Source: an uncultured Actinomycetes bacterium
GTDB lineage: Bacteria; Actinomycetota; Actinomycetes; S36-B12; UBA10799
Direction: 5' to 3'
Assembly: GCA_963842975.1 (NCBI GenBank)
Contig: CAWJIH010000007.1
Coordinates: 109 to 64,108, forward strand
DNA: 64,000 bases
The notes beneath the pieces are model-generated. The model worked only from the letters and a program-made list of their open reading frames with translations, did not search any database and was not told the origin of the DNA. Position 1 is the stretch's first letter; each line of letters opens with the position of its first letter. Both the position numbers and the translations under genes were made by a program. Positions 1 to 64,000 of the stretch are shown here, in pieces.

Positions 1-89
1 CGGTGGGCTGGGAGGTGGAGGAGTTGCGCTACGGCTTTGGTGATGGCGTCTTCGGGGGTGACGACATCGCCCGGGTGCGGCGGGTCTGA
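1..89 (+). CDS. 3' end of a gene entering from the left edge (possibly a methyltransferase-like C-terminus)
   Basis: Open frame 3..89, VGWEVEELRYGFGDGVFGGDDIARVRRV*, convergent with the next gene. Confidence 0.3.
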   Translation, partial: VGWEVEELRYGFGDGVFGGDDIARVRRV

Positions 90-227
90 CCCAGTCCCAC
101 AACGAGTGTGGGTTCAGCGCCGAAAACCGGCCTCGAACCCACACTCGACTCCAAGCCGCACGAGTACTCCCCGGCTCGGTCGCAGTTGTAGTCGGCCCGC
201 TGCTGCGACGGCGGGTGCCGCAGGCCC

Positions 228-1205
228 TCACCAAGTACCGTCCGTGATCGAGTCAGCGTTGGGGTCCTTCAGCGTGATCACCGTCGTCGGGTCTACTGGG
301 GTGAACGGCTGATCGTCCCCGCCGAGGACGCTTCCCACCGTGGTCACCCCCGCCAGACTTGGCGACGCGGGCAGGTCGCTGGCATCGGCGTTGTAGTAAT
401 CGAACCAGGGCAGGCCGGCATCAACGTAGGCTTCGTAGTCCACGGGCGTGGCCGGTGGCGCCTCGCCGGTGATGGCGGTCCATTGGGCTGCCGAGCACAA
501 GTGCACGAACACCCGCGCGGAGCGCTCCGGGTCGTAGTCCTCGAGCAGCCGGTCGTCTGAGTAGATCTCTTGCCGCATCTGACCACCCGACCCGAGGCCC
601 ATGTCCGGAGGCGCACCCGCGCATAGAGACGCGTCATCCAGGTCGCCGTACGGTACCGCCGCGGCCTGCTCGGCGTTCCACCGCGCGAGTGCGTCGGCGG
701 TCATGCCCACCGCTCGCAGCTGGACCCCGCCATGCTCCTCGCTTCCGGTGATCTGACCCTCGACCGTGGCGCCGAGTCCAAGCGGAACGGCAACGAATTG
801 CCGGATGTGGCCCTCACCCGCATTGATCCCGTCGAGCCACGGCTGGTCGGGCAGGCAGAGGTAGTTCTGCGGATCGGATTCCAGCGACTCGGTCCAGCGC
901 TGGCCACTGATGGCGCACACCTTGCCGATGCCAACCTGAAGGGCCGCCGGTTCGTCAGCGTCGAACGCGAGCCACATGGCCTCGCGCTGATAGATGGGCA
1001 GCATCACGCCGCCGCGTGCGAGCCACTGCGGCGGGACGGTGTCGGGATAGTCCTCGACGCGGCGCAAGGGAAAAGCACCCAGTCCCGGCGGTAGCGGGTG
1101 CAGGCCATCCTCAGGGATGCGCAACGTGCGCATGAACGTGACCCGGACTGGGCCCAGGATGAGTGTGTTGCCGTCGAGCTGTGCCTTCTGTGTGTGGTCG
1201 TGCAT
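228..1205 (-). CDS. Conserved hypothetical protein (RTLRIP...LPPGLGxFPL...GGVxLPxYQREAMW family)
   Basis: Protein-like from ATG 1205 (MHDHTQKAQ). Motifs recalled from a widespread family of unknown function. Confidence 0.7.
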   Translation of the reverse strand: MHDHTQKAQLDGNTLILGPVRVTFMRTLRIPEDGLHPLPPGLGAFPLRRVEDYPDTVPPQWLARGGVMLPIYQREAMWLAFDADEPAALQVGIGKVCAISGQRWTESLESDPQNYLCLPDQPWLDGINAGEGHIRQFVAVPLGLGATVEGQITGSEEHGGVQLRAVGMTADALARWNAEQAAAVPYGDLDDASLCAGAPPDMGLGSGGQMRQEIYSDDRLLEDYDPERSARVFVHLCSAAQWTAITGEAPPATPVDYEAYVDAGLPWFDYYNADASDLPASPSLAGVTTVGSVLGGDDQPFTPVDPTTVITLKDPNADSITDGTW

Positions 1206-1346
1206 GACCAACCCCCTGGTTCTGCCGACTCGGTGCCGGTACTGCAGGTGTATCAGGGGGCCCCGACACTCGCCGAATCCTCGATCGAGTGGCCCTATCG
1301 GTCTTCGGCGATCACCTTCGTTGTGCCCGTATCGGATTGGCAAGGC

Positions 1347-2483
1347 ATGATGGTGGGCATGGTTGGCACGAACACCACACGTATATGGGCTCTGGGCGGG
1401 ATCGGCGCGGCCCTGGTCGTGGGCACCATCGGTTGGGCGGCGAGCGCCGGAGCCGTTGACCCCAGGCCCACGCCCGAGCAGTTGCTCACTGCTGTGCAGC
1501 AGCCCGCCGCGACGGACCTCGCCGGGACGACCGTGACTCGCGTCGACCTCGGCCTGCCAGCGGGCTTCGAAGACCTCGTCGACCTTCCTGCGCCCTGGAA
1601 CTCAGACTCCGGCGAGGTGGCCGCGCAGGTGTGGGTGGACGGTCCTGACCGGCAACGAGTCACCGCCCTGGCCGACGCTTCAGCGACTTCGTCCGACACT
1701 GTGGCGGACACCCAACTATCGGCGGTGCGTGACGGCGATTCCGTGGTTGTCTGGTCCGCAGACGACGGCACCGCAACCAACTATTCGGCCGCCCCGGGTG
1801 TGCTGACGGAAGCTGGCGCCGCCCAGGTACCCGGGACTCCAGCGGAGGTGGCTCGCGACGTGCTTGCTGCGTTCGGTGAGGACGCTGACGTGACGGTTGC
1901 GGATTCGCCGCCGATCGCCGGGCGTGACACGGTTGCCCTCGTCGTGGACCCGAGGGACCCGAATACGCTGGTCTCCAAAATCACGATCAGCGTCGACCTG
2001 GAAACCAGCGTTGTGTTGGGAGTTCAGGTGGGCTCCACCCGGCTCTCGGGCCCCGCTATCGACACTGCCTTCACCTCGGTGTCGTACGACCAGGTCAATA
2101 CGGACGTCTTCGCCTTCGCCCCACCGTCAGGTGCCACCGTGGTCGACAAGACGATCGGTGCTGACTCAGACTCCCAGAAGTCGGAGCCCGCAGTCGTCGG
2201 CGAAGGGTGGAGTGCGGTCGCGGTCGGCGAGGTTCAAATGCCCGATGCCGCGGGACAACTGGACCCCTCGGACCCGCTGGGTGGCCTCGACGCGGACCAG
2301 CGGAGCCAGGCCATGCAGGCCCTCGGTACCTACCTAAGCTTGCCGACCGTCAGCGGCGAATGGGGCAGCGGTCGAGTTGTGACGGGCACGCTGTTCTCGG
2401 CGATCATCACCGACGACGGACGATACGCGGTTGGTGCGGTCGACGTCGATACGCTGGATGTTGCGCTGGCGCAGCAGGGCTAG
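1347..2483 (+). CDS. Exported LolA/RseB-fold (DUF2092-like) protein
   Basis: N-terminal hydrophobic anchor (IWALGGIGAALVVGTIGWAASA); motifs QVWVDGPDRQRV and FTSVSYDQVNTDVFAFAPPSGATV. Confidence 0.65.
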   Translation: MMVGMVGTNTTRIWALGGIGAALVVGTIGWAASAGAVDPRPTPEQLLTAVQQPAATDLAGTTVTRVDLGLPAGFEDLVDLPAPWNSDSGEVAAQVWVDGPDRQRVTALADASATSSDTVADTQLSAVRDGDSVVVWSADDGTATNYSAAPGVLTEAGAAQVPGTPAEVARDVLAAFGEDADVTVADSPPIAGRDTVALVVDPRDPNTLVSKITISVDLETSVVLGVQVGSTRLSGPAIDTAFTSVSYDQVNTDVFAFAPPSGATVVDKTIGADSDSQKSEPAVVGEGWSAVAVGEVQMPDAAGQLDPSDPLGGLDADQRSQAMQALGTYLSLPTVSGEWGSGRVVTGTLFSAIITDDGRYAVGAVDVDTLDVALAQQG

Positions 2484-2679
2484 ACGCCCGGGCCTTGGCG
2501 CGTCCTTCATTGGTGGCGTTGTCCACGACTCCCGCCACGAGTTGCTCGATCCGCAGGTGATTTCGGCGAACTTCGCCCGGGTCTACCGAGTTCGCCGTCC
2601 TGGAGGCGATACCGGAGTTGTGCGGTGAGGCCGTGCTCACCGAAACCGTGCTGGAGGGCACTGAGCTGTCGCGGGTGAG

Positions 2680-2769
2680 ATAGTTCGGGCGTGAGTGCCC
2701 ATGTTCTTGGTTGTATCCGGTCATCCAGTCGGTGATTGAGGCTCCCCAGTAGAAGTGGACATCGTCCAT
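2680..2769 (-). pseudogene. Fragment of an integrase-core (IS3/IS481-like) transposase C-terminus
   Basis: ITDWMTGYNQEHGHSRPNYLT resembles the W...YN..R.HS.L.Y.TP motif. Confidence 0.35.
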
Positions 2770-2803
2770 GCAGGTTTGAGGCCTGCTGGAAGGATGTGTT
2801 CAC

Positions 2804-3410
2804 ATGTCAGGCAGTCGTCGGCGGTTCACCGCCGACCTGCGTGATGCGGGCGGCGCGGTGAGCGTGAACACGGTCGCCGGTCGGATGCGTGCGCTCGGGG
2901 TGCAGGGGGTCAGCCCGAGGATGTTCAAGTCCCCACCATCGTCAGCGGCAAGGACGGGGTGTTCCCGCCGGACCTGGTGGACCGACGCTTCGACCGGGGC
3001 CGGCTGGACGCTGTGTGGACCTCCGACAGCACCTACCTGAGCACCGGGGAGGGCTCGGCGTTCCTGTGCGCCAGCAGGGTTGAGCACTCTGGACGTGTGC
3101 TGGGCTGGGCGGTCGCCGATCACATGCGCGCGGAGTTGGTCGTGCAGGCGCTGCGGGCGGGGACGTTCATCCGCCACCACAACTGCGCCAGGGCGGCGCT
3201 GCACACCGACCGCGGCGGGCAGTTCAACGACCGGCACGCCTTCGCCACCATCGAGCAGCTGCGCACCGGGATCGAGGGCTACATCCGCTGGTACAACACC
3301 ACCAGGAGGAACTCCAAGATCAACTACCTGAGCCCGATCCAGTTCGAGGGAGCATCAGCCGGGCAGATCGGGCCCCGAAACCCAGTGTCTACTTCTCCTG
3401 GGGAACCTCA
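2804..3410 (+). mobile_element. Degenerate IS3-family element (orfB remnant plus right end)
   Basis: GSRRRFTADLR..VSVNTVAGRMRALG (HTH_21-like), then a frameshift, WTSDSTY, LHTDRGGQF and YIRWYNTTRRNSKINYLSPIQFE, with an internal deletion. Ends GTGTCTACTTCTCCTGGGGAACCTCA (terminal CA at 3410). Confidence 0.8.
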
Positions 3411-3589
3411 GGTCGCCATCCTCGACGCCGGGAAGTTCGCGGAAGTTGAAGTCGTCGTCATCCCAGTCCAGTCCGTCTGCGCGTTCCCGGATTTCCTCCT
3501 CAAGATCGGGTGCCACCGCAGCGACCTCAGACCACGTCGTGCAGAACTGAACGTCCCACCACGCGAGGGCCGTCTGTGCGTCGGCCTCG
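3411..3589 (-). pseudogene. IS-truncated paralogous fragment of the 11960..12442 gene
   Basis: 179 bp matching 12181..12359 with 5 mismatches; the match ends exactly at the IS3 terminus. Confidence 0.85.
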
Positions 3590-3671
3590 CCAACCTGCGA
3601 ATTCGGCACAACCGCCACCATTAGATCTCGCAAGTGACGCCACAGCACAGAAAAACATCCAACCGAATGTC

Positions 3672-4361
3672 TCACCCGATCTGTACAGCCAGGGGGTGCC
3701 CGAGTCGGGAGGGTTCGACGAAGGTGAGGACGTTGTCGACTTTCAACGCGAATACGCCGTCGTGGTCGGCGAATACGTCGTGTCCGACGAGGTCGGTCAG
3801 CCGTAGTTGCAGGATGCGGGCGAGGAATTCCGGCGTTGTGGCCAGCGGGACCTCGACCATCTCCGGTACGGGCTGTTCGGTGACGGTGCGCACGGCCGGG
3901 TCATGGTTGCCGACTAGGGATGCGACGTTCGCTGGCGGGATGGACAGGTCGACCGAATCGGCGTTTTCGATTCTCATCAACACCGGCCGTGGCACGCCGA
4001 AGACATCGCGGACTGCACATGTCAGCCGCTCGGCGGCCTCCGCCGCGGTCACCGCGCGCAGTTGCCAGTTACCGAATTCGGCGAGTTTCCAGTCGGTAAA
4101 CAGCAGGTGGGCTTCCTGGTCGGGGTCGAGTTGGAAGTCCGGGCCGAGGTAGGTGTTGCCGCTCAGTTCGACCAGGTAGCGGTCGTACTCGATGGCGACC
4201 TGCACATACGGCTGGACCTGGCTGACGCGCTCAAGAGCCGGGTGGCCAGCATTGATAATGAAGAACTGGCCCGGCTGCAGCCGTTCCAGGGTGAGTTGAA
4301 GTCGTTTGGTGAAGGTCCGCCACGGATTCTGCGATTCGACGACACGGCTGACGTTGGCCAC
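3672..4361 (-). CDS. TY-Chap (T3SS/YbjN-like peptide-binding chaperone) family protein, probably C-terminally truncated
   Basis: WRTF..L..L..L...FII...PYVQ...VELSGNTYL...L....L...W...GNW followed by DHDG. GTG start with a purine-rich RBS. Confidence 0.55.
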   Translation of the reverse strand: MANVSRVVESQNPWRTFTKRLQLTLERLQPGQFFIINAGHPALERVSQVQPYVQVAIEYDRYLVELSGNTYLGPDFQLDPDQEAHLLFTDWKLAEFGNWQLRAVTAAEAAERLTCAVRDVFGVPRPVLMRIENADSVDLSIPPANVASLVGNHDPAVRTVTEQPVPEMVEVPLATTPEFLARILQLRLTDLVGHDVFADHDGVFALKVDNVLTFVEPSRLGHPLAVQIG

Positions 4362-4767
4362 TGTTCCCCCCGAAGTGTTCTGCTATTTGCAGGTGATCTA
4401 GCACTTCCGGGCAGGAGATTATTCCCGTGCCGCCTACCTCGCCAGGGGGAGAGGGGAACCGACATGGCCTGGACGATGATCAAGAACATCTACGAGGTGG
4501 ATGGTCCGCCACGGATGCCGCGCCGAGCCGACGGTAGCTACTTCCCACACTGCGTCGGCGTGGGTCCAGGCGCAGATGCTGGTCGAGTCCTGCGTGTCCG
4601 AGGAGGGCTTCCTAGTCTCCCTGCGCAAAGCGGGGTACGTCACTTTGATGAAAGCCGCCGCCAGAGTAGGTGACCCCGGCGACGTCGATGGGTTCAGGCC
4701 TTAGATTGAGTGCTGCGCGGAGTTCGCGCAGCCGGCATGCCGATGTAGCGGCGATTCGCGTCGCTGA

Positions 4768-5727
4768 ATGGGGACGGGGAGGATTGCGATGGCCGCTCGT
4801 GACGACAGCCTTGACGGTGGGCGTTCGGCAGATGACTCGACTGTGTCGGGTCCCGTGGTCCGGGTGGGGCGGGCATCGGACAACGACATCGTCGTGGGCG
4901 ACCTGCAGGTCGCCGGCCATCACGCGAGTTTCAGCAAGGCCTCCGACGGTTGCTGGCAGTTGCACCTCGAGCGCCGGGCAACCGCGTCGGTGAAAGGACA
5001 GCCCGCCCCGGAGCGTATCGAAGCGGGCACCACGGTCCGAGTGGGAAATGTGCCGCTGCTGGTCTCGGCGGACGGAGTTGCGGAGGTCGCCCCGTCGGAT
5101 CATGACCTGGTGGCGAGCGACCTGATGGTGATCAAGGACGGCCAGACGATCCTTTCTGACGTCTCCTTCGTCGTTCCCCCGAATTCGTTGGTGGCAGTCC
5201 TCGGGCCAAGCGGCTCCGGCAAGACGACCCTGCTGAACGCTTTGACCGGAGTGGCGCCGGCCGATTCCGGGGACGTGCTCTACTGCGGCACGCCGGTCTA
5301 CGACGAGTACGAGGACGTTCGTCGTGCGATCGGTCTGGTGCCGCAGGAGGACTTGCTGCACGCCACCCTCACCGTGGATCGAGCACTGTCGCTGGCTGCT
5401 CGGCTCCGGTTCGCTCCGGACGTCGAAGAGTCGGAGGTCGACCAGCGCATCGAAGAAGTGCTGGACTTGCTCGGTCTGTCCAAGCACCGCAGCAAGCGGG
5501 TCGGCCAGTTGTCCGGTGGGCAACGCAAACGTACGTCGGTGGCCATGGGCGCATCGGATAGGCAGCGCCTTCCGACGACCTGCCATGAGCCTTTCTGCAA
5601 GCCGGCAAGGCGAGTTCCCGGCTGCGGACTCATCTGCTTCGGGGAGCAACACGGCTCGCCTCCGGGCCACGGCATTGCTGACCCCACTCAGCGGGATCCG
5701 CGGTATCTTGCTGTTGCGTGTTCATGA
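4768..5727 (+). pseudogene. FHA-domain ABC transporter ATPase (Rv1747-like), truncated after the signature motif
   Basis: FHA motif VGRASDNDIVV..VAGHHA; Walker A GPSGSGKTT; LSGGQRKRTSVAM. Walker B and the permease are absent, and the sequence is unrelated after ~5550. Confidence 0.8.
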
Positions 5728-7358
5728 GACAGGGGTGGACATTGGCTGCGTTCTCCACAACTGCTTCGAGCATCCCGCAACGCCGTATTCCGTTGGTCGG
5801 CGCACGTCACATCCAACTCGCTGAGAAGTTGGCGAAGGAAGTCACCCGCGAAGGTGCGGGCTTTCGGGTCTATGTCCTCGAGGGTCCCTCGGGAGTGGGT
5901 AAATCGAGGGTGATTCGCGAGATCTACGCCAGTCTGATCGGGCAACCGTCATGGGCGGGCTACTGGCCTGACACAGTGGAACAACTCGGGACAACCCAGG
6001 AGAATCGCAAGATCCTCGGAGCGGGGCGGGCGCCCATCACCTGGAAGCCGAACGAAGACCCGCGCTTCCTTTGGTGGGACTTCCAGTGCGAACTTGGATA
6101 CGACCAGAGCCCAAGTTCAGCCGTTGCATCGTTCGCACCGTACCTGGAGCGGCACGCAGCGCCACTGGCCGTGGGCTTGTCCAGGAGCCTGGGGCTGCCC
6201 GCCGAAGTGCTACAGGTGATCCGAAGCCGGTGGGCGACGCTGCTGCAACGACTTGCCACAGAGGGGATCTCCGAGGCGCGGGAAGTCCTGCTTGACTGGA
6301 TTGGTCTAGGCGGAATCCCCGGTCTCGAACCGCTCTTCCGGGCCCTCACTGGTACGGCGGCCTGGCTGCATGACCGCCGGAGCCGCATGGCGCGGCGTGT
6401 GTCCGACATCATTGTCGACGTCAATGCTTCGGACCCTGCGACTGGCATCGCCGGGGCAATCGTGTCAATGACAGCCGGGAAACTGCCGGCCGTCGTTGCG
6501 ATTGAGGATCTCCACTGGATGGGGTCCGACACCGGCATGCTGTTGGGGCGCCTGGCAGATATGAATGCAGATGTCACTGTGCTCGCGACGGCCTGGCCGG
6601 AAGGCGCTGAAAGGAGACATTACCGCGATTTTCTCGGGGCAGCGGGCACCTCTGTCGAGCGACTACCCCTACGCGAGCCGTCCGATCTTGAAGCAGCACG
6701 CATCGTGCAGGCAGTTGCACCATCAACGGCCCGGACGGACGCTCAGATGATTGCGCAGCATTGGGCTAACCCTTTGGCCATGCTTTCGCTCCTGAGCCTC
6801 CCGAAGGTTCAGCGTCGGATCGCCGCTCAAAACGGCCGGGCCAAATGGGGTCGAGAAATGACGGCATTTCCTCGGACTCCAGTTGAACTCGCGAAGCTCC
6901 GACTTCGGGAGATGCAGCCTAGTGCTGAAGGTGCGCTGGTCTGGTCCGCTGGTGCGCTCCCTCTCGATCGGGAGTCGTCTACTGTGACCTTCCTACCCGA
7001 ACTGGTGTCTGAGGTGTCGCGGGAAGTTGGCAAGGAACCTGAAGCTCCTGCGCCGGACCCAGAAGATGTATTCGAAGAGGGGGTGCGCAAGGCGCGTACG
7101 GACTATCACTGGCTCTGGGATCCCGCCCCGGACACAAGCCGGTTCGCTGAGCCGCACTTACTTGCGGCCGCGCGAGAGAGATGGACTGAAGAGGTCGACG
7201 ACTCCGTGCAGTCCATAACCCGATCGGTCGCCTGTGACCTCTTGGCGCAGTTCATCAACGCCAGGCGAGATGGGGCCCTGCTGGTCTCGCTCGATCAGGC
7301 CGACTTCGTGGCTGCTGCGAGGTGGCTCATTGCCTTGAAAGGTGAGGCTAGTGGATGA
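5718..7358 (+). CDS. STAND/AAA_16-type P-loop NTPase (N-terminal part of a probable NTPase-TPR protein)
   Basis: Walker A LEGPSGVGKS, Walker B VVAIEDLHW, and NPL motif (HWANPLAM). Confidence 0.7.
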   Translation: MFMRQGWTLAAFSTTASSIPQRRIPLVGARHIQLAEKLAKEVTREGAGFRVYVLEGPSGVGKSRVIREIYASLIGQPSWAGYWPDTVEQLGTTQENRKILGAGRAPITWKPNEDPRFLWWDFQCELGYDQSPSSAVASFAPYLERHAAPLAVGLSRSLGLPAEVLQVIRSRWATLLQRLATEGISEAREVLLDWIGLGGIPGLEPLFRALTGTAAWLHDRRSRMARRVSDIIVDVNASDPATGIAGAIVSMTAGKLPAVVAIEDLHWMGSDTGMLLGRLADMNADVTVLATAWPEGAERRHYRDFLGAAGTSVERLPLREPSDLEAARIVQAVAPSTARTDAQMIAQHWANPLAMLSLLSLPKVQRRIAAQNGRAKWGREMTAFPRTPVELAKLRLREMQPSAEGALVWSAGALPLDRESSTVTFLPELVSEVSREVGKEPEAPAPDPEDVFEEGVRKARTDYHWLWDPAPDTSRFAEPHLLAAARERWTEEVDDSVQSITRSVACDLLAQFINARRDGALLVSLDQADFVAAARWLIALKGEASG

Positions 7359-8382
7359 GGCGCTTGCCGTGGCGTTGATCACGGTGGCTCGCAGCCTCGC
7401 TGCAGAGCACCGATATGGGGATGCTGCCAGGCTGCTGGCGCGCCCTGACTTCATCGACTTCCTGCGCGCGTCCGATCACGAGGACGCATCTGAAGTCGGT
7501 AACCAGTTGGCATGGTGGCTGGCCTGGAGTGGTCACTACGCCGATGCCCTCTCTCTCTACGACGGGTTGCTGACGCGGGCGATGAGCACGCCCCGACGAA
7601 GGCAGATTCAGGCGCGACGAGCCTACGTCCTGGGAATGAGTTCCGCTGATGGAGCAACGTCAAGACTGGCCAGGGATGCTTTCGCAGAGTTGGCAGAGGA
7701 GCTGGCGAGTGACCGGTCAGCGGACGAACGACTTGAGTTCAGCGTGCTACGTCAGCATGCGCGCTGGGTTGGGACATCTGGCGACCCGGGGCAGGCGCTG
7801 AGACTTCTCCAACAACTGGAGGTGGATTGGGGTGCAAAGGCTGACCGAAACGAGAGGGAGTGGATGCTGCTCCAAAGCAATCTTGCGTATTTCCTCAGCA
7901 GGTCTGGGGATGTCTCGGTGGAGGCGTATAAGGAGATCGCTGCCAGGTATAGGAGCCTTGCGGAGCTGAGGGAACGGGTGCTTGGCGCGACCGATCCCGA
8001 CACCCTGGATGCAAGACGGAATGCGGTCTGGTTCGGCTTCTGGTCCGACCCCGTGCTTGGCCTCATGAATGCGCGCGCGTTGGAGACCGACGCGCTTGAG
8101 ATTCTTCCGGCCGGACACCCGTACTCGATCGCCATCATGCTCGATGTGGCTGTGTTTGCCGCCAGAGGCTCGCAAGTCTCGATTGCTCAGGAGCACCTGA
8201 TACGAATTCGTCAAGATCTGAGGAGTTGCCAAGATCAGGCATCGGCGCTGTCTGAGTACGGCGACGCACAGCCAATCGAGTCTCGATTCGAGGAGATCCG
8301 AGAGTACATGCGCTTGGCCGACGCCGAAACTGATCTCGCAGTCCTGGACGAGTTGGGTCGAATCCTCGCTGGTGGGCAGTGA
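7342..8382 (+). CDS. TPR-repeat protein, likely the frameshifted continuation of 5718..7358
   Basis: RVLGATDPDTLDARRNA and ILPAGHPYSIA resemble TPR_10/12 repeats; the frame overlaps the upstream stop by 17 nt. Confidence 0.65.
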   Translation: MRLVDEALAVALITVARSLAAEHRYGDAARLLARPDFIDFLRASDHEDASEVGNQLAWWLAWSGHYADALSLYDGLLTRAMSTPRRRQIQARRAYVLGMSSADGATSRLARDAFAELAEELASDRSADERLEFSVLRQHARWVGTSGDPGQALRLLQQLEVDWGAKADRNEREWMLLQSNLAYFLSRSGDVSVEAYKEIAARYRSLAELRERVLGATDPDTLDARRNAVWFGFWSDPVLGLMNARALETDALEILPAGHPYSIAIMLDVAVFAARGSQVSIAQEHLIRIRQDLRSCQDQASALSEYGDAQPIESRFEEIREYMRLADAETDLAVLDELGRILAGGQ

Positions 8383-8512
8383 CCGCTTGGCAGACACCGG
8401 AGAACTCACGCGTTGGGCGGCCCATGCCCGAACAGCCCCCAACACTGGCATGGGCGAGCCATGGTAGGAGCCGCGCCTGGCGCGTTCACATGGACTGCCC
8501 GGTGACGTCGCT

Positions 8513-9004
8513 GGTCAAGTCCTTTGGCGTTGTGCTTCGTTTCGGCGTGATTCCTGCGGCTGGGGGGTCAGGCGGATAGGGCTGTGATGGGGTTTGCTGC
8601 TGGTTCCTCCTCGGTGGTTGCGATCAGGGTGAGGCGGGCCTTGCCAGGGCTTCGAGGTCGGGGTAGCGGCGGGTGGACACCCCCAGCAGCTAGCAGCTCG
8701 CCACCACGCTGGTCAGCGCAGCCTCGGCCCGCCGCCTGTGCTGCAGCAGCCACTCCGGGAGTTACGTCCCCGAGCGCGGCTTTGGGATCGCCGCGTCGAT
8801 GGTGCCAACCCGGGTGTCCAGGTCGGGGTGCCGATCGCCGTTGCCGATGTTCGTCCGCTCCGCCTACAGGGCGCCGCAGACGGCGTCGGCGGACAGCAGT
8901 GTCTGGATGAACGTGGACGGCAGCTCCCGCATCAGGTCCGGGGATGCCTGGGCCCGGCGCTCGGCCAGGAACGGCTCAGGGTCGCTACGACGAACTGCGG
9001 TCAT
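8513..9004 (-). mobile_element. Internally deleted IS256-family element
   Basis: MTA...ASPDLMREL..F...L.SA.DAVCGA, DLDTRVGTIDAAIPK.RSG and VVASC*LLGVSTRR join directly to a C-terminal tail (ARLTLIATTEEEPAANPITALSA*) and a putative end GGTCAAGTCC at 8513. Three in-frame stops. Confidence 0.85.
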
Positions 9005-9223
9005 CGTGCAAGTCCTCTCGAGTCGGTTGTGGAAGATCACTCGAAGGATCATGTGACGACCGACATTGCTGTCGACCTTGCGCGCACCGTGGTGGCGGTG
9101 ACGATCGAAGTCCTCTTTGATTCCCTGGAATAGCGTGGAATATGACAATCTTGTGCTCAACCGGGCGAACGCACGTCAGCGCAACGAACGCATTGCACTT
9201 CCTCCACAGAATTGCGAGACACG

Positions 9224-10060
9224 ATGATCACGCTGGGTATTGACCTTGCTACTGAGCCCGCCAGCACAGCTATTGCGCGCATCAACTGGGGCGGTGAAAG
9301 GCCGGTCGTGATCGCGGTGTCACGTGGCGGTGCTCCCCGCGATGGAACCGACGCCAGTCACCTCGACGATGAAGATCTCGTTGAGTTGATCCGTGACACT
9401 GTCGACGCAGGCGGCACCGTGGGCATCGACTGCCCATTCGGCTGGCCTGAGACGTTCCGCACGATGATCACCCATCACGCTGAGGACACCCTGGACGCGG
9501 CAGACGATCATGACAGCCTGTGGCGGCAGAACAATGCCTACCGGCAAACCGATCTCGCCGTCGCCGAGGACGTCGCCGCGCACAAGAACGCCTCCGATGA
9601 CCCGCTCTGGCGCAAGAAGAACCCGCACACGATGAAGGGAAACCTCCCACTGAGTCCGGCCGCGGACCGTCTCAGCCTGACCACGATGAGACTCGCCGCA
9701 CTATTTGCCCGCCTGCGCGAGGTCGGCGTACCGGTGGACCGCTCCGACGTCCACGGGGCCGTCGTCGAGGTCTACCCCGCGGCATCACTGGCCATGTGGG
9801 ACCTGCCGAACAAGGGCTACAAGGGCAAGAAGAACGACAGTGCCGAGGTCCGCAAGTGTCTACTCCAGCAGGTCCTGATTCACATGGACATGGACGCCGA
9901 GTCTCAGGAGCTATGTACCGAAGTCCGACGATGCACTGGATGCCGTAATCGCTTCGCTGTCCGCCCGAGCGGCGCAGCTACACCAGGTGGCCCCAGTCCC
10001 CGACAATTTTCGGGCCCAAGCCCGGCGTGAGGGCTGGATCGCTCTGCCGACCAGTGGACT
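9224..10060 (+). CDS. DUF429 (predicted RNase H-fold nuclease) domain, frameshifted near 9925
   Basis: LGIDLA, GIDCPFGWP and EVYPAASL; the alternate frame gives DDALDAVIASLSARAA...EGWIALP. Confidence 0.75.
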
Positions 10061-10811
10061 TGCGGACTTGCGGATTGCACCAACACCACCCGCTGGCTCA
10101 GATCGCGAGGCGGATGGGTCATCGGCGACGGACTGGCAACTGCCTGACAACGGGCGCGTCACCGATCTGGACCCCTGGCGGCAGGCCACGTTGACGTGCG
10201 CCCGGTGCGGGTGGTCGGGCCCAGGAAGTGCCGCCTCCCAAGAACTATTCCGGCAACTACTCCAAGTGGACTGCCCCGAATGCGACGGCCGACTCCTGCT
10301 CGTCGGATTGCCAAGCGACGAGCAGATACGCCGGGAGGCCGACGCCGGCAACCCCATCGCCCTGGCACGAATGTCCACAGTGAACAGTCGCGAGGAGTTC
10401 TTCGCCAGAGTCGAGCGCGAGAAGTTGCGCGACCCATCGCTGCTACCTGACTTGGCAGGCGACAACTTGGACTTCCTCCTCACCCAGGATGACGACAACA
10501 GACTCGTCCTGCTCCACGACACCAGGGGACGCTCCGTTGGCAGCGGCAGGGGGTCAGACCTTTGGGACGTCAACCCAGAGAAGATCAAAGCCGGCCAGCC
10601 CGGGGTCCTTACCCTCCACACAGAGACCGCCGCGTTCGAAGACCTGGAACCAGTCTGGCGAATCATCTGGCTGCTCCACGCTCGCTACGGGGATCGCTTC
10701 CGCTACCTCGACCCCTGGGAGGCCGCATCTTGGCTCGAAGGCGACGGCGCAGGACTCAGCGCCAGTGATCTTGGTACCCACGCCAAACCCCGCCCTCGAA
10801 CTGAGCGCTGA
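9987..10811 (+). CDS. Zinc-ribbon hypothetical domain, in frame with the DUF429 C-terminus
   Basis: Two CxxC knuckles (TCARCGW, DCPECDG); C-terminal LHARYGDRFRYLDP...WLEGD. Confidence 0.6.
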   Translation: MAPVPDNFRAQARREGWIALPTSGLADLRIAPTPPAGSDREADGSSATDWQLPDNGRVTDLDPWRQATLTCARCGWSGPGSAASQELFRQLLQVDCPECDGRLLLVGLPSDEQIRREADAGNPIALARMSTVNSREEFFARVEREKLRDPSLLPDLAGDNLDFLLTQDDDNRLVLLHDTRGRSVGSGRGSDLWDVNPEKIKAGQPGVLTLHTETAAFEDLEPVWRIIWLLHARYGDRFRYLDPWEAASWLEGDGAGLSASDLGTHAKPRPRTER

Positions 10812-11257
10812 CGCTGGAGTGTCACCCAGGCTGGCACCGGACCAGCCCCCAAGTCTCACCCCCGTCCAAGTGTGCAAGGCCTCGCCGAAGACTTGACCGT
10901 CCCATTTGGCATCTGCGGCTGGCGTGAGCGTCGCGGTGACGTTGACGCCAACGGGCGAGGATCCCGCCGAACGTGCGGTCAGCGGCGCAGACCTGGGCGC
11001 GGACTGTGGTCTGGTGACGAGTGCCGAGATCGTGCTGCGCAACGAGGGTCCGGCCATTGCGAGTAGGCCGATCGGGTGGGCGAGTTGCTCGCCGAGATGG
11101 GCTGGGTCAGGCGACGGTTGCTGACACCTGGCAGCCTGCCGTTGAACGATTCCCGAGCGATATTGGTGGATAAGTCGCGCCCCGGGTAGCGGCGGAGCGG
11201 TGGGAGGAAAGGCACTCCCGCTGGTCAGGGTTGGTTCCCCCGGAGTCGCGAGGCCGG

Positions 11258-11596
11258 CTATGGCGCCAAGAGGAGGTCGAGGTCGTCGTTGACGGTCTGG
11301 ATGGTGTCCGGAAGTTCGGTCCATAGACGACCGTAGGCGATTTCCTCGTCCAATTGGTGTGCCAGTGAGTGACGGATGGTGGTGAGCACGCCCCATACCG
11401 GCAAGGATCGTTCATCCACAAGGCGCAGAGTAAGCAGCCGCGTTGCCGGCTCGGCCAGTCGCAGCCACAGGAACGCGATGGCGAACCGATACAGGTCGTC
11501 GTCGGTGTATCTACGCTGGTCGCCCCGGGTAGCGGCGCTGGCGAGGCGGTCGGTGGCCGCCGCCATCTCAACGAGATAGCGCCTGCGCGTGTTCAC
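11258..11596 (-). CDS. HepT/DUF86-like HEPN ribonuclease toxin (copy A)
   Basis: Rx4H motif IRHSLAH; 112 aa; GTGA overlap with the upstream partner. Confidence 0.75.
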   Translation of the reverse strand: MNTRRRYLVEMAAATDRLASAATRGDQRRYTDDDLYRFAIAFLWLRLAEPATRLLTLRLVDERSLPVWGVLTTIRHSLAHQLDEEIAYGRLWTELPDTIQTVNDDLDLLLAP

Positions 11597-11883
11597 AGCG
11601 GCACGGCTGTCTTGAGGTCGTCCCCGGCCCCCGGGTTTGCGGCGACCTCGTCCGGGAACATGTAGATGATGTGTTCGAAGCGTGAGCCGGCCTTCGCGGT
11701 GAAGGCATAGTTGGCCAGCAGCGCGGCGCCGTCGGTGATGGTGCCGACTAGGCGTCCCGTGTAGCCGACACGCACGTTGACGATCCCGAGCTCGGTGGCC
11801 AGGTCGAGGATCTCCTGGCGGTGGCTCAGGATGTAGTCCTTGTCGGCGTCTGGCATGTCGTCGATGAAGGCGATTTTCCCCAT
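11593..11883 (-). CDS. Degenerate MNT-like antitoxin (copy A)
   Basis: 96 aa with MNT-like layout (I..LA...G..NVRV ... A.PL C-terminus) but no GSx10DxD motif. Confidence 0.65.
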   Translation of the reverse strand: MGKIAFIDDMPDADKDYILSHRQEILDLATELGIVNVRVGYTGRLVGTITDGAALLANYAFTAKAGSRFEHIIYMFPDEVAANPGAGDDLKTAVPL

Positions 11884-11930
11884 GGAGTGAGAATACGTCG
11901 GTTGACGGCCTCCTCGAAAGTTATCCACAG
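11884..11930 (-). promoter_or_regulatory. Leaderless promoter (-10 TATTCT, 6 nt before ATG) with a perfect TTATCCACA DnaA-box-like site at 11921..11929
   Basis: The same architecture precedes the paralogs at 43471 and 44186. Confidence 0.55.
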
Positions 11931-11959
11931 CCGACGTGAGGCCTCGCTCATGCCTCAGC

Positions 11960-12442
11960 TCAGCCGGCGCCCGCGCCCGGGTCCTGGAGGACGCGCCCCA
12001 ACTCCGGGTGCTCCACGGTGGCAATGCCGCGATCGGCCAGCCACGCCAGGATGGCGTCTAACCGGTCACCTGGGAACCGCACGAAGGAGCCGTTCAGCAC
12101 GGTGTCGTCGATTACCGCGAACTCGGCGATGAGGTCGGCGGGCAGTTGAACTCCCATGACGCTCCACGGCGGCGAGGGCAGGTCGCCATCCTCGACGCCG
12201 GGCAGTTCGCGGAAGTTGAAGTCGTCGTCATCCCAGTCCAGCCCGTCTGCGCGTTCCCGGATTTCCTCCTCAAGTTCGGGTGCCACCGCAGCGACCTCAG
12301 ACCACGTCGTGCAGAACTGAACGTCCCACCAAGCGAGGGCCGTCTGGGCGTCGGCCTCGGGTAGCAGGATCACCTGATCCGCTGTCTCGGCCGGGTGCCA
12401 GCCCACGGTTGTGCGGGCCCACCAGAGGGTGTGCTTGGTCAT
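11960..12442 (-). CDS. Acidic hypothetical protein (160 aa)
   Basis: Strong RBS AAAGGAG before ATG 12442; a partial duplicate at 3411..3589 shows mostly synonymous divergence. Confidence 0.75.
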   Translation of the reverse strand: MTKHTLWWARTTVGWHPAETADQVILLPEADAQTALAWWDVQFCTTWSEVAAVAPELEEEIRERADGLDWDDDDFNFRELPGVEDGDLPSPPWSVMGVQLPADLIAEFAVIDDTVLNGSFVRFPGDRLDAILAWLADRGIATVEHPELGRVLQDPGAGAG

Positions 12443-12619
12443 GGTTTCTCCTTTGCAACAAGCAGGGGTGGTGCTCCGACCATAGCCGCACATAGGTCCC
12501 CGATTGCCGAATTGATGCTGGGTGAGGTCGGGCTTGCTCGAAACCCGACAGAAGCTGGGTGATTGACAGCGCAGGATTTGAACACACTTCACGGGCCCAA
12601 GCTCTAGCCGCCCGTAGAC

Positions 12620-14480
12620 TCACCAGGTCCAGTCGCGTGGTAGCTGGCCCAGATAGGTCAATTGTCCGTCCAAGAGTGTGGTCGCATGGCCGTCGCGGTC
12701 CACCCACACGCGGCCTCCCGAGGGACGGATCTTGAGCATCTCCTCTGCCAGGTGCGCCGCAACATGGCCATACTTTTCAGTCAGCGTTGCCACCGTTCGT
12801 GCAGTTCCGTCTGATGCGCCTCCCGGAATCGCCAATGCACGGGACTTGATCGATAGCACGAGAGTCTTGGATCCACGTGGCTCTGGCCACGGCTCCCCGG
12901 GGCGGATCCCCGCCGTTGGGTCAACAACTCGGAGTTGCTGACCCAAGATAGGTTCTGACGGCGTTTCCGAGTGACCAGAGACCGCGGTGTAAGTCTCAGA
13001 AGCGTCAGCAGCGTCTTGTACCGCCCAGGGTTCTTGGCAACGCACCAGGTCATCCGTCATCAGGAAGCGGACGATGTCACCTTCCCCGATGCGGTGGTGG
13101 CTTACCAAATGGTTGAAGAGACTCGACCAGCCGTACCACGTGCCGCCTTCGAGCCCAAGTCGCACATCGAATGCCACTGCATCGCAGCAGGCCACGTTGG
13201 GTCGCTTGTCACCGATTAGCGCGCGCAGTTCCTGATTGACTGTGACCACCCCCGACTTCAGGTAGTTGGTGCCCAAAGTCATGACCAGCTCGGTTCCGTC
13301 GGGCTCTGACGAATAGGCGATACTCGATGGGATCCGCATCGCCCGGGCGGCTCGTCGAAGAACGTCAGCTTCGTCAGGATCGATCTTTGCGCCGACCAAG
13401 TGGACCAGCCCCTGGTCCTTGCGGATGAGCGGCGAGAAACTCAGGTGAGAATTGATGCTGCCCACATTGCGGCCGTCCGCCCGTGCCCGGCGGAGGACTT
13501 CATCCACCGGTAGTACATAGTGCGGGTGATCGGACAAGAGCTCAAGCAGCCACAAGTCATTTCCCACGACAGCGACGTCGGGCGCATTTTCGGCGAGGAC
13601 GTAGCCAACACCTAGAGGTTTGATCACCTCAGCTTCGACTAATGCGGCCAGGACTGTCGCTTGTGGAGGGTGGGCGAAACGGCGCTTTCGCAGCACCCTC
13701 CCAATTCCCCTCGAATATCTCATCCCCAGTGAGGTTTCCGGCGATCTTCAGCTGGACGATGGCGGCATTTTCCACCGTTGTCGCCTTTTGTGTGCTGCAG
13801 AGTAGCCACGGCCCTACAACCGCGACGCGGGGGTAGACCTGCCTTGTCGCGGCCAGGACCTTATCCGCAGGAAGGGTCTGACCCTCAAGGCACACGGCTC
13901 GGACATCGAGAAAGCCAGATTTGTGACGTGTCTGGCGCACCGCACGCTTCACTTCGTCACTGACGATGGCTTGGCGTTCGCCTTCCGCCATACGACGCTC
14001 GAGTTCCAGCGAGAGGCCTTCGCGCCCATAAGCACTCAAGAGCTTCAGGATCCCGTCGGCTGACCACCGGCTTTCTGGGCTTGAAAGCCCGCTATCGATC
14101 AGAAGCTCAGTAACGTCAGCCGGCTCGTCCCAGTCAATGAGCTCAATGGCGTCAATGAGCGCTTCCGGAATAGGGCGTGGGTTCGGGTCACGAAACGACT
14201 CAGCCGCGAGCATCATTTGGCGGACCCGTTCGCGCGTCAGACCCAACGAGTCTCCGATTCTTGCGAGCGTCTCAGGCTCGAATCCCCAACCCCACCGACG
14301 CCTCAAGGGCGCAACCCACCTGGCCGGGTCACGCACTCCGGTGCGGGTTACGAGCTCTAGTGCCATGCGATGGGCGATCTTATCTAGTTCGCCGATCGAA
14401 TCCGGTTCGGAAGCGAGCTCATCAATCTGACCGTCCACATCCTCGCCAGTGAAGAGACGATCCCAGTTGACCACCATCAC
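12620..14480 (-). CDS. Sigma70-region-4-like HTH protein with C-terminal domain X; one frameshift at a G run near 13710
   Basis: ETLARIGDSLGLTRERVRQ helix-turn-helix. ORFs 13629..14480 and 12620..13723 join by removing one G in GAGGGGAATT. Start overlaps the GHKL gene stop. Confidence 0.7.
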
Positions 14481-16657
14481 CGGTCCTCAAGGGCTCCTTG
14501 GGCAACAGCGATGAGTCGCCCCGCCCTTTCGCGTTGTCTGTTTAGGACCCGAGCGGCATCCCAACTGAACTCTGGGCGTCGAAGCACTTCCCTTTCCACC
14601 AGCAAGTTTGCAAGCTCCAATCCGATCACCTCGGCCAGGACTGCCCTGGCAGCTGGGTCGTCCTCGCCCTTGTATCGCTCCTTCTTCTCGTCGTAGGGCC
14701 CGAGAAGACTCTTGAGGGTCTGGTGTCCTCCGTAGACGATGACATTCACACGCCCCTCCAGGTACTCGGCAGTGGCGCGTCGAACCGGGTGCGACTGCCC
14801 GCGCAGCTCAACGGTCAGATCAAGGCCTTGTGCCGGTGCACGCTCAACCACGTCGACTGTGCATGTGGCACGGCGGCCATCGTCAGCGACTGCACTGATC
14901 GTGACTGGCCCCAAGTGCTTGGTTGCCTCGACTCTGATCCGCGCTTCAACGTGACGGCCGTCGGTTGACGGCTGCATCGAATGAGAGGGCTGGGGAATGC
15001 TGACATTCGTGGGCTCAGCATGAACCTGAATCGATAGATCCAGGTCCGAGATTGGAGCGCGCAGGAGCAGGTTGCGGGCTCTTTCCGGGCTGACTGAGTA
15101 GCGCTGGCGTTCAAACCCGAGTTCGGTGACTTCAACCGCACCATGGTCCGAAGCCTCAACAACCACCAGCTCCGCGTATGCAACTGCGTCCCCTGATTGG
15201 GTGCGAAGTTGAGCTTCGCCGAGTTCGGTACCGGCGCTGATTCTGATTGTCGAGCTCATCGCCTCCAGACGTGGGTGGCGCCTCTGCTCACTCCCCGTTT
15301 GGGTGATTTCGAGTAGCCCGGCGGGGTTGCAGCGAACGATCTCAGCTTCAAAGGGGCGAGGAGTCGTCCCTGCGAGTCGGACTGTAAGAGTCCTCTCTTC
15401 ACCAGGGTGGAGGAAGAGTTTCGCCGGGATCACAGCAATCTCCGACACGTGGTCGGTCGAAGGACCAGGTCCGATGGGCTCAGCTTCGTCAATCTCGCGC
15501 AGCATCTCGCGCATCTGCATGCTCAAGGCCTTTTGGGCCGCCGCAAACGCGCGATTTAGGCGTTCGCCGGGCCGTCGGGCTCTGCCGCCGTCACCGGCAA
15601 GCCTGTCCAACACAGGCAGAAGTCTGATTGAGCACTGGCGCTGCAGTTCCTTGAAGAAGGGGTGCTCGCGGACAAGCCCGTCGCGATCGCGGGCAACGAG
15701 TCGTTGCGGGTTCTCTTCGGTTGCTTGGTCGTCATCGAAGGCCCTCACAAGAGCCTCGATTTGGGGTGCCACAACCTCGCCCGCAATCCAGCCTGCTTCA
15801 GGGCGCCCAGTGAACGAGAAGAGGGTGTTCTCGTACGTCGCGTTGCTTCCGGAGATGAGGATGCCGTGCTCGCTGTGATCCGTGAGCGGCTTTGTCACGC
15901 GAACCGGGAGTTTGCGAACGCGCAGCGAGACGTCCCCGTACGCCCCCACGGCGAATGCCGAATCAATTATGAGCTCGCCGCGGTCCTCGCGGGGCTCCAA
16001 CACCATGCGCTGGCCTGACTCCCTGGAGTCTGTCAAGAGCACTTCACGGCGCCGAAGCAGATTGCGCAGCTGCGCGTGGTCGCTGAGGCGTTCCACGAGG
16101 GCGGTCCGGCCAGGCACCTTCGTTGGCTTGGCGACAAAGACGGTCGCGGTTAGTCCAGCCTCGCCCCGGCTGAGTCCAAGGGCCTCCAGGATGCTTTCTT
16201 TTGGCAATGCATCGACAGGCTCGAGCAAGGACCAGTCGCCAACTCGTGTGAGGTCTAACCTATTGTACTTGCCCTCGCGCACTGCCTCAAAGCGGACGTG
16301 TCCCAGTGCAGCGACGTCCTTGGCCCCACGGCCAAAGAGGCCTCGCACCTGCCCGCCCCCCTGGAACTCCTCGTTGGTGCCGCCAAGGACGGCGAAACAA
16401 CTTTTCAAGCCCTCTGCGTCCAGACCCTTGGCCCTGTCGTGGACCTCCACAGCCCAGGGCATTCGCACGGTGTCGATACCGTCGCCCGCTGTTGTGGCAC
16501 GCACCACGATTTCAATCAGGTCTTGGCCGTCACCGTATGCATCGTCGGCATTGGTGATTAGCTCAACCAGGGCGCGCACGATGTCGCCGCGCATTGCAGC
16601 CATGGCGTCCTGTTCAAATGCTCTCTCGCCATACTCAACCCGCCCAGCCATTTTCAT
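14477..16657 (-). CDS. GHKL (MORC/Hsp90-like) ATPase with a long beta-rich C-terminal region
   Basis: Bergerat motifs ALVELITNADDAY, VHDRAKGL and RGLFGRGAKD; RBS GGAGGAG before ATG 16657. Confidence 0.85.
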   Translation of the reverse strand: MKMAGRVEYGERAFEQDAMAAMRGDIVRALVELITNADDAYGDGQDLIEIVVRATTAGDGIDTVRMPWAVEVHDRAKGLDAEGLKSCFAVLGGTNEEFQGGGQVRGLFGRGAKDVAALGHVRFEAVREGKYNRLDLTRVGDWSLLEPVDALPKESILEALGLSRGEAGLTATVFVAKPTKVPGRTALVERLSDHAQLRNLLRRREVLLTDSRESGQRMVLEPREDRGELIIDSAFAVGAYGDVSLRVRKLPVRVTKPLTDHSEHGILISGSNATYENTLFSFTGRPEAGWIAGEVVAPQIEALVRAFDDDQATEENPQRLVARDRDGLVREHPFFKELQRQCSIRLLPVLDRLAGDGGRARRPGERLNRAFAAAQKALSMQMREMLREIDEAEPIGPGPSTDHVSEIAVIPAKLFLHPGEERTLTVRLAGTTPRPFEAEIVRCNPAGLLEITQTGSEQRRHPRLEAMSSTIRISAGTELGEAQLRTQSGDAVAYAELVVVEASDHGAVEVTELGFERQRYSVSPERARNLLLRAPISDLDLSIQVHAEPTNVSIPQPSHSMQPSTDGRHVEARIRVEATKHLGPVTISAVADDGRRATCTVDVVERAPAQGLDLTVELRGQSHPVRRATAEYLEGRVNVIVYGGHQTLKSLLGPYDEKKERYKGEDDPAARAVLAEVIGLELANLLVEREVLRRPEFSWDAARVLNRQRERAGRLIAVAQGALEDR

Positions 16658-17248
16658 GCTGACATCTCCTCCCCGAAAATCACCGATTCTGCCGCTGACG
16701 CGAATGCAGCGAGGCTGTGGTCCTGCAACACTTGCCCTGCCCGGCGCACCTCTGACAGACGGCTGCGCCACGTCTCAGCTGGGCTTCCCGGAGAGCATTG
16801 GAGCGCATCCGCAATCTCGACGCGGGATGTTCGCCGACCTTCCGTCAACTCAGCAAAGGCGAAGCTCCCTTTCAAGTTTCGCCGGAGGGTTTCGTGGACG
16901 GCGGTTGGGGCACCTTGGACAGGCTGGGACCCACCGTATAGTCCCTGTAGCTGGGCAAGGTTGCGTTGACCCAAGCAACACCTTCGGGGGTCAATCGGCG
17001 AGACAAGGCGTGCGGTTTCGCGAGCAGTCCTGCGAGTTCCTTGGCTTCGACTGACTGCAGTGCTTTCGCGGTCTTCTTGTAGTCGGGAATCTCCGGATGC
17101 GTGCGCCAACCAAGTCGGGCTGGCGCATCTCGAAGGCCTTCAAGTAGATCTCTTCCACGTCAACATCCCGATCAGCACCCCCCAAGACATAGAGTGCCCA
17201 AACGAGAGCATCTTGGTTGTTTGCTCGTGAGCTTGCGTCCCTTGTCAT
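16654..17248 (-). CDS. Putative winged-helix protein (~200 aa), two frameshifts
   Basis: ALYVLGGADRDVDVEEIYLKAFEM / PARLGWRTHPEIPDYKK...LTPEGVAWV / HETLRRNLKGSF...EEMSA* lie in three frames; the stop overlaps the GHKL ATG. Confidence 0.55.
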
Positions 17249-17561
17249 ATGACCCCTCGGAAATGCAGTGCCTGTCATTTCGGAAATGCTTACGCGCTCT
17301 GAAAGGAGCGCTGGGCCTTTGATGCCCGGCGAACCTTATTCTAGTTGAGGGTTCCGACTGCCGCGGTCGCCATGAGAGACCGGTTGTTGACGTTCAACCG
17401 GTTGCCAGCAGCTCACCTCGTCAAACCGGATGGCGTTCGCTACTCCAGCTGTTTGAGTGGCATGCCGTTCTTGGCAGACTTGGGAATACGATCAAATCGC
17501 GGATCGAGCCATCGAAGGGGAACTCATGCCAAACGTAGACATTGGGCCATTGCGGATCCTG

Positions 17562-18093
17562 ATCGACGGCTGGCGAGCCAATACCGGACCATGGCCACCA
17601 ACCGGGCAACGGTGTAGTAGAGGGAACCAGCCACAATGCAGTCGCGCTGGCGCCTGGGGGAATAGCTCTCGACATCAGGTGTTTCTGGTACCCGGATGGG
17701 GGTGGAATCGTCGACTGCCCTTCTATCGGCACATCCCCGGCGGCTTTTGAAAGTATCCGGCGTGGCGCTCGAATGGGGGTGGTACGACGGTCGGATGGAG
17801 ATCTGGCTGTCACGCAATTCCGAGCCCTCAAGTTTGATGGTGCTCCTGACGGTGGTCGTCCCAGAATGATCACCGAGGACGATCTCGACGCTCTCGCCGG
17901 CGGTTCGGCGCGGGATCTCCTGATCGGTCTGGGTGCAACTGAATTGGGAGTCAAGTCAGAGGTGCTCGGCGTCAAGGGCAATGACCTTGTCCTCGCTTGG
18001 CCGCTCGAGGCGTCCCCGGTTGTTCCGTTTGTCGCGTATTCACTGACTCGAGTCATGCCGATCGTCCGGGCCCTAGACTTGGCTCACACATGA
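17562..18093 (+). CDS. Hypothetical protein, N-terminus disrupted or frameshifted
   Basis: Frame open from ~17562 to TGA 18093, which overlaps the next ATG (ATGA), indicating translational coupling. Confidence 0.5.
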
Positions 18094-19485
18094 GCGGAGC
18101 CAACCCGTTCAACGCGCACGTGCCCGCGGATGCTTCTCTGGGTCAGCTGAGCGCTTCAATGGATATCTTGATCAAGCTCGTGAGTTGGGAGCTCGGGGAG
18201 CACTACGATCGCGGGCTTTCGGTACTCGACTTCCCGCTAGGACCAGGTTGGCTTGAACGGCTGGGCGGCTGGCGCGGCGAAAGGTTCCGCCTGCATGACC
18301 CTTCATTCGTGTTTGCCGAGCCCGAGTTCCACCCCGACTCTGTGACGTGGCGCGTCCTGCCACCTCGAACTCCGGTTCTTGTTGACCAGTTGACCCGCGC
18401 ACGAAGAACGCGGAACTTCTGGGAACACCAAGCCGTCGACCAGGACCTCAATCGCTATGGCGAGAGCGTGCGTCGTTACCGGCAGCTTGCCGAGAGCCTG
18501 GGGCTTGAGTCGGTCGTTGACGTCTGCGACGAGCTTATTCGCGAGGTGAAGGCGATTCGCTTGCGAGGTGGAGCTCCCGCTCCTTCCTCAACCGGGGTCG
18601 TTGTGCAGTTGCAGGCACAGCTAGAGGACGCCGAGAAGGCTGTTGCAGAGGCACGCCGCGAACTCAACGAAAGGCAGTCGGAACAGGCGCGGCTGCAGGG
18701 CGATCAGGATCACAAACATGCGGAACTCAAGAAGCTGGTCGCAGCCAAGGAAGAGCAGTTGCTGCAGGCTCAGGATGATCTGACGCAAGTACGCGAGCAG
18801 CTGCAACTGATGCGCCAGGAGATCAGGCTGCAAGCGGTCGAAGAGGCCGAGGGTCTTGAGCCCGGCGAACCGTGGCGAGGTGCCCTCGGTTCTCGGGTGA
18901 TCTTCTTGAAGCCCCGGATGCGCGACCTTGTTGATCCGGAACTGGGAGTTTTGTTGTCGGACGAGCTTGGTCCTGTGGCGCGGGACGCGGCTCTTCGTTG
19001 GTTGGAGATTGAACCCGACGGTGGTCAGGTCCACCTCACGGCCGGTGGACACGCTGCCATCCAAAAGGGGCACTCGTTCCTGTACCTGGGTCAGCTGGAT
19101 ACGGCCATCAAATCCGTGGAGGAGGAGACCTCCAAGGCTGACGGTGGTAGCTCCGACGGGAACGGCTCCCTCCCGCGGGGAACGTGCTACGTCGACGCGA
19201 ACCCGGACACCTGGACAAGGCGCGCTGTTGCCGCACCAGCACGAGATCACCGCTGACAGAAAAGACATCTATCAGTACACGACCGAAAGACTACTTTCCG
19301 AGGTGCTCGGTCCCGCGGATGCCGAGTCGATTGCCGAGCAGCTTTGCGGTGACCTGACACCGGGCGAGCTCTTCCGTGTAACCAATGAGGGCGTTGTTTT
19401 GGCGAACAAGGGAGGCCAATACGTGCCACTGAGCCAGGTCGATCTTGACTACTGGTTCCGATGGGGGGAGACGCCGCAGTACTGA
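18090..19485 (+). CDS. Swt1-like HEPN domain, coiled coil, domain X and (after a frameshift near 19230) a second domain X copy
   Basis: Rx4H motif RNFWEH; heptad-rich QLQAQLEDAEKAVAEARRELNE... segment; PGEPW...GG.V....GHA...YLGQL. Frame 18928..19485 supplies LLSEVLGP...PG...VTNEG...GG...LSQVD. Confidence 0.7.
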
Positions 19486-19547
19486 GTGTCCTTGCCAACA
19501 GGTCGCACAGCAGCGCCAGAGGTTCGGCTTCCCCGGGCTTCTGTGAT

Positions 19548-21374
19548 CTAGGCCGGGCGCTTCCAGACTTGGCATGCGATCTTCGCGAGCTGGCCGGATC
19601 GCCTGTCGATTTCCTCCTCGTTCCAGATCTCATTCGCCACGATCTCGGCGTTGAGGGCCAAGACGGACTGCTTGCGCAGGGCCTCTCGCTTCTTGGTCCA
19701 CGCGGCGTTGCTCATTGAGGGGTTGAGGGCCTTCGTCACCAGCGTGAGGTTCCCGATGCGATTGACGTGGCGCTCGCGATTGTCCGTGGCCACGATCTTG
19801 GCTGCAGTGTCGGACCCTGAAACCGGCCACCTCGACTTCCAGGACCGTGGCATCACGTGCTCAATTGTCAGGGAGTCGTAGTCGAAGTGGGCATGCTCGC
19901 TCTTGCTCCGTCCTCGCTGCATATGGGCATCGATGGGGCCGAGAATCATGCGAATGCGCTCCTGGCTGACGCTGCCGTAGTAGCGCCTATCGGTGAACGA
20001 TTCCGCTAAATCCTTGTCAGTCGGCCAGTCCAATCCGTAAGGCTTGTTGAGCAGGCCTTGCACAACAGCCTCGGCCAAGTCGTCTTGTGGGCCAGCTGAT
20101 TTGGCGTGTTTGAGCACCTCCAGGAACGCCCGACCATATCCGCGAGTCTGCCCGCCCGCGATGAGTCGCCTCGTGACGAACGAGTCGATCGCCTCTGCTG
20201 CCCGTACGTGCTGTTCTTGTGGGAGCCGTTCCGGCGCTATGGTCCGCAACCAAGCCAGCAGTGGGACTGCGGTTGTGACACCGAGCTTTTCCATCCGGCG
20301 ATAGACCTCAGCGATGGCCGGAGGCATGTCGTTGGGACGCTCGTAGATCTGTCGGTACTCGCGTGCAAGATCATGGATGCTGGACAGGATCTCGGGCAGC
20401 TTCTCGGTGGTGTCGCGCAGATATACCCGGGCCTCTCCGTAGAGGTGCCCCAGGTTGACTTCGTCGGCCGTTTGGATGGTCAGCCAGGTGGCGAGAAGCT
20501 GGTCTCGCCGACCGCGGGACGCGTGTCCTCGCCCGATGTTCCCGCCCCACCAGTCCTGGTCGAAGGGTGCCCAATATCTGTCGTACAGTTCATCCACCTC
20601 AGCCTCACTGACCTCCGCGCGCATGAACAGGAGGTTCTTCACCAAGTCGGCGGCAGAGAGAGGAGTCTGCCGGCCATTCAGGACCTCGAAGATCAGCTGT
20701 GCATCGTCGAGGTTCTCGAGGTAAACCACGACTAGCTTGATCTTGTGTGCCAGCGCGTCCACGAGTGCGCCAAAGAATTTCTGGGCGTCTGTGCCAGCTG
20801 CGCCTGCGCTGTCGGCCGCGGCCTTGATCCGGTCCGCAAAGTACTGGCGTGCGGCGACATAGCGGTGTTCGGAGGTCGGGGTCGGACTCATGGCAGAAAC
20901 CCACTGTTGCCGGTCACGTCGGCGCGGCCAGAGTTTGTAGACCTCCTCTTCGTCGATGACGTCGTCTTCGTCGAGAAAGACCAGTTTGTGCACTTGCCGG
21001 GCACGGCGCTTCAGAGAATCGTCGATCATCGCATCAAGCAGGCCTCTGAGCAGCAAGTAGATAGTTGTGAGCCTTTGCTGCCCATCGATAACCCATGCTT
21101 CCTGGACGTGTGCACCTCGTGCTTGGAGCACCTGGAGGACGATCGCACCGAGGAAGTGAGGGGCCACCGTGGCGTCATCGTTGGTGGGATCGGCGCCACG
21201 TGCCTCGGCGGTCTCCCGAGCCCTGACCAGCCGGTCGGTCACATCAAGCACGTCGTCCATGAGGAGTTCCCATTGGCCCTCCTCGGTCCATTCGTAGTCA
21301 CGCTGATAGGTGGGGATCAGGTGTCGTCGATCCAGGTTCAGCAACCCACCCAGCGCCACGTCTTCAGCCTTCAT
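19548..21374 (-). CDS. gmrSD: GmrSD-family (DUF262 + DUF1524) modification-dependent type IV restriction endonuclease
   Basis: IPTYQRDYEW, VIDGQQRLTT, IFEVLNGR..PLS, TIEHVMP and NRIGNLTLV...NPSMSN. Confidence 0.92.
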   Translation of the reverse strand: MKAEDVALGGLLNLDRRHLIPTYQRDYEWTEEGQWELLMDDVLDVTDRLVRARETAEARGADPTNDDATVAPHFLGAIVLQVLQARGAHVQEAWVIDGQQRLTTIYLLLRGLLDAMIDDSLKRRARQVHKLVFLDEDDVIDEEEVYKLWPRRRDRQQWVSAMSPTPTSEHRYVAARQYFADRIKAAADSAGAAGTDAQKFFGALVDALAHKIKLVVVYLENLDDAQLIFEVLNGRQTPLSAADLVKNLLFMRAEVSEAEVDELYDRYWAPFDQDWWGGNIGRGHASRGRRDQLLATWLTIQTADEVNLGHLYGEARVYLRDTTEKLPEILSSIHDLAREYRQIYERPNDMPPAIAEVYRRMEKLGVTTAVPLLAWLRTIAPERLPQEQHVRAAEAIDSFVTRRLIAGGQTRGYGRAFLEVLKHAKSAGPQDDLAEAVVQGLLNKPYGLDWPTDKDLAESFTDRRYYGSVSQERIRMILGPIDAHMQRGRSKSEHAHFDYDSLTIEHVMPRSWKSRWPVSGSDTAAKIVATDNRERHVNRIGNLTLVTKALNPSMSNAAWTKKREALRKQSVLALNAEIVANEIWNEEEIDRRSGQLAKIACQVWKRPA

Positions 21375-24300
21375 CAGCCATCACCCAATCCCGTCCCTGC
21401 ACGGCCATCCAGGCGATCAGGTGCACATCGCTCGGTTCTAGATGCTCCAGGGGTTCAGCACCCATGACGGGCTGCAAGCCCGCCGCCTCCACCAGCTCCT
21501 TGACCATGCGTATCTTCTCGCCGGGTTCCACGTCGCTTCGCATCGCGTTGCGAACCTCGCGCAGTACCCGTTCGGGCGGATTGGCGTTGAGGCGGTTGGA
21601 GAGCTCACGCTGCTCGCCTGGGGAGAGCACGAGTGCGCCATGGTCGGCCACTAGGTCAGCAGCGTCCCGCAGCGCCTTTGGCACATCGGGCAGCAACGCT
21701 GCCGGGTCGGTCAACTTCAGCCAGTCGCCCAATGCGGCGCTGCTAGCGATGCCCCATGCCTCGAAGGCCCCCTCGAATGCAGAGTCGGGGAGGTCACGAA
21801 GCGTATCCGGGACGCCCGGATCGGCCGTGATCAGGCAGGTTAAGGTGTCGTCGTCAATGATCGGCCGTTGTGTCGCTGAGGCGTCAGTCCCGGTCTCCGG
21901 GTCAGTATCAAACCAACCCTCGCCAGCCATCTCCTCGGTCGCCGGCCGCCAGGTGCCAGGCTCCACAGGGACGAACCTGAACCAGGGCGTGTCGTGCTCT
22001 CCCATCTTGATGCAGAAGACGTATCCGCTGCGGGCGGCTCGGGGGTTCACAAAGCCACTGCCGGACATCCAGGGCAGCTCCTCGACGGCTTGTGCCGTGA
22101 ACGGATCGGCCAGAGCTTGGGCCAGCCGGCGTCGATATTCCTCACCTGATAGGGCCGCAGAGGCTCCGCCGTTTTCGAAGAGCTGTGGATTCTCAGCGCG
22201 CAGTTGCTCAATTTGCTCGCGAGTGTCTCGCAGGTTGACCTCGAATTTGCTGTGGAAGCCCGGCAGCACCTCGCCGGTGCCGATTGCCGCGTCTGCGTAG
22301 GCCAGCTTGCGTTGCAGCGCCTCCTCGAGCCCCAGAAGTGCATCCAGGTGCTGCGACGGGAAGAAGCAGCCCAGAACGACCGTCGCATGTTTGCTACCGA
22401 TGCGATCGATCCGTCCGTGGCGTTGCACCAGGCGCATCGGGTTCCAGGGCAAGTCGTAGTTGATGATCCGCCCGGCCTGCTGCAGGTTGACGCCTTCGGA
22501 GAGCACGTCGGTGGTGAACAGCAGGTCGAACACGTCCTCGCTCAAGGGGGTGCCGTCCGGCGCCAATTTTCCCGCGGTCTCAGGAGCGAAACCGGCAAGC
22601 ACTCGTGCCCGGTGACCCTGGTCCACACCCGTCTTCTGACCCTTGATGGTGTCGGCTATGCGGTCACGGTAATCCGAGAGCGGATCGTCATCGGGTGCGG
22701 CTGCGACGGCCGCCGATACCCGCTCTGCGACGTCGTCGATGGTGTCCGCATAGGACGAGAAGATCAGTACCTTTCTGCGCGCGGACGAGGAGAGGCCAGT
22801 ACGGTCAGTCGACCGAGCTTCGGTGGCGATGGATCTCAATTCCTCCACCAGTCGCTCAGCTTTTGGGTCCGCGCCAGTGCAGGCGACGTCGGCCAGCTCG
22901 CGCAATTTCTCCAGCAACACCAAATCGGCCTCGACGTCGTCGTAGAGCGCGTCACCGTGGTAGTCCTCGATGTCGGTCACACCCTCGGCTGCGTCGGTGT
23001 CAAGGGAGGCAACCCACTGATCGAGGTCCTCGTCCTCGCTGCCCGTCCAGTCGCGCAGGGCCGTGCCGGTCAGGACGTAGCCCTCATTGACGGCCGCAAG
23101 GAATTGCCGGTGGCCGGCTAGCAGAGTGCCCAAGGTGCGACGCAGCGCCGCGGGGCTGGACTCCAAACGCTTCAGGAGTGCCGATCGCAGCAGCCCGCTG
23201 TTGGAGATCTGGTAGTTGGCGAGCTCGCCGTCAAGCAAGTAGGCGCTCGGCGTGTAGCGCGCCAGCATCAATCGTCCGGGGTCGGCCTGACGATCTGCGT
23301 AGGGTGACACAAGAGGGGCGTGATCTGGAACCTCCAGCGCGTAAACCATGGCGTCCAACAGCGCGGCACCGGCCTCGTCGAGCTCGTAGTCCACGCGCTT
23401 GGCCCGTGGCGTCGGGAAGCGGATAGTTGCTTTCGAACCATCCGGCATTGTGATCTCATCGTTGGGGTAGAACTGTTTGACGAACTTGCGGGTGCGACGC
23501 ACAGCCACCTGGTCCATCAGGTCGAAGAGGTGCTCGGGCGACAGCGAATCCGGCTCCATCGATTGGGCTTCGCGAATGTAGTCGCGGATACTCGGAATCC
23601 CCAAGCCCACAAAAGCCGCGTCGTCTCGCACGAAATACCCGATGAGCGTGTGCAGGTCCATCAGCGAGTTGTTCACGGGGGTTGCGGTGAGCAAGACGAC
23701 CTTCTTTGGGTTCAGTCCCGCCACGAGCCGGTATACCGCCGCTGATCGCTGCGCGTTGGGGTTGCGCAGGTTGTGGGCTTCGTCGATCACCACGAGCGCG
23801 TAGTCGTCGAGCTCCTCAAGGAACTGCTCATGGTCGGGGTTGTCCTCGGCGCTCTTGAGTCGCAACTCGTCGTAGGACATGACATCGACCCGGCGGGAGA
23901 AGTCGAACCGTCGCAGGAACGGCTCCCACATGCTTTCCTTCAACGCAGCTGGGCACACGATAAGCACCTGCTGTCGGTCGATGCTGGCGGCTCTGGCGAT
24001 CACTTCGCCCGCCAGGAACGTTTTGCCCAGCCCAACCTCGTCGGCTACCAGGACGCCACCGAGGGACTCCAGAAGTCGAGTCATCCGGGCCACACCATCG
24101 AGCTGGAATCCCGTGAGGTCCAACACTGTTCGTGGCGATCCTCATCGCCCATGGAATCCGCGTAGAGCTCCTTGAGCATGCGAATGAAGACGATCCATGG
24201 GTCGTGCGGTTCCCACGTGGCCTCGTAGATCGCCGCAAGGTCGTAGGGTTCGGACTGGTTCCACAGTTCGTCGAACCACTCGCGCACGAGCTGGACGTAG

Positions 24301-24884
24301 CCGCCGCTGCCGGCGGGGTAGCCTAGGTTGAGTTCAGCGTTGCTGCTCAGGCCGGCACGGGTGAAGTTGCTGGAGCCTGCCAGCACGGCGGGTAAGGCGT
24401 CGTGGTCGGCGATGTAGGCCTTGCCGTGCAGGAAACCCTCGGTGAAGCGACGGACTTCCACCATTGGGCTGCCATCCCCACTTCTGCTTTCAGCCAGGCA
24501 AGGAAGCGCGCTGTTACTTCCACGTTCTCGCGGCTGAAGCCAAGGAGATCACGTTCCATGGCGAGCCAATGCAGGTGATTCTCAAGGGCGTCGTCAAGTT
24601 TGTCGTCGCGGTCGGCTGAGGACAATTCGATCGCGCGGTCAGTGGCGGGGTCGGGTTCCGCACCCAAGAGAAGCCGCACACGGGGAGTCTCTCCAGCTCG
24701 GCAGCCAGCAGCGAGAAGCCGCCGGGGTTGATGTAGGCCGTTGCGATGGACACGTCGGGCGGGTTGGCGAGCTGCTCGCGCATGCCTTTGAGCATGCGGT
24801 TGATCTCGCCTGCAACCGTCTCACCGCGGTCATGCCGGTTGGTGGCGAAGACCGGGGGAAGGTTGAAAGGTGGTCGTCAGTCAT
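21364..24884 (-). CDS. PLD-nuclease/SNF2-helicase fusion (DrmD-like helicase), four frameshifts in the 5' 800 bp
   Basis: IATAYINPGG; HKD-like LHGKAY...GSSNFT.AGL..N.ELN; ADEVGLGKT, DEAHNLRN, TATPVNN, SEGVNLQ and QRHGRIDRIG. Start overlaps the methylase stop. Confidence 0.85.
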
Positions 24885-27800
24885 CCGTGGTCCCCGAGGT
24901 TGTGGTCCAGTTGTCGAAGTGGGTCAGGGCAGCATCTAGCCGTGGCCGGTAGTCCCAGCCCACGTGGAAGGTTTCGAAGATGTGGGTGAACTGTTCACGG
25001 GTTAGGCCGTAGAGAAGGCCGACGAGGGCATCGAGTTCGGCGATGAGGTCGTCCTTCTCGGCCTGATCCGTCACCGATCCGACCGGTACACCGACTTCGG
25101 CGGCCCATGCCTCGTATCGGTCATCCACCGCAGCAAGGCGGCCGGAGATCTCAACGACGCGCTGCCTAAGGGGATCGTCGCCGCGGGCCGCGGGACAGGG
25201 AAAGCGCTCAAGGAGAGTGAAACTCATTGTGGTCTCCACGAATCGTCGGGCGTACCAGTCAATCGGCAGACTGCGACATGACACCAAGTAGAAAGGCCTC
25301 GTCCTTCGGCCAGCCCTCGCTGCTTGAACAGGTACGGCGCCTTGTGCACCACTGCGACCCCGGGTGGAATCAGAGCGCACAGCAGCGTGCGTGAGTCGGT
25401 GGCCCGTGCCACGTCACGGAAAGCGATTCGTGCGCGCTTCATCGGCAGCGTCTCCGGATCATTGGCCCACTCTCGGCGCATCCCGTAGAAGGCGGAGGAT
25501 GCCAGCCTGATCTGCCGTTGCCGCCTGGCCTGCAGTAGGGCCTCGATTTCGGCTGGGTTGGCATAGGCATAAGGCTGACCGAAGTCTGGGTCCCAGAGGT
25601 TGAAACTTGCCCCAGTCAGTACCGGGAGGGTGTGGTCCTCTGCGGGATGCTGCACGTCGAAGTCGAAGTACGCCTTCTCTTTTGTCGTATCCGTTTCCCG
25701 GTGTGGGCGGAACTTCCACCCGCCTGTTTCGCTCCCGAAGTTCGGATGTGTCCGCATCTGCGCGAAGATCGGTAGGGATTCGGCATCAGGCAGAAGTGGA
25801 AACGCAGCTGTGTCTGTCCAGCTGAGGACCTCCTCTGCGGGAAAGGTAGAGACGGCAGCCGGGTCGGCCATGCCAGCGAGAAACGCCTCGCGGGAGTTGT
25901 AGGGACCCTGTAGTGCCACCGTCCGGGTGCCGGTGCCGCCGCGCCTGTAGGAGAGAGCAGACACCGTGTACTGAGGGTGAATCGATGGGAAAACCCACTG
26001 GCGATTATTGACGACCATCGCCAGATCGACGATGTCGCCATCTCGCATCAGTTCTCGGCGCCATAAGGCACAGGCGGATCCGGCGAATGCTGTGCGCGGG
26101 AGCACGACGCCGATCATTCCGCCGAACCGGATGCCGTTCAGGAAGCGCCATGCGAAAGCCGCCATGAGATCTATGTCACCTGCACCAATCCCAGGGTAGG
26201 GACCCGCCTTGACCAAAGCTGCGGTCGCCTTCGCCTGGGCAAGTTCGCTTTCGTAGGCAGCCCCAAGGTCGGGACGTTCGGCCTCATAGGACGCGATCGC
26301 TTCGTTCTTGTCCTTCTGGCTCATCGACCTAAGACCAGGAAAGCGAACAGCCCACCACGCGTGCGTCTCAACCTTGAGCTTCTCCCAAGGCGGATTCCCG
26401 AGGATGACGTCGAAGCCCGGGTTCTCGCGGAGGAAGACTTCGGGAAATAGGTAGGGGAGGTGCGCCGGATCCGCAGCTGCGACCTCCTTCGCCACCGCTC
26501 GTTCGGTGGCCAATTCTTGGAGGTCTGCGGCCTCGGTGACTGAGCCCGGGTCGATAAGGTTGAGCCGGGTGGCGACCACGGCATCGAACAGAAGCTTGGC
26601 CGGCTCGGCTGTAGCCATTGCCTCACGAATGGCCTCGGCATTGTGACGCGCGTCCGCTTTCGTCGCCTCTGCCGAGTTGGATGCCTCGACCAGAAGCTCC
26701 CGAGCGGCGTTGAGTTCATCCCGGATGGCGTCGCTGTATATCGATAATTGGCCCCCAGTTGCACCTGGATCCAGAACGCCGAGCGCTTCCTCAATGGTGC
26801 CGACCCCGGTGAGGGAGTTGCCCGCGACGAGGTTGTGGTCCAGCGTGCTCATCGGAAGGCCCGGAACGAACGTGGTGATCCAGATGGCCAGGCGAGCGAG
26901 CTCGACAGCCATGGGGTTGATGTCAAGGCCGTAGATGCATCGGCGGGCGATTTGACGGCGCAGCAGTTGCGCGGGGTCAACCTCATCTGCCGCGGAATCG
27001 TCACCGAGCGCGGCTCTGGCCGCCTCGTCAAGAGCCCTCAGCTCGTCAGCGATGGACGGCAGCGGGTGCTCGGTGAGGAAGTCGCGCATGGCGGCTTCGA
27101 GGTGGTCTATGGCGGCGGTGAGGAAATGCGCTGAACCCATGGAGAGGTCGGCGACGCGGAAGTCGAAGAACGCCGCAGACGCCGCCGCCTCGTCGCCATC
27201 GTCCATGAGCGTCTGGATGCGTTCAAGGTGAGCAGTCAAGGCGGGATCGAGTGAGCGCTCCAGCAGGTGCTCAACGATGATGTGCGGCGTGAAGTAGGTT
27301 CCGGTGGCCTTGCGTTCGCCGGACTTGGAGTGGAAGTAGACCCCGCCTGCCGGGATAACAACCTCTTCGCCAGGCTTGGGGGGTGCATAGATCTCCTTGG
27401 TCTTGCCCTTCTCCTTGACAGTTGTGACCGTCAAGTCGCTAGGTGCGAGGGAGAGCGAGGACTCCAGCAGCCCCTCGTAGATGGTGCCGAATTCCCGAAC
27501 CGACAGCGAGCGGAAGTCGACGGGCCCTGCACCGCCTCCTGTGAGGTCATCAACGAGAAGGGCCCTGAGTACGGGTCCCATGACATCGTTGCTGATCCGG
27601 ATGGAGTCCAGCAGGGCTCCCTCGGCGTGAAGGTCGGCATCTGTGCCAAAGAGACCGCCGTTGTAGGCGGGTACGTTCCAGTCCTTGTCGCCGGAGTCGA
27701 TGACCCTCCACACCTGAGCGAGGTCGTCCCAGAGCGAAGTTGAGTCTGCCTCGAATGCCTGGTGTGGGTTGGCAGCCAAGTCTTTCGCGCGGGTCTTGAG

Positions 27801-28970
27801 TGCGTGGCGGTCGTACTGCTCGTTGCGCCCGTAGGGAAGCAACTGGGAGTCTTCCGCGTAGGCCTGAAACAGCAGACGAAACAGGACCTTCAAGCTCAGG
27901 CGGTAGGCGAGGTCAAGTTGGTCCTGGGTCAGCTCGTCGCCTGTATGTGCGGCGAGGGCCTTGGCTACCGCTTCCGACAAGCGAGGCATGATTTCTTCGT
28001 AGACCCGCGCACGTAGTCGCTCGCCCAGGGCGACGGCGTACTGGGACGAGCCGTCGAGAATCTGCTGAGTGCTACCGCCGGGAGCAAGTGCGGCTGCTGA
28101 GAACACAAGCGGCAACAGGGCTGCCTGCTCGGCGTCGATGACGGCAAGGTCAATCTCGAACCAAGTGTCGGCCTGGCCGCGCTGTCCCACCCCGACGCCC
28201 GGTCGGGCGGGGTGCAATCGCAGCCGGGAGCCCCGCATGACGATCAGCCATGGCACTTCCTGCTTGGCTGCGACGTTTAGCCCCCAGGCAACGGGGGAGA
28301 CGCCGAATCGAGGTGCCCGGGCATCGAATTGCTCGTCAGCTTGCAGGAGTACCGCGACTGCCCTGGGGACCTCGTCGGACGACAGCAGCAGGGCCTGACC
28401 GGCCGTGCGTCTGGTGGAGTAGCCGAGCGCCTTGATGAGCGGCTCGTCGCTGAGGCTCAGGAGTTCACCTGCTTGCGTGCGAGCCTGGGCCCAGTCGGCG
28501 CGATTGGGGACTGACATGTCGAGGAAGTGGCGGGCGAAGAGACCCTCGTTCGTGACGCCCGCGTTGCTGGACGATGTCGCTGCCTTGACCAGGGCGGACA
28601 TCCTGTGCCGGGCGGCTAGCCGGTCAGGCTCGTCCAAAGCAGCCTGCAGGACCCGCAGGGCCTGAGCCCGGCTCAACGCGACGGGTGTCATCTCAACTTC
28701 GGGCCCCAGAAGCCACGCCGTGGTGTCGTTGAAGAGTGCAACCACGAGAGGAAAGGCCTTCTTGCCCTTGCGCAAAGAGTGAAGCTTGCGAAGCAGGTCT
28801 CGTGAGGGCTCCCCTTGACCCTTCCACGCGGCAAGGGCAACTTGAAGCCCGACGTTCTGCTGATCGGGGCCAGTGACGATTGAGAGGGGTCTGAGGCTCG
28901 CGGGCGGGGAGGGAACTACCCATGCAATCGGTTTGCTGGCACCCGTCAATCCGTATGTCTCGATGGCCAT
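24877..28970 (-). CDS. Eco57I/type IIG-like N6-adenine DNA methyltransferase, frameshifted near 25270-25310
   Basis: YFTPHII, ADLSMGSAHFL (motif I variant), IYGLDINP and GFDVILGNPPW (motif IV). The C-terminus (DWYARRFVE...ELDALV..LYGL) lies in ORF 24877..25380. Confidence 0.9.
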
Positions 28971-29040
28971 GGTCACGACCCTAGTGCGGAGGCACGACAC
29001 AAAGCCCCGCAATGGAACAGGCAGGGACTGGGACAATTCA

Positions 29041-30309
29041 TCATTCGCCAGGAAGGCCGATCAGGGCCCAAGAAGTGAGCGCGGCCGTGAGGCCTTTGAG
29101 GTTCTGCGAGCGAGCCTGCGGGCCGAAGGTGCCGACGTCGAAGTGCTCCTTCGTAGCCGCTTGACGGTTCCAGATGCTGCGAGCGGTGATCGGTGCCTTC
29201 ATGTGGGGGGAGAGGCGTCGAAAGAAGTCGGTAATCTGGGCGTCTGTGAGCCCCGCCTCGCCGCCGGTGCGGGCCGAAATGTTGTGGTAAACGCCTGCCA
29301 GAACACGCAGCATGGTGACGGACCCGAGCAAGCTCCTCTTGCGCAGGTCCGCGGGCGATAGGCGGCCATCCGCCACCGCGCCGAGGTCTTCGAAGCCAGC
29401 CGTCAGTGAGTCGAGGAAGGCATCTGTGTTGCTGACGAGTTGATCCTCGGTGAACTCGTTCTCGCGTTGTTTGCCGATCCGCCCTACCACCCCCACGTTC
29501 ACGGCGCGGATGATGTCGGCGACGTGCTTGGCCCCAACCAGGTTGGTGTTGGAGCCAACAACTCGGTCGTTTTCCAGGTCTACCCGATTCGTGAGGAGAC
29601 TGTTCTCAAGGACGCGGTCGAGGGAACGGTTGACGATCTTTGTGCTGTCGAACTGCACGCGGATTGCCTGCTTGATGCCGAGGGCATTGTCGGCAACGTC
29701 AAAGAACATCTGTTCGTACTGCTGCGGGAAGCGTTCCTCGTAGACAACAACGGTGAGACTTTCGCCGGTCAGTCGGTCGAGGATTTCCGTGAGGTTGGAG
29801 AGCTCGGCGTCGGCTGTGCTGGCCGCAGACATGTCCCCGCGGTACTCAGCTGCGGCCCGCTGTTCGGTGGCCCTGTCGATCTCGCGACGAAGTTCCTTCA
29901 GGATCCAGCTGAGGCCGAAGATGCGATGTTGGCCGTCGATGATCTTTAGGGTCTCCGAGGCGTTGGCGGGCACTCGCAGATAGCCCAGGGTGAGTCCGCC
30001 AGCAAGGTCGGAGATCTTGTCGAACTTCAGAGTGCCAGCGTCCCTCAGAAGGATCGGGGGAGCCACCCACGCCGGCTTCGCGCGGAGATACTCCCCGAAC
30101 TCCCGAGCGTGCTTCTCGTTTACTCGTCGGTTGCCCGGGGTTGGCCGTGCGGGATCTGGGATCGGCAGGAGTCGTGCTGCGTCCCTGAGCGAGAGGTTGA
30201 ATGTGAGGGTTTGCCGGCCGCCTTGCACCCCGGCGATTGCGAGGTAGGTCTCGACTTCTGTGTGAGGAAGGACCTCGGCAAGATCCGAGACCGTGATTGG
30301 GCCGTCCAT
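29041..30309 (-). CDS. DGQHR-domain (DndB-like, ParB/Srx superfamily) protein
   Basis: IIDGQHR motif, NRRVN..HA..F..YL and QMFFDVADNA. Confidence 0.88.
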   Translation of the reverse strand: MDGPITVSDLAEVLPHTEVETYLAIAGVQGGRQTLTFNLSLRDAARLLPIPDPARPTPGNRRVNEKHAREFGEYLRAKPAWVAPPILLRDAGTLKFDKISDLAGGLTLGYLRVPANASETLKIIDGQHRIFGLSWILKELRREIDRATEQRAAAEYRGDMSAASTADAELSNLTEILDRLTGESLTVVVYEERFPQQYEQMFFDVADNALGIKQAIRVQFDSTKIVNRSLDRVLENSLLTNRVDLENDRVVGSNTNLVGAKHVADIIRAVNVGVVGRIGKQRENEFTEDQLVSNTDAFLDSLTAGFEDLGAVADGRLSPADLRKRSLLGSVTMLRVLAGVYHNISARTGGEAGLTDAQITDFFRRLSPHMKAPITARSIWNRQAATKEHFDVGTFGPQARSQNLKGLTAALTSWALIGLPGE

Positions 30310-30431
30310 GGCGCTCCTAAAAATTTGTTGCCGTCTTGTGGAATAAATAAAATCTTGTTCATGCTACAGTGGTGTCACTGATCGCAACTTAAAGTTACCA
30401 GAACACCGCCGAGGTGGACGAGAGGAAACCC

Positions 30432-32486
30432 ATGTCACCCGCAAGCAGCACGCTCAGCCCGGCCTCCGGCAGCCCCATCAGGGCTGCCTATGGCACTTAC
30501 ACGCTCATCTCACGCCTCTACAGCGACCTCGCGCCGTACCAGGTGTGGCGTGAAGTGTTTGAAAACTGCGTCCAGGCTGGCGCCAGGAAGGTCACGATTG
30601 CCCGACACGAGCCCTCATGGGGTGCTCACCAGCACCGCAAACGAATGGTGAGCGACGACGGCGAGGGCATGACGCCCGAACTATTGGCGCGCGTCACTGC
30701 CAACCTCGGGGCTTCTGGCAAGGACCTTGGACTCACCAAGAACATTGGAGTAGGGGCGAAGATCGCCACGCTGCCCTGGAACACCCACGGCCTCGTTTAC
30801 GTGACGCTCAGGGACGGGCTTATGTCCATGGCGTGGATTGAAGTTGACGAGGCGACGGGAACTGCGTACTTCCGGGACCTCTCGGCGCAGGCCGGACTCA
30901 CCGCACTGGTGTACGACAGCGACGGTCAGGCCGTGGTCTTTGAACCCGGGGTCGTGGAGGGTGTCGATTGGGCGGCGACTCTGCCAGCGTTCGTTCGCGC
31001 CGCAGGACATGGAACGTCGGTGGTGCTCATGGGGGTGTCTCGTGACGACAACACGCTCGCGGGTGATGTCAAGAAGGAGAAGAACTCCGAGACAACCACT
31101 GTGCTGGTCGATTACCTTGACTCGCGCTACTTCCGGTTCCCCGAGGGAATCGACGTGAGTGTCCAGCGCTACAAGATTGATGGCAGCTTGCAGCACGCCG
31201 CCAAGGCATACGGTTTCTCGGGCAAGTTGGACAACTTCATCGCTATGCGTGGAGTCTGCGCCGAGCAAGGGACGGTCGACGTTGTGGCGGAGGTCGATGG
31301 CGCCGTTGTGCCAGCAGTGGTGCGCTGGGTGCTGATGGATCCCAACCGCCGGGATGGCTCCGATGTTCGGGAATGGCTGCGCAAGAAAGCGAATGCGGCG
31401 CACTTGTTGCCGCCGTGGGTGGGGTTGGTCTACGACGACGAGTTGTTCGGCCGCGACTACTTGACCACGAGCCACCGTCAGGACTCACTCCACCTCGGCC
31501 ATGCCGGCATCACATACAAGGACGTACAGAATTACGTGTACTTGTTCCTGGAGCCGCGCGCGTACAACGAGGATTCGGCTGACGATCTGGGTGCCGCTAT
31601 GGACACCGGACGGAAGAACCTGGGCCTGTACCGCCGAGGCGGCTTCGTGGCTGACCTCCCAGTGCGTGAGTGGCTTGGTGACTTCGCGCGCAAGATGCCG
31701 GCGGCGATCCAGGCTCGCATTGACGCGGCATCCGACGCCGCGAAGTCGGAGTCGCTCAACGAAGACCAGTTCATCTCGGACCTGTTCGCAGAGATGACCA
31801 AGATTCGGGCCTATGTCGCCAAGCCTGGTGGAGGCAACCAGATTGCCCCCGTGATTCAGATTGTGGGCAACGCGGCTGGGGAGACCCCCGTAGGCAAGCG
31901 CAAAGGTGTCGCACCTGGCGACCCCCATCGGCGGGGGACTCGAGGCGGTAATGGCTCGGCTGGCGAGTCGAATCGATCGGACGCGACGAGTCGGCGCAAC
32001 AAGGTCGCCTCGCTCGCCCAGGTGCTCGGGGGCTCCGTGGACGCGCAAGCGGTTGAGGTGTTCAAGTCGCGAATTCCCAGGGTGGTGTTCCGGGGAGCGG
32101 ACGAGTTTTGTGATGGCGACGACGCAGTTCGGCTGTATCTGGCCAAGTGGACACCGGGTGCCGAGGAGGACCCAGGCGAGATCTGCATCAACACCGAGGC
32201 GCCTACCTATGCCGCTTTCGCCGCCATCGTTGAAGCAGAAGCTGGCTCGGCGCCGTGGAACATCACAGACCCGTCCGAACTCCACGAGATTCACCAGGGT
32301 GTCTTCAAGCGCACCTCGGTGGCCGGGATCATCGGGGCGCTCATCCAGGGGATGACCGAGGGGCTGGCCGAATCGCCGCTGGCTGTGTCGATGACGTGCA
32401 TCGGTGATGCCACGTTGATGGGGCACCTGCGCCACATTCTGGACTTGCGGCGGCCGGCGCGGGTTCGGCGTGCACGGGCGAGTTGA
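30432..32486 (+). CDS. Second GHKL (MORC/Hsp90-like) ATPase
   Basis: WREVFENCVQAGA, VSDDGEGM and NIGVGAKIA; RBS GAGGAAA; preceded by an AT-rich divergent intergenic region. Confidence 0.8.
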   Translation: MSPASSTLSPASGSPIRAAYGTYTLISRLYSDLAPYQVWREVFENCVQAGARKVTIARHEPSWGAHQHRKRMVSDDGEGMTPELLARVTANLGASGKDLGLTKNIGVGAKIATLPWNTHGLVYVTLRDGLMSMAWIEVDEATGTAYFRDLSAQAGLTALVYDSDGQAVVFEPGVVEGVDWAATLPAFVRAAGHGTSVVLMGVSRDDNTLAGDVKKEKNSETTTVLVDYLDSRYFRFPEGIDVSVQRYKIDGSLQHAAKAYGFSGKLDNFIAMRGVCAEQGTVDVVAEVDGAVVPAVVRWVLMDPNRRDGSDVREWLRKKANAAHLLPPWVGLVYDDELFGRDYLTTSHRQDSLHLGHAGITYKDVQNYVYLFLEPRAYNEDSADDLGAAMDTGRKNLGLYRRGGFVADLPVREWLGDFARKMPAAIQARIDAASDAAKSESLNEDQFISDLFAEMTKIRAYVAKPGGGNQIAPVIQIVGNAAGETPVGKRKGVAPGDPHRRGTRGGNGSAGESNRSDATSRRNKVASLAQVLGGSVDAQAVEVFKSRIPRVVFRGADEFCDGDDAVRLYLAKWTPGAEEDPGEICINTEAPTYAAFAAIVEAEAGSAPWNITDPSELHEIHQGVFKRTSVAGIIGALIQGMTEGLAESPLAVSMTCIGDATLMGHLRHILDLRRPARVRRARAS

Positions 32487-32709
32487 GGGGCGAGGGTCTG
32501 CAAGTTTGCACGGCAGCGCGCGGAGTGGACCTGCCGTGGTGGCGAAAACCAGCTGCCTAACTCTTCTGATGGAGATGGCGTCCGCTGCGAGGCAAGGCGA
32601 TGCAGGCTAATGAATGTGCGGTGGCGGCGATAGCGGCGGTACTGGCGAACAGGGCAAAGTGGTCGATCGCGCTGGTGATTGATGATCGCCTCAGCGGTCA
32701 TCGACTAGA

Positions 32710-33111
32710 TCACTTCAGATTCAGAGAGGCCCGCGCTTGGCTGGGTAGATTCGGATTCTCAGCCAGAGTCATGCGCACGCCAAGGTGCTCGTCGTCGGCC
32801 ATTGAATTCAGGAGCTCCACCGGTGTGCTCGCGTTAAGGGCTACTCCCTGACGTACGCCCGCGTTCTTGTCCCGCGAGAGGGCTGTGAGTGTCGGGCGAG
32901 GCGCGGATGGGTTTGCGGCAACGGCCCGCCGCACCGACGCGGTCTTGTCCCTTGCCAGTTTGGTGAGCACCTCGGGGTTGTCGGTACGTTCGGCGACTCC
33001 TTGGCGGACCAGGTACCACTCGGAACCAGCCAAGGACGCGAGGGCCGAGTCCGGAGCATGAGGGTGCAAGAGGACTTGACCGTACGCATCTTCAACCAAC
33101 CACTGGTCCAT
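32710..33111 (-). CDS. Small LRV/HEAT-like repeat protein
   Basis: Four ~24-aa repeats of the form L..LA.D....VR..VA.NP..P. Confidence 0.75.
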   Translation of the reverse strand: MDQWLVEDAYGQVLLHPHAPDSALASLAGSEWYLVRQGVAERTDNPEVLTKLARDKTASVRRAVAANPSAPRPTLTALSRDKNAGVRQGVALNASTPVELLNSMADDEHLGVRMTLAENPNLPSQARASLNLK

Positions 33112-33638
33112 CGTGTCCCGCCTTCCGTTGGTGCCGATACCTTGATCGCCGTTGGTGCGAATACTACGGCGGATTGGCGACGCTTCGAGGATGGCTCCTC
33201 GTATCGGGGTGGTCTGGCCCCTACTTGGGTGCGGCCCCGTGTCAACAAGGGGCAATTCGTTAGCGTCAGCCACCACAATCAGGCACCGCCCGGTGCTTAT
33301 GGCTGTCAAGATTGGGTGAAACATTCGACTTGATGATGGTTCTGTGCCGGGGAACGATCTAGGGGCAGGTTGTGATGATCTCGGTCATGCGGGATTCGCA
33401 GGTCTTGCCGACACCCGACGGCGGGGGCAATGGGTTCATGGACAGCCAGGACGATGGCGGCCAGGCCCGTCGGCCGTGAACCGTCCCGGGACGGTTCAGT
33501 ACAGCAGTCCCGTGCGCAGTCGCGATAGGAGCACTTGCGGCGCTGGTGGCATCACTGCGGATTTGCTCGCCCATGACACCCTCCCGACCGACCGCACCGT
33601 GCTGCCTCCTTCCCCCTTCACCGCGACGTTTCCCGCGG

Positions 33639-35336
33639 TTACCTGATGCCTTGGTCGTGGTGGCCGACAGAGTCAAACTCAATGGTTCCGTCGGGGTGGC
33701 GCCAGAACTTGAGTCGTCGGGCGCCCGGGGTGTTCGCCTGTAGCGAGACGCGCCAGGCCATGGAGCCGTCTGTGCGGGACTCTTGCTTGCCACCGCGTCG
33801 GTCGAGCCAGGGATGCAGCTCCCTGCTGGCTTGTTTGTCCACCAAGCCGCAGACGATCTCGGCCATGACATCCGTGATCTTGTCTCGTGAGACTCCTTGC
33901 AGGTTGCTGATGCTTGATTCGAAGTCGTCGCCGATTCGGTAATCCCCGGTCCACGGGTAGGCATCACGGTCGGGACCCCGGAACCGCAGGAGGTAGGCCC
34001 AGCGCACCTCCAGGCGCAACTGCTCGACCGGGTCGTCGTGCACGACCGGAACTCGGAGTTTGGCGCGTTCGGCTCTTCGCCGATTCGCCCGGTCGATTCG
34101 GGCTTGTTCGCGTGCGGCCAGTAGTTCGGATTCGAGTCGGCTGGCGCGCTGGTCGACCTGCTCGATCGTGTCGAGAGCCTGGGCCAGAGCCCTTTGGAGC
34201 TGCCGGATGTCGGTTGGCACGGAGGTTTCGTGGCTGATCTCTGGATTGCTGGGTTGGCGATCGGGTCTCGGCTGGTCGGAGTTCGATGAGGTAGACGCTG
34301 CCAAGTCGGCTGCGCGCAGCCACGGAGGGCCATCGGGCAGTATCGAGATGCTCGTCGTGGCACTCTCGCCTTCCGCGAGGGTGGCAAGCCACCTCCCGTC
34401 GAGCTGGGTGATCTCCACGGGGAGCACGTCGCCAGGAGCCACCATGGCCTCCAACTCGGTGCCGAGAGTTCCCACGACTTCGACAGCTAGGTCAGGGTGC
34501 AGGAGGACGTTTGCACTGCTGTCGGACCTCTGACACACCTGGGCCAGCACTACGTCGCCATCGCGGTAGGTCTGCCCGATGCGCTCTGCCACGTCCTGCT
34601 TCGGCACATCGGGCAGGAACTCAACAAGAGCCCCTGATCCGCGCAGGCGCCCCCGCAACTTCATCCCAGGACGTACCAAGCGGTCGGGCTCAATCCCAGC
34701 GCGGAGCCTGGAAACTGTCATAGCCGCGGTTTCGCCACCGTCGGTGGCCAGCATCGCCTGGTGGCCCAGCAGGGAGCGAACGACGGCTATGGCGGGGCGG
34801 TCTTCAGGTTCCGGCGGCGGGGGAGCGAACGCGCCTGAGCTTTGGGCGGCATTCAAGGCGCTGTCGACCAGTTCGCGAGTGGTCCGCTCTCCGCGGGCGG
34901 CGCTAAGGCACATGTGCAACGGCGCTTGATACATGTCGCGCGTCCACTCATCCCCCAGCGGGTAGACCCGGCCGGCGCCGTAGAAAACCGACAACTGTCT
35001 GTTGCCCAAGCCGTCGGTCAGCCCGAAAGTGGCCTCCGCGTCGAGCAGATAGAGCTCGGTGTATCCGTTCAACTCAGCCGACAGGCGGTTCAAATCGATC
35101 CAGGGATCCTCAGCGTCTGGGTGTATTGACACCGCGACCGCCGCCTGAGTGCGGGAGGCGCCGAGTAGGTGCGCCGCCAGCGATTTGCCCTCGTCGGGAG
35201 TTCGCAATCGGGTGAATCCAGTCCGGGGATGGCTGCTGCCCGAACGACTCGACTCCGTGTGCTCAAGAGTGGGCTTGGCTGCTGGCACCGATCTGGCAGC
35301 CTTCCTTCGCTCACGGCTCCGTTTGCGCTTTGGCAT
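33639..35336 (-). CDS. Multidomain protein: S1/OB-like repeats, coiled coil and C-terminal RelE/ParE-like domain
   Basis: RPGMKLRG and GDVVLAQV..GDVLPVEI (S1-like); heptad segment; WRVSLQANTPGARRLKFW...IEFDSVGHHD. Confidence 0.6.
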   Translation of the reverse strand: MPKRKRSRERRKAARSVPAAKPTLEHTESSRSGSSHPRTGFTRLRTPDEGKSLAAHLLGASRTQAAVAVSIHPDAEDPWIDLNRLSAELNGYTELYLLDAEATFGLTDGLGNRQLSVFYGAGRVYPLGDEWTRDMYQAPLHMCLSAARGERTTRELVDSALNAAQSSGAFAPPPPEPEDRPAIAVVRSLLGHQAMLATDGGETAAMTVSRLRAGIEPDRLVRPGMKLRGRLRGSGALVEFLPDVPKQDVAERIGQTYRDGDVVLAQVCQRSDSSANVLLHPDLAVEVVGTLGTELEAMVAPGDVLPVEITQLDGRWLATLAEGESATTSISILPDGPPWLRAADLAASTSSNSDQPRPDRQPSNPEISHETSVPTDIRQLQRALAQALDTIEQVDQRASRLESELLAAREQARIDRANRRRAERAKLRVPVVHDDPVEQLRLEVRWAYLLRFRGPDRDAYPWTGDYRIGDDFESSISNLQGVSRDKITDVMAEIVCGLVDKQASRELHPWLDRRGGKQESRTDGSMAWRVSLQANTPGARRLKFWRHPDGTIEFDSVGHHDQGIR

Positions 35337-35593
35337 CCGCCCCGTCACCTCTCCCCGAATCACGAATCCTTGTCATGGTGACACAGCACTCCGACGGGCT
35401 GGCCACCACGAATCCATCAATCGGCCACCGGCAGACGGTCGAACACGTGGGGGGCGAATCGATTCGGGACTGGCTCCCGCACTCCATCACGCCGTGGTTG
35501 GAACCTCCAACGAGGTTCCAACCCAACTGCCGGGGGCGGAATCGGTCATGCCCGGGAGCAGCCTGGCATTGAGTGATTCGCGGGAGGCGAGAG

Positions 35594-36064
35594 ATGTCGG
35601 GGTCGGATCTGCATTACTGTCCAAATTGCGGTCAGTCACTTCCGCCGGGGTCTTCATTCTGTCCCGGCTGTGGAGCGGCACTACGCGAGTTTTCCCCGGA
35701 GACTGACGGCGACCAGGGCGGATTCCATCGATCAAGCGAACGAATCGGATACCGAGGTGACGGAGGTCCTAGGCGACGACAACAGTCCCGCCTTGTCGAG
35801 GACACTTCGCTCGGCCCGCAGGGTGAGGATGAGCAGCGCCAGCGTGGCGAAGCCGCAAAGAAGGCCACGGGCAAGGTGGAATCTGCGCTCGCTGAACTCG
35901 CGACCGCACAGACCACGGCCGATGTGCAGGTGGCGGCCAATCGGTCAGCCGACGACGGTCTTGCGCTCGAGGAGGAGCTGACGATGGACTCACGTGCTCA
36001 AGGCGCTGCGGCGGCCTTGAGCGCCATCGCTGGCTGGAAGGCGTTGAACGCGGACCACTCTTGA
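35594..36064 (+). CDS. Zinc-ribbon domain protein (possibly frameshifted after the Zn ribbon)
   Basis: YCPNCGQSLPPGSSFCPGCGA; RBS GGGAGG. Confidence 0.55.
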   Translation: MSGSDLHYCPNCGQSLPPGSSFCPGCGAALREFSPETDGDQGGFHRSSERIGYRGDGGPRRRQQSRLVEDTSLGPQGEDEQRQRGEAAKKATGKVESALAELATAQTTADVQVAANRSADDGLALEEELTMDSRAQGAAAALSAIAGWKALNADHS

Positions 36065-36224
36065 CAACTGGCCGCAGTTGCGTCATGAACCGTGCCCCAT
36101 CTGCCCCCGAAGCCGCGCAACGACCACCACCAGCAACCAGCCCAGCGCCCGTAGCACCGACCATCACCTATCGCCAGTACTCAGACAACCCCCTGTTCAG
36201 TCAGCAGTCTCCTAGCTGCAGTGC

Positions 36225-39200
36225 TCACGCCGCGGCGGCAAACGCCGCCAGCAAGTCTCCGGGCAGCGAGTGCATTAATTCCCAGGTGATTGCCATCGGC
36301 CGATCATCTTCATGGCTTGCATAGGTGGCAGGGCCGAGGAAATAGAACGATCGGGCGGTGTTGTCCTGCCGGGCAAAGATGTAGATGTGCGAGCCGCGCG
36401 CAGCGTGGTTCTGGTACCTCTGGCCGGTCGGGCTTGTGGAAGACGTCGTTGACTGGCTCTCCCAGTGCAGCAGCTTGGGTCCAATGGCGTAGTCGCGGTA
36501 TCGGGTCGTGGGGGAGAAGTGGTCAGCGGACTTGTCGAACGTGACTAGGAACAGGTCGGTCTGTTGATCGGCGCACCAGCGCACGCCCTCGCGCCATTCG
36601 GGCACCCGAGCGGCACCGGGGCTACCACTGGATTTTGCCTCTTGGTGCATCGCAGCGAGGATCTCACCGCGGGTGTACTGCGCATGGACTTGAAGGGGTA
36701 CGTGTGCGCGCCCGTCCAGCGGGCGATGCAAGTGGTCCACCCGCTCGCGGAGCAAGTCCATCAGCTCGGCGACCTCGGCGAGCACCGCAGGGTGCTGCCA
36801 CAGCAGTTCGGCGGCCTCCTGCAGGGTCAGATCGCGCCGGTCACCTTTCAACACCTGATCCATCAGCGACGCTACTAGCATGCGCAGCAGCGCCCGATCC
36901 GCTGCTCCGATCGAGGCAACATCTGGCACCGTCGACGATCGCGCAAATCGTCGGTACGCCGCCAGACGCACCTCATCATCCACGTGTGTCATCCGCCCTA
37001 CCGCATGGCGCAACGTCGGTTCGAACGGCCCCGCCGGCGCGACCGCTAGCCCGGCTGCCGACTTCATGTCTGTCCAGCTCGCTTGGCCCCTGGTTCGCGC
37101 ACGCCGATCGTCGAGGTAGACATCCCCGAGGTCCAATCCGGTCTCGGCCAGGTATCCCGACAGCGTCACCGGCGCGCCGCGCTGGCTGGCCGCGTACCGG
37201 CGCAATTCCGCAACTCGCGCCGGCCAGTTGGATGGAATCGCAGATCGGATGCTTTCCAGCACAACCTCACGCGCCACGGGATCGAGCTGCATGTGACAGC
37301 CGCTCGGCAAGTACGGGAAGTCTTTGGTCACCTCCTGCTTGACCCTCAGGCGTGTGCCTCCCAGTAATGCCGAATAGCGCAGGTCGAAGCGGAACTCCTT
37401 TCGATGGTGACCCACGAAGTCCAGCACCGTGCACACTGCCTTGCCCGTGTCCGGGGACTTGCGCAGCCCCCGTCCGAGTTGTTGCAGGAACACCGTGCCG
37501 CTCTCAGTGGGGCGCAGCATGAGCACCGTGTCCACGGATGGCACGTCCACACCTTCGCTGAACAGATCGACGCTGAACAGCGCCTGCACATCGCCACTAC
37601 GCAGGTGCGCCAGCGCCGTCTCGCGTTCGGCCCGCGGAGTATCAGCGGTCACGGCCACTGCCGCGATGCCGGCCGCTGTGAAATGTCTGGCCATGAATCG
37701 GGCATGGTCCTTGCTCACGCAGAAACCCAGGGCGCGCATGGTGGTGGGATCGCCGACATGCTTGGTTAGTTGGTGCACGACGCGTCGAGCGTAGGCGTCA
37801 TCGCCCGTGTAGAGATTGGTCAGCTCGGTGTCGTCGTAGCCGCGGCCGCGTCGCCAGGCGACGTTTGACAGGTCGGTGCCGTCGTGGATGCCGTAGTAGG
37901 CGAACGGCACCAGCCGATGCTGATCGATCGCGTCCCACAAGCGCAGTTCCGCGGCGATGCGGTCGTCGAACCAGTGCAGGATCGGCATACCGTCTGCGCG
38001 CTCGGGGGTGGCTGTGAGACCCAGCAGTTCAACTGGTTGCAGTTGTTGCAGCATTGCATCGTAGGAGTCGGCCGCGGCATGGTGGAACTCGTCGACCACT
38101 ACAACGTCGAAGTGGGCCGGGTCTATTGACTCCACTCCGTTGGTTCGCATGCTCTGGATTGAGGCGAACACATGCTCGTACCTGGTTGGGCGCTTTCCGT
38201 CGACCCACAGTTCGCCGAATGCCGGCTCTCGCAGGGCATGACGGAAAGTGGCCAATGACTGCTGGAGCAGTTCCTTGCGGTGGGCCACAAATAGCAGGCG
38301 TGCGCGGGGGAGTCGTTGGCGCAGGCGGGCATAGTCAAGCGCGGCCATGACGGTCTTTCCTGTGCCCGTGGCGGCAACGAGGAGATTGCGGTGGCGGCCG
38401 TGGGCGCGGGCCACCTCGATGCGTTCGAGGAGGCGCTCCTGGAAGGGATGGGGTGTGAGCTCGAACGGCGGCAGGTCCGTGCGGTGGTCGGGGAGGTCAG
38501 TGGCCAGGGCCTGCGCAAACGCGGCGGGGTCGTAGTCGACGAAATCGGCCGACGCCCAGTAGCTCTCGAAGACTGCCGACGTGCTGGCGATGACGTCGGG
38601 GTTGCGCCGGCCGCTAATGCGCACGTTCCACTCGAGGCCGGCGACCTGGGCAGAGTGGGTGAGGTTAGACGAGCCGATGTAGGCGGTGGAGGCCCCGGAG
38701 CGACGGTGAAACAGCCAGGACTTGGCGTGCAGCCGCGTCGTGGTCGTGTCGTAGGAGACGCGGATCTTGGCGCCAAGTTCGGCCAGGACCTCCAGCGCGC
38801 GGGCCTCAGTGGAGCCCGTGTACGTGGTGGTCAGGATGCGCAGCTCCCGACCCTCATCGACGTGTCGGCGCAACGCGTCGAGCATTGGGCGGATACCGCT
38901 GTAGCGGATGAAAGCGATGATGAGGTCAATGCGGTCGGCGCTAGGGATTTCCGAGAGCAACTGTTTGCTCAGCGCAGGTTCCCCTCGGGGGTTGGTCAGC
39001 AAGACCGTGTCGAGGAGCGGGGTGAGGGGCTGGTCGACGCTATGCGTGGAGCCGTCGGGTAGGCGGGGGTGGACTCCGCGAAGGACCTCGGCATTGTCGG
39101 TCATGAGATCGCGCTTGAGATCGGCTCGGTCTGCGGCTGCGATGAGCTGCTCGCCGAGGGCACGGGTGATGGCTGCCCCGCGCTCCACCCGGTCGGCTTC

Positions 39201-39479
39201 GGGGATGCCATCGATGGCTCGGCGGATCAGGGTCGACATGTGCAGAGATAGACGGTCCCCGGCCTCAGCGACGCGAAGGTCGCTGACGTCGGGGTCGTGG
39301 GCGGAGGTAGCCGCCAACCGGGCGGCAAGGTCCGGCGTCAGGAGGTCCTCGTACAACCCTGGGGTGAGGGGAGCAATGCTGGGAGTTTCCAGTGACGCAG
39401 GCTTGGCGCCCGCGTTTGCCGATTCAGTCGAATTGTCCCCCAATTCCTCCACGGCGCCAGCATCGCAGAGGCATGGCAA
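36225..39479 (-). CDS. PLD-nuclease / SF2 helicase / DUF3427 protein (start codon uncertain)
   Basis: RLHAKSWLF...GSSNLT (HKD-like), ATGTGKT, DEFHH, GLTATPERADG, SEGVDVP, QQLGRGLR and C-terminal YRDYAI..LLHWESQS. Confidence 0.9.
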   Translation of the reverse strand: MPCLCDAGAVEELGDNSTESANAGAKPASLETPSIAPLTPGLYEDLLTPDLAARLAATSAHDPDVSDLRVAEAGDRLSLHMSTLIRRAIDGIPEADRVERGAAITRALGEQLIAAADRADLKRDLMTDNAEVLRGVHPRLPDGSTHSVDQPLTPLLDTVLLTNPRGEPALSKQLLSEIPSADRIDLIIAFIRYSGIRPMLDALRRHVDEGRELRILTTTYTGSTEARALEVLAELGAKIRVSYDTTTTRLHAKSWLFHRRSGASTAYIGSSNLTHSAQVAGLEWNVRISGRRNPDVIASTSAVFESYWASADFVDYDPAAFAQALATDLPDHRTDLPPFELTPHPFQERLLERIEVARAHGRHRNLLVAATGTGKTVMAALDYARLRQRLPRARLLFVAHRKELLQQSLATFRHALREPAFGELWVDGKRPTRYEHVFASIQSMRTNGVESIDPAHFDVVVVDEFHHAAADSYDAMLQQLQPVELLGLTATPERADGMPILHWFDDRIAAELRLWDAIDQHRLVPFAYYGIHDGTDLSNVAWRRGRGYDDTELTNLYTGDDAYARRVVHQLTKHVGDPTTMRALGFCVSKDHARFMARHFTAAGIAAVAVTADTPRAERETALAHLRSGDVQALFSVDLFSEGVDVPSVDTVLMLRPTESGTVFLQQLGRGLRKSPDTGKAVCTVLDFVGHHRKEFRFDLRYSALLGGTRLRVKQEVTKDFPYLPSGCHMQLDPVAREVVLESIRSAIPSNWPARVAELRRYAASQRGAPVTLSGYLAETGLDLGDVYLDDRRARTRGQASWTDMKSAAGLAVAPAGPFEPTLRHAVGRMTHVDDEVRLAAYRRFARSSTVPDVASIGAADRALLRMLVASLMDQVLKGDRRDLTLQEAAELLWQHPAVLAEVAELMDLLRERVDHLHRPLDGRAHVPLQVHAQYTRGEILAAMHQEAKSSGSPGAARVPEWREGVRWCADQQTDLFLVTFDKSADHFSPTTRYRDYAIGPKLLHWESQSTTSSTSPTGQRYQNHAARGSHIYIFARQDNTARSFYFLGPATYASHEDDRPMAITWELMHSLPGDLLAAFAAAA

Positions 39480-39542
39480 TGGTGGCGAGCTCGGCGCTCA
39501 CGATCTTGCCGAGGTCCGCGGCCGATGCGGCTTGACCCTGCA

Positions 39543-39890
39543 GCTTTGCGGCGAGTCAACATGAACTGTTGCGGGTGGCCGAGTGAGCAGATGGCGCATC
39601 GTTCGGCGTAGGCGGCCTCGAGAGGCGAAGCCGAGCGGAATGCGGAGCGCAGTTCCTCGCCGATGGCCATCGTGTAGTTGCCGGCCCTGGCGTCGGCAGC
39701 GATCAGGTACACAGGTGCCACTGCGGCGAATCGGCCCGTCGAGATCGTCTGCAGCCAGATGATCGGGACTTCCATTTCGAATGCGGCATGGAGTTGGCGG
39801 TTGTCGCCGTACGTCGCCCCCCAATTCGGCGCACGATGGCCTGAATCCTGCAGACACGAGACAAAGACGACTCCTACTCTGGAATTATGA
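39543..39890 (-). pseudogene. N-terminal/central fragment of an HNH endonuclease
   Basis: DNRQLHAAFEMEVPIIW.....G.F....PVYL...LEAAYAERCAICSLGHPQ, ending before the HNH core. Confidence 0.7.
39568..39622. repeat. 55-bp perfect direct repeat, copy 1 (copy 2 at 43344..43398)
   Basis: GTTGCGGGTGGCCGAGTGAGCAGATGGCGCATCGTTCGGCGTAGGCGGCCTCGAG at both sites. Confidence 0.95.
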
Positions 39891-40720
39891 ACGCACCTCA
39901 AGACGTCCCCTACGGCCGAGCTGTGCCCCCCGGCTGGTACGACGATGGATCGGGCGGTCTGAGGTGGTGGGATGGTTCGACATGGACCGGACAGTCTCTC
40001 CAGGAGAGTCAGGAGGCGGTTGGTCGCCCCGCGGCCGACGTTGCGAGTCCGCCAAGGCGTCGATCACGCCACCTGCTCTGGGCGTTGTCCCCGGTCTACA
40101 CGTTGGGCCTCGTCATATTCATCCCAGCGCTGCACGGCGCCATAGTGTTGCGTCGATTCAGCCTGTGGCTTTGGGCCGGTGCGCTGATTGCCGGCAACAT
40201 CCTCTCCTTCTTTCTGACCTCCTCCACTGACACGGATCCCGATGGGAGCACCACGCTCGGACAGGACGTGGGGTTTGGCCTCACGGTCCTGCTTGCCACA
40301 CTGGCCACCATCCACGCCTTTCGAATCCGTGATGAGGTGTTCGCCGGTTCGGGCCGTGCGGACCAAGTTGCGGCCCTCCCGATTGGACGCGACCCGACGG
40401 TTGTCGCGTCGTTGGCTGCCCGGCAGCGGCGCAAGGAGTCCACAGCCCTGGCCGAGGCAGATCCTGGGTTGGCTCGCGACCTGCGAATCGGACGACCTGA
40501 CCTGGTGCGGGACTTCGACGACGGCGGACTGGTCGATGTCAATCACGTTCCTGAGGCGCACCTGGTCTCGTCCCTGGGTCTGACCCCTGATCAGGCCCGG
40601 TCGATCATCGAGGCCCGAGAGGCAATCGGGGGCTTCAAGACGATCGCTGAGATCTCCGGTTTCGCCGAGGTGCCGACCTCGATGCTAGACGCGAATCGCG
40701 ATCGAATCGTCTTGCTCTAG
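39887..40720 (+). CDS. DUF2510 / membrane / helix-hairpin-helix (ComEA-like) protein, paralog 1
   Basis: PGWYDDGSG..RWWDG..WT; three hydrophobic segments; VDVNHVP...LGL....A..II..RE..GGF. TACTCT-N6-ATG promoter. Confidence 0.85.
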   Translation: MNAPQDVPYGRAVPPGWYDDGSGGLRWWDGSTWTGQSLQESQEAVGRPAADVASPPRRRSRHLLWALSPVYTLGLVIFIPALHGAIVLRRFSLWLWAGALIAGNILSFFLTSSTDTDPDGSTTLGQDVGFGLTVLLATLATIHAFRIRDEVFAGSGRADQVAALPIGRDPTVVASLAARQRRKESTALAEADPGLARDLRIGRPDLVRDFDDGGLVDVNHVPEAHLVSSLGLTPDQARSIIEAREAIGGFKTIAEISGFAEVPTSMLDANRDRIVLL

Positions 40721-40779
40721 GCGCCGAGTCCACTGAAGGGGTGCATGAGTTGGTAGATCGGCGTGGTGCCGCACCGAGG

Positions 40780-40940
40780 TGCGGTCGCCCCTTGATCCAC
40801 GACGGATTCAGGCAAAGAATCTGGACTTGAGGGGTGAACACGAGGACCGCAACACCGGAGTATTGACCTGCCCGGCTTCTTGGATGAGCAGTTTGCTCAG
40901 GCGAGTCCTGATTTGCTGCGTGACATGCTGCGCATGTTCG
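40780..40940 (+). mobile_element. 5' fragment of an IS256-family transposase
   Basis: IDLPGFLDEQFAQASPDLLRDMLRMF, homologous to the 8513..9004 remnant. Confidence 0.65.
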
Positions 40941-41209
40941 CGTCCCGCTACAACGTTCCAACACCTGCGACCCCCTCGATCTACCGAATCGCGTCATTCA
41001 AGAGCGGCTGCCCTCGGGGCTCTTCGGTTTCGGCGGGGGCATCGCCGGCGCTGACGCAATGTGCGGCGCGCTGGAGGCCCACAGTGAGCGCGGCGTCGGC
41101 CGCCACACCGGTTCAGCAGGCCAAAGTGGTTGCCGCAGTGCGAGTGTTTCGCGACCGTCGGACCCATGCGGCACGATGGGAGTACCCGCCCCGGAAAGGA
41201 TGCCCCTCC

Positions 41210-41827
41210 ATGCCGTCGCAACCCGATCCTCCTTCGCAAGGTGAGGTCCTGCCCTACTTGCGCCGTTGCGTTGAGCGCAGCCGTGAGATCCCCGAGTTCC
41301 AGATCATGAACGACGCCGAGAGCGAGGTTGTCGCGCGGTTCGGCACAGCCTTTCGGCCTGAGAACCTCAACGATCTCACCGCCGAGATCGTGACCGACTT
41401 CCTGCGCGAGAAGGTCAACCACCACTGGTACGGGTTGGAGCGCAACACCCCGAGGGTCACTGCCAACATGCCGGCCCTGCGCGAGGGTATGGCCATCTTG
41501 TTGGACGACTCCGCACCACTTGCCGAGCGATGGGATGCTGCGCTGCCGCGAATGCATGGTGTGGGTAAGGCGATCGCGTCGGCGATGCTGCTGGTGGTGT
41601 ACCCGGCGCAGTGTGGTGGGTGGAACAGCGTCAGTAGCGAGAAGATGGCTTGGCTTGGTCTGATCCCCGAGCCGTGGACGCGGCGGTCGAACGGGTCGAC
41701 CTATGTGCGAATCAACCTGATCCTGCTGGACCTGGCTGACAGCCTGGGAATCGACCTGTGGCAACTCGACGGGATCTGGCATCTCATCGCCCTTGACCAC
41801 GATCCCCACCGCCGCCGGATGAGTTGA
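41210..41827 (+). CDS. Stand-alone HhH-like domain of the type seen N-terminal to McrB/NucS-like restriction proteins
   Basis: FL...NHHWYGLER...ALRE.M..LLDDS.PL.ER...HGVGKAIASAML...YP...GWNS...IDLWQLDGIW; RBS GAAAGGA. Confidence 0.55.
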   Translation: MPSQPDPPSQGEVLPYLRRCVERSREIPEFQIMNDAESEVVARFGTAFRPENLNDLTAEIVTDFLREKVNHHWYGLERNTPRVTANMPALREGMAILLDDSAPLAERWDAALPRMHGVGKAIASAMLLVVYPAQCGGWNSVSSEKMAWLGLIPEPWTRRSNGSTYVRINLILLDLADSLGIDLWQLDGIWHLIALDHDPHRRRMS

Positions 41828-42037
41828 GTGGCGTAGTGCATGTGGGCGCGACCGTGAGCCGCTTGCGGCGTCGGGTATCGCACCTACGTCAACGCCACTC
41901 GTTCCGGCCACCGGCAGAAGTGTCCCGGGAAGACAGCGAGGGCATCTGTCGCCGTTCGATCAAGGTGGCAGCGGCCACTGCGGCGCATGTTGCGTTACTA
42001 CGAACTCCGCACCATGACCGCAAGCGACATCATCAAC

Positions 42038-42284
42038 TCAAGTCCTTCTGAGGTAGTCCTCCGCGGATTGCAGCAGATACCGTGCCGCACGCATCACGGT
42101 TCCGTGTCGCTCCGCCGACATGAATTCGGACGAGTAGTGCATCGGGTCCTTGGCGTCGAGGACCATGTTGAGCTTGCGGGCCATGGTTCAGCGACCTCCG
42201 CCAGCAGCATCTGCTCGCGGGCATACTCGAACCGTTCCCTTGCCTCGATCAGCCCGCAGGGTGCCTGCCTCACTGCTGCGGGCT
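42038..42284 (-). pseudogene. Internally deleted HEPN partner of the wHTH-MNT gene
   Basis: EARERFEYAREQMLLAEV joins out of frame to ARKLNMVLDAKDPMHYSS...RAARYLLQSAEDYL*. Confidence 0.5.
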
Positions 42285-42920
42285 TCAATCCGACTGCTGC
42301 TGCAACGCGGCGGCATTGTGCAGCGCTGTCGGCGGCTCGATGAGCCACCGGCCGTCGGTGCGTACCTCGCTGACGAATGGATCGGCGCCTGTCATGAGGT
42401 TGACGAATTCGAGTGTGGAGTATTCCATCCAAGAACAGGGGTTCCCTGTCCATGCCTGCACCTTGTCGGCAGTGACGTCGAGTTGCTCGCGCCAGACTGT
42501 GTCGGCCATGTCCACCCCCTTCTGTCGGATCAGCAGGATGTCCAGGTCGCTGTCGAGTCCACCGTCACGACGCGCCGCCGAGCCGAAAAGAATGGCCCCG
42601 CCGCATGGCACCAGCCACGTCTGGAGTTCTTCGGCGATTCTCGCCTCAAGGCGCTGGTTCGTGCTGAGCAGCGCCAGGATGGGTTCTACGAGCAGGTGAT
42701 CGTGATTAAGCGTATACAGATTTGCGCTGCCGGCGCGCTGGCTGTCCACAAGCCCGTGGTGGCTCAGCGTCGCGAGCACCTTCGCAGCACCGGCGGGGCT
42801 GACACCCGCCAACCGGGCAATGGTGCGACCGGTCAGGGGTGCGCTGGTGCCGGCCAGCACACGCGCGACCGATTCCAGTCCCGGTCGGATGACGAGTGAA
42901 CTGGGATGGGAGAGATCCAT
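42285..42920 (-). CDS. Winged-helix / minimal nucleotidyltransferase protein
   Basis: LTGRTIARLAGVS HTH; intact LFGSAARRDGGLDSDLDIL catalytic motif. Confidence 0.88.
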   Translation of the reverse strand: MDLSHPSSLVIRPGLESVARVLAGTSAPLTGRTIARLAGVSPAGAAKVLATLSHHGLVDSQRAGSANLYTLNHDHLLVEPILALLSTNQRLEARIAEELQTWLVPCGGAILFGSAARRDGGLDSDLDILLIRQKGVDMADTVWREQLDVTADKVQAWTGNPCSWMEYSTLEFVNLMTGADPFVSEVRTDGRWLIEPPTALHNAAALQQQSD

Positions 42921-42930
42921 GCCCTAGTGT

Positions 42931-43410
42931 CTAGTTTAGGTTGACATGTGTCCGCTTTCCGCAGACGCGACGCGGGTGCTTCCGAGCCTGTCGCTGCGAT
43001 CGGTGGTCGGGCTGAGTCGTGGGGCCAGTTTGGCGGGCCGCGTCGCGCCGTCGGGGGTGGTCGCGACTAGGCATCCCGGGCAACCAGCGCGTACATCGAC
43101 GATCCCGAGTTCGGCACTCCCGCACCAGTGACGGGCCGTGGAATGCTTGCGGTCCGTGCTGCAGCATGGGTCCGTCGATCTCATCGAGCAGTGGCCGCGA
43201 CACCTGAACCACATAGTCCGGACGTATCCCCACGATGTTGGTGTCGAAGGCGGTTTGGTGGATCTTGCATAGGGAGATGCCGTTGCTGATCGTTGGCGTG
43301 CCGCGCATATCGCGGTCGGGGATGATGTGGGCGGCGTCGAGCAGTTGCGGGTGGCCGAGTGAGCAGATGGCGCATCGTTCGGCGTAGGCGGCCTCGAGCG
43401 GGGTTGCCGA
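42931..43410 (-). pseudogene. C-terminal HNH endonuclease fragment
   Basis: RCAICSL.HPQLLDAAHIIPD...ISNGISLCKIHQTAFD...GIRPDY...DGPMLQHG. Confidence 0.8.
43344..43398. repeat. 55-bp perfect direct repeat, copy 2
   Basis: Identical to 39568..39622. Confidence 0.95.
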
Positions 43411-43470
43411 TAGGCGAGGCCTGTGGATAGTCACATACGACAGGCCGCGGAATCGTCATACGCTTCTGGC

Positions 43471-43764
43471 ATGACTGCCGAATACGTCGCCTACGACGAC
43501 CTGCCCGGGGCCGACGAACGGATCATCCGCGAGCGCGCGGCGGAGCTCATCGCGATGGCCGAGAGTCTGGGCTTGGCCAATCTGCGGTACGCCGCGAGCA
43601 ACCGCGTCGTGGCCAAGCTGACGGACCAGGTCGAACCACTCGGCTATCACAAGCTTTCTGAGCGGGCGAGTTACCGGCTCGGACGTCAGATTCGTGCCTA
43701 TTCCGATGCGGTGCTTAAGAACTCTGGAGTGAGTCCGGACCTGCTGGCCGCCACGCCGTTGTAG
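43471..43764 (+). CDS. Degenerate MNT-like antitoxin (copy B)
   Basis: 97 aa ending DLLAATPL; TACGCT-N6-ATG promoter; no DxD motif. Confidence 0.75.
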   Translation: MTAEYVAYDDLPGADERIIRERAAELIAMAESLGLANLRYAASNRVVAKLTDQVEPLGYHKLSERASYRLGRQIRAYSDAVLKNSGVSPDLLAATPL

Positions 43765-43776
43765 GGGGTAAGGCCG

Positions 43777-44127
43777 ATGGGGCGCGTGTTGACCCGGCAT
43801 GAACTCATCCTTGAGGCTTCTGCGGCTGCCGACTCGCTGCAGGAGGTCAGTTCATCGGGGGATCATCGGCGCTTTGCAGACGACAAGGTGTTTCGCTATG
43901 CGGTCGCCTTCGCCTGGCTCCGGTTGGCCGAACCGCTCTGCCGACTCGTGACCCGGCGATTGGTCGGGGAAGAGGCGCGCCGCGCTTGGTCCGGGATGTG
44001 CGGGCTTCGCAATATGTTGGCGCATGAGCGAGACGAGGACATCAACTACCTGCCGCTGTGGTCGGACTTGGCGCTGAAGATGGGTAGGACCGTCGCCGAT
44101 ATCGATCGGCTGCAACAAGGGGGCTGA
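43777..44127 (+). CDS. HepT-like HEPN toxin (copy B)
   Basis: FRYAVAFAWLRLAEP and LRNMLAH (Rx4H). Confidence 0.8.
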   Translation: MGRVLTRHELILEASAAADSLQEVSSSGDHRRFADDKVFRYAVAFAWLRLAEPLCRLVTRRLVGEEARRAWSGMCGLRNMLAHERDEDINYLPLWSDLALKMGRTVADIDRLQQGG

Positions 44128-44185
44128 GGCCTGACCTGTGGACATGCGCAGCCGTTGTGAGCGGTATTCGTCGTAGGGTGTTCTC

Positions 44186-44479
44186 ATGACCGCCGACTAC
44201 GTCTCCTACGACGATCTGCCTTGGGCTGATGAGCAAGTCATCCGCGCCCACGCGGCGGAGTTGATCGCGATGGCCGAGGGCATCGGCCTAAGCAATGTGC
44301 GTTACGCGTCAGGCAATCGACTGGTAGTCACTCGGACCGAAAGGGTCGAACCGTTGGGCGAATACGTCTTTGCGGAGCAGGCCAGCTTCTTCCTTGGTCG
44401 GCAAGTCCGCGTGTATTCAGACGGTGTGCTGAACAACCCTGGGGTCAGTTCGGACCTACTCGCTGCGACACCGTTGTAG
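44186..44479 (+). CDS. Degenerate MNT-like antitoxin (copy C)
   Basis: Colinear paralog of copy B; TAGGGT-N6-ATG promoter. Confidence 0.78.
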   Translation: MTADYVSYDDLPWADEQVIRAHAAELIAMAEGIGLSNVRYASGNRLVVTRTERVEPLGEYVFAEQASFFLGRQVRVYSDGVLNNPGVSSDLLAATPL

Positions 44480-44482
44480 GTG

Positions 44483-45080
44483 ACCGCGGCGAACCACCAG
44501 CACGGCGTAGCGATCGCCGGCTCCGTGGGAGTGCAGTTCCTCCGCCCTCGCCCACTCGGACGACGAGATCTTGAACGATGCCGTGGCACTGCTCTTGACC
44601 TCGAGCACCATCGCCTGCGGCGGCGAGCCCGGGGCGGGGGAGAGCCACCCGACGAGGTCGAAACCGAACCCGTCGCTCAGCAAGGACACATGCAGGAGGC
44701 CGGTGACAGCGGCCGACAGCATCCCGTCCCGGTCTGACGCCTGGCTCCGGATCGAGTCGTCGAAATGCCCGGTCAGCCAGTCCCTCAGCCCTGGCCGATT
44801 GGCGAAGAGTTACTCGACAGCAATGACCTCGGATCGCTGTGCCAAGCGTCGGCGGCGTTCTGCAGGAGTTCGATGAGGAATCGGCCGTGGTACTCACGGC
44901 TGAGCAGCCTCTCGGCCCGCGAGAATGAGCAGGTGGTACGCACCTCCTCGGCCGTGTCGTGGCGAGCTCGTTCTGCGACAACTTGCTCGAGATAGGAGCG
45001 GCCGTTTGCCGTTCCATTTGTCTCGTTCGCGCCCGGACCACCCCACTTCGCAGGTCTGCGACCAGCACCGTTTCAAGACT
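44483..45080 (-). pseudogene. Collapsed sacsin-like GHKL ... DUF3883 (NOV_C) gene remnant
   Basis: AERLLSREYHGRFLIELLQNAADAW (44800-44920) lies almost adjacent to SDGFGFDL...LEVKSS....FKISSSEWARA...RYAVLVV. Confidence 0.65.
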
Positions 45081-45109
45081 AGACAGGCAGGAAGGTGCCA
45101 CGTCCGACG

Positions 45110-45410
45110 GACGCCGCTGCGTTCGCCCGCCTGACGTGGCTGAGTTGGCGATTGGGCGCGACCTCGCCAATCGCATCCGAATGAACTCGAGCAGAGCGGC
45201 GAGCCCGTCCACCTTCCGGAGGATGAGGTGCTCGCGATGGTCTACGCCGAACGGGACGCAGCCCGGCGCGAACGCGTGTGACGGCGGACCCCATCGCCGA
45301 CGGTGAGTCACCAGGCAGCAGCCCTGGTGACTGGCGACAGAGCAGTGTTGGGGACGCATGTCGATAACTTGCGAATCTTGAGTCCGAGGGGATTTCTTGA
45401 CTGGGTGGTC
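45110..45410 (+). pseudogene. Remnant antitoxin plus internally deleted PIN-family toxin
   Basis: PVHLPEDEVLAMVYAERDAARRERV* with GTGA overlap, then ALVTGDRAVL...LRILSPRDFL (PIN_3-like C-terminus). Confidence 0.5.
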
Positions 45411-45504
45411 TCCCGTGGTTGATGCGAACTGGCTTGGCCTGGGCATGTGCTGGCAGTGCGCGTCTGCGAGGTGCCGCCGCGACGCCGCCGTAGGGGGTGC
45501 AGTC

Positions 45505-45745
45505 ATGGGCGGGAGTTGTCACGCCACGAACTACTCATCGAGGCGGCGTCGGCTGTGGAGGGCCTTCGCGAGGTCGCTTGGTCGGTGGCGAGGCCCGTCG
45601 CGCGCGGGCCGGGATGTGCGACATTCGAAACAAGCTCGCCCATGAACGTGATCAGGACATTCCCTTCGCAACGCTGTGGGCTCTGCTGACTGACGGTCTG
45701 TCCCAAACCGAAGCACAGATTGACGGGCTGCTGGCTAACGGCTGA
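45505..45745 (+). pseudogene. Deleted and frameshifted HEPN toxin (copy C)
   Basis: LSRHELLIEAASA...GMCDIRNKLAHERDQDIPFATLW; preceded by the TAGGGG junction seen in copies B and D. Confidence 0.75.
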
Positions 45746-45861
45746 CAGCGACTCGTACGGGTTGGAGTGCAATATCCCGCGGGTGACGGGGTCCATGGGG
45801 AGGTTGCGATGTAACTGTTCGGTTTTTCCATCTGGCGTCGTCAGTAGCTCATCTGGCGTCG

Positions 45862-46606
45862 TTAGTAGGTGATGTAGCCGGTTGCCTCGTGTGCGGGTTC
45901 GGGGGCGTCTTCCGGTAGCCACTTGTGTTGACCGAGCAGCACCCGCCGGGCGGTCCACGCGCAGGCCGCAGCATCGATGATGTCGTCGGGTGGGGATCGG
46001 TGAGCGAGTTCGCCGAGGTCGGCCGAAGCGAGGTCCAAACCCTGACGGGCGAGCAGGTCCAGGCGCAGCTTCTGGCCGGACCAGACGGTCTTCGGCCACT
46101 GCACGTAGTGGTCGTTCTTCTCGTCGTCCTCGGACCCGGCCACGTCCTGGTTCATCGCCTTGAAGCAGACTTCGGGGTGGGTCTCCACGACCCGTGCGGA
46201 CGATGTGGGGAGCCATTCGTCCACTTCGAGGATCTTGGCTCGCAGAGCGTAGGCCTGGGCGGACAGGCTCCTCTCGGTCAGCTTGAGGCTGACCGCTCGC
46301 GCTGCCTGGTAGGTCCGCCGCGAGCAGGGCCTCGCGGATCGGGGTGGGGAACACCGACGACCTGCGTGGACCGACAAAGGCCCGCGCCTTTTCGTCCGCC
46401 TCACGGGGGCCGGATTCAGGCAGGCCGATGGGGATGTCGATCGCGACCACGTCCACGACGCCGACCGCATTGGCGGCCGCTACAAGCTCGGTGATGGTTG
46501 AGGCGAACAGCCCCTTGACGGTGATGCCGTCCCACATGATCCCGGCCCAACTGCCGCGGCAGACGTCGGCACCGAGGACCCATTGGGCGCCTTCGGCGGT
46601 GGTCAC
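45862..46606 (-). CDS. DUF429 protein 2, frameshifted near 46315
   Basis: VLGADVCRGSW, AIDIPIGLP, READ..AR....RRSSVFPTP / VETHPEVCF, DDIIDAAACAWTA; RBS AAGGAG before GTG 46606. Confidence 0.8.
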
Positions 46607-46720
46607 GTGACTCCTTTGGAGAAATGCGATTGAGAGATCACACGCGATGATTCCACAGTTGGCGGACATTGGCCGCAGGGTAGCTCCCGCCCACATTTCG
46701 TCCACCTGGCTGGGCGATCG

Positions 46721-47100
46721 GTGGCTGCCGAAAGCCTGGGGTTGGCCGATCTGCGGTACGCCTCCAGTAACCGCATTGTGGTGAGGCGGACTGACCACGT
46801 GGAACCGATGGGTGAACACCGCTTCTCGGAGTGGGCCAGTTTCATGCTTGGCCATCAGATTTGTGCCTATTCGGACACTGTTCTCCGGAACCCTGGAGTG
46901 AGCCTGGACCTGCTCGCCGCGACGCCGTTGTAGGGGTACGAACATGGGGCGGGCGTATACGCGCGACGAGTTGATCGTGGAGGCGGCGGCCTCGGGCAAA
47001 CTGCGCGAGGTGAGTTCGAACGGTGACGTGCGGCGCTTCACCGACGATCGGGTGTTCCGCTGCCCCGGCACGTTTGGCGCGTTCGGGCAACTCTGCTAGC
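46721..47100 (+). pseudogene. Decayed degenerate-MNT/HEPN pair (copy D)
   Basis: AESLGLADLRYASSNR...DLLAATPL* (5' end lost), then MGRAYTRDELIVEAAAS...DDRVFR truncated near 47060. Confidence 0.8.
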
Positions 47101-47182
47101 CAGCTGGGGTCGATGCGCATTGGTACCGCCTGCGCCGGCGCGGCACCCATCGGCACCGAGAACTCACCCGCCGACTTCGCCG

Positions 47183-47500
47183 TTAGCTGAGCAGCGCTTT
47201 GCGTGCCGTGGAGACCTTCAAATAAAGCGAGAGGCCGCCGTCAATCCCGGTAGAGGTGAAGCCGTTGCGCGTGTGGAAGCGCATCAGTCCCGCGTTGTGC
47301 GCCTCCGCCACGATCACCTTGCCGCTACCGGCTTCGGTAACACTGACGATCGTTTCGATGGCGTGGCGGAGCAGTTGGCGTCCCCACTCGGACTGCGCGT
47401 GGGCCCGCAGATCGAGGCGGCTGCGCAACACCTCGCCCATGACCGTGACGAGGACATCGACGACCGATCGCTGTGGGTGCAACTCTCAACCACCCTCGTG
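47183..47500 (-). pseudogene. GNAT acetyltransferase (TacT-like toxin) C-terminal fragment
   Basis: QSEWGRQLLRHAI....GSGKVIVAEAHN...RFHTRNGF.....LYLKVSTARK. Confidence 0.5.
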
Positions 47501-47705
47501 GGCTTTGGGTTCCTAGGCCGAGCGGTTGCTGACCCTTGGCGACTCATCGTGACGTGGCGTGGCGCGGTACCGATTCCACGAGGGGGGAAACTCCTTGAGC
47601 TCGATTGGAGCAGTCCGCCTCCGACGAGGACCAATGGCGTCTAGCGCCTCTTGATCAAGGTGGCGCCAGCGGTTGCGGCGCGTGTCGCCTGAGATCACCC
47701 TTGAT

Positions 47706-47835
47706 CAGGAGGCCGGGGGTGCCACAGCTACCGCCCATGTGGCAGGAAGCCAGGGGCCAGGGGTGCCACAGCTACCGCCCATGGGGCAGGAAGCCAGGAG
47801 GCCGGGGGTGCCACGGCTACCGCCCATTGAGCAGG
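47706..47835. repeat. Three tandem 44-45 bp imperfect repeats
   Basis: Core GGGGTGCCACRGCTACCGCCCAT starting units at 47706, 47751 and 47795. Confidence 0.85.
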
Positions 47836-48140
47836 CGGGGGTCCATCCAAGTTGCGGCAGCTACGGCCGCGGGTGTTCAGACGATGTGCTGAATAACCCC
47901 GAGGTCAATTCGGGCCCACTCGCTGCGTCGCCGCTGTCGAGGCAACTGGACTGGCGCAGTGGGACTGAGAGCTTTTCGCGTCGACCTTCGCATGAACCCA
48001 ACGCCACCGGCTCAACCGAGGCGGAAACCAGCGCCAGAACATGCCGAGTCCCCGCGTCCCTCGTATCTTTAAAGGAATCACTACAATCCAGGCCTATCGG
48101 GGACTCCTCGATGCTCAATTCGCCAGTTAGTGGAGGAAGC

Positions 48141-48602
48141 ATGGCAATTCAAACAGACGAAACAGAAAAGCAATCGGTGCACACAAAACACCTGAAGTCC
48201 GTCAGCATCATGGGCATCCTGGTGATCGTCGCCGGGGCGATCATGTCCATTGCCGGTGTCACCACATGGTTCACGGTGCAAGGCCAGCTCAAGGCCGAGA
48301 ACATCGTGGTTTCCGAGGACGCTGACGCGTTCGCGGGTCAGGCGGTGGCGGGTCCGTTCACGGCCTACGCCGAGGCCGCGCTGATCAACAAGCACGCGAT
48401 GGAAGCCAGTGGCGGCAAGACTTACGCCGAACTTGACCGTGACGATCCGGCTCGCCAGACCGTCATGACCGCCTCGTTCCTGCGCGCCTCGCTGTTCACC
48501 TCAGTGGTGTCCTTCGGGGTGGCGGCCATGGCTGCCGGGATTGGCCTGGTGCTGATCCTCATCGGTGCCTCGCTCGTTCGCATTGGGAGCCTGCGCATCT
48601 AG
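48141..48602 (+). CDS. Small actinobacterial two-TM membrane protein
   Basis: RBS GGAGG; GPFTAYAEA..I.KHA...SGGKTYAEL and ASFLRASLFTSVVSFGV. Confidence 0.85.
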   Translation: MAIQTDETEKQSVHTKHLKSVSIMGILVIVAGAIMSIAGVTTWFTVQGQLKAENIVVSEDADAFAGQAVAGPFTAYAEAALINKHAMEASGGKTYAELDRDDPARQTVMTASFLRASLFTSVVSFGVAAMAAGIGLVLILIGASLVRIGSLRI

Positions 48603-48822
48603 TAGGTAACCACTTGAGCAGCTTCATCCGCTAGTTCATACCTCTTTGGCTCACCGATCGAGACGCGGGCGCAGGTGGCGTCCCGCGCGGGGTTGATCGG
48701 TCAGAGTGGGACTGACTGCTAGACGGTGTATGCGGCCCTTTCCGCCGGGCGTCAGCCCAGCGGAAAGGGCCGCAGTGCGTCCACACCTCGGGTGGGCGTG
48801 AGTCCACCATGGAAAGATCCGG

Positions 48823-48910
48823 CGGCCGGGGGGTGCCGGGGCGGACCGGGTCAGCCGGGTCGGCCGGGGGGTGCCGGGGCGGCCGGGCCAGCCGGGTCGG
48901 CCGGGTCGCC
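48823..48910. repeat. G-rich direct repeats
   Basis: GGCCGGGGGGTGCCGGGGCGG twice, plus GCCGGGTCG units. Confidence 0.7.
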
Positions 48911-48974
48911 CAGGGCGTCGGTTGAACCGGGCAGCTTTCGAAGTGGTGTCGGATGTGTCAACTAGCGTGAAATC

Positions 48975-49766
48975 ATGAGCAATTCTTCTGAAGTCGGGCG
49001 CGGTTCAGCGGCGCCGGCAGGCTGGTACGACGACGGATCGGGGCGTCAGCGTTGGTGGGACGGACGCCAGTGGACCGAACAGTTCCGCGAGTACAGCCGG
49101 CGGCGCCGTTCGCGCCACCTGCTGTGGTCATTGTCCCCGGCGTACACGTTTGGCCTCGTGGCCTTCATCCCAGCGCTCCACGCGGCCATTGCGCTGCGCC
49201 GGTTCAGACTATGGGTGTGGGCCGGTGCGCTGATAGTCGCCGAGATCCTCGCGTGGTCTCTCACGTCCGGAACAGAGACGAACCCCGACGGCACCAACAC
49301 CGCGGCCCAAGACGCGGGGGTCCTCATGTTCCTGATTCTGGCGGTGGTTGGCACAGTTCACGCCTTCCAGATTCGGGACGAGGTATTCAACAGGTCGACC
49401 CCACAAGTACTGCAACTAGGTGACTCGATCGAGTCGGACCCGGCGGTCATGACCTCGCTAGCCGCCCGTAGGCGGCGCACCCAGTCCGCTGCTCTCAGCG
49501 CAGCGGATCCCGGGCTGGCTCGTGACCTGCGGATTGGACGCCCGGATCTGGCGCGCGACTACGACGACGGCGGCTTGGTCGATGTCAATCACGTTCCCGA
49601 GGAGTACCTCGTGTCGCATCTGGGATTGCCGCCAGAGCAGGCCCGCTCGATCATCGAAGCGCGGGAGAGCATCGGGGGCTTCCAGGTCCTCGCTGAACTA
49701 TCCGGCTTTGCCGAGGTGCCGGCTTCGACGCTCGAGGCAATAGAAGACCGCGTCGTACTGCTGTAG
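48975..49766 (+). CDS. DUF2510 / membrane / HhH protein, paralog 2
   Basis: PAGWYDDGSG..RWWDG.QWT; same architecture as 39887..40720; TAGCGT-N6-ATG promoter. Confidence 0.85.
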   Translation: MSNSSEVGRGSAAPAGWYDDGSGRQRWWDGRQWTEQFREYSRRRRSRHLLWSLSPAYTFGLVAFIPALHAAIALRRFRLWVWAGALIVAEILAWSLTSGTETNPDGTNTAAQDAGVLMFLILAVVGTVHAFQIRDEVFNRSTPQVLQLGDSIESDPAVMTSLAARRRRTQSAALSAADPGLARDLRIGRPDLARDYDDGGLVDVNHVPEEYLVSHLGLPPEQARSIIEARESIGGFQVLAELSGFAEVPASTLEAIEDRVVLL

Positions 49767-49860
49767 ACGCACCTGTGGCGACCCTCGAACGCGGTCGTGC
49801 AGGGTTGGGTTTCGCGACGGCACACGGGCGGTATGTCCGATTCGGTGGCACCATGGCGGT

Positions 49861-50256
49861 ATGGCTCATGTGAACTTCGACGGCCTAAACCTGTGGATCA
49901 CGCTGACCAAGCAGGAACGCCGCGCCATCCACATGCCCGAGTTCGTCGTGGGGCGCGCGAACATCGCCGACGTGGAGTACGTCACCGACATGTGGTCGCA
50001 CGTGCGCAGGGACTTCGGTGTGCGCGGCATCGGGTACCGACGCGTACTGCTGTGGGGATCTGCCTACGACGACTTCGGCCGGGACTTCTGCATCCTCGAC
50101 GAATCCGAGCGCGGTCTGATCATCTACCTGCGCAAGCACATCCATACCCGGGTGATGCTGTCGCTCCCTCCGAGCGAAGCGTGGCCGATATTCGCCCGGC
50201 TGCGCGAAGTGGTAGCTGAAGACGCTCGGCAGCGCCACATCCGGTCGTCTGGCTGA
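49861..50256 (+). CDS. Small hypothetical protein, possibly bacterial PH-like fold
   Basis: 131-aa beta-rich ORF with typical codon pattern; IADVEYVTDMW..VR...RG.G. Confidence 0.6.
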   Translation: MAHVNFDGLNLWITLTKQERRAIHMPEFVVGRANIADVEYVTDMWSHVRRDFGVRGIGYRRVLLWGSAYDDFGRDFCILDESERGLIIYLRKHIHTRVMLSLPPSEAWPIFARLREVVAEDARQRHIRSSG

Positions 50257-50264
50257 CGACTTTG

Positions 50265-50387
50265 TTGGACGCCGGATCTGACGCGCGACTACGACGACGG
50301 CGGTTTGGTCGATGTCAATCACGTTCCTGAGGAGTACCTCGTGTCGCATCTGGGATTGCCGCCAGAGCAGGCCCGCTCGATCATCGA
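50265..50387 (+). repeat. ~123-bp partial duplicate of 49534..49657 (HhH-coding segment)
   Basis: Near-identical sequence TTGGACG...TCGATCATCGA. Confidence 0.9.
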
Positions 50388-50445
50388 TGCGCCGCGAGAA
50401 GACCTGCCGTCGTGCGAGGCGTCAACCGGACTGCGGCGGACGCGG

Positions 50446-51700
50446 CTACTGCCTTTGTCGTAGCCACTCCACGACCACCTCGGCCTGGCTAAGCTCACCG
50501 GCATAGGGGAGCTCCTCAGTTGGCAGGCGGTGGCCGCTCGACGCCGCTGCGAACCGGTTGGCGACTTTCTGTCGATCAAGCACGTTCCAGAGCAAGTCGG
50601 GGGCAGTTTCAAGCAGTGCCCGTAGCCGTCGACTAGCGTTCTCTTCCACGAACGACGGCGGTCTTCGCAAGGTCCCCATAGCCGGAGAGTGCGGTGGGCG
50701 ATGGCGGTTCTTGGACACCAGCCTCGGCTAAGACGGGTCCCATCAGACCGGGTCCATGGGCGCTGGCAAAGCGCTGATCCGGCGGTGTGTCTAGGAAAGC
50801 TCGGATGACCTCGGGGTGCAGAAGTGGATAGCGCAGCTCAATCCCGAAGTGGGCAGCGAGACGGCGCCGAACGGCCAATCGCCTGAGTCTCTGCGGTGGT
50901 GGTTGGCCCTCGAGGATGCCGGCGATCCCGCAATCAGAAGCCCTGGCCCGCTGAGCGATGCGCTCCCGAGCGCCGATGAGGTCGAGGTCAAGAACTACAT
51001 CCTCGCGCACAAGGGAGAAGCCCAGGTCCTCGCGTCGGAGTTGTACGTCGCGTCTACGAGGTGCCGAGGTTCGCCTGATCAGTCGGCGGGCGCCCGTCCC
51101 CACACGCCTCGCCCTGGCACTTATGGCGTCTCGCGCGATCGGGGACCTTCCGGCCGACACACCAGGCGCTGGGCGCCCATCGACAATTCCGGCACCGTCC
51201 GCGCAGATCAGCGTCTTGAACCCTTGTCGCTTGCATTGCCCCAGCCACCAGAGCATGGGTAGCCACTGGTGATCCACCGGGTGGCCGATGATGCTCACTC
51301 CCAGGCTGTACCAATGTGGCCACATACCGTCCCACGCAGTCAGCAGATGAGCCTGCGTGATTCCAGCGCGCGAGAGGGCAATCAGAATCTCAGGGACGGC
51401 TCCGGTACCAATGGCCGAGCCGAAAGCCTGGGCATTGCCGAGACTTGATTCCCGGGTCACCAGTAGCGGCAGGAGCGGTGCCCACCAATGACGTATCTCG
51501 AACGCTGGGGAATCGGCATCCCAGCAGTCCAGTACCGAGGCGCGCAGGATTCCCTGAAAGTCAGCCGCCTGCGCCTGACCCGGGGAGACTACATCAAGCC
51601 CCGAGTAGTCGCGCGCTTCCGGAAGGCACGAGTGCGTGGAGTCTTCTTGCGCCCTGAAGATGAAAGACGCTGTGCACGCCTCGGGGCTGCGGCACAACAC
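50446..51700 (-). pseudogene. Divergent asparagine-synthetase/lasso-cyclase-like C-terminal domain, frameshifted
   Basis: GIELRYPLLHPEVIRAFLDTPPDQRF. The tail RLRALLETAPDLLWNVLDRQKV...VEWL parallels VERVMEEAPGVLLDLVDAGKL...AWL of the neighbouring gene. Confidence 0.55.
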
Positions 51701-51703
51701 AAC

Positions 51704-51862
51704 TCAGGTCGGTGATGGGCCAGCGACTGATTGCTTGCGCCGTGAACGTATTCAGTGCCTGTTGAGTATTTCGCCCTTTTGAGCCTGCTGGCTGTGAAGA
51801 AGTGGCGTCAGCGTAGGTGACACCCACGCACCACCGGGTTTACTCATACCGGGTTTACTCAT
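51704..51862 (-). other. Candidate RiPP (lasso-type) precursor ORF
   Basis: MSKPGMSKPGGAWVSPTLTPLLHSQQAQKG... carries a WxxPxL leader-like motif. The frame stops at 51752 and resumes to ...VAGPSPT*. Speculative. Confidence 0.3.
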
Positions 51863-51902
51863 TTCGTCTCCAGTACATTTATATTTCGCGTCCAGTACAT
51901 TT
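51833..51902. promoter_or_regulatory. AT-rich direct-repeat region between divergent genes
   Basis: ACCGGGTTTACTCAT twice in tandem (51833..51862); ATTTCGnnTCCAGTACATTT twice with a 22-bp period (51861, 51883). Confidence 0.6.
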
Positions 51903-51937
51903 GAAGTTGAAGACACTACCACCGAAGAGGCGGGCCC

Positions 51938-53812
51938 ATGTTCGCTGGCCACATTGGGACTCAACTGGGATCTGGACTCCCTCATGCGGAAACAACATCA
52001 CACGTGGCTACAGTCGTCGCCCGCCACTTCACCGGCGCGGAGGTGCATTCCTGGGGTTCAGGGGAAGGGGCAGTTGCCACTGTCCGCGGCATTCACCGCG
52101 CAACTGAGGCCACTGGTGGTGGCTTTGAGAAGTTGAAGGCGCCCGCCGGCGGTCGTGTTGTCGTGGGGTGGATGCGACTTGATACCTGGCCTGCAACGAC
52201 CGGCGCCGCGGCCGGCATGTTAGGTGAGGCCGTCGCTCTGAGACGGTACGAAGCAGCGGGTGCCCACGCTGCGAAAGGCCTCGTCGGGGACTTCTCCTTC
52301 GCCGTGTGGGACCTTGAGGCTCGCACGTTGCTTCTTGCCCGTGATCGGCTGGGTATCCGGCCGCTCTATTACAGCGTGGAAGGCGGGGCCGTGAGTTTCG
52401 CCGCCTCCGTTTCCGCGCTGCTAGATTTGCCGGGCGTCGGTCGTCGTCCCTCACAAACCTGGATGGCGAAGTACGTTCTGGGTGCCCATGGTTCGCCGAC
52501 TGAGACGCCCTTTCCAAACATCAAGTCGGTGCCGCCCGGTACGTCTCTGCTCATCGATCTGCAGTCGCGTCGGGTGGTGCAGGTAGTGCCCGACGGGGGT
52601 TGGGACGCCGATTCACCGTGGTCCGGTCGCCGGGATCCGCGGTGGCCAAAGCGACTGCGACAAGCGCTTGGCACCGCGGTGGCGGATCGCCTGAACACTG
52701 AGGGTCCAATCTGCGTGGAGCAGTCCGGCGCCCTTGATTCCGGGACAGTCCTGGCGGTCGCTTCGGAACAGTTAGGGGCTCAGCGCACGCGTCTTCACGC
52801 CATGTGCTTCGCGGATGAACGGCTGGAGCCTGAATCGGAGATTGCCATCTGTCAGAAGGCTCGAGTGACCTCGACCCATATGCTTTTTGAGTTTGAGGAA
52901 GACGAATACAGGTCTCTCTCGCTGCCATGCCTGGGCGTTCCGACGCAGTCAGGGATGGACCAATTCACCCGAACCATGAGTGAAGCAGTCGTTGCACAAG
53001 GGGGCCGCACCCTGCTGTCCGGGTTCGGCGGGGACGAGGGCGTCTCAGCGCCGGTGTCGCGTGCCTTGGTCGCCGAAATGGTCGCCCGGCGTCGGCTCCT
53101 TGGATCACTGGGTGCGCAATTTGGGCATCCAGTACGCGGGCTGCAACAGTTGGCTGCACAGTGGCGAGCGGAGTTGGGATACGGCCAGACCCACAGGACA
53201 TGGACAGGCGACTTGGAGATCCGCGCCTCAATCCTTGGCCAAGACGTTGTCCAGATCCCCGAAGTTGCACAAGCATATGCGTCGACGAGGGCCACCTGGG
53301 CATGGCGAGGTGAGTCCGTAAACGCAAGAGTCATCAAGCGCCTTCAGGGCGCTCACGTCAGCAACCGAACCGTTGAGTGTTCACTTGTGGCCGCCAAGTT
53401 AGGTGTGGAAATGAGTTGGCCGCTCCTGGACGCGCGGCTAATCCAGCAGTATCTTTCGACCCCGGCCATCGAGAAGGCCAACTTTAGGCGCGACCGGCTG
53501 CTTATGCGCCGATCGGTCGCGGATCTATTGCCGGGCAAGGTCGTGTGGCGCCGCGGCAAGAACATGGGTGCCTACATTCGGGACTACCCGGCAAGTGGGA
53601 TCCAACGGGCGGTTGCCGCGAGGGTGGAGAGGGTGATGGAGGAGGCGCCAGGGGTCCTTCTTGACCTCGTTGATGCGGGCAAACTCCGACAGGCCGCGAA
53701 GCTCTCGACGCAGGGCGACGCTTTGTTGATCCGCCAAGTCCGAAACCTCGACCGCGCGCGGGCATGGCTGGCCTGGCTGGATGCGCTCCCCCCTTCTCCA
53801 AGCCTGAGGTGA
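51938..53812 (+). CDS. Asparagine-synthetase-like protein, lasso-peptide cyclase type
   Basis: GDFSFAVWD...LARDRLGIRPLYY, SGALDS, LSGFGGDE and PLLD; no N-terminal catalytic Cys. Confidence 0.85.
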   Translation: MFAGHIGTQLGSGLPHAETTSHVATVVARHFTGAEVHSWGSGEGAVATVRGIHRATEATGGGFEKLKAPAGGRVVVGWMRLDTWPATTGAAAGMLGEAVALRRYEAAGAHAAKGLVGDFSFAVWDLEARTLLLARDRLGIRPLYYSVEGGAVSFAASVSALLDLPGVGRRPSQTWMAKYVLGAHGSPTETPFPNIKSVPPGTSLLIDLQSRRVVQVVPDGGWDADSPWSGRRDPRWPKRLRQALGTAVADRLNTEGPICVEQSGALDSGTVLAVASEQLGAQRTRLHAMCFADERLEPESEIAICQKARVTSTHMLFEFEEDEYRSLSLPCLGVPTQSGMDQFTRTMSEAVVAQGGRTLLSGFGGDEGVSAPVSRALVAEMVARRRLLGSLGAQFGHPVRGLQQLAAQWRAELGYGQTHRTWTGDLEIRASILGQDVVQIPEVAQAYASTRATWAWRGESVNARVIKRLQGAHVSNRTVECSLVAAKLGVEMSWPLLDARLIQQYLSTPAIEKANFRRDRLLMRRSVADLLPGKVVWRRGKNMGAYIRDYPASGIQRAVAARVERVMEEAPGVLLDLVDAGKLRQAAKLSTQGDALLIRQVRNLDRARAWLAWLDALPPSPSLR

Positions 53813-53867
53813 CGGCGCGCCGGGGCGGAGTTCCGTGGAAATTGGGGAGTAGGGCGAGGTGAGCGCC

Positions 53868-54440
53868 ATGAGTCTTGATCTGCCAAAGGACTACACCACC
53901 TCGCGTGACGTGGAGTTCAGAGTCGAACCCGGCCTCTCCTGGGATGAGAGTGGCGGCACGCTGAATCTGTACCCCACGGATTCGTTCCCGCAGTTCCTGA
54001 ACATCGACATCCCCACGTCAAAGGCGGCCAAAGTGGTTGCCACTGTCACCCAACCCAATTTCGATGTGGAGACGTCCTGGTTGGGTGGGGGCGTGGCCGT
54101 CTCGAACGTGGGGAATGGGTCGGGAGTCATGCTTGTGTGCGAGCCAGGCGGACCGATGGCCGTGATCGACCTCGAGAGTTACGACACGCTCACCAATGCC
54201 AATGGTCGGTGCTCCGAGTCTCAGAAATCGCCGCCTACACCCCCTAGACCTGTGCGGCGGCATCGCGCTCGTGGTCCACGGGAACCGACGAGTCGGTGGT
54301 GTTGCGGTGCCGACCTGCCGCCCGAGCAGTGCCGAAGTCCCGTTGGGCTCCGATGTGGAATGTTCGCAGCCGTCCCGTGGTTGAAACGCCCGGCTGCATC
54401 TCGACCAAGCCGTCGCTCAGGCCTACGAGGTCGAGCTTGA
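53868..54440 (+). CDS. Hypothetical beta-rich protein, C-terminus probably frameshifted
   Basis: Starts 55 nt after the cyclase stop; protein-like for ~115 aa, then low-information sequence. Confidence 0.45.
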   Translation: MSLDLPKDYTTSRDVEFRVEPGLSWDESGGTLNLYPTDSFPQFLNIDIPTSKAAKVVATVTQPNFDVETSWLGGGVAVSNVGNGSGVMLVCEPGGPMAVIDLESYDTLTNANGRCSESQKSPPTPPRPVRRHRARGPREPTSRWCCGADLPPEQCRSPVGLRCGMFAAVPWLKRPAASRPSRRSGLRGRA

Positions 54441-54929
54441 CCGATGGGCCCGCGACGACAGCGCTCCGTTCCTAGACCGTGACGCTATTCGCACCCGACT
54501 CGAGGACGAACTCCTCGTGCTCTGCCGGGGGCTGGGAACCTGGGCCGCCGGCCGACCGGAGCAGATCTTCTCCCGGATCGACAAAGAGGAGCGCCGCCGG
54601 CGCAACGGATTTCACGACGAAGGGGGTTGGTGGGACTAACGACCCTGCACCGAGAACCCCCGGGTTTGCAGGCCCTACACCTGCTTGGCGTTCTGTTCGG
54701 CAACTGCCATCTGCCCCACCTCGTCGGTTCCGGCTCTATGTTTGAGGGACGATGGCACGAGTAGTGCCAGGGCAGAATGCTGCCGCACAGCAGGATCTAT
54801 TCGGCGCTGCCTCGGCTTCCCACCGGCGTAGCCCGAGCAATGCGGTTCCCACGCGTTGCACACACCGCCGCTACGGTGAATCACAGGGGTTCCGGCCGCA
54901 CCGGAGGTACCCCGGATCGGAGGGCCGAC

Positions 54930-56555
<1,626 letters not shown>

Positions 56556-56596
56556 CTACGACGGAACCCACGCCGCTCCTGCACTACCGTGACGTC

Positions 56597-57463
56597 ATGA
56601 ACGATCAACCCAGCGCTGCCCGCCGTTTCGTCATGGTGCCGAAAGTCGCCCACCCCTGGTACCAAGAGGTGCTCCTCGGGGCCCAACGGCAGGCAGATGC
56701 GATGGCAGCGGAACTGCGCCGCCCCATTGAGGTGGAGTACCTGGCCCCCGATGAGGCCACGGTTTCGGCCCAGCAACAGGTGCTTTCGGCGGTCGTGGAA
56801 TCGCGGCCAGCAGGGGTGATGATCGATCTTGTGGAATCGGCTGATCACCTCCCGGCGATCGCCCGGGCTGGGGAACTTGGCGTCGCGGTGGTGGTCTTCG
56901 ATTCCCCGGCCCCCGAACCGGGCATCACCGGAGTTGGCAACAACTTCGCCGAACAAGGTGAAATCGCCGCGCGTAGGTTGGTCGAACTGCTCGATGGCGT
57001 CGGTGAGGTCGCGGTGATGCAGGGGGTCCCGGACGCACCCAACCATCGGCAGCGGTACCAGGCCCAGTTGGCGGTACTCGCAGAATCCCCGCAGATCACG
57101 GTGGTCGACGGCGGAGCGGATCATGACGACATCGCGTTGGCGCAACGCGAAGCCGCAGCGGTGTTGCTGGCCCATCCGGAACTTCGCGGCTACCTGGCCT
57201 GTGATGCCTCTGGGCCGATCGGCATCGCCGAGGCCGTCGTCGCCGCCGGTCGGGCCGGTCAAGTGACGGTGGTCGGCATGGATTCGATCCGACCCATCGC
57301 GGCAGCGGTGGCCGAGGGAGTCTTGGAATCGTCGGTGGCCACGATCCCGCAGATGCAGGGTGCGATGGCGGTGCTGAGCTGGGGCCTGTGGGGGAAAGAT
57401 TCTGGACGAGTCCGTGATGCCGCCGAGCATGCGCGGGTCGGGTCGGCCACGATATGTCAATGA
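56597..57463 (+). CDS. Sugar-binding (Peripla_BP_4) fold protein without a signal peptide
   Basis: MVPKVAHPWYQEV, VVVFDSP, GNNFAEQG, NHRQRYQA and VVGMDS; TACCGT-N6-ATG. Confidence 0.8.
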   Translation: MNDQPSAARRFVMVPKVAHPWYQEVLLGAQRQADAMAAELRRPIEVEYLAPDEATVSAQQQVLSAVVESRPAGVMIDLVESADHLPAIARAGELGVAVVVFDSPAPEPGITGVGNNFAEQGEIAARRLVELLDGVGEVAVMQGVPDAPNHRQRYQAQLAVLAESPQITVVDGGADHDDIALAQREAAAVLLAHPELRGYLACDASGPIGIAEAVVAAGRAGQVTVVGMDSIRPIAAAVAEGVLESSVATIPQMQGAMAVLSWGLWGKDSGRVRDAAEHARVGSATICQ

Positions 57464-58476
57464 CCAGGTTCGCAGTCTTCGACAGCAAGTCCTACGATCG
57501 CCAGTCGCTCGGCCCTGAGGCTGAGGCCGCCGGTGTCACCATTCGCTTCTACGACGACCGGCTCAACGAGGACACCCTTCCGCTGGTGCGCGGCTTTGAC
57601 GGGGTGTGCGCCTTCGTCAACGACCGGATCGACCGGGAAGTCATTGCCGGGCTTGCGGAGGCCGGGGTTGGCACCATCGCGATGCGCTGCGCCGGATTCA
57701 ACAACGTGGATCTGGAGGCGGCCGCCGAATACAACATCCGTGTCACTCGGGTTCCGGCCTACTCACCCTACGCCGTCGCCGAGCACGCAGTGGCCTTGCT
57801 GATGGCGCTGAACCGCAAGGTAACCCGTGCCAACGCCCGGGTGCACGATATGAACTTCACTCTCGACGGCCTAGTCGGCTGGGACATGCACGGCAAAACC
57901 GTGGGCCTCATCGGCACCGGCAAGATTGGCAAGATCGCCGGGCAGATCTTCAAAGGATTCGGGATGCGGGTTGTGTGCTGGGATCCGTATCCGGACCACG
58001 TGTGGGCGCAAGCATCGGGCTGCGAGTACGTCACCCTTGATGAGTTGGGGCGAGTAGCGGACGTCGTCAGCATCCATGTGCCGCTACTGCCGGAAACCGA
58101 TCACATCATCAACGCGTTGACACTCGCCGAGTTCAAGCGTGGCGTGTACCTGATCAATGTCAGTCGTGGTGCTTTGGTGGACACCAAGGCCCTGATCAAG
58201 GCGCTGAAGTCCGGCCACGTCGCCGGCGTGGCGCTGGACGTGTACGAAGAGGAAGAGGGCAAGTTCTTCGAGGACCTCTCCGGGCAGGTCATGGTCGACG
58301 ACAACCTCGCCCGACTGATGACGTTCCCCAACGTGCTCATCACGGCTCACCAAGCGTTCCTCACCCACGAGGCGCTCGACGAGATCGCTCGGGTCTCCAT
58401 TGAGAACATGCGCCGCTTCGCAGCCGGCGAGGAAGCCTTGCCGGACACCCTCCTTGGGCCACATGGTCCGCTCTAG
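57454..58476 (+). CDS. ldhA: D-lactate / 2-hydroxyacid dehydrogenase
   Basis: MRCAGFNNVD, AYSPYAVAEH, GLIGTGKIG, INVSRGALVD, LDVYEEEE and TAHQAF. Confidence 0.92.
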   Translation: MSMTRFAVFDSKSYDRQSLGPEAEAAGVTIRFYDDRLNEDTLPLVRGFDGVCAFVNDRIDREVIAGLAEAGVGTIAMRCAGFNNVDLEAAAEYNIRVTRVPAYSPYAVAEHAVALLMALNRKVTRANARVHDMNFTLDGLVGWDMHGKTVGLIGTGKIGKIAGQIFKGFGMRVVCWDPYPDHVWAQASGCEYVTLDELGRVADVVSIHVPLLPETDHIINALTLAEFKRGVYLINVSRGALVDTKALIKALKSGHVAGVALDVYEEEEGKFFEDLSGQVMVDDNLARLMTFPNVLITAHQAFLTHEALDEIARVSIENMRRFAAGEEALPDTLLGPHGPL

Positions 58477-58512
58477 GCCGTAGTTGGAACGCGCACTGGG
58501 TGGTGGTGGTTC

Positions 58513-59277
58513 TCACTCAGGTCGTTGCGCGATGAAAAACTCATACGCGTAGAAGTCGGAGTAGCGGCGGTGGGTGGCTGGCTCTTGTGCGAGTTCCTGG
58601 AGGATTTCGGTGGCCTCCGGGTCGTCGCTGTAGACACTCTGCAACTCAGCGATCCGTGACTCCATCGGCGTGTAGAAGTCGTCCCACCACGCCTCCTCGG
58701 GCAGCGTGAAGTGGTCGATCACGGTGAATCCGCAGTCGTGAACGGCCGCCAGATCGTCGGCCAGCCAACCCATCGTTGGATAGTCCAGATCAAATGTCGC
58801 CCGAGCTTCCGGCGGCGGATTCGGCTGTCGCCAGATGGCATCGGTGAAAGCCAGGTAGCCGCCGGGTCGCAGCAGGCCGTGGCACACGGTGAGGGCTTGG
58901 CGCAGGCCAATGCTGTACAGGGCGCCTTCGGACCAGACGAGGTCAAAGTCGTTCGGCAACGTGGCGGGGTTGGCCATGTCGCCGACCACCGCCGTGACCC
59001 GGTGGGAGAGGCCGCGCTGCGTCGCACCTGCGGCTAGTCGAGCGATGCTCGGAGCGTGGTTGTCCAACGCCACGATGGTGCCGGCGGTCAACTCAGCCAG
59101 ATGGAACGTTTGCCGTCCAACGCCGCAGCCGAGGTCCAGAATCTTCGGATCGCCGGGCAAGTCGCGACACGACACAAGTGCTTGAGCCGCGCTTTCTCGG
59201 TTGCCGGGGCCCTGTCGAGGCAGTGCCTCGTACACCTCGAAGAAGATGTCCCAGAATCGCGGACTTGGCTCGGTCAT
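58513..59277 (-). CDS. Class I SAM-dependent methyltransferase
   Basis: LPRQGPG, ILDLGCGVG, FDLVWSEGALY and LRPGGYLAF. Confidence 0.9.
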   Translation of the reverse strand: MTEPSPRFWDIFFEVYEALPRQGPGNRESAAQALVSCRDLPGDPKILDLGCGVGRQTFHLAELTAGTIVALDNHAPSIARLAAGATQRGLSHRVTAVVGDMANPATLPNDFDLVWSEGALYSIGLRQALTVCHGLLRPGGYLAFTDAIWRQPNPPPEARATFDLDYPTMGWLADDLAAVHDCGFTVIDHFTLPEEAWWDDFYTPMESRIAELQSVYSDDPEATEILQELAQEPATHRRYSDFYAYEFFIAQRPE

Positions 59278-59309
59278 GGGGCCTCTGTCTGATCGGGGCT
59301 CAGTAGCCT

Positions 59310-62300
59310 TCAGTTGTACATGTCCACGTCGTGCGCTGTGGTTGCCACTTGATCCGGGATGGGTGGTGGCCACAGAATGTCGGGCTTGGATCCGGTGAAC
59401 AACCGCAGATGTTTCTTCTCGACCTGCGGGCCGAAGTCGCAACGGGCGGAGAGGTCGACTCCACGATTCATGTCCGCAGCCAGGGTTTGGATCACGCTCT
59501 GCGTAGGGGTCTGGAGGTTGTGCGACATGCGCGGAGGGGCATAGGTCAAGGTGTGCATCTGCTGCCTGGCCCGGTTTGCTGCCTGGCCCTCATCCGACCA
59601 GAGATTCACCGAGAACTGGGTAGTCCCATTCAACGCACCGGCAAGGAAGTCGCCCCATTCCGGACGCATGAATTCCAGGTCTGCTCCTTCGTCAAGCAAG
59701 TCCGTGGCTTCCGCCGCGTATTCACTGTTGATGGGCACCAACGCGTGATGTACGAGCGTGTCTTGGTTGGCATAGATGTCGGCGGCTTTCGAACGCAGGA
59801 CATGTTCGGCGGCAGCCGGTTGCAGTTGGTCTTCTCGGAGCAGCGTGAGCATCAGGTTGCGGTAGCCATTTGGTGTGGCGGGGGAGTCCATGTCGAGCTG
59901 GTGAACGACCGCCGACGTGTCTTCAGCGTGCTGACGCTCCAGGAAACGTTCCAGCAGCACGTTGAAGGCGCGAGATCGCCAGCCCGCTCCTGCAAGTGAC
60001 CTCATTGCTGCAGATTTCAGCCGCGAGAAACCAGCTTCGTCGTCGGGATCAGGAACTGCGACGTCGACGCAACTGGGCAGCGTCGCCTGCAAATCGGCGG
60101 CTGGCCGACCGGAGAACCAGGCATCCCGCGGCTGCCAGGGGTCGTGGACGGCATATCCGAGAATCTCGCCCCAATCGACTAGTTGCTCGTACAGTCCGGC
60201 GAGTCGACGCTCGGCGGTCATCGCCTCCCGACACTGCCGCACCGCGTCGCGCTGCTGATGCAGCAACAGTCGTGCCTGAGCCAAGAAGCGTGACCGTCGT
60301 CGGTAGTACTTGAGCAGCACGACAACCAACCAGATGGCTATCACCGCGCCGACAATGAGCGAAATCGGAAGCATCGGCAAGGCGATCACCGTGGACAGCG
60401 GCCCGGCCAGCAGCCACAACACCATCGATAGGAATAGCGAGACGCCAACGATCGTGAGGAACCGATTTGCGAATTGGTTGCGCGCCCGGCGCAACTCCTC
60501 GGCATCAACTTCGGGGACGCTCAGCGCCACCTCGCGGAAGCGCTCGGCATCCTCGCGCGCTTCGATGGTGCGGGTCTGGACTCGGTTGGCTAACCGCCAC
60601 ATCAGCGAGTTCTCGCGATTCCGAACCCAGGCCACAAGATGATCCTGCTCGCGGCGGTAGGTCGCGGCCTGCTGTTTGTGAGCTTCGATATCGGCCTCGA
60701 TTTGAGTCAGCCGGGTTGCGGTAACTGGGCGGGGGGCGGCCACCTCGGCCGCCGGCTCGGCCGCCTCGGCTACTGGTTCGGCTGCCGGCTCGGCTGCCGG
60801 CTCGGCCGCCGGCTCGGCCGCCACCTCGGCCGCTGGCTCGGCCGCCACCTCGGGGCTTTCCTGCGCCTGCGTGTCCGAGGCAGGCATTACGGTGGTGGTC
60901 GCAGTGCCGCCGGTCAACGCTTCTGCTCGCGCTACTTCAAGTGCCTCCAGCCGCTGCTGCTCACGTTCCCAGGCTTCGGTCAGTTGGTCCCTGAGCCACT
61001 CGGCCCGCCACGATGCCACCGACGGCACGATCAGCGAGTCAATCCCCAGCTGGCCAGCCAGATCGTTCAGTTCCTCCGACGTCGGTGCCCACGGGTTGGG
61101 TGGCGGGACCACCAGCGTGGTCGACGGCATCACGATTCGTTGGCCCGCAACCACCGGAGTGGGAACCGGATCGGGAATGGGCGACCCATCGAGCAGACCA
61201 AAGATGGTTGCGCGCAGAACTCGCCACAACTCCGGAGCCGCCGGAGGAACGCCACCTTCGACAGCATCCAGAGAGCGTTCGGCTTCAATGGATTGCCGTT
61301 CGAAAGCTTCGGTGAACCTGGCCACCTCCGGTGCTTCACCGAACACATGGACCTCCATGTGGCCACCCTCGCCGGACATGATCTTGGTGGTCTTGGCACC
61401 CACTCGGGCAAGCGTCCTGCGAAACAGAAAGCTTGGCACGGCCACGATCTCCCGGCCGGAGAACTTCAGGAAGCCGCCGAGTGCTGCGAACAGGCCGTGC
61501 CGGTCCGAACCTGGTTCCGGCAAGGCTGCTGGAGTCGCATAGAAGATCCGGCCGCCGTCCACGGTGTCGAGGGCTTCAAGGGTGCGGTCGAGGTGGAGAC
61601 TCGGGTCGCTCACCGGCACGATGTCTTTGGCCATCAGCGCGTTCTTGTCTTCGAATCGCAGTTCGGCCATGGCGGTCGCCAGTACTCGTCGCGCGGTCGG
61701 AGCGCTCGCGACGATGCGCGCATAACCTCGGATCGGCTGAACGAAGTCCGACTGCGACATCGAGGAGTCTTCGGTCGTCTCCCGCAGCACCTGCACCGGG
61801 CCCTCGGGCATTCCCGACCAAAGCCCACCGACTATCGCGCATTGAGCCATCGCCCAATTCACAAGATTGTCGCCGGGCCGCACGAACCGGTCCATCTGGT
61901 CCGCGGCGCGGCGATCTTCGGGACTCGCGATCAAGTTGGCGTGGTACGCGCGGCTCGCGACGGATTCATACGGAACGCCGGACATCCCGGTGGGCCCGGT
62001 CAAGAGGTTGACCAGCAGCACGGTGACCGGGTTGCTGGCATCGGCCGGAACCAGCGCTTCCGGCCGGGCCCGGCGCAGTGCTGGGACCAGCAACTCGGCC
62101 GCTGCCAGCTGCGCGGTATCCACCGGCTGATCCGGGTCGCTGACCTGCAGAATCACCACCGTCAGCGTGCGCAGCCGGGCCCGCGACAGCATCGCGAAGG
62201 CATCCACCTCGGCTGCTTGCCCGCGGTCGAGCAGGACACCGCGGGCTTGCACCCCGCCGTAGGTCGAAGGTTGGACATTCTCCGTGGGCACCCACAGAGC

Positions 62301-62417
62301 CCGCTTCAGGAAACCTTCGCTAGCCCACGACTTGGCTACGGCCAGACCCTCTTCGCCGTGTACCCCACTGGGCAGCAGGACGAGGGAGAGGCTGCCCTGC
62401 GGTTGTTGCCCACTCAT
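59310..62417 (-). CDS. Large membrane-anchored coiled-coil protein (1035 aa)
   Basis: Long ORF with two central TM helices, coiled coils and an AEPA linker; 15 nt downstream of the next gene. Confidence 0.8.
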   Translation of the reverse strand: MSGQQPQGSLSLVLLPSGVHGEEGLAVAKSWASEGFLKRALWVPTENVQPSTYGGVQARGVLLDRGQAAEVDAFAMLSRARLRTLTVVILQVSDPDQPVDTAQLAAAELLVPALRRARPEALVPADASNPVTVLLVNLLTGPTGMSGVPYESVASRAYHANLIASPEDRRAADQMDRFVRPGDNLVNWAMAQCAIVGGLWSGMPEGPVQVLRETTEDSSMSQSDFVQPIRGYARIVASAPTARRVLATAMAELRFEDKNALMAKDIVPVSDPSLHLDRTLEALDTVDGGRIFYATPAALPEPGSDRHGLFAALGGFLKFSGREIVAVPSFLFRRTLARVGAKTTKIMSGEGGHMEVHVFGEAPEVARFTEAFERQSIEAERSLDAVEGGVPPAAPELWRVLRATIFGLLDGSPIPDPVPTPVVAGQRIVMPSTTLVVPPPNPWAPTSEELNDLAGQLGIDSLIVPSVASWRAEWLRDQLTEAWEREQQRLEALEVARAEALTGGTATTTVMPASDTQAQESPEVAAEPAAEVAAEPAAEPAAEPAAEPVAEAAEPAAEVAAPRPVTATRLTQIEADIEAHKQQAATYRREQDHLVAWVRNRENSLMWRLANRVQTRTIEAREDAERFREVALSVPEVDAEELRRARNQFANRFLTIVGVSLFLSMVLWLLAGPLSTVIALPMLPISLIVGAVIAIWLVVVLLKYYRRRSRFLAQARLLLHQQRDAVRQCREAMTAERRLAGLYEQLVDWGEILGYAVHDPWQPRDAWFSGRPAADLQATLPSCVDVAVPDPDDEAGFSRLKSAAMRSLAGAGWRSRAFNVLLERFLERQHAEDTSAVVHQLDMDSPATPNGYRNLMLTLLREDQLQPAAAEHVLRSKAADIYANQDTLVHHALVPINSEYAAEATDLLDEGADLEFMRPEWGDFLAGALNGTTQFSVNLWSDEGQAANRARQQMHTLTYAPPRMSHNLQTPTQSVIQTLAADMNRGVDLSARCDFGPQVEKKHLRLFTGSKPDILWPPPIPDQVATTAHDVDMYN
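60737..60853. repeat. 12-bp coding tandem repeat (AEPA/AEVA linker)
   Basis: GGCTCGGCYGCC-type units encoding PAAEVAAEPAAEPAAEPAAEP. Confidence 0.9.
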
Positions 62418-62432
62418 GCTGACGTGCCGTCC

Positions 62433-64000
62433 CTAGTTGAAGTCGTCAATTGAGGCCTGCAAGCTGCGCACCGATTCGATGCCACCTTCCAACTCGGTGA
62501 ACGCGGCCAAGATGTCGTCGCGCATTTCGTAGGCACGAGGAGCTCGGAAGGGGTCGCCGTTGTTCTCCGTCTTCGCGAACACGTTTTCGTAGGACGACCG
62601 CCACCTCTTGATCCGTTCCAGAGCATGGTCGCGGCGTTCTTCGATGGTGGTCCACGGACCTTCGACCGTTGGGGCGCTGGGCTCGGTCGTGCCGTTGGCC
62701 AACCAGTCGCGCAGGGTGCGGTTGAGGGTGTAGTCGCCCATGGCATCGGATTCCCCGGAACCGCCCAACTCGCGCAGACACCGGTAGGCCGCCATCGGAG
62801 CGACATCGCCTTGGGTGGCGCAATCAAGCCAAGCCAGCGGAATCGATTTCAATGCCGCTGGCAGGTACTCGTACCCGAGCGACACGTCCGGCTGGAGTAA
62901 CGGATACGGGAAGTTGACGGTGTCCCGAGCCTGCGGGTCGTAGATCGACCAGGGCTCGGCATGGCCGAGTTCGAGTCGGTTGAGCAGCGATGCTGTGAAC
63001 CAGCCACGCACCATGGCGCGTCGCACTTCGGGTGCCAACGGGATGAACTCGGGCAGCGACCTGGCCCGACGCCAGCGCCAGAAACTACTGCGGCCGGTGG
63101 CATCCAGCTTCACGCTCGCCCACTCTTCCGAGATTGGCCGCATCAGCGACTCGAACACCACTGGGTGCAGCGTCGCCGGCAACGCAGTGAAGATGTCGAT
63201 GGCTCCCACCGGAGCTTCTTTGAAGGTGAAATCTGTCGGGTCCAGACCGGCGTTGTGCATCACCCGATGCGTCGCCTCGCGCGCCTCGGATTTGCCCGGG
63301 AAGGGGATTGTGCTGAAGATGAAAAGTGGCTCCACCTCCTTCTGTTTGTGCACTTGGGAAAGCATCCGCTTGTCGATCGCGGCCAGCGGTGCGGCAGCGC
63401 CAATCGCGCCGGTCAGTTGCCCCTCGTAGCGGCGGAGGCGATCGGCAGCCACCTCAGGTTCGACATCCGAATCGGTGAGGTAGTCCACCAACGAGTCCGC
63501 GAGATGGCGGCCCATCGCCCGGGTTCGATCCGTTGCCCATTCGTTCGCTCGGGTGAGCAGGTCAGTCCCACGCAGGTTCACCACGAACTGGGCGCGTTGT
63601 GGTGACTGGGCCGCTGCGCGCAGTTCGGCCTTCGCGGGTTGCCACGTGCGGTGCGCCCGAATCAGGTTCTGGTCGGTGCCGCCGATCTCGACGGTGCCGG
63701 TGATGATCTGGCTCACCGCCTCCCGTTGGGCATCGCCTGGCGGAAGATCTCCCGGAACGCTGCGGGCCACCAGCGACCTGCGGGTGTCTGGGTAGGTTTC
63801 AGGTTGCTCCAGCAGGAACTCGTTCGGCGAAGGCTTGAGGCGACTGGGCACGTCGTCGTCCATGGGCCAAAGTGAGATCTCGGACGGCACCGCACCCTGG
63901 GGGGCCTCGTCCTCCTGCAGCCGTTGCCCGGCTCCAGTCACGGCAGCAGCCAGCGGCTCAAGGAAGTTCGCGGAAAGGTCGACCAGTAGTTCGCTGGCCA
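62433..64000 (-). CDS. C-terminal part of a large protein, probably the actinobacterial tubulin-like-domain family; runs off the window
   Basis: Frame open to 64000. FWRWRRARSLPEFIP...AMVRGWF recalls that family's C-terminus; the GTPase domain is not in the window. Confidence 0.5.
   Translation of the reverse strand, partial: ASELLVDLSANFLEPLAAAVTGAGQRLQEDEAPQGAVPSEISLWPMDDDVPSRLKPSPNEFLLEQPETYPDTRRSLVARSVPGDLPPGDAQREAVSQIITGTVEIGGTDQNLIRAHRTWQPAKAELRAAAQSPQRAQFVVNLRGTDLLTRANEWATDRTRAMGRHLADSLVDYLTDSDVEPEVAADRLRRYEGQLTGAIGAAAPLAAIDKRMLSQVHKQKEVEPLFIFSTIPFPGKSEAREATHRVMHNAGLDPTDFTFKEAPVGAIDIFTALPATLHPVVFESLMRPISEEWASVKLDATGRSSFWRWRRARSLPEFIPLAPEVRRAMVRGWFTASLLNRLELGHAEPWSIYDPQARDTVNFPYPLLQPDVSLGYEYLPAALKSIPLAWLDCATQGDVAPMAAYRCLRELGGSGESDAMGDYTLNRTLRDWLANGTTEPSAPTVEGPWTTIEERRDHALERIKRWRSSYENVFAKTENNGDPFRAPRAYEMRDDILAAFTELEGGIESVRSLQASIDDFN

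What the first reader, a model, noticed from the sequence alone, without database searches (positions are those of the whole stretch)
12635..19485. An unnamed ~85-aa domain (domain X) occurs three times in two divergently encoded proteins
Seen: the C-terminus of the sigma70-r4-like HTH protein (GIRPGEPW...GSKTLVLSIKSRAL...LTEKYGHVAAHLA..ML.IRPSGGRVWVDRDGHA...LTYLGQL, ~12635-12905) aligns motif by motif with a segment of the HEPN protein (GLEPGEPW..LGSRVIFLKPRMRDL...LSDELGPVARDAA..WL.IEPDGGQVHLTAGGHA...LYLGQL, ~18855-19097). A more diverged third copy follows after a frameshift (LLSEVLGP...TPG..FRVTNEGVVL..GG...LSQVD, ~19290-19450). I do not recognise the domain. Inference: a small domain shared by an effector and a partner at one locus resembles homotypic adaptor domains in NTPase-centred conflict systems, or a shared sensor of a phage ligand.
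Basis: partly seen in the sequence, partly recalled or inferred. Interest (0 to 1): 0.88.

Follow-up and report, generated by a model that had tools for sequence, protein, structure and literature searches.

The report
New domain shared by defence proteins
A previously unnamed 90-residue protein domain really occurs three times in two neighbouring bacterial anti-phage genes (an RNA-cutting HEPN protein and a DNA-binding partner of a GHKL ATPase); it defines a small uncharacterised family with a confidently predicted fold that matches nothing solved, though its role is still inferred.

Summary
X1 (12626-12916, minus) and X2 (18843-19112, plus) align at E=6e-11. X3 (19216-19458) is a diverged copy, supported by a profile of 'second-copy' domains, an intact 435-aa orthologue with both copies in one frame, and a structure model.

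X matches nothing in Pfam, NCBIfam, PADLOC or PDB sequences. An exhaustive search found 208 protein clusters. AlphaFold gives a confident beta3-alpha2-beta3 fold (pLDDT 93.5) with no significant Foldseek match in PDB or BFVD.

About 80% of family members are Swt1-like HEPN + coiled coil + X (or X-X'). Other members place X beside SF1 or SF2 helicases, TPR repeats, an Lsr2 DNA-binding domain, or a sigma70-region-4 protein (S).

S belongs to a conserved three-gene cassette: gene A, a GHKL-like ATPase (G), and S. This cassette has at least 447 metagenomic relatives. HEPN-CC-X genes lie beside it in 23 of 80 loci, in several arrangements, so the two window genes are functionally linked.

In nearly all of those linked loci S carries no X. 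The window's X1 and X2 are also no closer to each other than to unrelated copies. A homotypic-adaptor reading is therefore not favoured; a docking or sensing role is my best inference.

Both window genes, and several neighbours, are interrupted by single-base frameshifts.

The parts
12626..12916 (-). Domain X copy 1 (X1), at the C-terminus of the sigma-r4 protein S. It ends with the PxDWxW tail typical of S-type copies.
   Evidence: HMM envelope. E=3.7e-32 with an HMM free of window sequences. AlphaFold pLDDT 93.5, pTM 0.84.
12620..14480 (-). Gene S: a sigma70-region-4 HTH protein carrying C-terminal X. In the window it is split into ORFs 13629-14480 and 12620-13723 by a +1 base near 13710. 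The HTH lies at about 14214-14267.
   Evidence: Pfam Sigma70_r4 at 27.8 bits, above the 24.1 cut-off. tblastn of the 626-aa P0002 spans both frames. DNA alignment to L001 shows GGGG versus GGG.
14477..16657 (-). Gene G: a GHKL (Bergerat-fold)-like ATPase of about 727 aa, intact in the window. N-box ELITNADDAY at 16535-16564, G1 box at 16418-16444, G2 box RGLFGRGAKD at 16316-16345.
   Evidence: Pfam HATPase_c E=0.009, below the cut-off. The motif residues are invariant in 6 homologues. 447 relatives in metagenomes.
16690..17278 (-). Gene A: the first gene of the cassette, about 200 aa in intact homologues, function unknown. In the window it is broken into three frames, with shifts near 17126 and 16965-16968.
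   Evidence: tblastn of the L006, L009 and L001 gene A proteins. DNA alignment shows AA versus AAA at 16965.
17773..18093 (+). Possible 106-aa ORF whose stop overlaps the HEPN ATG (ATGA). It is unconfirmed.
   Evidence: ORF list. Coding-like GC1/GC2/GC3 of 0.73/0.47/0.61. No homologue in the other loci.
18090..19485 (+). HEPN_Swt1-like + coiled coil + X + X' gene. It is interrupted by a frameshift at 19130-19144. The intact orthologue P0017 is at least 435 aa.
18090..18587 (+). Swt1-like HEPN domain, with the RNFWEH (Rx4H) motif at 18411-18428.
   Evidence: Family HMM match. R139 and H144 nearly invariant in 91 homologues. 12 of 91 homologues hit PF18731.
18576..18840 (+). Coiled-coil linker of about 90 residues.
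   Evidence: Weak Pfam and PDB matches to coiled-coil families only. The position is conserved in homologues.
18843..19112 (+). Domain X copy 2 (X2).
   Evidence: BLASTP against X1 E=6e-11. Outside HMM 6.6e-12.
19216..19458 (+). Domain X copy 3 (X3, the diverged 'second copy' type with the YWF tail). It lies in frame +1, after the frameshift.
19548..21374 (-). GmrSD-type type IV restriction endonuclease, a recurrent neighbour of the cassette.
   Evidence: Pfam GmrSD_N and GmrSD_C. PADLOC Orf5 1e-89 and HEC-06 1e-55. GmrSD is adjacent to A-G-S in 20 of 80 loci.

Best explanation
SHOWN. X is a real, unnamed alpha/beta domain of about 85-95 residues with topology beta3-alpha2-beta3. Its main home is the C-terminus of Swt1-like HEPN RNases, separated from the HEPN domain by a coiled coil of about 90 residues. 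There it occurs either once or as a diverged tandem X-X'.

These HEPN-CC-X genes are facultative neighbours of a conserved three-gene cassette found in defence islands. The cassette consists of A (about 200 aa), G (a GHKL-like ATPase of about 730 aa) and S (a sigma70-region-4 HTH protein). It often lies next to GmrSD. In a minority of cassettes X is fused to the C-terminus of S instead. The window carries both forms, divergently transcribed.

INFERRED. X is a non-catalytic docking or sensing head. In HEPN-CC-X, the coiled coil dimerises the protein. X, at the far end, binds either the A-G-S machine or the phage-derived trigger that machine deals with. That binding is relayed through the coiled coil to assemble the composite Rx4H RNase site, and RNA cleavage then arrests the infected cell. 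When X is fused to S, to helicases, to TPR repeats or to an Lsr2 DNA-binding domain, it supplies the same binding function in cis.

The window copy is interrupted by single-base frameshifts. It is therefore either decayed or mis-assembled.
For: Reality and novelty of the domain:
- Pairwise and HMM statistics support all three copies.
- An exhaustive HMMER search of 1.84 billion representatives found 208 clusters at E<=1e-3.
- There is no Pfam hit over X in 91+ members, and none in NCBIfam or PADLOC.
- There is no PDB sequence hit.
- The AlphaFold model has pLDDT 93.5, with no Foldseek hit at E<=1e-3 in PDB or BFVD.

Non-catalytic character:
- The nearly invariant positions are Gly, Pro or hydrophobic (G5, P63, G65, G66, G74, G88, W8).
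- The polar positions R62, R67 and D71 are only 57-66% conserved, and are replaced in the window's own X2 subfamily.

Architectures:
- 91 of about 115 members share the HEPN N-terminus.
- Other members combine X with SF2 or SF1 helicases, TPR repeats, an Lsr2 DNA-binding domain, or the sigma-r4 protein.

Functional link to the cassette:
- Arrangements seen are H-X-A-G-S, A-G-S-H-X, divergent and convergent, in 23 of 80 loci plus L020/21 and the window.
- The alternative fusion of X to S gives a Rosetta-stone type argument.
- Many HEPN-CC-X genes stand alone (L002, L004, L010-12, L019). In those proteins X is the only candidate regulatory domain.
Against: - No ligand or partner of X has been identified, and nothing here tests binding.
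- The 80 cassette loci are the best matches to the window's G protein and are heavily redundant. After collapsing at 90% identity, only about 5-6 of 38 clusters carry HEPN-CC-X, so the link is facultative.
- Loci with and without the gene occur within one >=90% identity cluster. Adjacency could therefore partly reflect defence-island shuffling.
- HEPN assignment for the window protein itself is below Pfam thresholds.
- Neither RNase activity nor defence activity has been shown for any member.
- AlphaFold DB was not available, so 'no structural relative' applies only to PDB and BFVD.
Confidence: 0.5

Rival explanations
1. Homotypic adaptor, EAD-like. X on S and X/X' on the HEPN protein bind each other. 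The A-G-S core thereby recruits or polymerises the HEPN effector.
For: - X is small, terminal and non-enzymatic. It occurs on 'core-like' proteins (S, helicases, TPR, Lsr2 DNA-binding domain) and on an effector (HEPN), which matches EAD criteria 1 and 2 in PMC7159879.
- The window carries X on both proteins, and possibly L020/21 does too.
- Tandem X-X', and single X behind a dimerising coiled coil, suggest X works in pairs.
- In P0124, X sits N-terminal to an Lsr2 DNA-binding domain. From my own knowledge, native Lsr2 carries its oligomerisation domain N-terminal to that DNA-binding domain.
Against: - In all 23 linked metagenomic loci, S lacks X.
- S-X cassettes L006-8, L013-15, L016-18 and L009 lack a second X within the available flanks.
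- HEPN adjacency is about 20% whether or not S carries X.
- X1 and X2 are no closer to each other than to unrelated copies: rank 69 of 148.
- The tandem model shows no confident inter-domain packing, pTM 0.58.
- HEPN-CC-X clusters (about 90) far outnumber X-bearing 'core' proteins (about 20).
Confidence: 0.2
2. X is a nucleic-acid-binding accessory domain. It would target RNases, helicases and HTH proteins to a particular DNA or RNA feature.
For: - Every fusion partner acts on nucleic acids: HEPN RNase, SF1 and SF2 helicases, sigma-r4 HTH, Lsr2 DNA-binding domain.
- There are weak, recurrent Foldseek hits to DNA sliding-clamp domains.
- The RPxGGR loop is moderately conserved.
Against: - Mean net charge of the domain is 0.07 (sd 4.3), so it is not basic.
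- The Arg residues of the loop are lost in whole subfamilies, including window X2.
- The clamp hits are not significant: best E 0.018, probability 0.18, TM 0.15-0.35.
- The TPR fusion does not fit this reading.
Confidence: 0.15
3. The two window genes are unrelated neighbours in a defence island that merely happen to share a promiscuous domain. There would be no functional coupling.
For: - Most HEPN-CC-X genes and most cassettes occur without each other.
- The island is densely packed with other systems.
Against: - These are two rare families, yet they are adjacent in the window, in L020/21 and in 23 of 80 cassette loci.
- The gene order is tight and often operon-like, with about 110-130 nt between X and gene A.
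- Four different arrangements are seen across G proteins only 31-48% identical to the window's G protein.
Confidence: 0.1

Closest known systems
HEPN abortive-infection or toxin RNases with an appended sensor or regulatory domain, for example the Swt1/Abi2 clade of Anantharaman et al. 2013 (PMC3710099) and HEC-08, which is DUF3644-HEPN plus zinc fingers (bioRxiv 10.1101/2024.01.29.577857)
   Same: [quoted passage not shown] A non-catalytic C-terminal module. A single gene located in or next to restriction-like and Hma/DISARM-like loci.
   Different: The C-terminal module is X (or X-X') behind a long coiled coil. Neither feature is described in those papers. The window protein does not reach Pfam's HEPN_Swt1 threshold, and no activity has been tested.
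Effector-associated domains (EADs) of NTP-dependent conflict systems (Kaur et al. 2020, PMC7159879)
   Same: A small, terminal, non-enzymatic domain found on both effector-type and core-type proteins, mainly in Actinobacteria.
   Different: Paired occurrence in adjacent genes is the exception rather than the rule. Adjacent copies are not each other's closest relatives. The associated core is a GHKL-like ATPase plus HTH proteins, not vWA-MoxR, STAND or GTPase systems. Most EADs are all-alpha, whereas X is beta3-alpha2-beta3.
GHKL-ATPase-containing defence proteins, for example the GHKL-Shedu VcSduA (PMC12137116) and MORC-like ATPases in restriction-modification contexts (Iyer et al. 2008; reference seen in the bibliography of PMC12137116, paper not read here)
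   Same: A Bergerat-fold ATPase with conserved motifs, encoded in a defence island and coupled to nuclease effectors.
   Different: G has no recognisable nuclease domain, no PADLOC or NCBIfam hit and no PDB sequence hit. It is always flanked by gene A and the sigma-r4 protein S.
GmrSD / BrxU / HEC-06 type IV restriction enzymes embedded in larger systems
   Same: The window GmrSD matches PADLOC HEC-06 and Orf5. GmrSD is the fourth gene of many A-G-S cassettes, which parallels the 'embedded' defence genes.
   Different: GmrSD does not carry X. Its link to the cassette is a neighbourhood observation only.

Membership tests
Any named domain family (Pfam-A 2025, NCBIfam 20, PADLOC 2.0, PDB sequences) for X | A profile or sequence match over the X region | tested here: not met
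   No hit over X in the window proteins, in 91 HEPN-type members or in about 30 other members. The PDB profile search gave a best E of 0.39.
Known folds in PDB or BFVD for X | A Foldseek match with E<=1e-3, or a TM-score above about 0.5 | tested here: not met
   Best matches were E about 1 with TMq<=0.35 in PDB, and E 0.29 with TMq<=0.35 in BFVD. The tandem model's best match was a beta-clamp at E 0.018, probability 0.18, TM 0.15. AlphaFold DB was not available.
HEPN superfamily, Swt1-like (PF18731) | A conserved Rx4-6H motif | tested here: met
   The window motif is RNFWEH at 18411-18428. R139 and H144 are conserved in >=90% of 91 homologues.
HEPN superfamily, Swt1-like (PF18731) | A Pfam model match at the gathering score | tested here: inconclusive
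   The window protein has no hit at E<=0.1. Twelve of 91 homologues hit at E<=0.01, best 3e-6. The L004 protein scores 20.4 bits against a 27.5 cut-off.
Effector-associated domains (EAD principle, PMC7159879) | A small non-enzymatic domain at the N- or C-terminus | tested here: met
   The domain is about 90 aa and always terminal or sub-terminal. Its conserved residues are structural.
Effector-associated domains (EAD principle, PMC7159879) | One copy on a core component and a second copy on an effector, usually encoded by the adjacent gene | tested here: not met
   This holds only in the window, and possibly in L020/21 where S is cut by the contig end. All 23 metagenomic loci with an adjacent HEPN-CC-X gene have an X-less S. 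Four S-X cassettes have no second X.
Effector-associated domains (EAD principle, PMC7159879) | Copies in adjacent genes are each other's closest relatives | tested here: not met
   X2 ranks 69th of 148 for X1, at 34.5% identity against a median of 33.3%. X1 ranks 44th for X2.
GHKL / Bergerat-fold ATPases (gene G) | An N-box (ExxxNxxD), a G1 box (DxGxG-like) and a G2 box (GxxGxG) | tested here: met
   E70, N74, D77, D112, G116, G144, G147 and G149 are invariant in 6 homologues that are 40-78% identical. The Pfam HATPase_c match is only E 0.009.
Sigma-70 region 4 HTH (gene S) | A Pfam PF04545 match above the gathering score | tested here: met
   The window scores 27.8 bits against a 24.1 cut-off. 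P0002, P0040 and the S protein of L029 also match.
Known defence systems in PADLOC 2.0 (for A, G, S and HEPN-CC-X) | A match to any system model | tested here: not met
   There are no hits for the window proteins or for the L029 A and HEPN-CC-X proteins. The S protein of L029 has only a 66-residue HTH-level hit to MzaA, E 2.3e-6.

The most novel reading that the evidence does not exclude
HEPN-CC-X together with the A-G-S cassette (unknown 200-aa protein, GHKL-like ATPase, sigma-r4 HTH protein) is a previously undescribed and widespread actinobacterial immune system. At least 447 metagenomic relatives of G exist. In this reading X, a fold with no solved relative, is the head that couples an abortive-infection RNase to an ATP-driven DNA-bound sensor.
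Probability: 0.3. Interest if true: 0.8.

Novelty: new variant of a known kind. Interest (0 to 1): 0.68.

Why it matters
If the inference holds, X gives a handle on how a large class of HEPN RNases is switched on, which is the least understood step for most HEPN defence toxins.

It also flags a three-gene GHKL-ATPase cassette that is abundant in freshwater Actinobacteria and absent from current defence-system catalogues. Those organisms are hard to culture and their immunity is poorly charted.

The domain is small and confidently modelled, and intact orthologues are available. Structure determination, ligand fishing and phage-challenge tests are therefore all straightforward.

Tried and rejected
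- **Chance similarity or low complexity.** Rejected by the pairwise and leave-out HMM statistics.
- **Extra X copies.** None were found elsewhere in the window.
- **Known family.** Pfam, NCBIfam, PADLOC and PDB sequence searches all gave nothing for X.
- **Fold searches.** Three runs gave only sub-threshold hits to sliding clamps and beta-propeller blades. I do not treat the clamp resemblance as evidence.
- **False positives.** P0081 (DUF5050 propeller) and P0149 (3251 aa) match only the beta4-beta6 part repeatedly and are probably false positives.
- **First neighbourhood sample.** The early sample (L001-L019) suggested the two X genes were unlinked. The later L020/21 look-up and the metagenome scan reversed that view.
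- **Local decay of this system.** My first reading was that the frameshifts mark decay of this system alone. I withdrew it after finding three more in the SNF2 gene and one in the methylase.
- **Failed run.** A genome-contig scan with the 9-copy alignment failed for lack of a conserved stretch and was rerun with type-A copies.
- **Literature.** Searches on Swt1/HEPN, coiled coil, GHKL plus GmrSD, and Mza found no description of X or of the cassette.
- **Searches on G and S.** PDB profile and sequence searches returned nothing beyond the sigma-r4 HTH.
Full report
**1. What is in the window**

The region is high-GC (about 62%) and lies in a dense defence island.

On the minus strand, running from about 17278 down to 12620, there is a three-gene cassette:
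- **Gene A.** About 200 aa in intact homologues. Function unknown.
- **Gene G (14477-16657).** A GHKL-like ATPase. Its N-box, G1 and G2 motif residues are invariant in homologues, although the Pfam HATPase_c match is only E 0.009.
- **Gene S.** Has a Pfam-significant sigma70-region-4 HTH (27.8 bits) and carries X1 at its C-terminus.

On the plus strand, from ATG 18090 to stop 19485, lies a gene with four parts:
- an N-terminal domain bearing RNFWEH;
- a coiled coil of about 90 residues;
- X2;
- X3, after a frame change.

Downstream lie GmrSD (19548-21374), a PLD-SNF2 helicase and a type IIG / DrmMI-like methylase.

**2. Check of the observation**

X1 and X2 align at E=6e-11, 33% identity over 99 residues. 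An HMM built from copies outside the window scores X1 at 3.7e-32 and X2 at 6.6e-12.

X3 is weak pairwise (E 0.069 and none). Four further lines support it:
- An HMM of the second tandem copies of P0003 and P0004 picks it as the best non-training segment, E 2.2e-4.
- The 435-aa orthologue P0017 is 83% identical over the first 317 residues. It carries both copies in one reading frame.
- Profile-profile alignment is in register at E 1.1e-3, although the probability is only 20%.
- In the AlphaFold model of P0017's tandem, both halves have pLDDT above 90 and the same order of strands and helices.

In the window, however, it is split by a one-base insertion near 13710, while intact homologues are single proteins of 612-825 aa.

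**3. What X is**

An exhaustive HMMER search of 1.84 billion cluster representatives found 208 proteins at E<=1e-3 and 95 at E<=1e-10. All named members are 'hypothetical protein' or are named only after their helicase part. The identifiable organisms are Actinomycetota: Nocardioides, Cellulomonas, Kineococcus and Candidatus Nanopelagicaceae.

No Pfam, NCBIfam, PADLOC or PDB-sequence match covers X.

With an alignment of 149 copies, AlphaFold2 gives pLDDT 93.5 and pTM 0.84. The topology is three strands, two helices, then three strands. Foldseek finds nothing at E<=1e-3 in PDB or BFVD. The recurring sub-threshold hits are sliding-clamp domains and propeller blades. AlphaFold DB was not available, so fold novelty is provisional.

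The conserved positions are mostly structural: G5, W8, L19, L43, P63, G65, G66, G74, A76, Y86, L87 and G88. The polar positions R62, R67 and D71 are conserved in only 57-66% of copies, and they change together in the subfamily that includes window X2. Mean net charge is about zero. This profile fits a binding module rather than an enzyme or a generic nucleic-acid binder.

**4. Architectures**

Of about 115 members with enough N-terminal sequence, 91 share the window protein's N-terminus. Twelve of those reach Pfam HEPN_Swt1, and the R and H of RNxxxH are nearly invariant. About half have one X and half have X-X'. The second copy is a distinct subtype ending in EWFPG or YWF.

The remaining architectures are:
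- the S type, in 7-9 clusters;
- X N-terminal to an SF2 helicase, for example in a DISARM-like helicase cluster of Nocardioides koreensis;
- X or X-X' C-terminal to SF1/UvrD-like helicases;
- X-X' followed by TPR repeats;
- X followed by an Lsr2 DNA-binding domain.

**5. Are the two window genes linked?**

The early look-ups suggested they are not. S-X cassettes L006-8, L009, L013-15 and L016-18 have no second X. HEPN-CC-X genes in L002, L004, L010-12 and L019 have no cassette.

Two later results changed this view.

First, in L020/21 a HEPN-CC-X-X' gene that is 45% identical to P0017 sits directly upstream of A, G and S, on the same strand.

Second, a metagenome scan with the G alignment confirmed 447 relatives. 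I annotated the best 80 loci with HMMs:
- All of them carry A-G-S wherever the contig allows.
- 20 have HEPN-CC-X, or its X end at a contig edge, immediately upstream of A, with about 110-130 nt between X and A.
- 2 have it downstream of S.
- 1 has a convergent partial X.

The sample is redundant. At 90% identity of G there are 38 clusters, of which 5-6 carry the gene. Loci with and without it occur inside one cluster. The association is therefore real and recurrent but facultative.

GmrSD is similarly associated. It is adjacent in 20 of the 80 loci, usually as the fourth gene directly after S.

**6. Adaptor or sensor?**

In these 80 loci S ends about 14 residues after the shared region and has no X. 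The one exception is L022, which is the same contig as L008. The HEPN protein's X therefore cannot work through an X on S in most linked systems.

Adjacency of HEPN-CC-X is about 20% both for S-X cassettes and for X-less cassettes. X1 and X2 are no more alike than random family pairs, whereas EAD pairs in adjacent genes are expected to be closest relatives (PMC7159879). The tandem model gives no confident packing of X on X' (pTM 0.58).

I therefore rank a docking or sensing role first. X is found either on the effector that accompanies A-G-S or fused to S itself. This is a Rosetta-stone pattern, and it points to X contacting the cassette or its trigger. In stand-alone HEPN-CC-X proteins, X is the only candidate regulatory domain. 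The homotypic-adaptor and nucleic-acid-binding readings remain possible at lower probability.

**7. State of the window copy**

Compared with intact relatives, the window has single-base frameshifts at the following sites:

| Gene | Frameshift position(s) |
|---|---|
| Gene A | about 17126 and 16965 |
| S | about 13710 |
| HEPN gene | 19130-19144 |
| PLD-SNF2 gene | 24137, 24486 and 24690 |
| Methylase | 25167-25293 |

G and GmrSD are intact. Of the five breaks resolved at DNA level (16965, about 13710, 24137, 24486, 24690), three lie in short homopolymers (16965, about 13710, 24690). I cannot tell assembly indel errors from island-wide decay. In either case the reading frames as given are broken, and functional conclusions rest on the intact orthologues.

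**8. Comparison with what is known, and verdict**

The HEPN-CC-X protein works like other HEPN abortive-infection RNases that carry an appended regulatory domain. It is found beside Hma/DISARM-like and GmrSD genes, as are the 'embedded' candidates of bioRxiv 10.1101/2024.01.29.577857. Neither X nor the A-G-S cassette appears in PADLOC 2.0 or in the papers I could search.

I rate this as a new variant of a known kind: a real new domain, a probable new accessory module, and a candidate new cassette. The mechanism is still inferred.

Noticed in passing
window 12600-25300: At least eight single-base frameshifts relative to intact relatives: gene A (two), S, the HEPN gene, PLD-SNF2 (three, net -3, so the frame is restored), and the C-terminus of the type IIG/DrmMI-like methylase. 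G and GmrSD, which lie between them, are intact. This is either assembly indel error or decay of the whole island.
   Followed up: partly
L049, L050, L059, L064, L065, L072, L074-76, L079-81, L084, L087, L091 (downstream of S); L029, L032 (upstream); window 19548-21374: GmrSD-type type IV endonuclease is adjacent to the A-G-S cassette in 20 of 80 loci, in most as the co-directional gene directly after S. In some loci UvrD, or an N6_N4 methylase plus ResIII nuclease, takes that place. The position looks like a variable effector slot.
   Followed up: partly
window 17773-18093 (+): A 106-aa ORF with coding-like codon-position GC whose stop overlaps the HEPN ATG (ATGA). No homologue was found in the other loci. 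It could be a small partner or antitoxin-like gene, or it could be spurious.
   Followed up: partly
L003 12378-13361; L010 6748-7602; L011 201-1055; L012 10896-11801: A PDDEXK_13 / REase-ARP nuclease gene recurs within a few kb of X-bearing genes in three independent neighbourhoods.
   Followed up: no
P0124 / P0126 (Kineococcus): X is followed by an Lsr2 DNA-binding domain. X therefore lies on the N-terminal side of the DNA-binding domain, where (from my own knowledge) native Lsr2 carries its oligomerisation domain. This hints that X may self-associate.
   Followed up: no
L029-cluster loci, e.g. L047 and L048 versus L029-L044: Cassettes whose G proteins are >=90% identical occur both with and without the upstream HEPN-CC-X gene, which implies recent gain or loss of the RNase gene.
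   Followed up: partly
window 29041-32486: A DndB-like gene (29041-30309) is divergent from a second GHKL ATPase of the HATPase_c_3 (MORC-like) type (30414-32486). That ATPase has no PADLOC match.
   Followed up: no
window 33639-35363 and 36225-39479: A 574-aa protein has a PADLOC HEC-07 hit (E 2e-13). A PLD + SF2 helicase + DUF3427 protein matches a type IV methyl-directed restriction enzyme (E 2e-251). These are further defence genes in the same island.
   Followed up: no
L029 11359-13599 (S protein): The sigma-r4 HTH region gives a weak PADLOC hit to MzaA (E 2.3e-6, 66 residues). From memory, Mza is a candidate system that also contains a MutL-like GHKL ATPase. I have not verified this.
   Followed up: no
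L003 (Nocardioides koreensis JCM 16022) 55-15099: The X-SF2 helicase sits in a cluster with a DEAD-box helicase, an MrfA-Zn-binding (DUF1998-like) protein, UvrD, PDDEXK_13 and a NERD-UvrD protein. This is a DISARM-like helicase island.
   Followed up: no
window 4768-5727 and 9212-10030: An FHA-domain ABC-type ATPase and a DUF429 protein lie upstream of the locus. Their relation to it is unknown.
   Followed up: no
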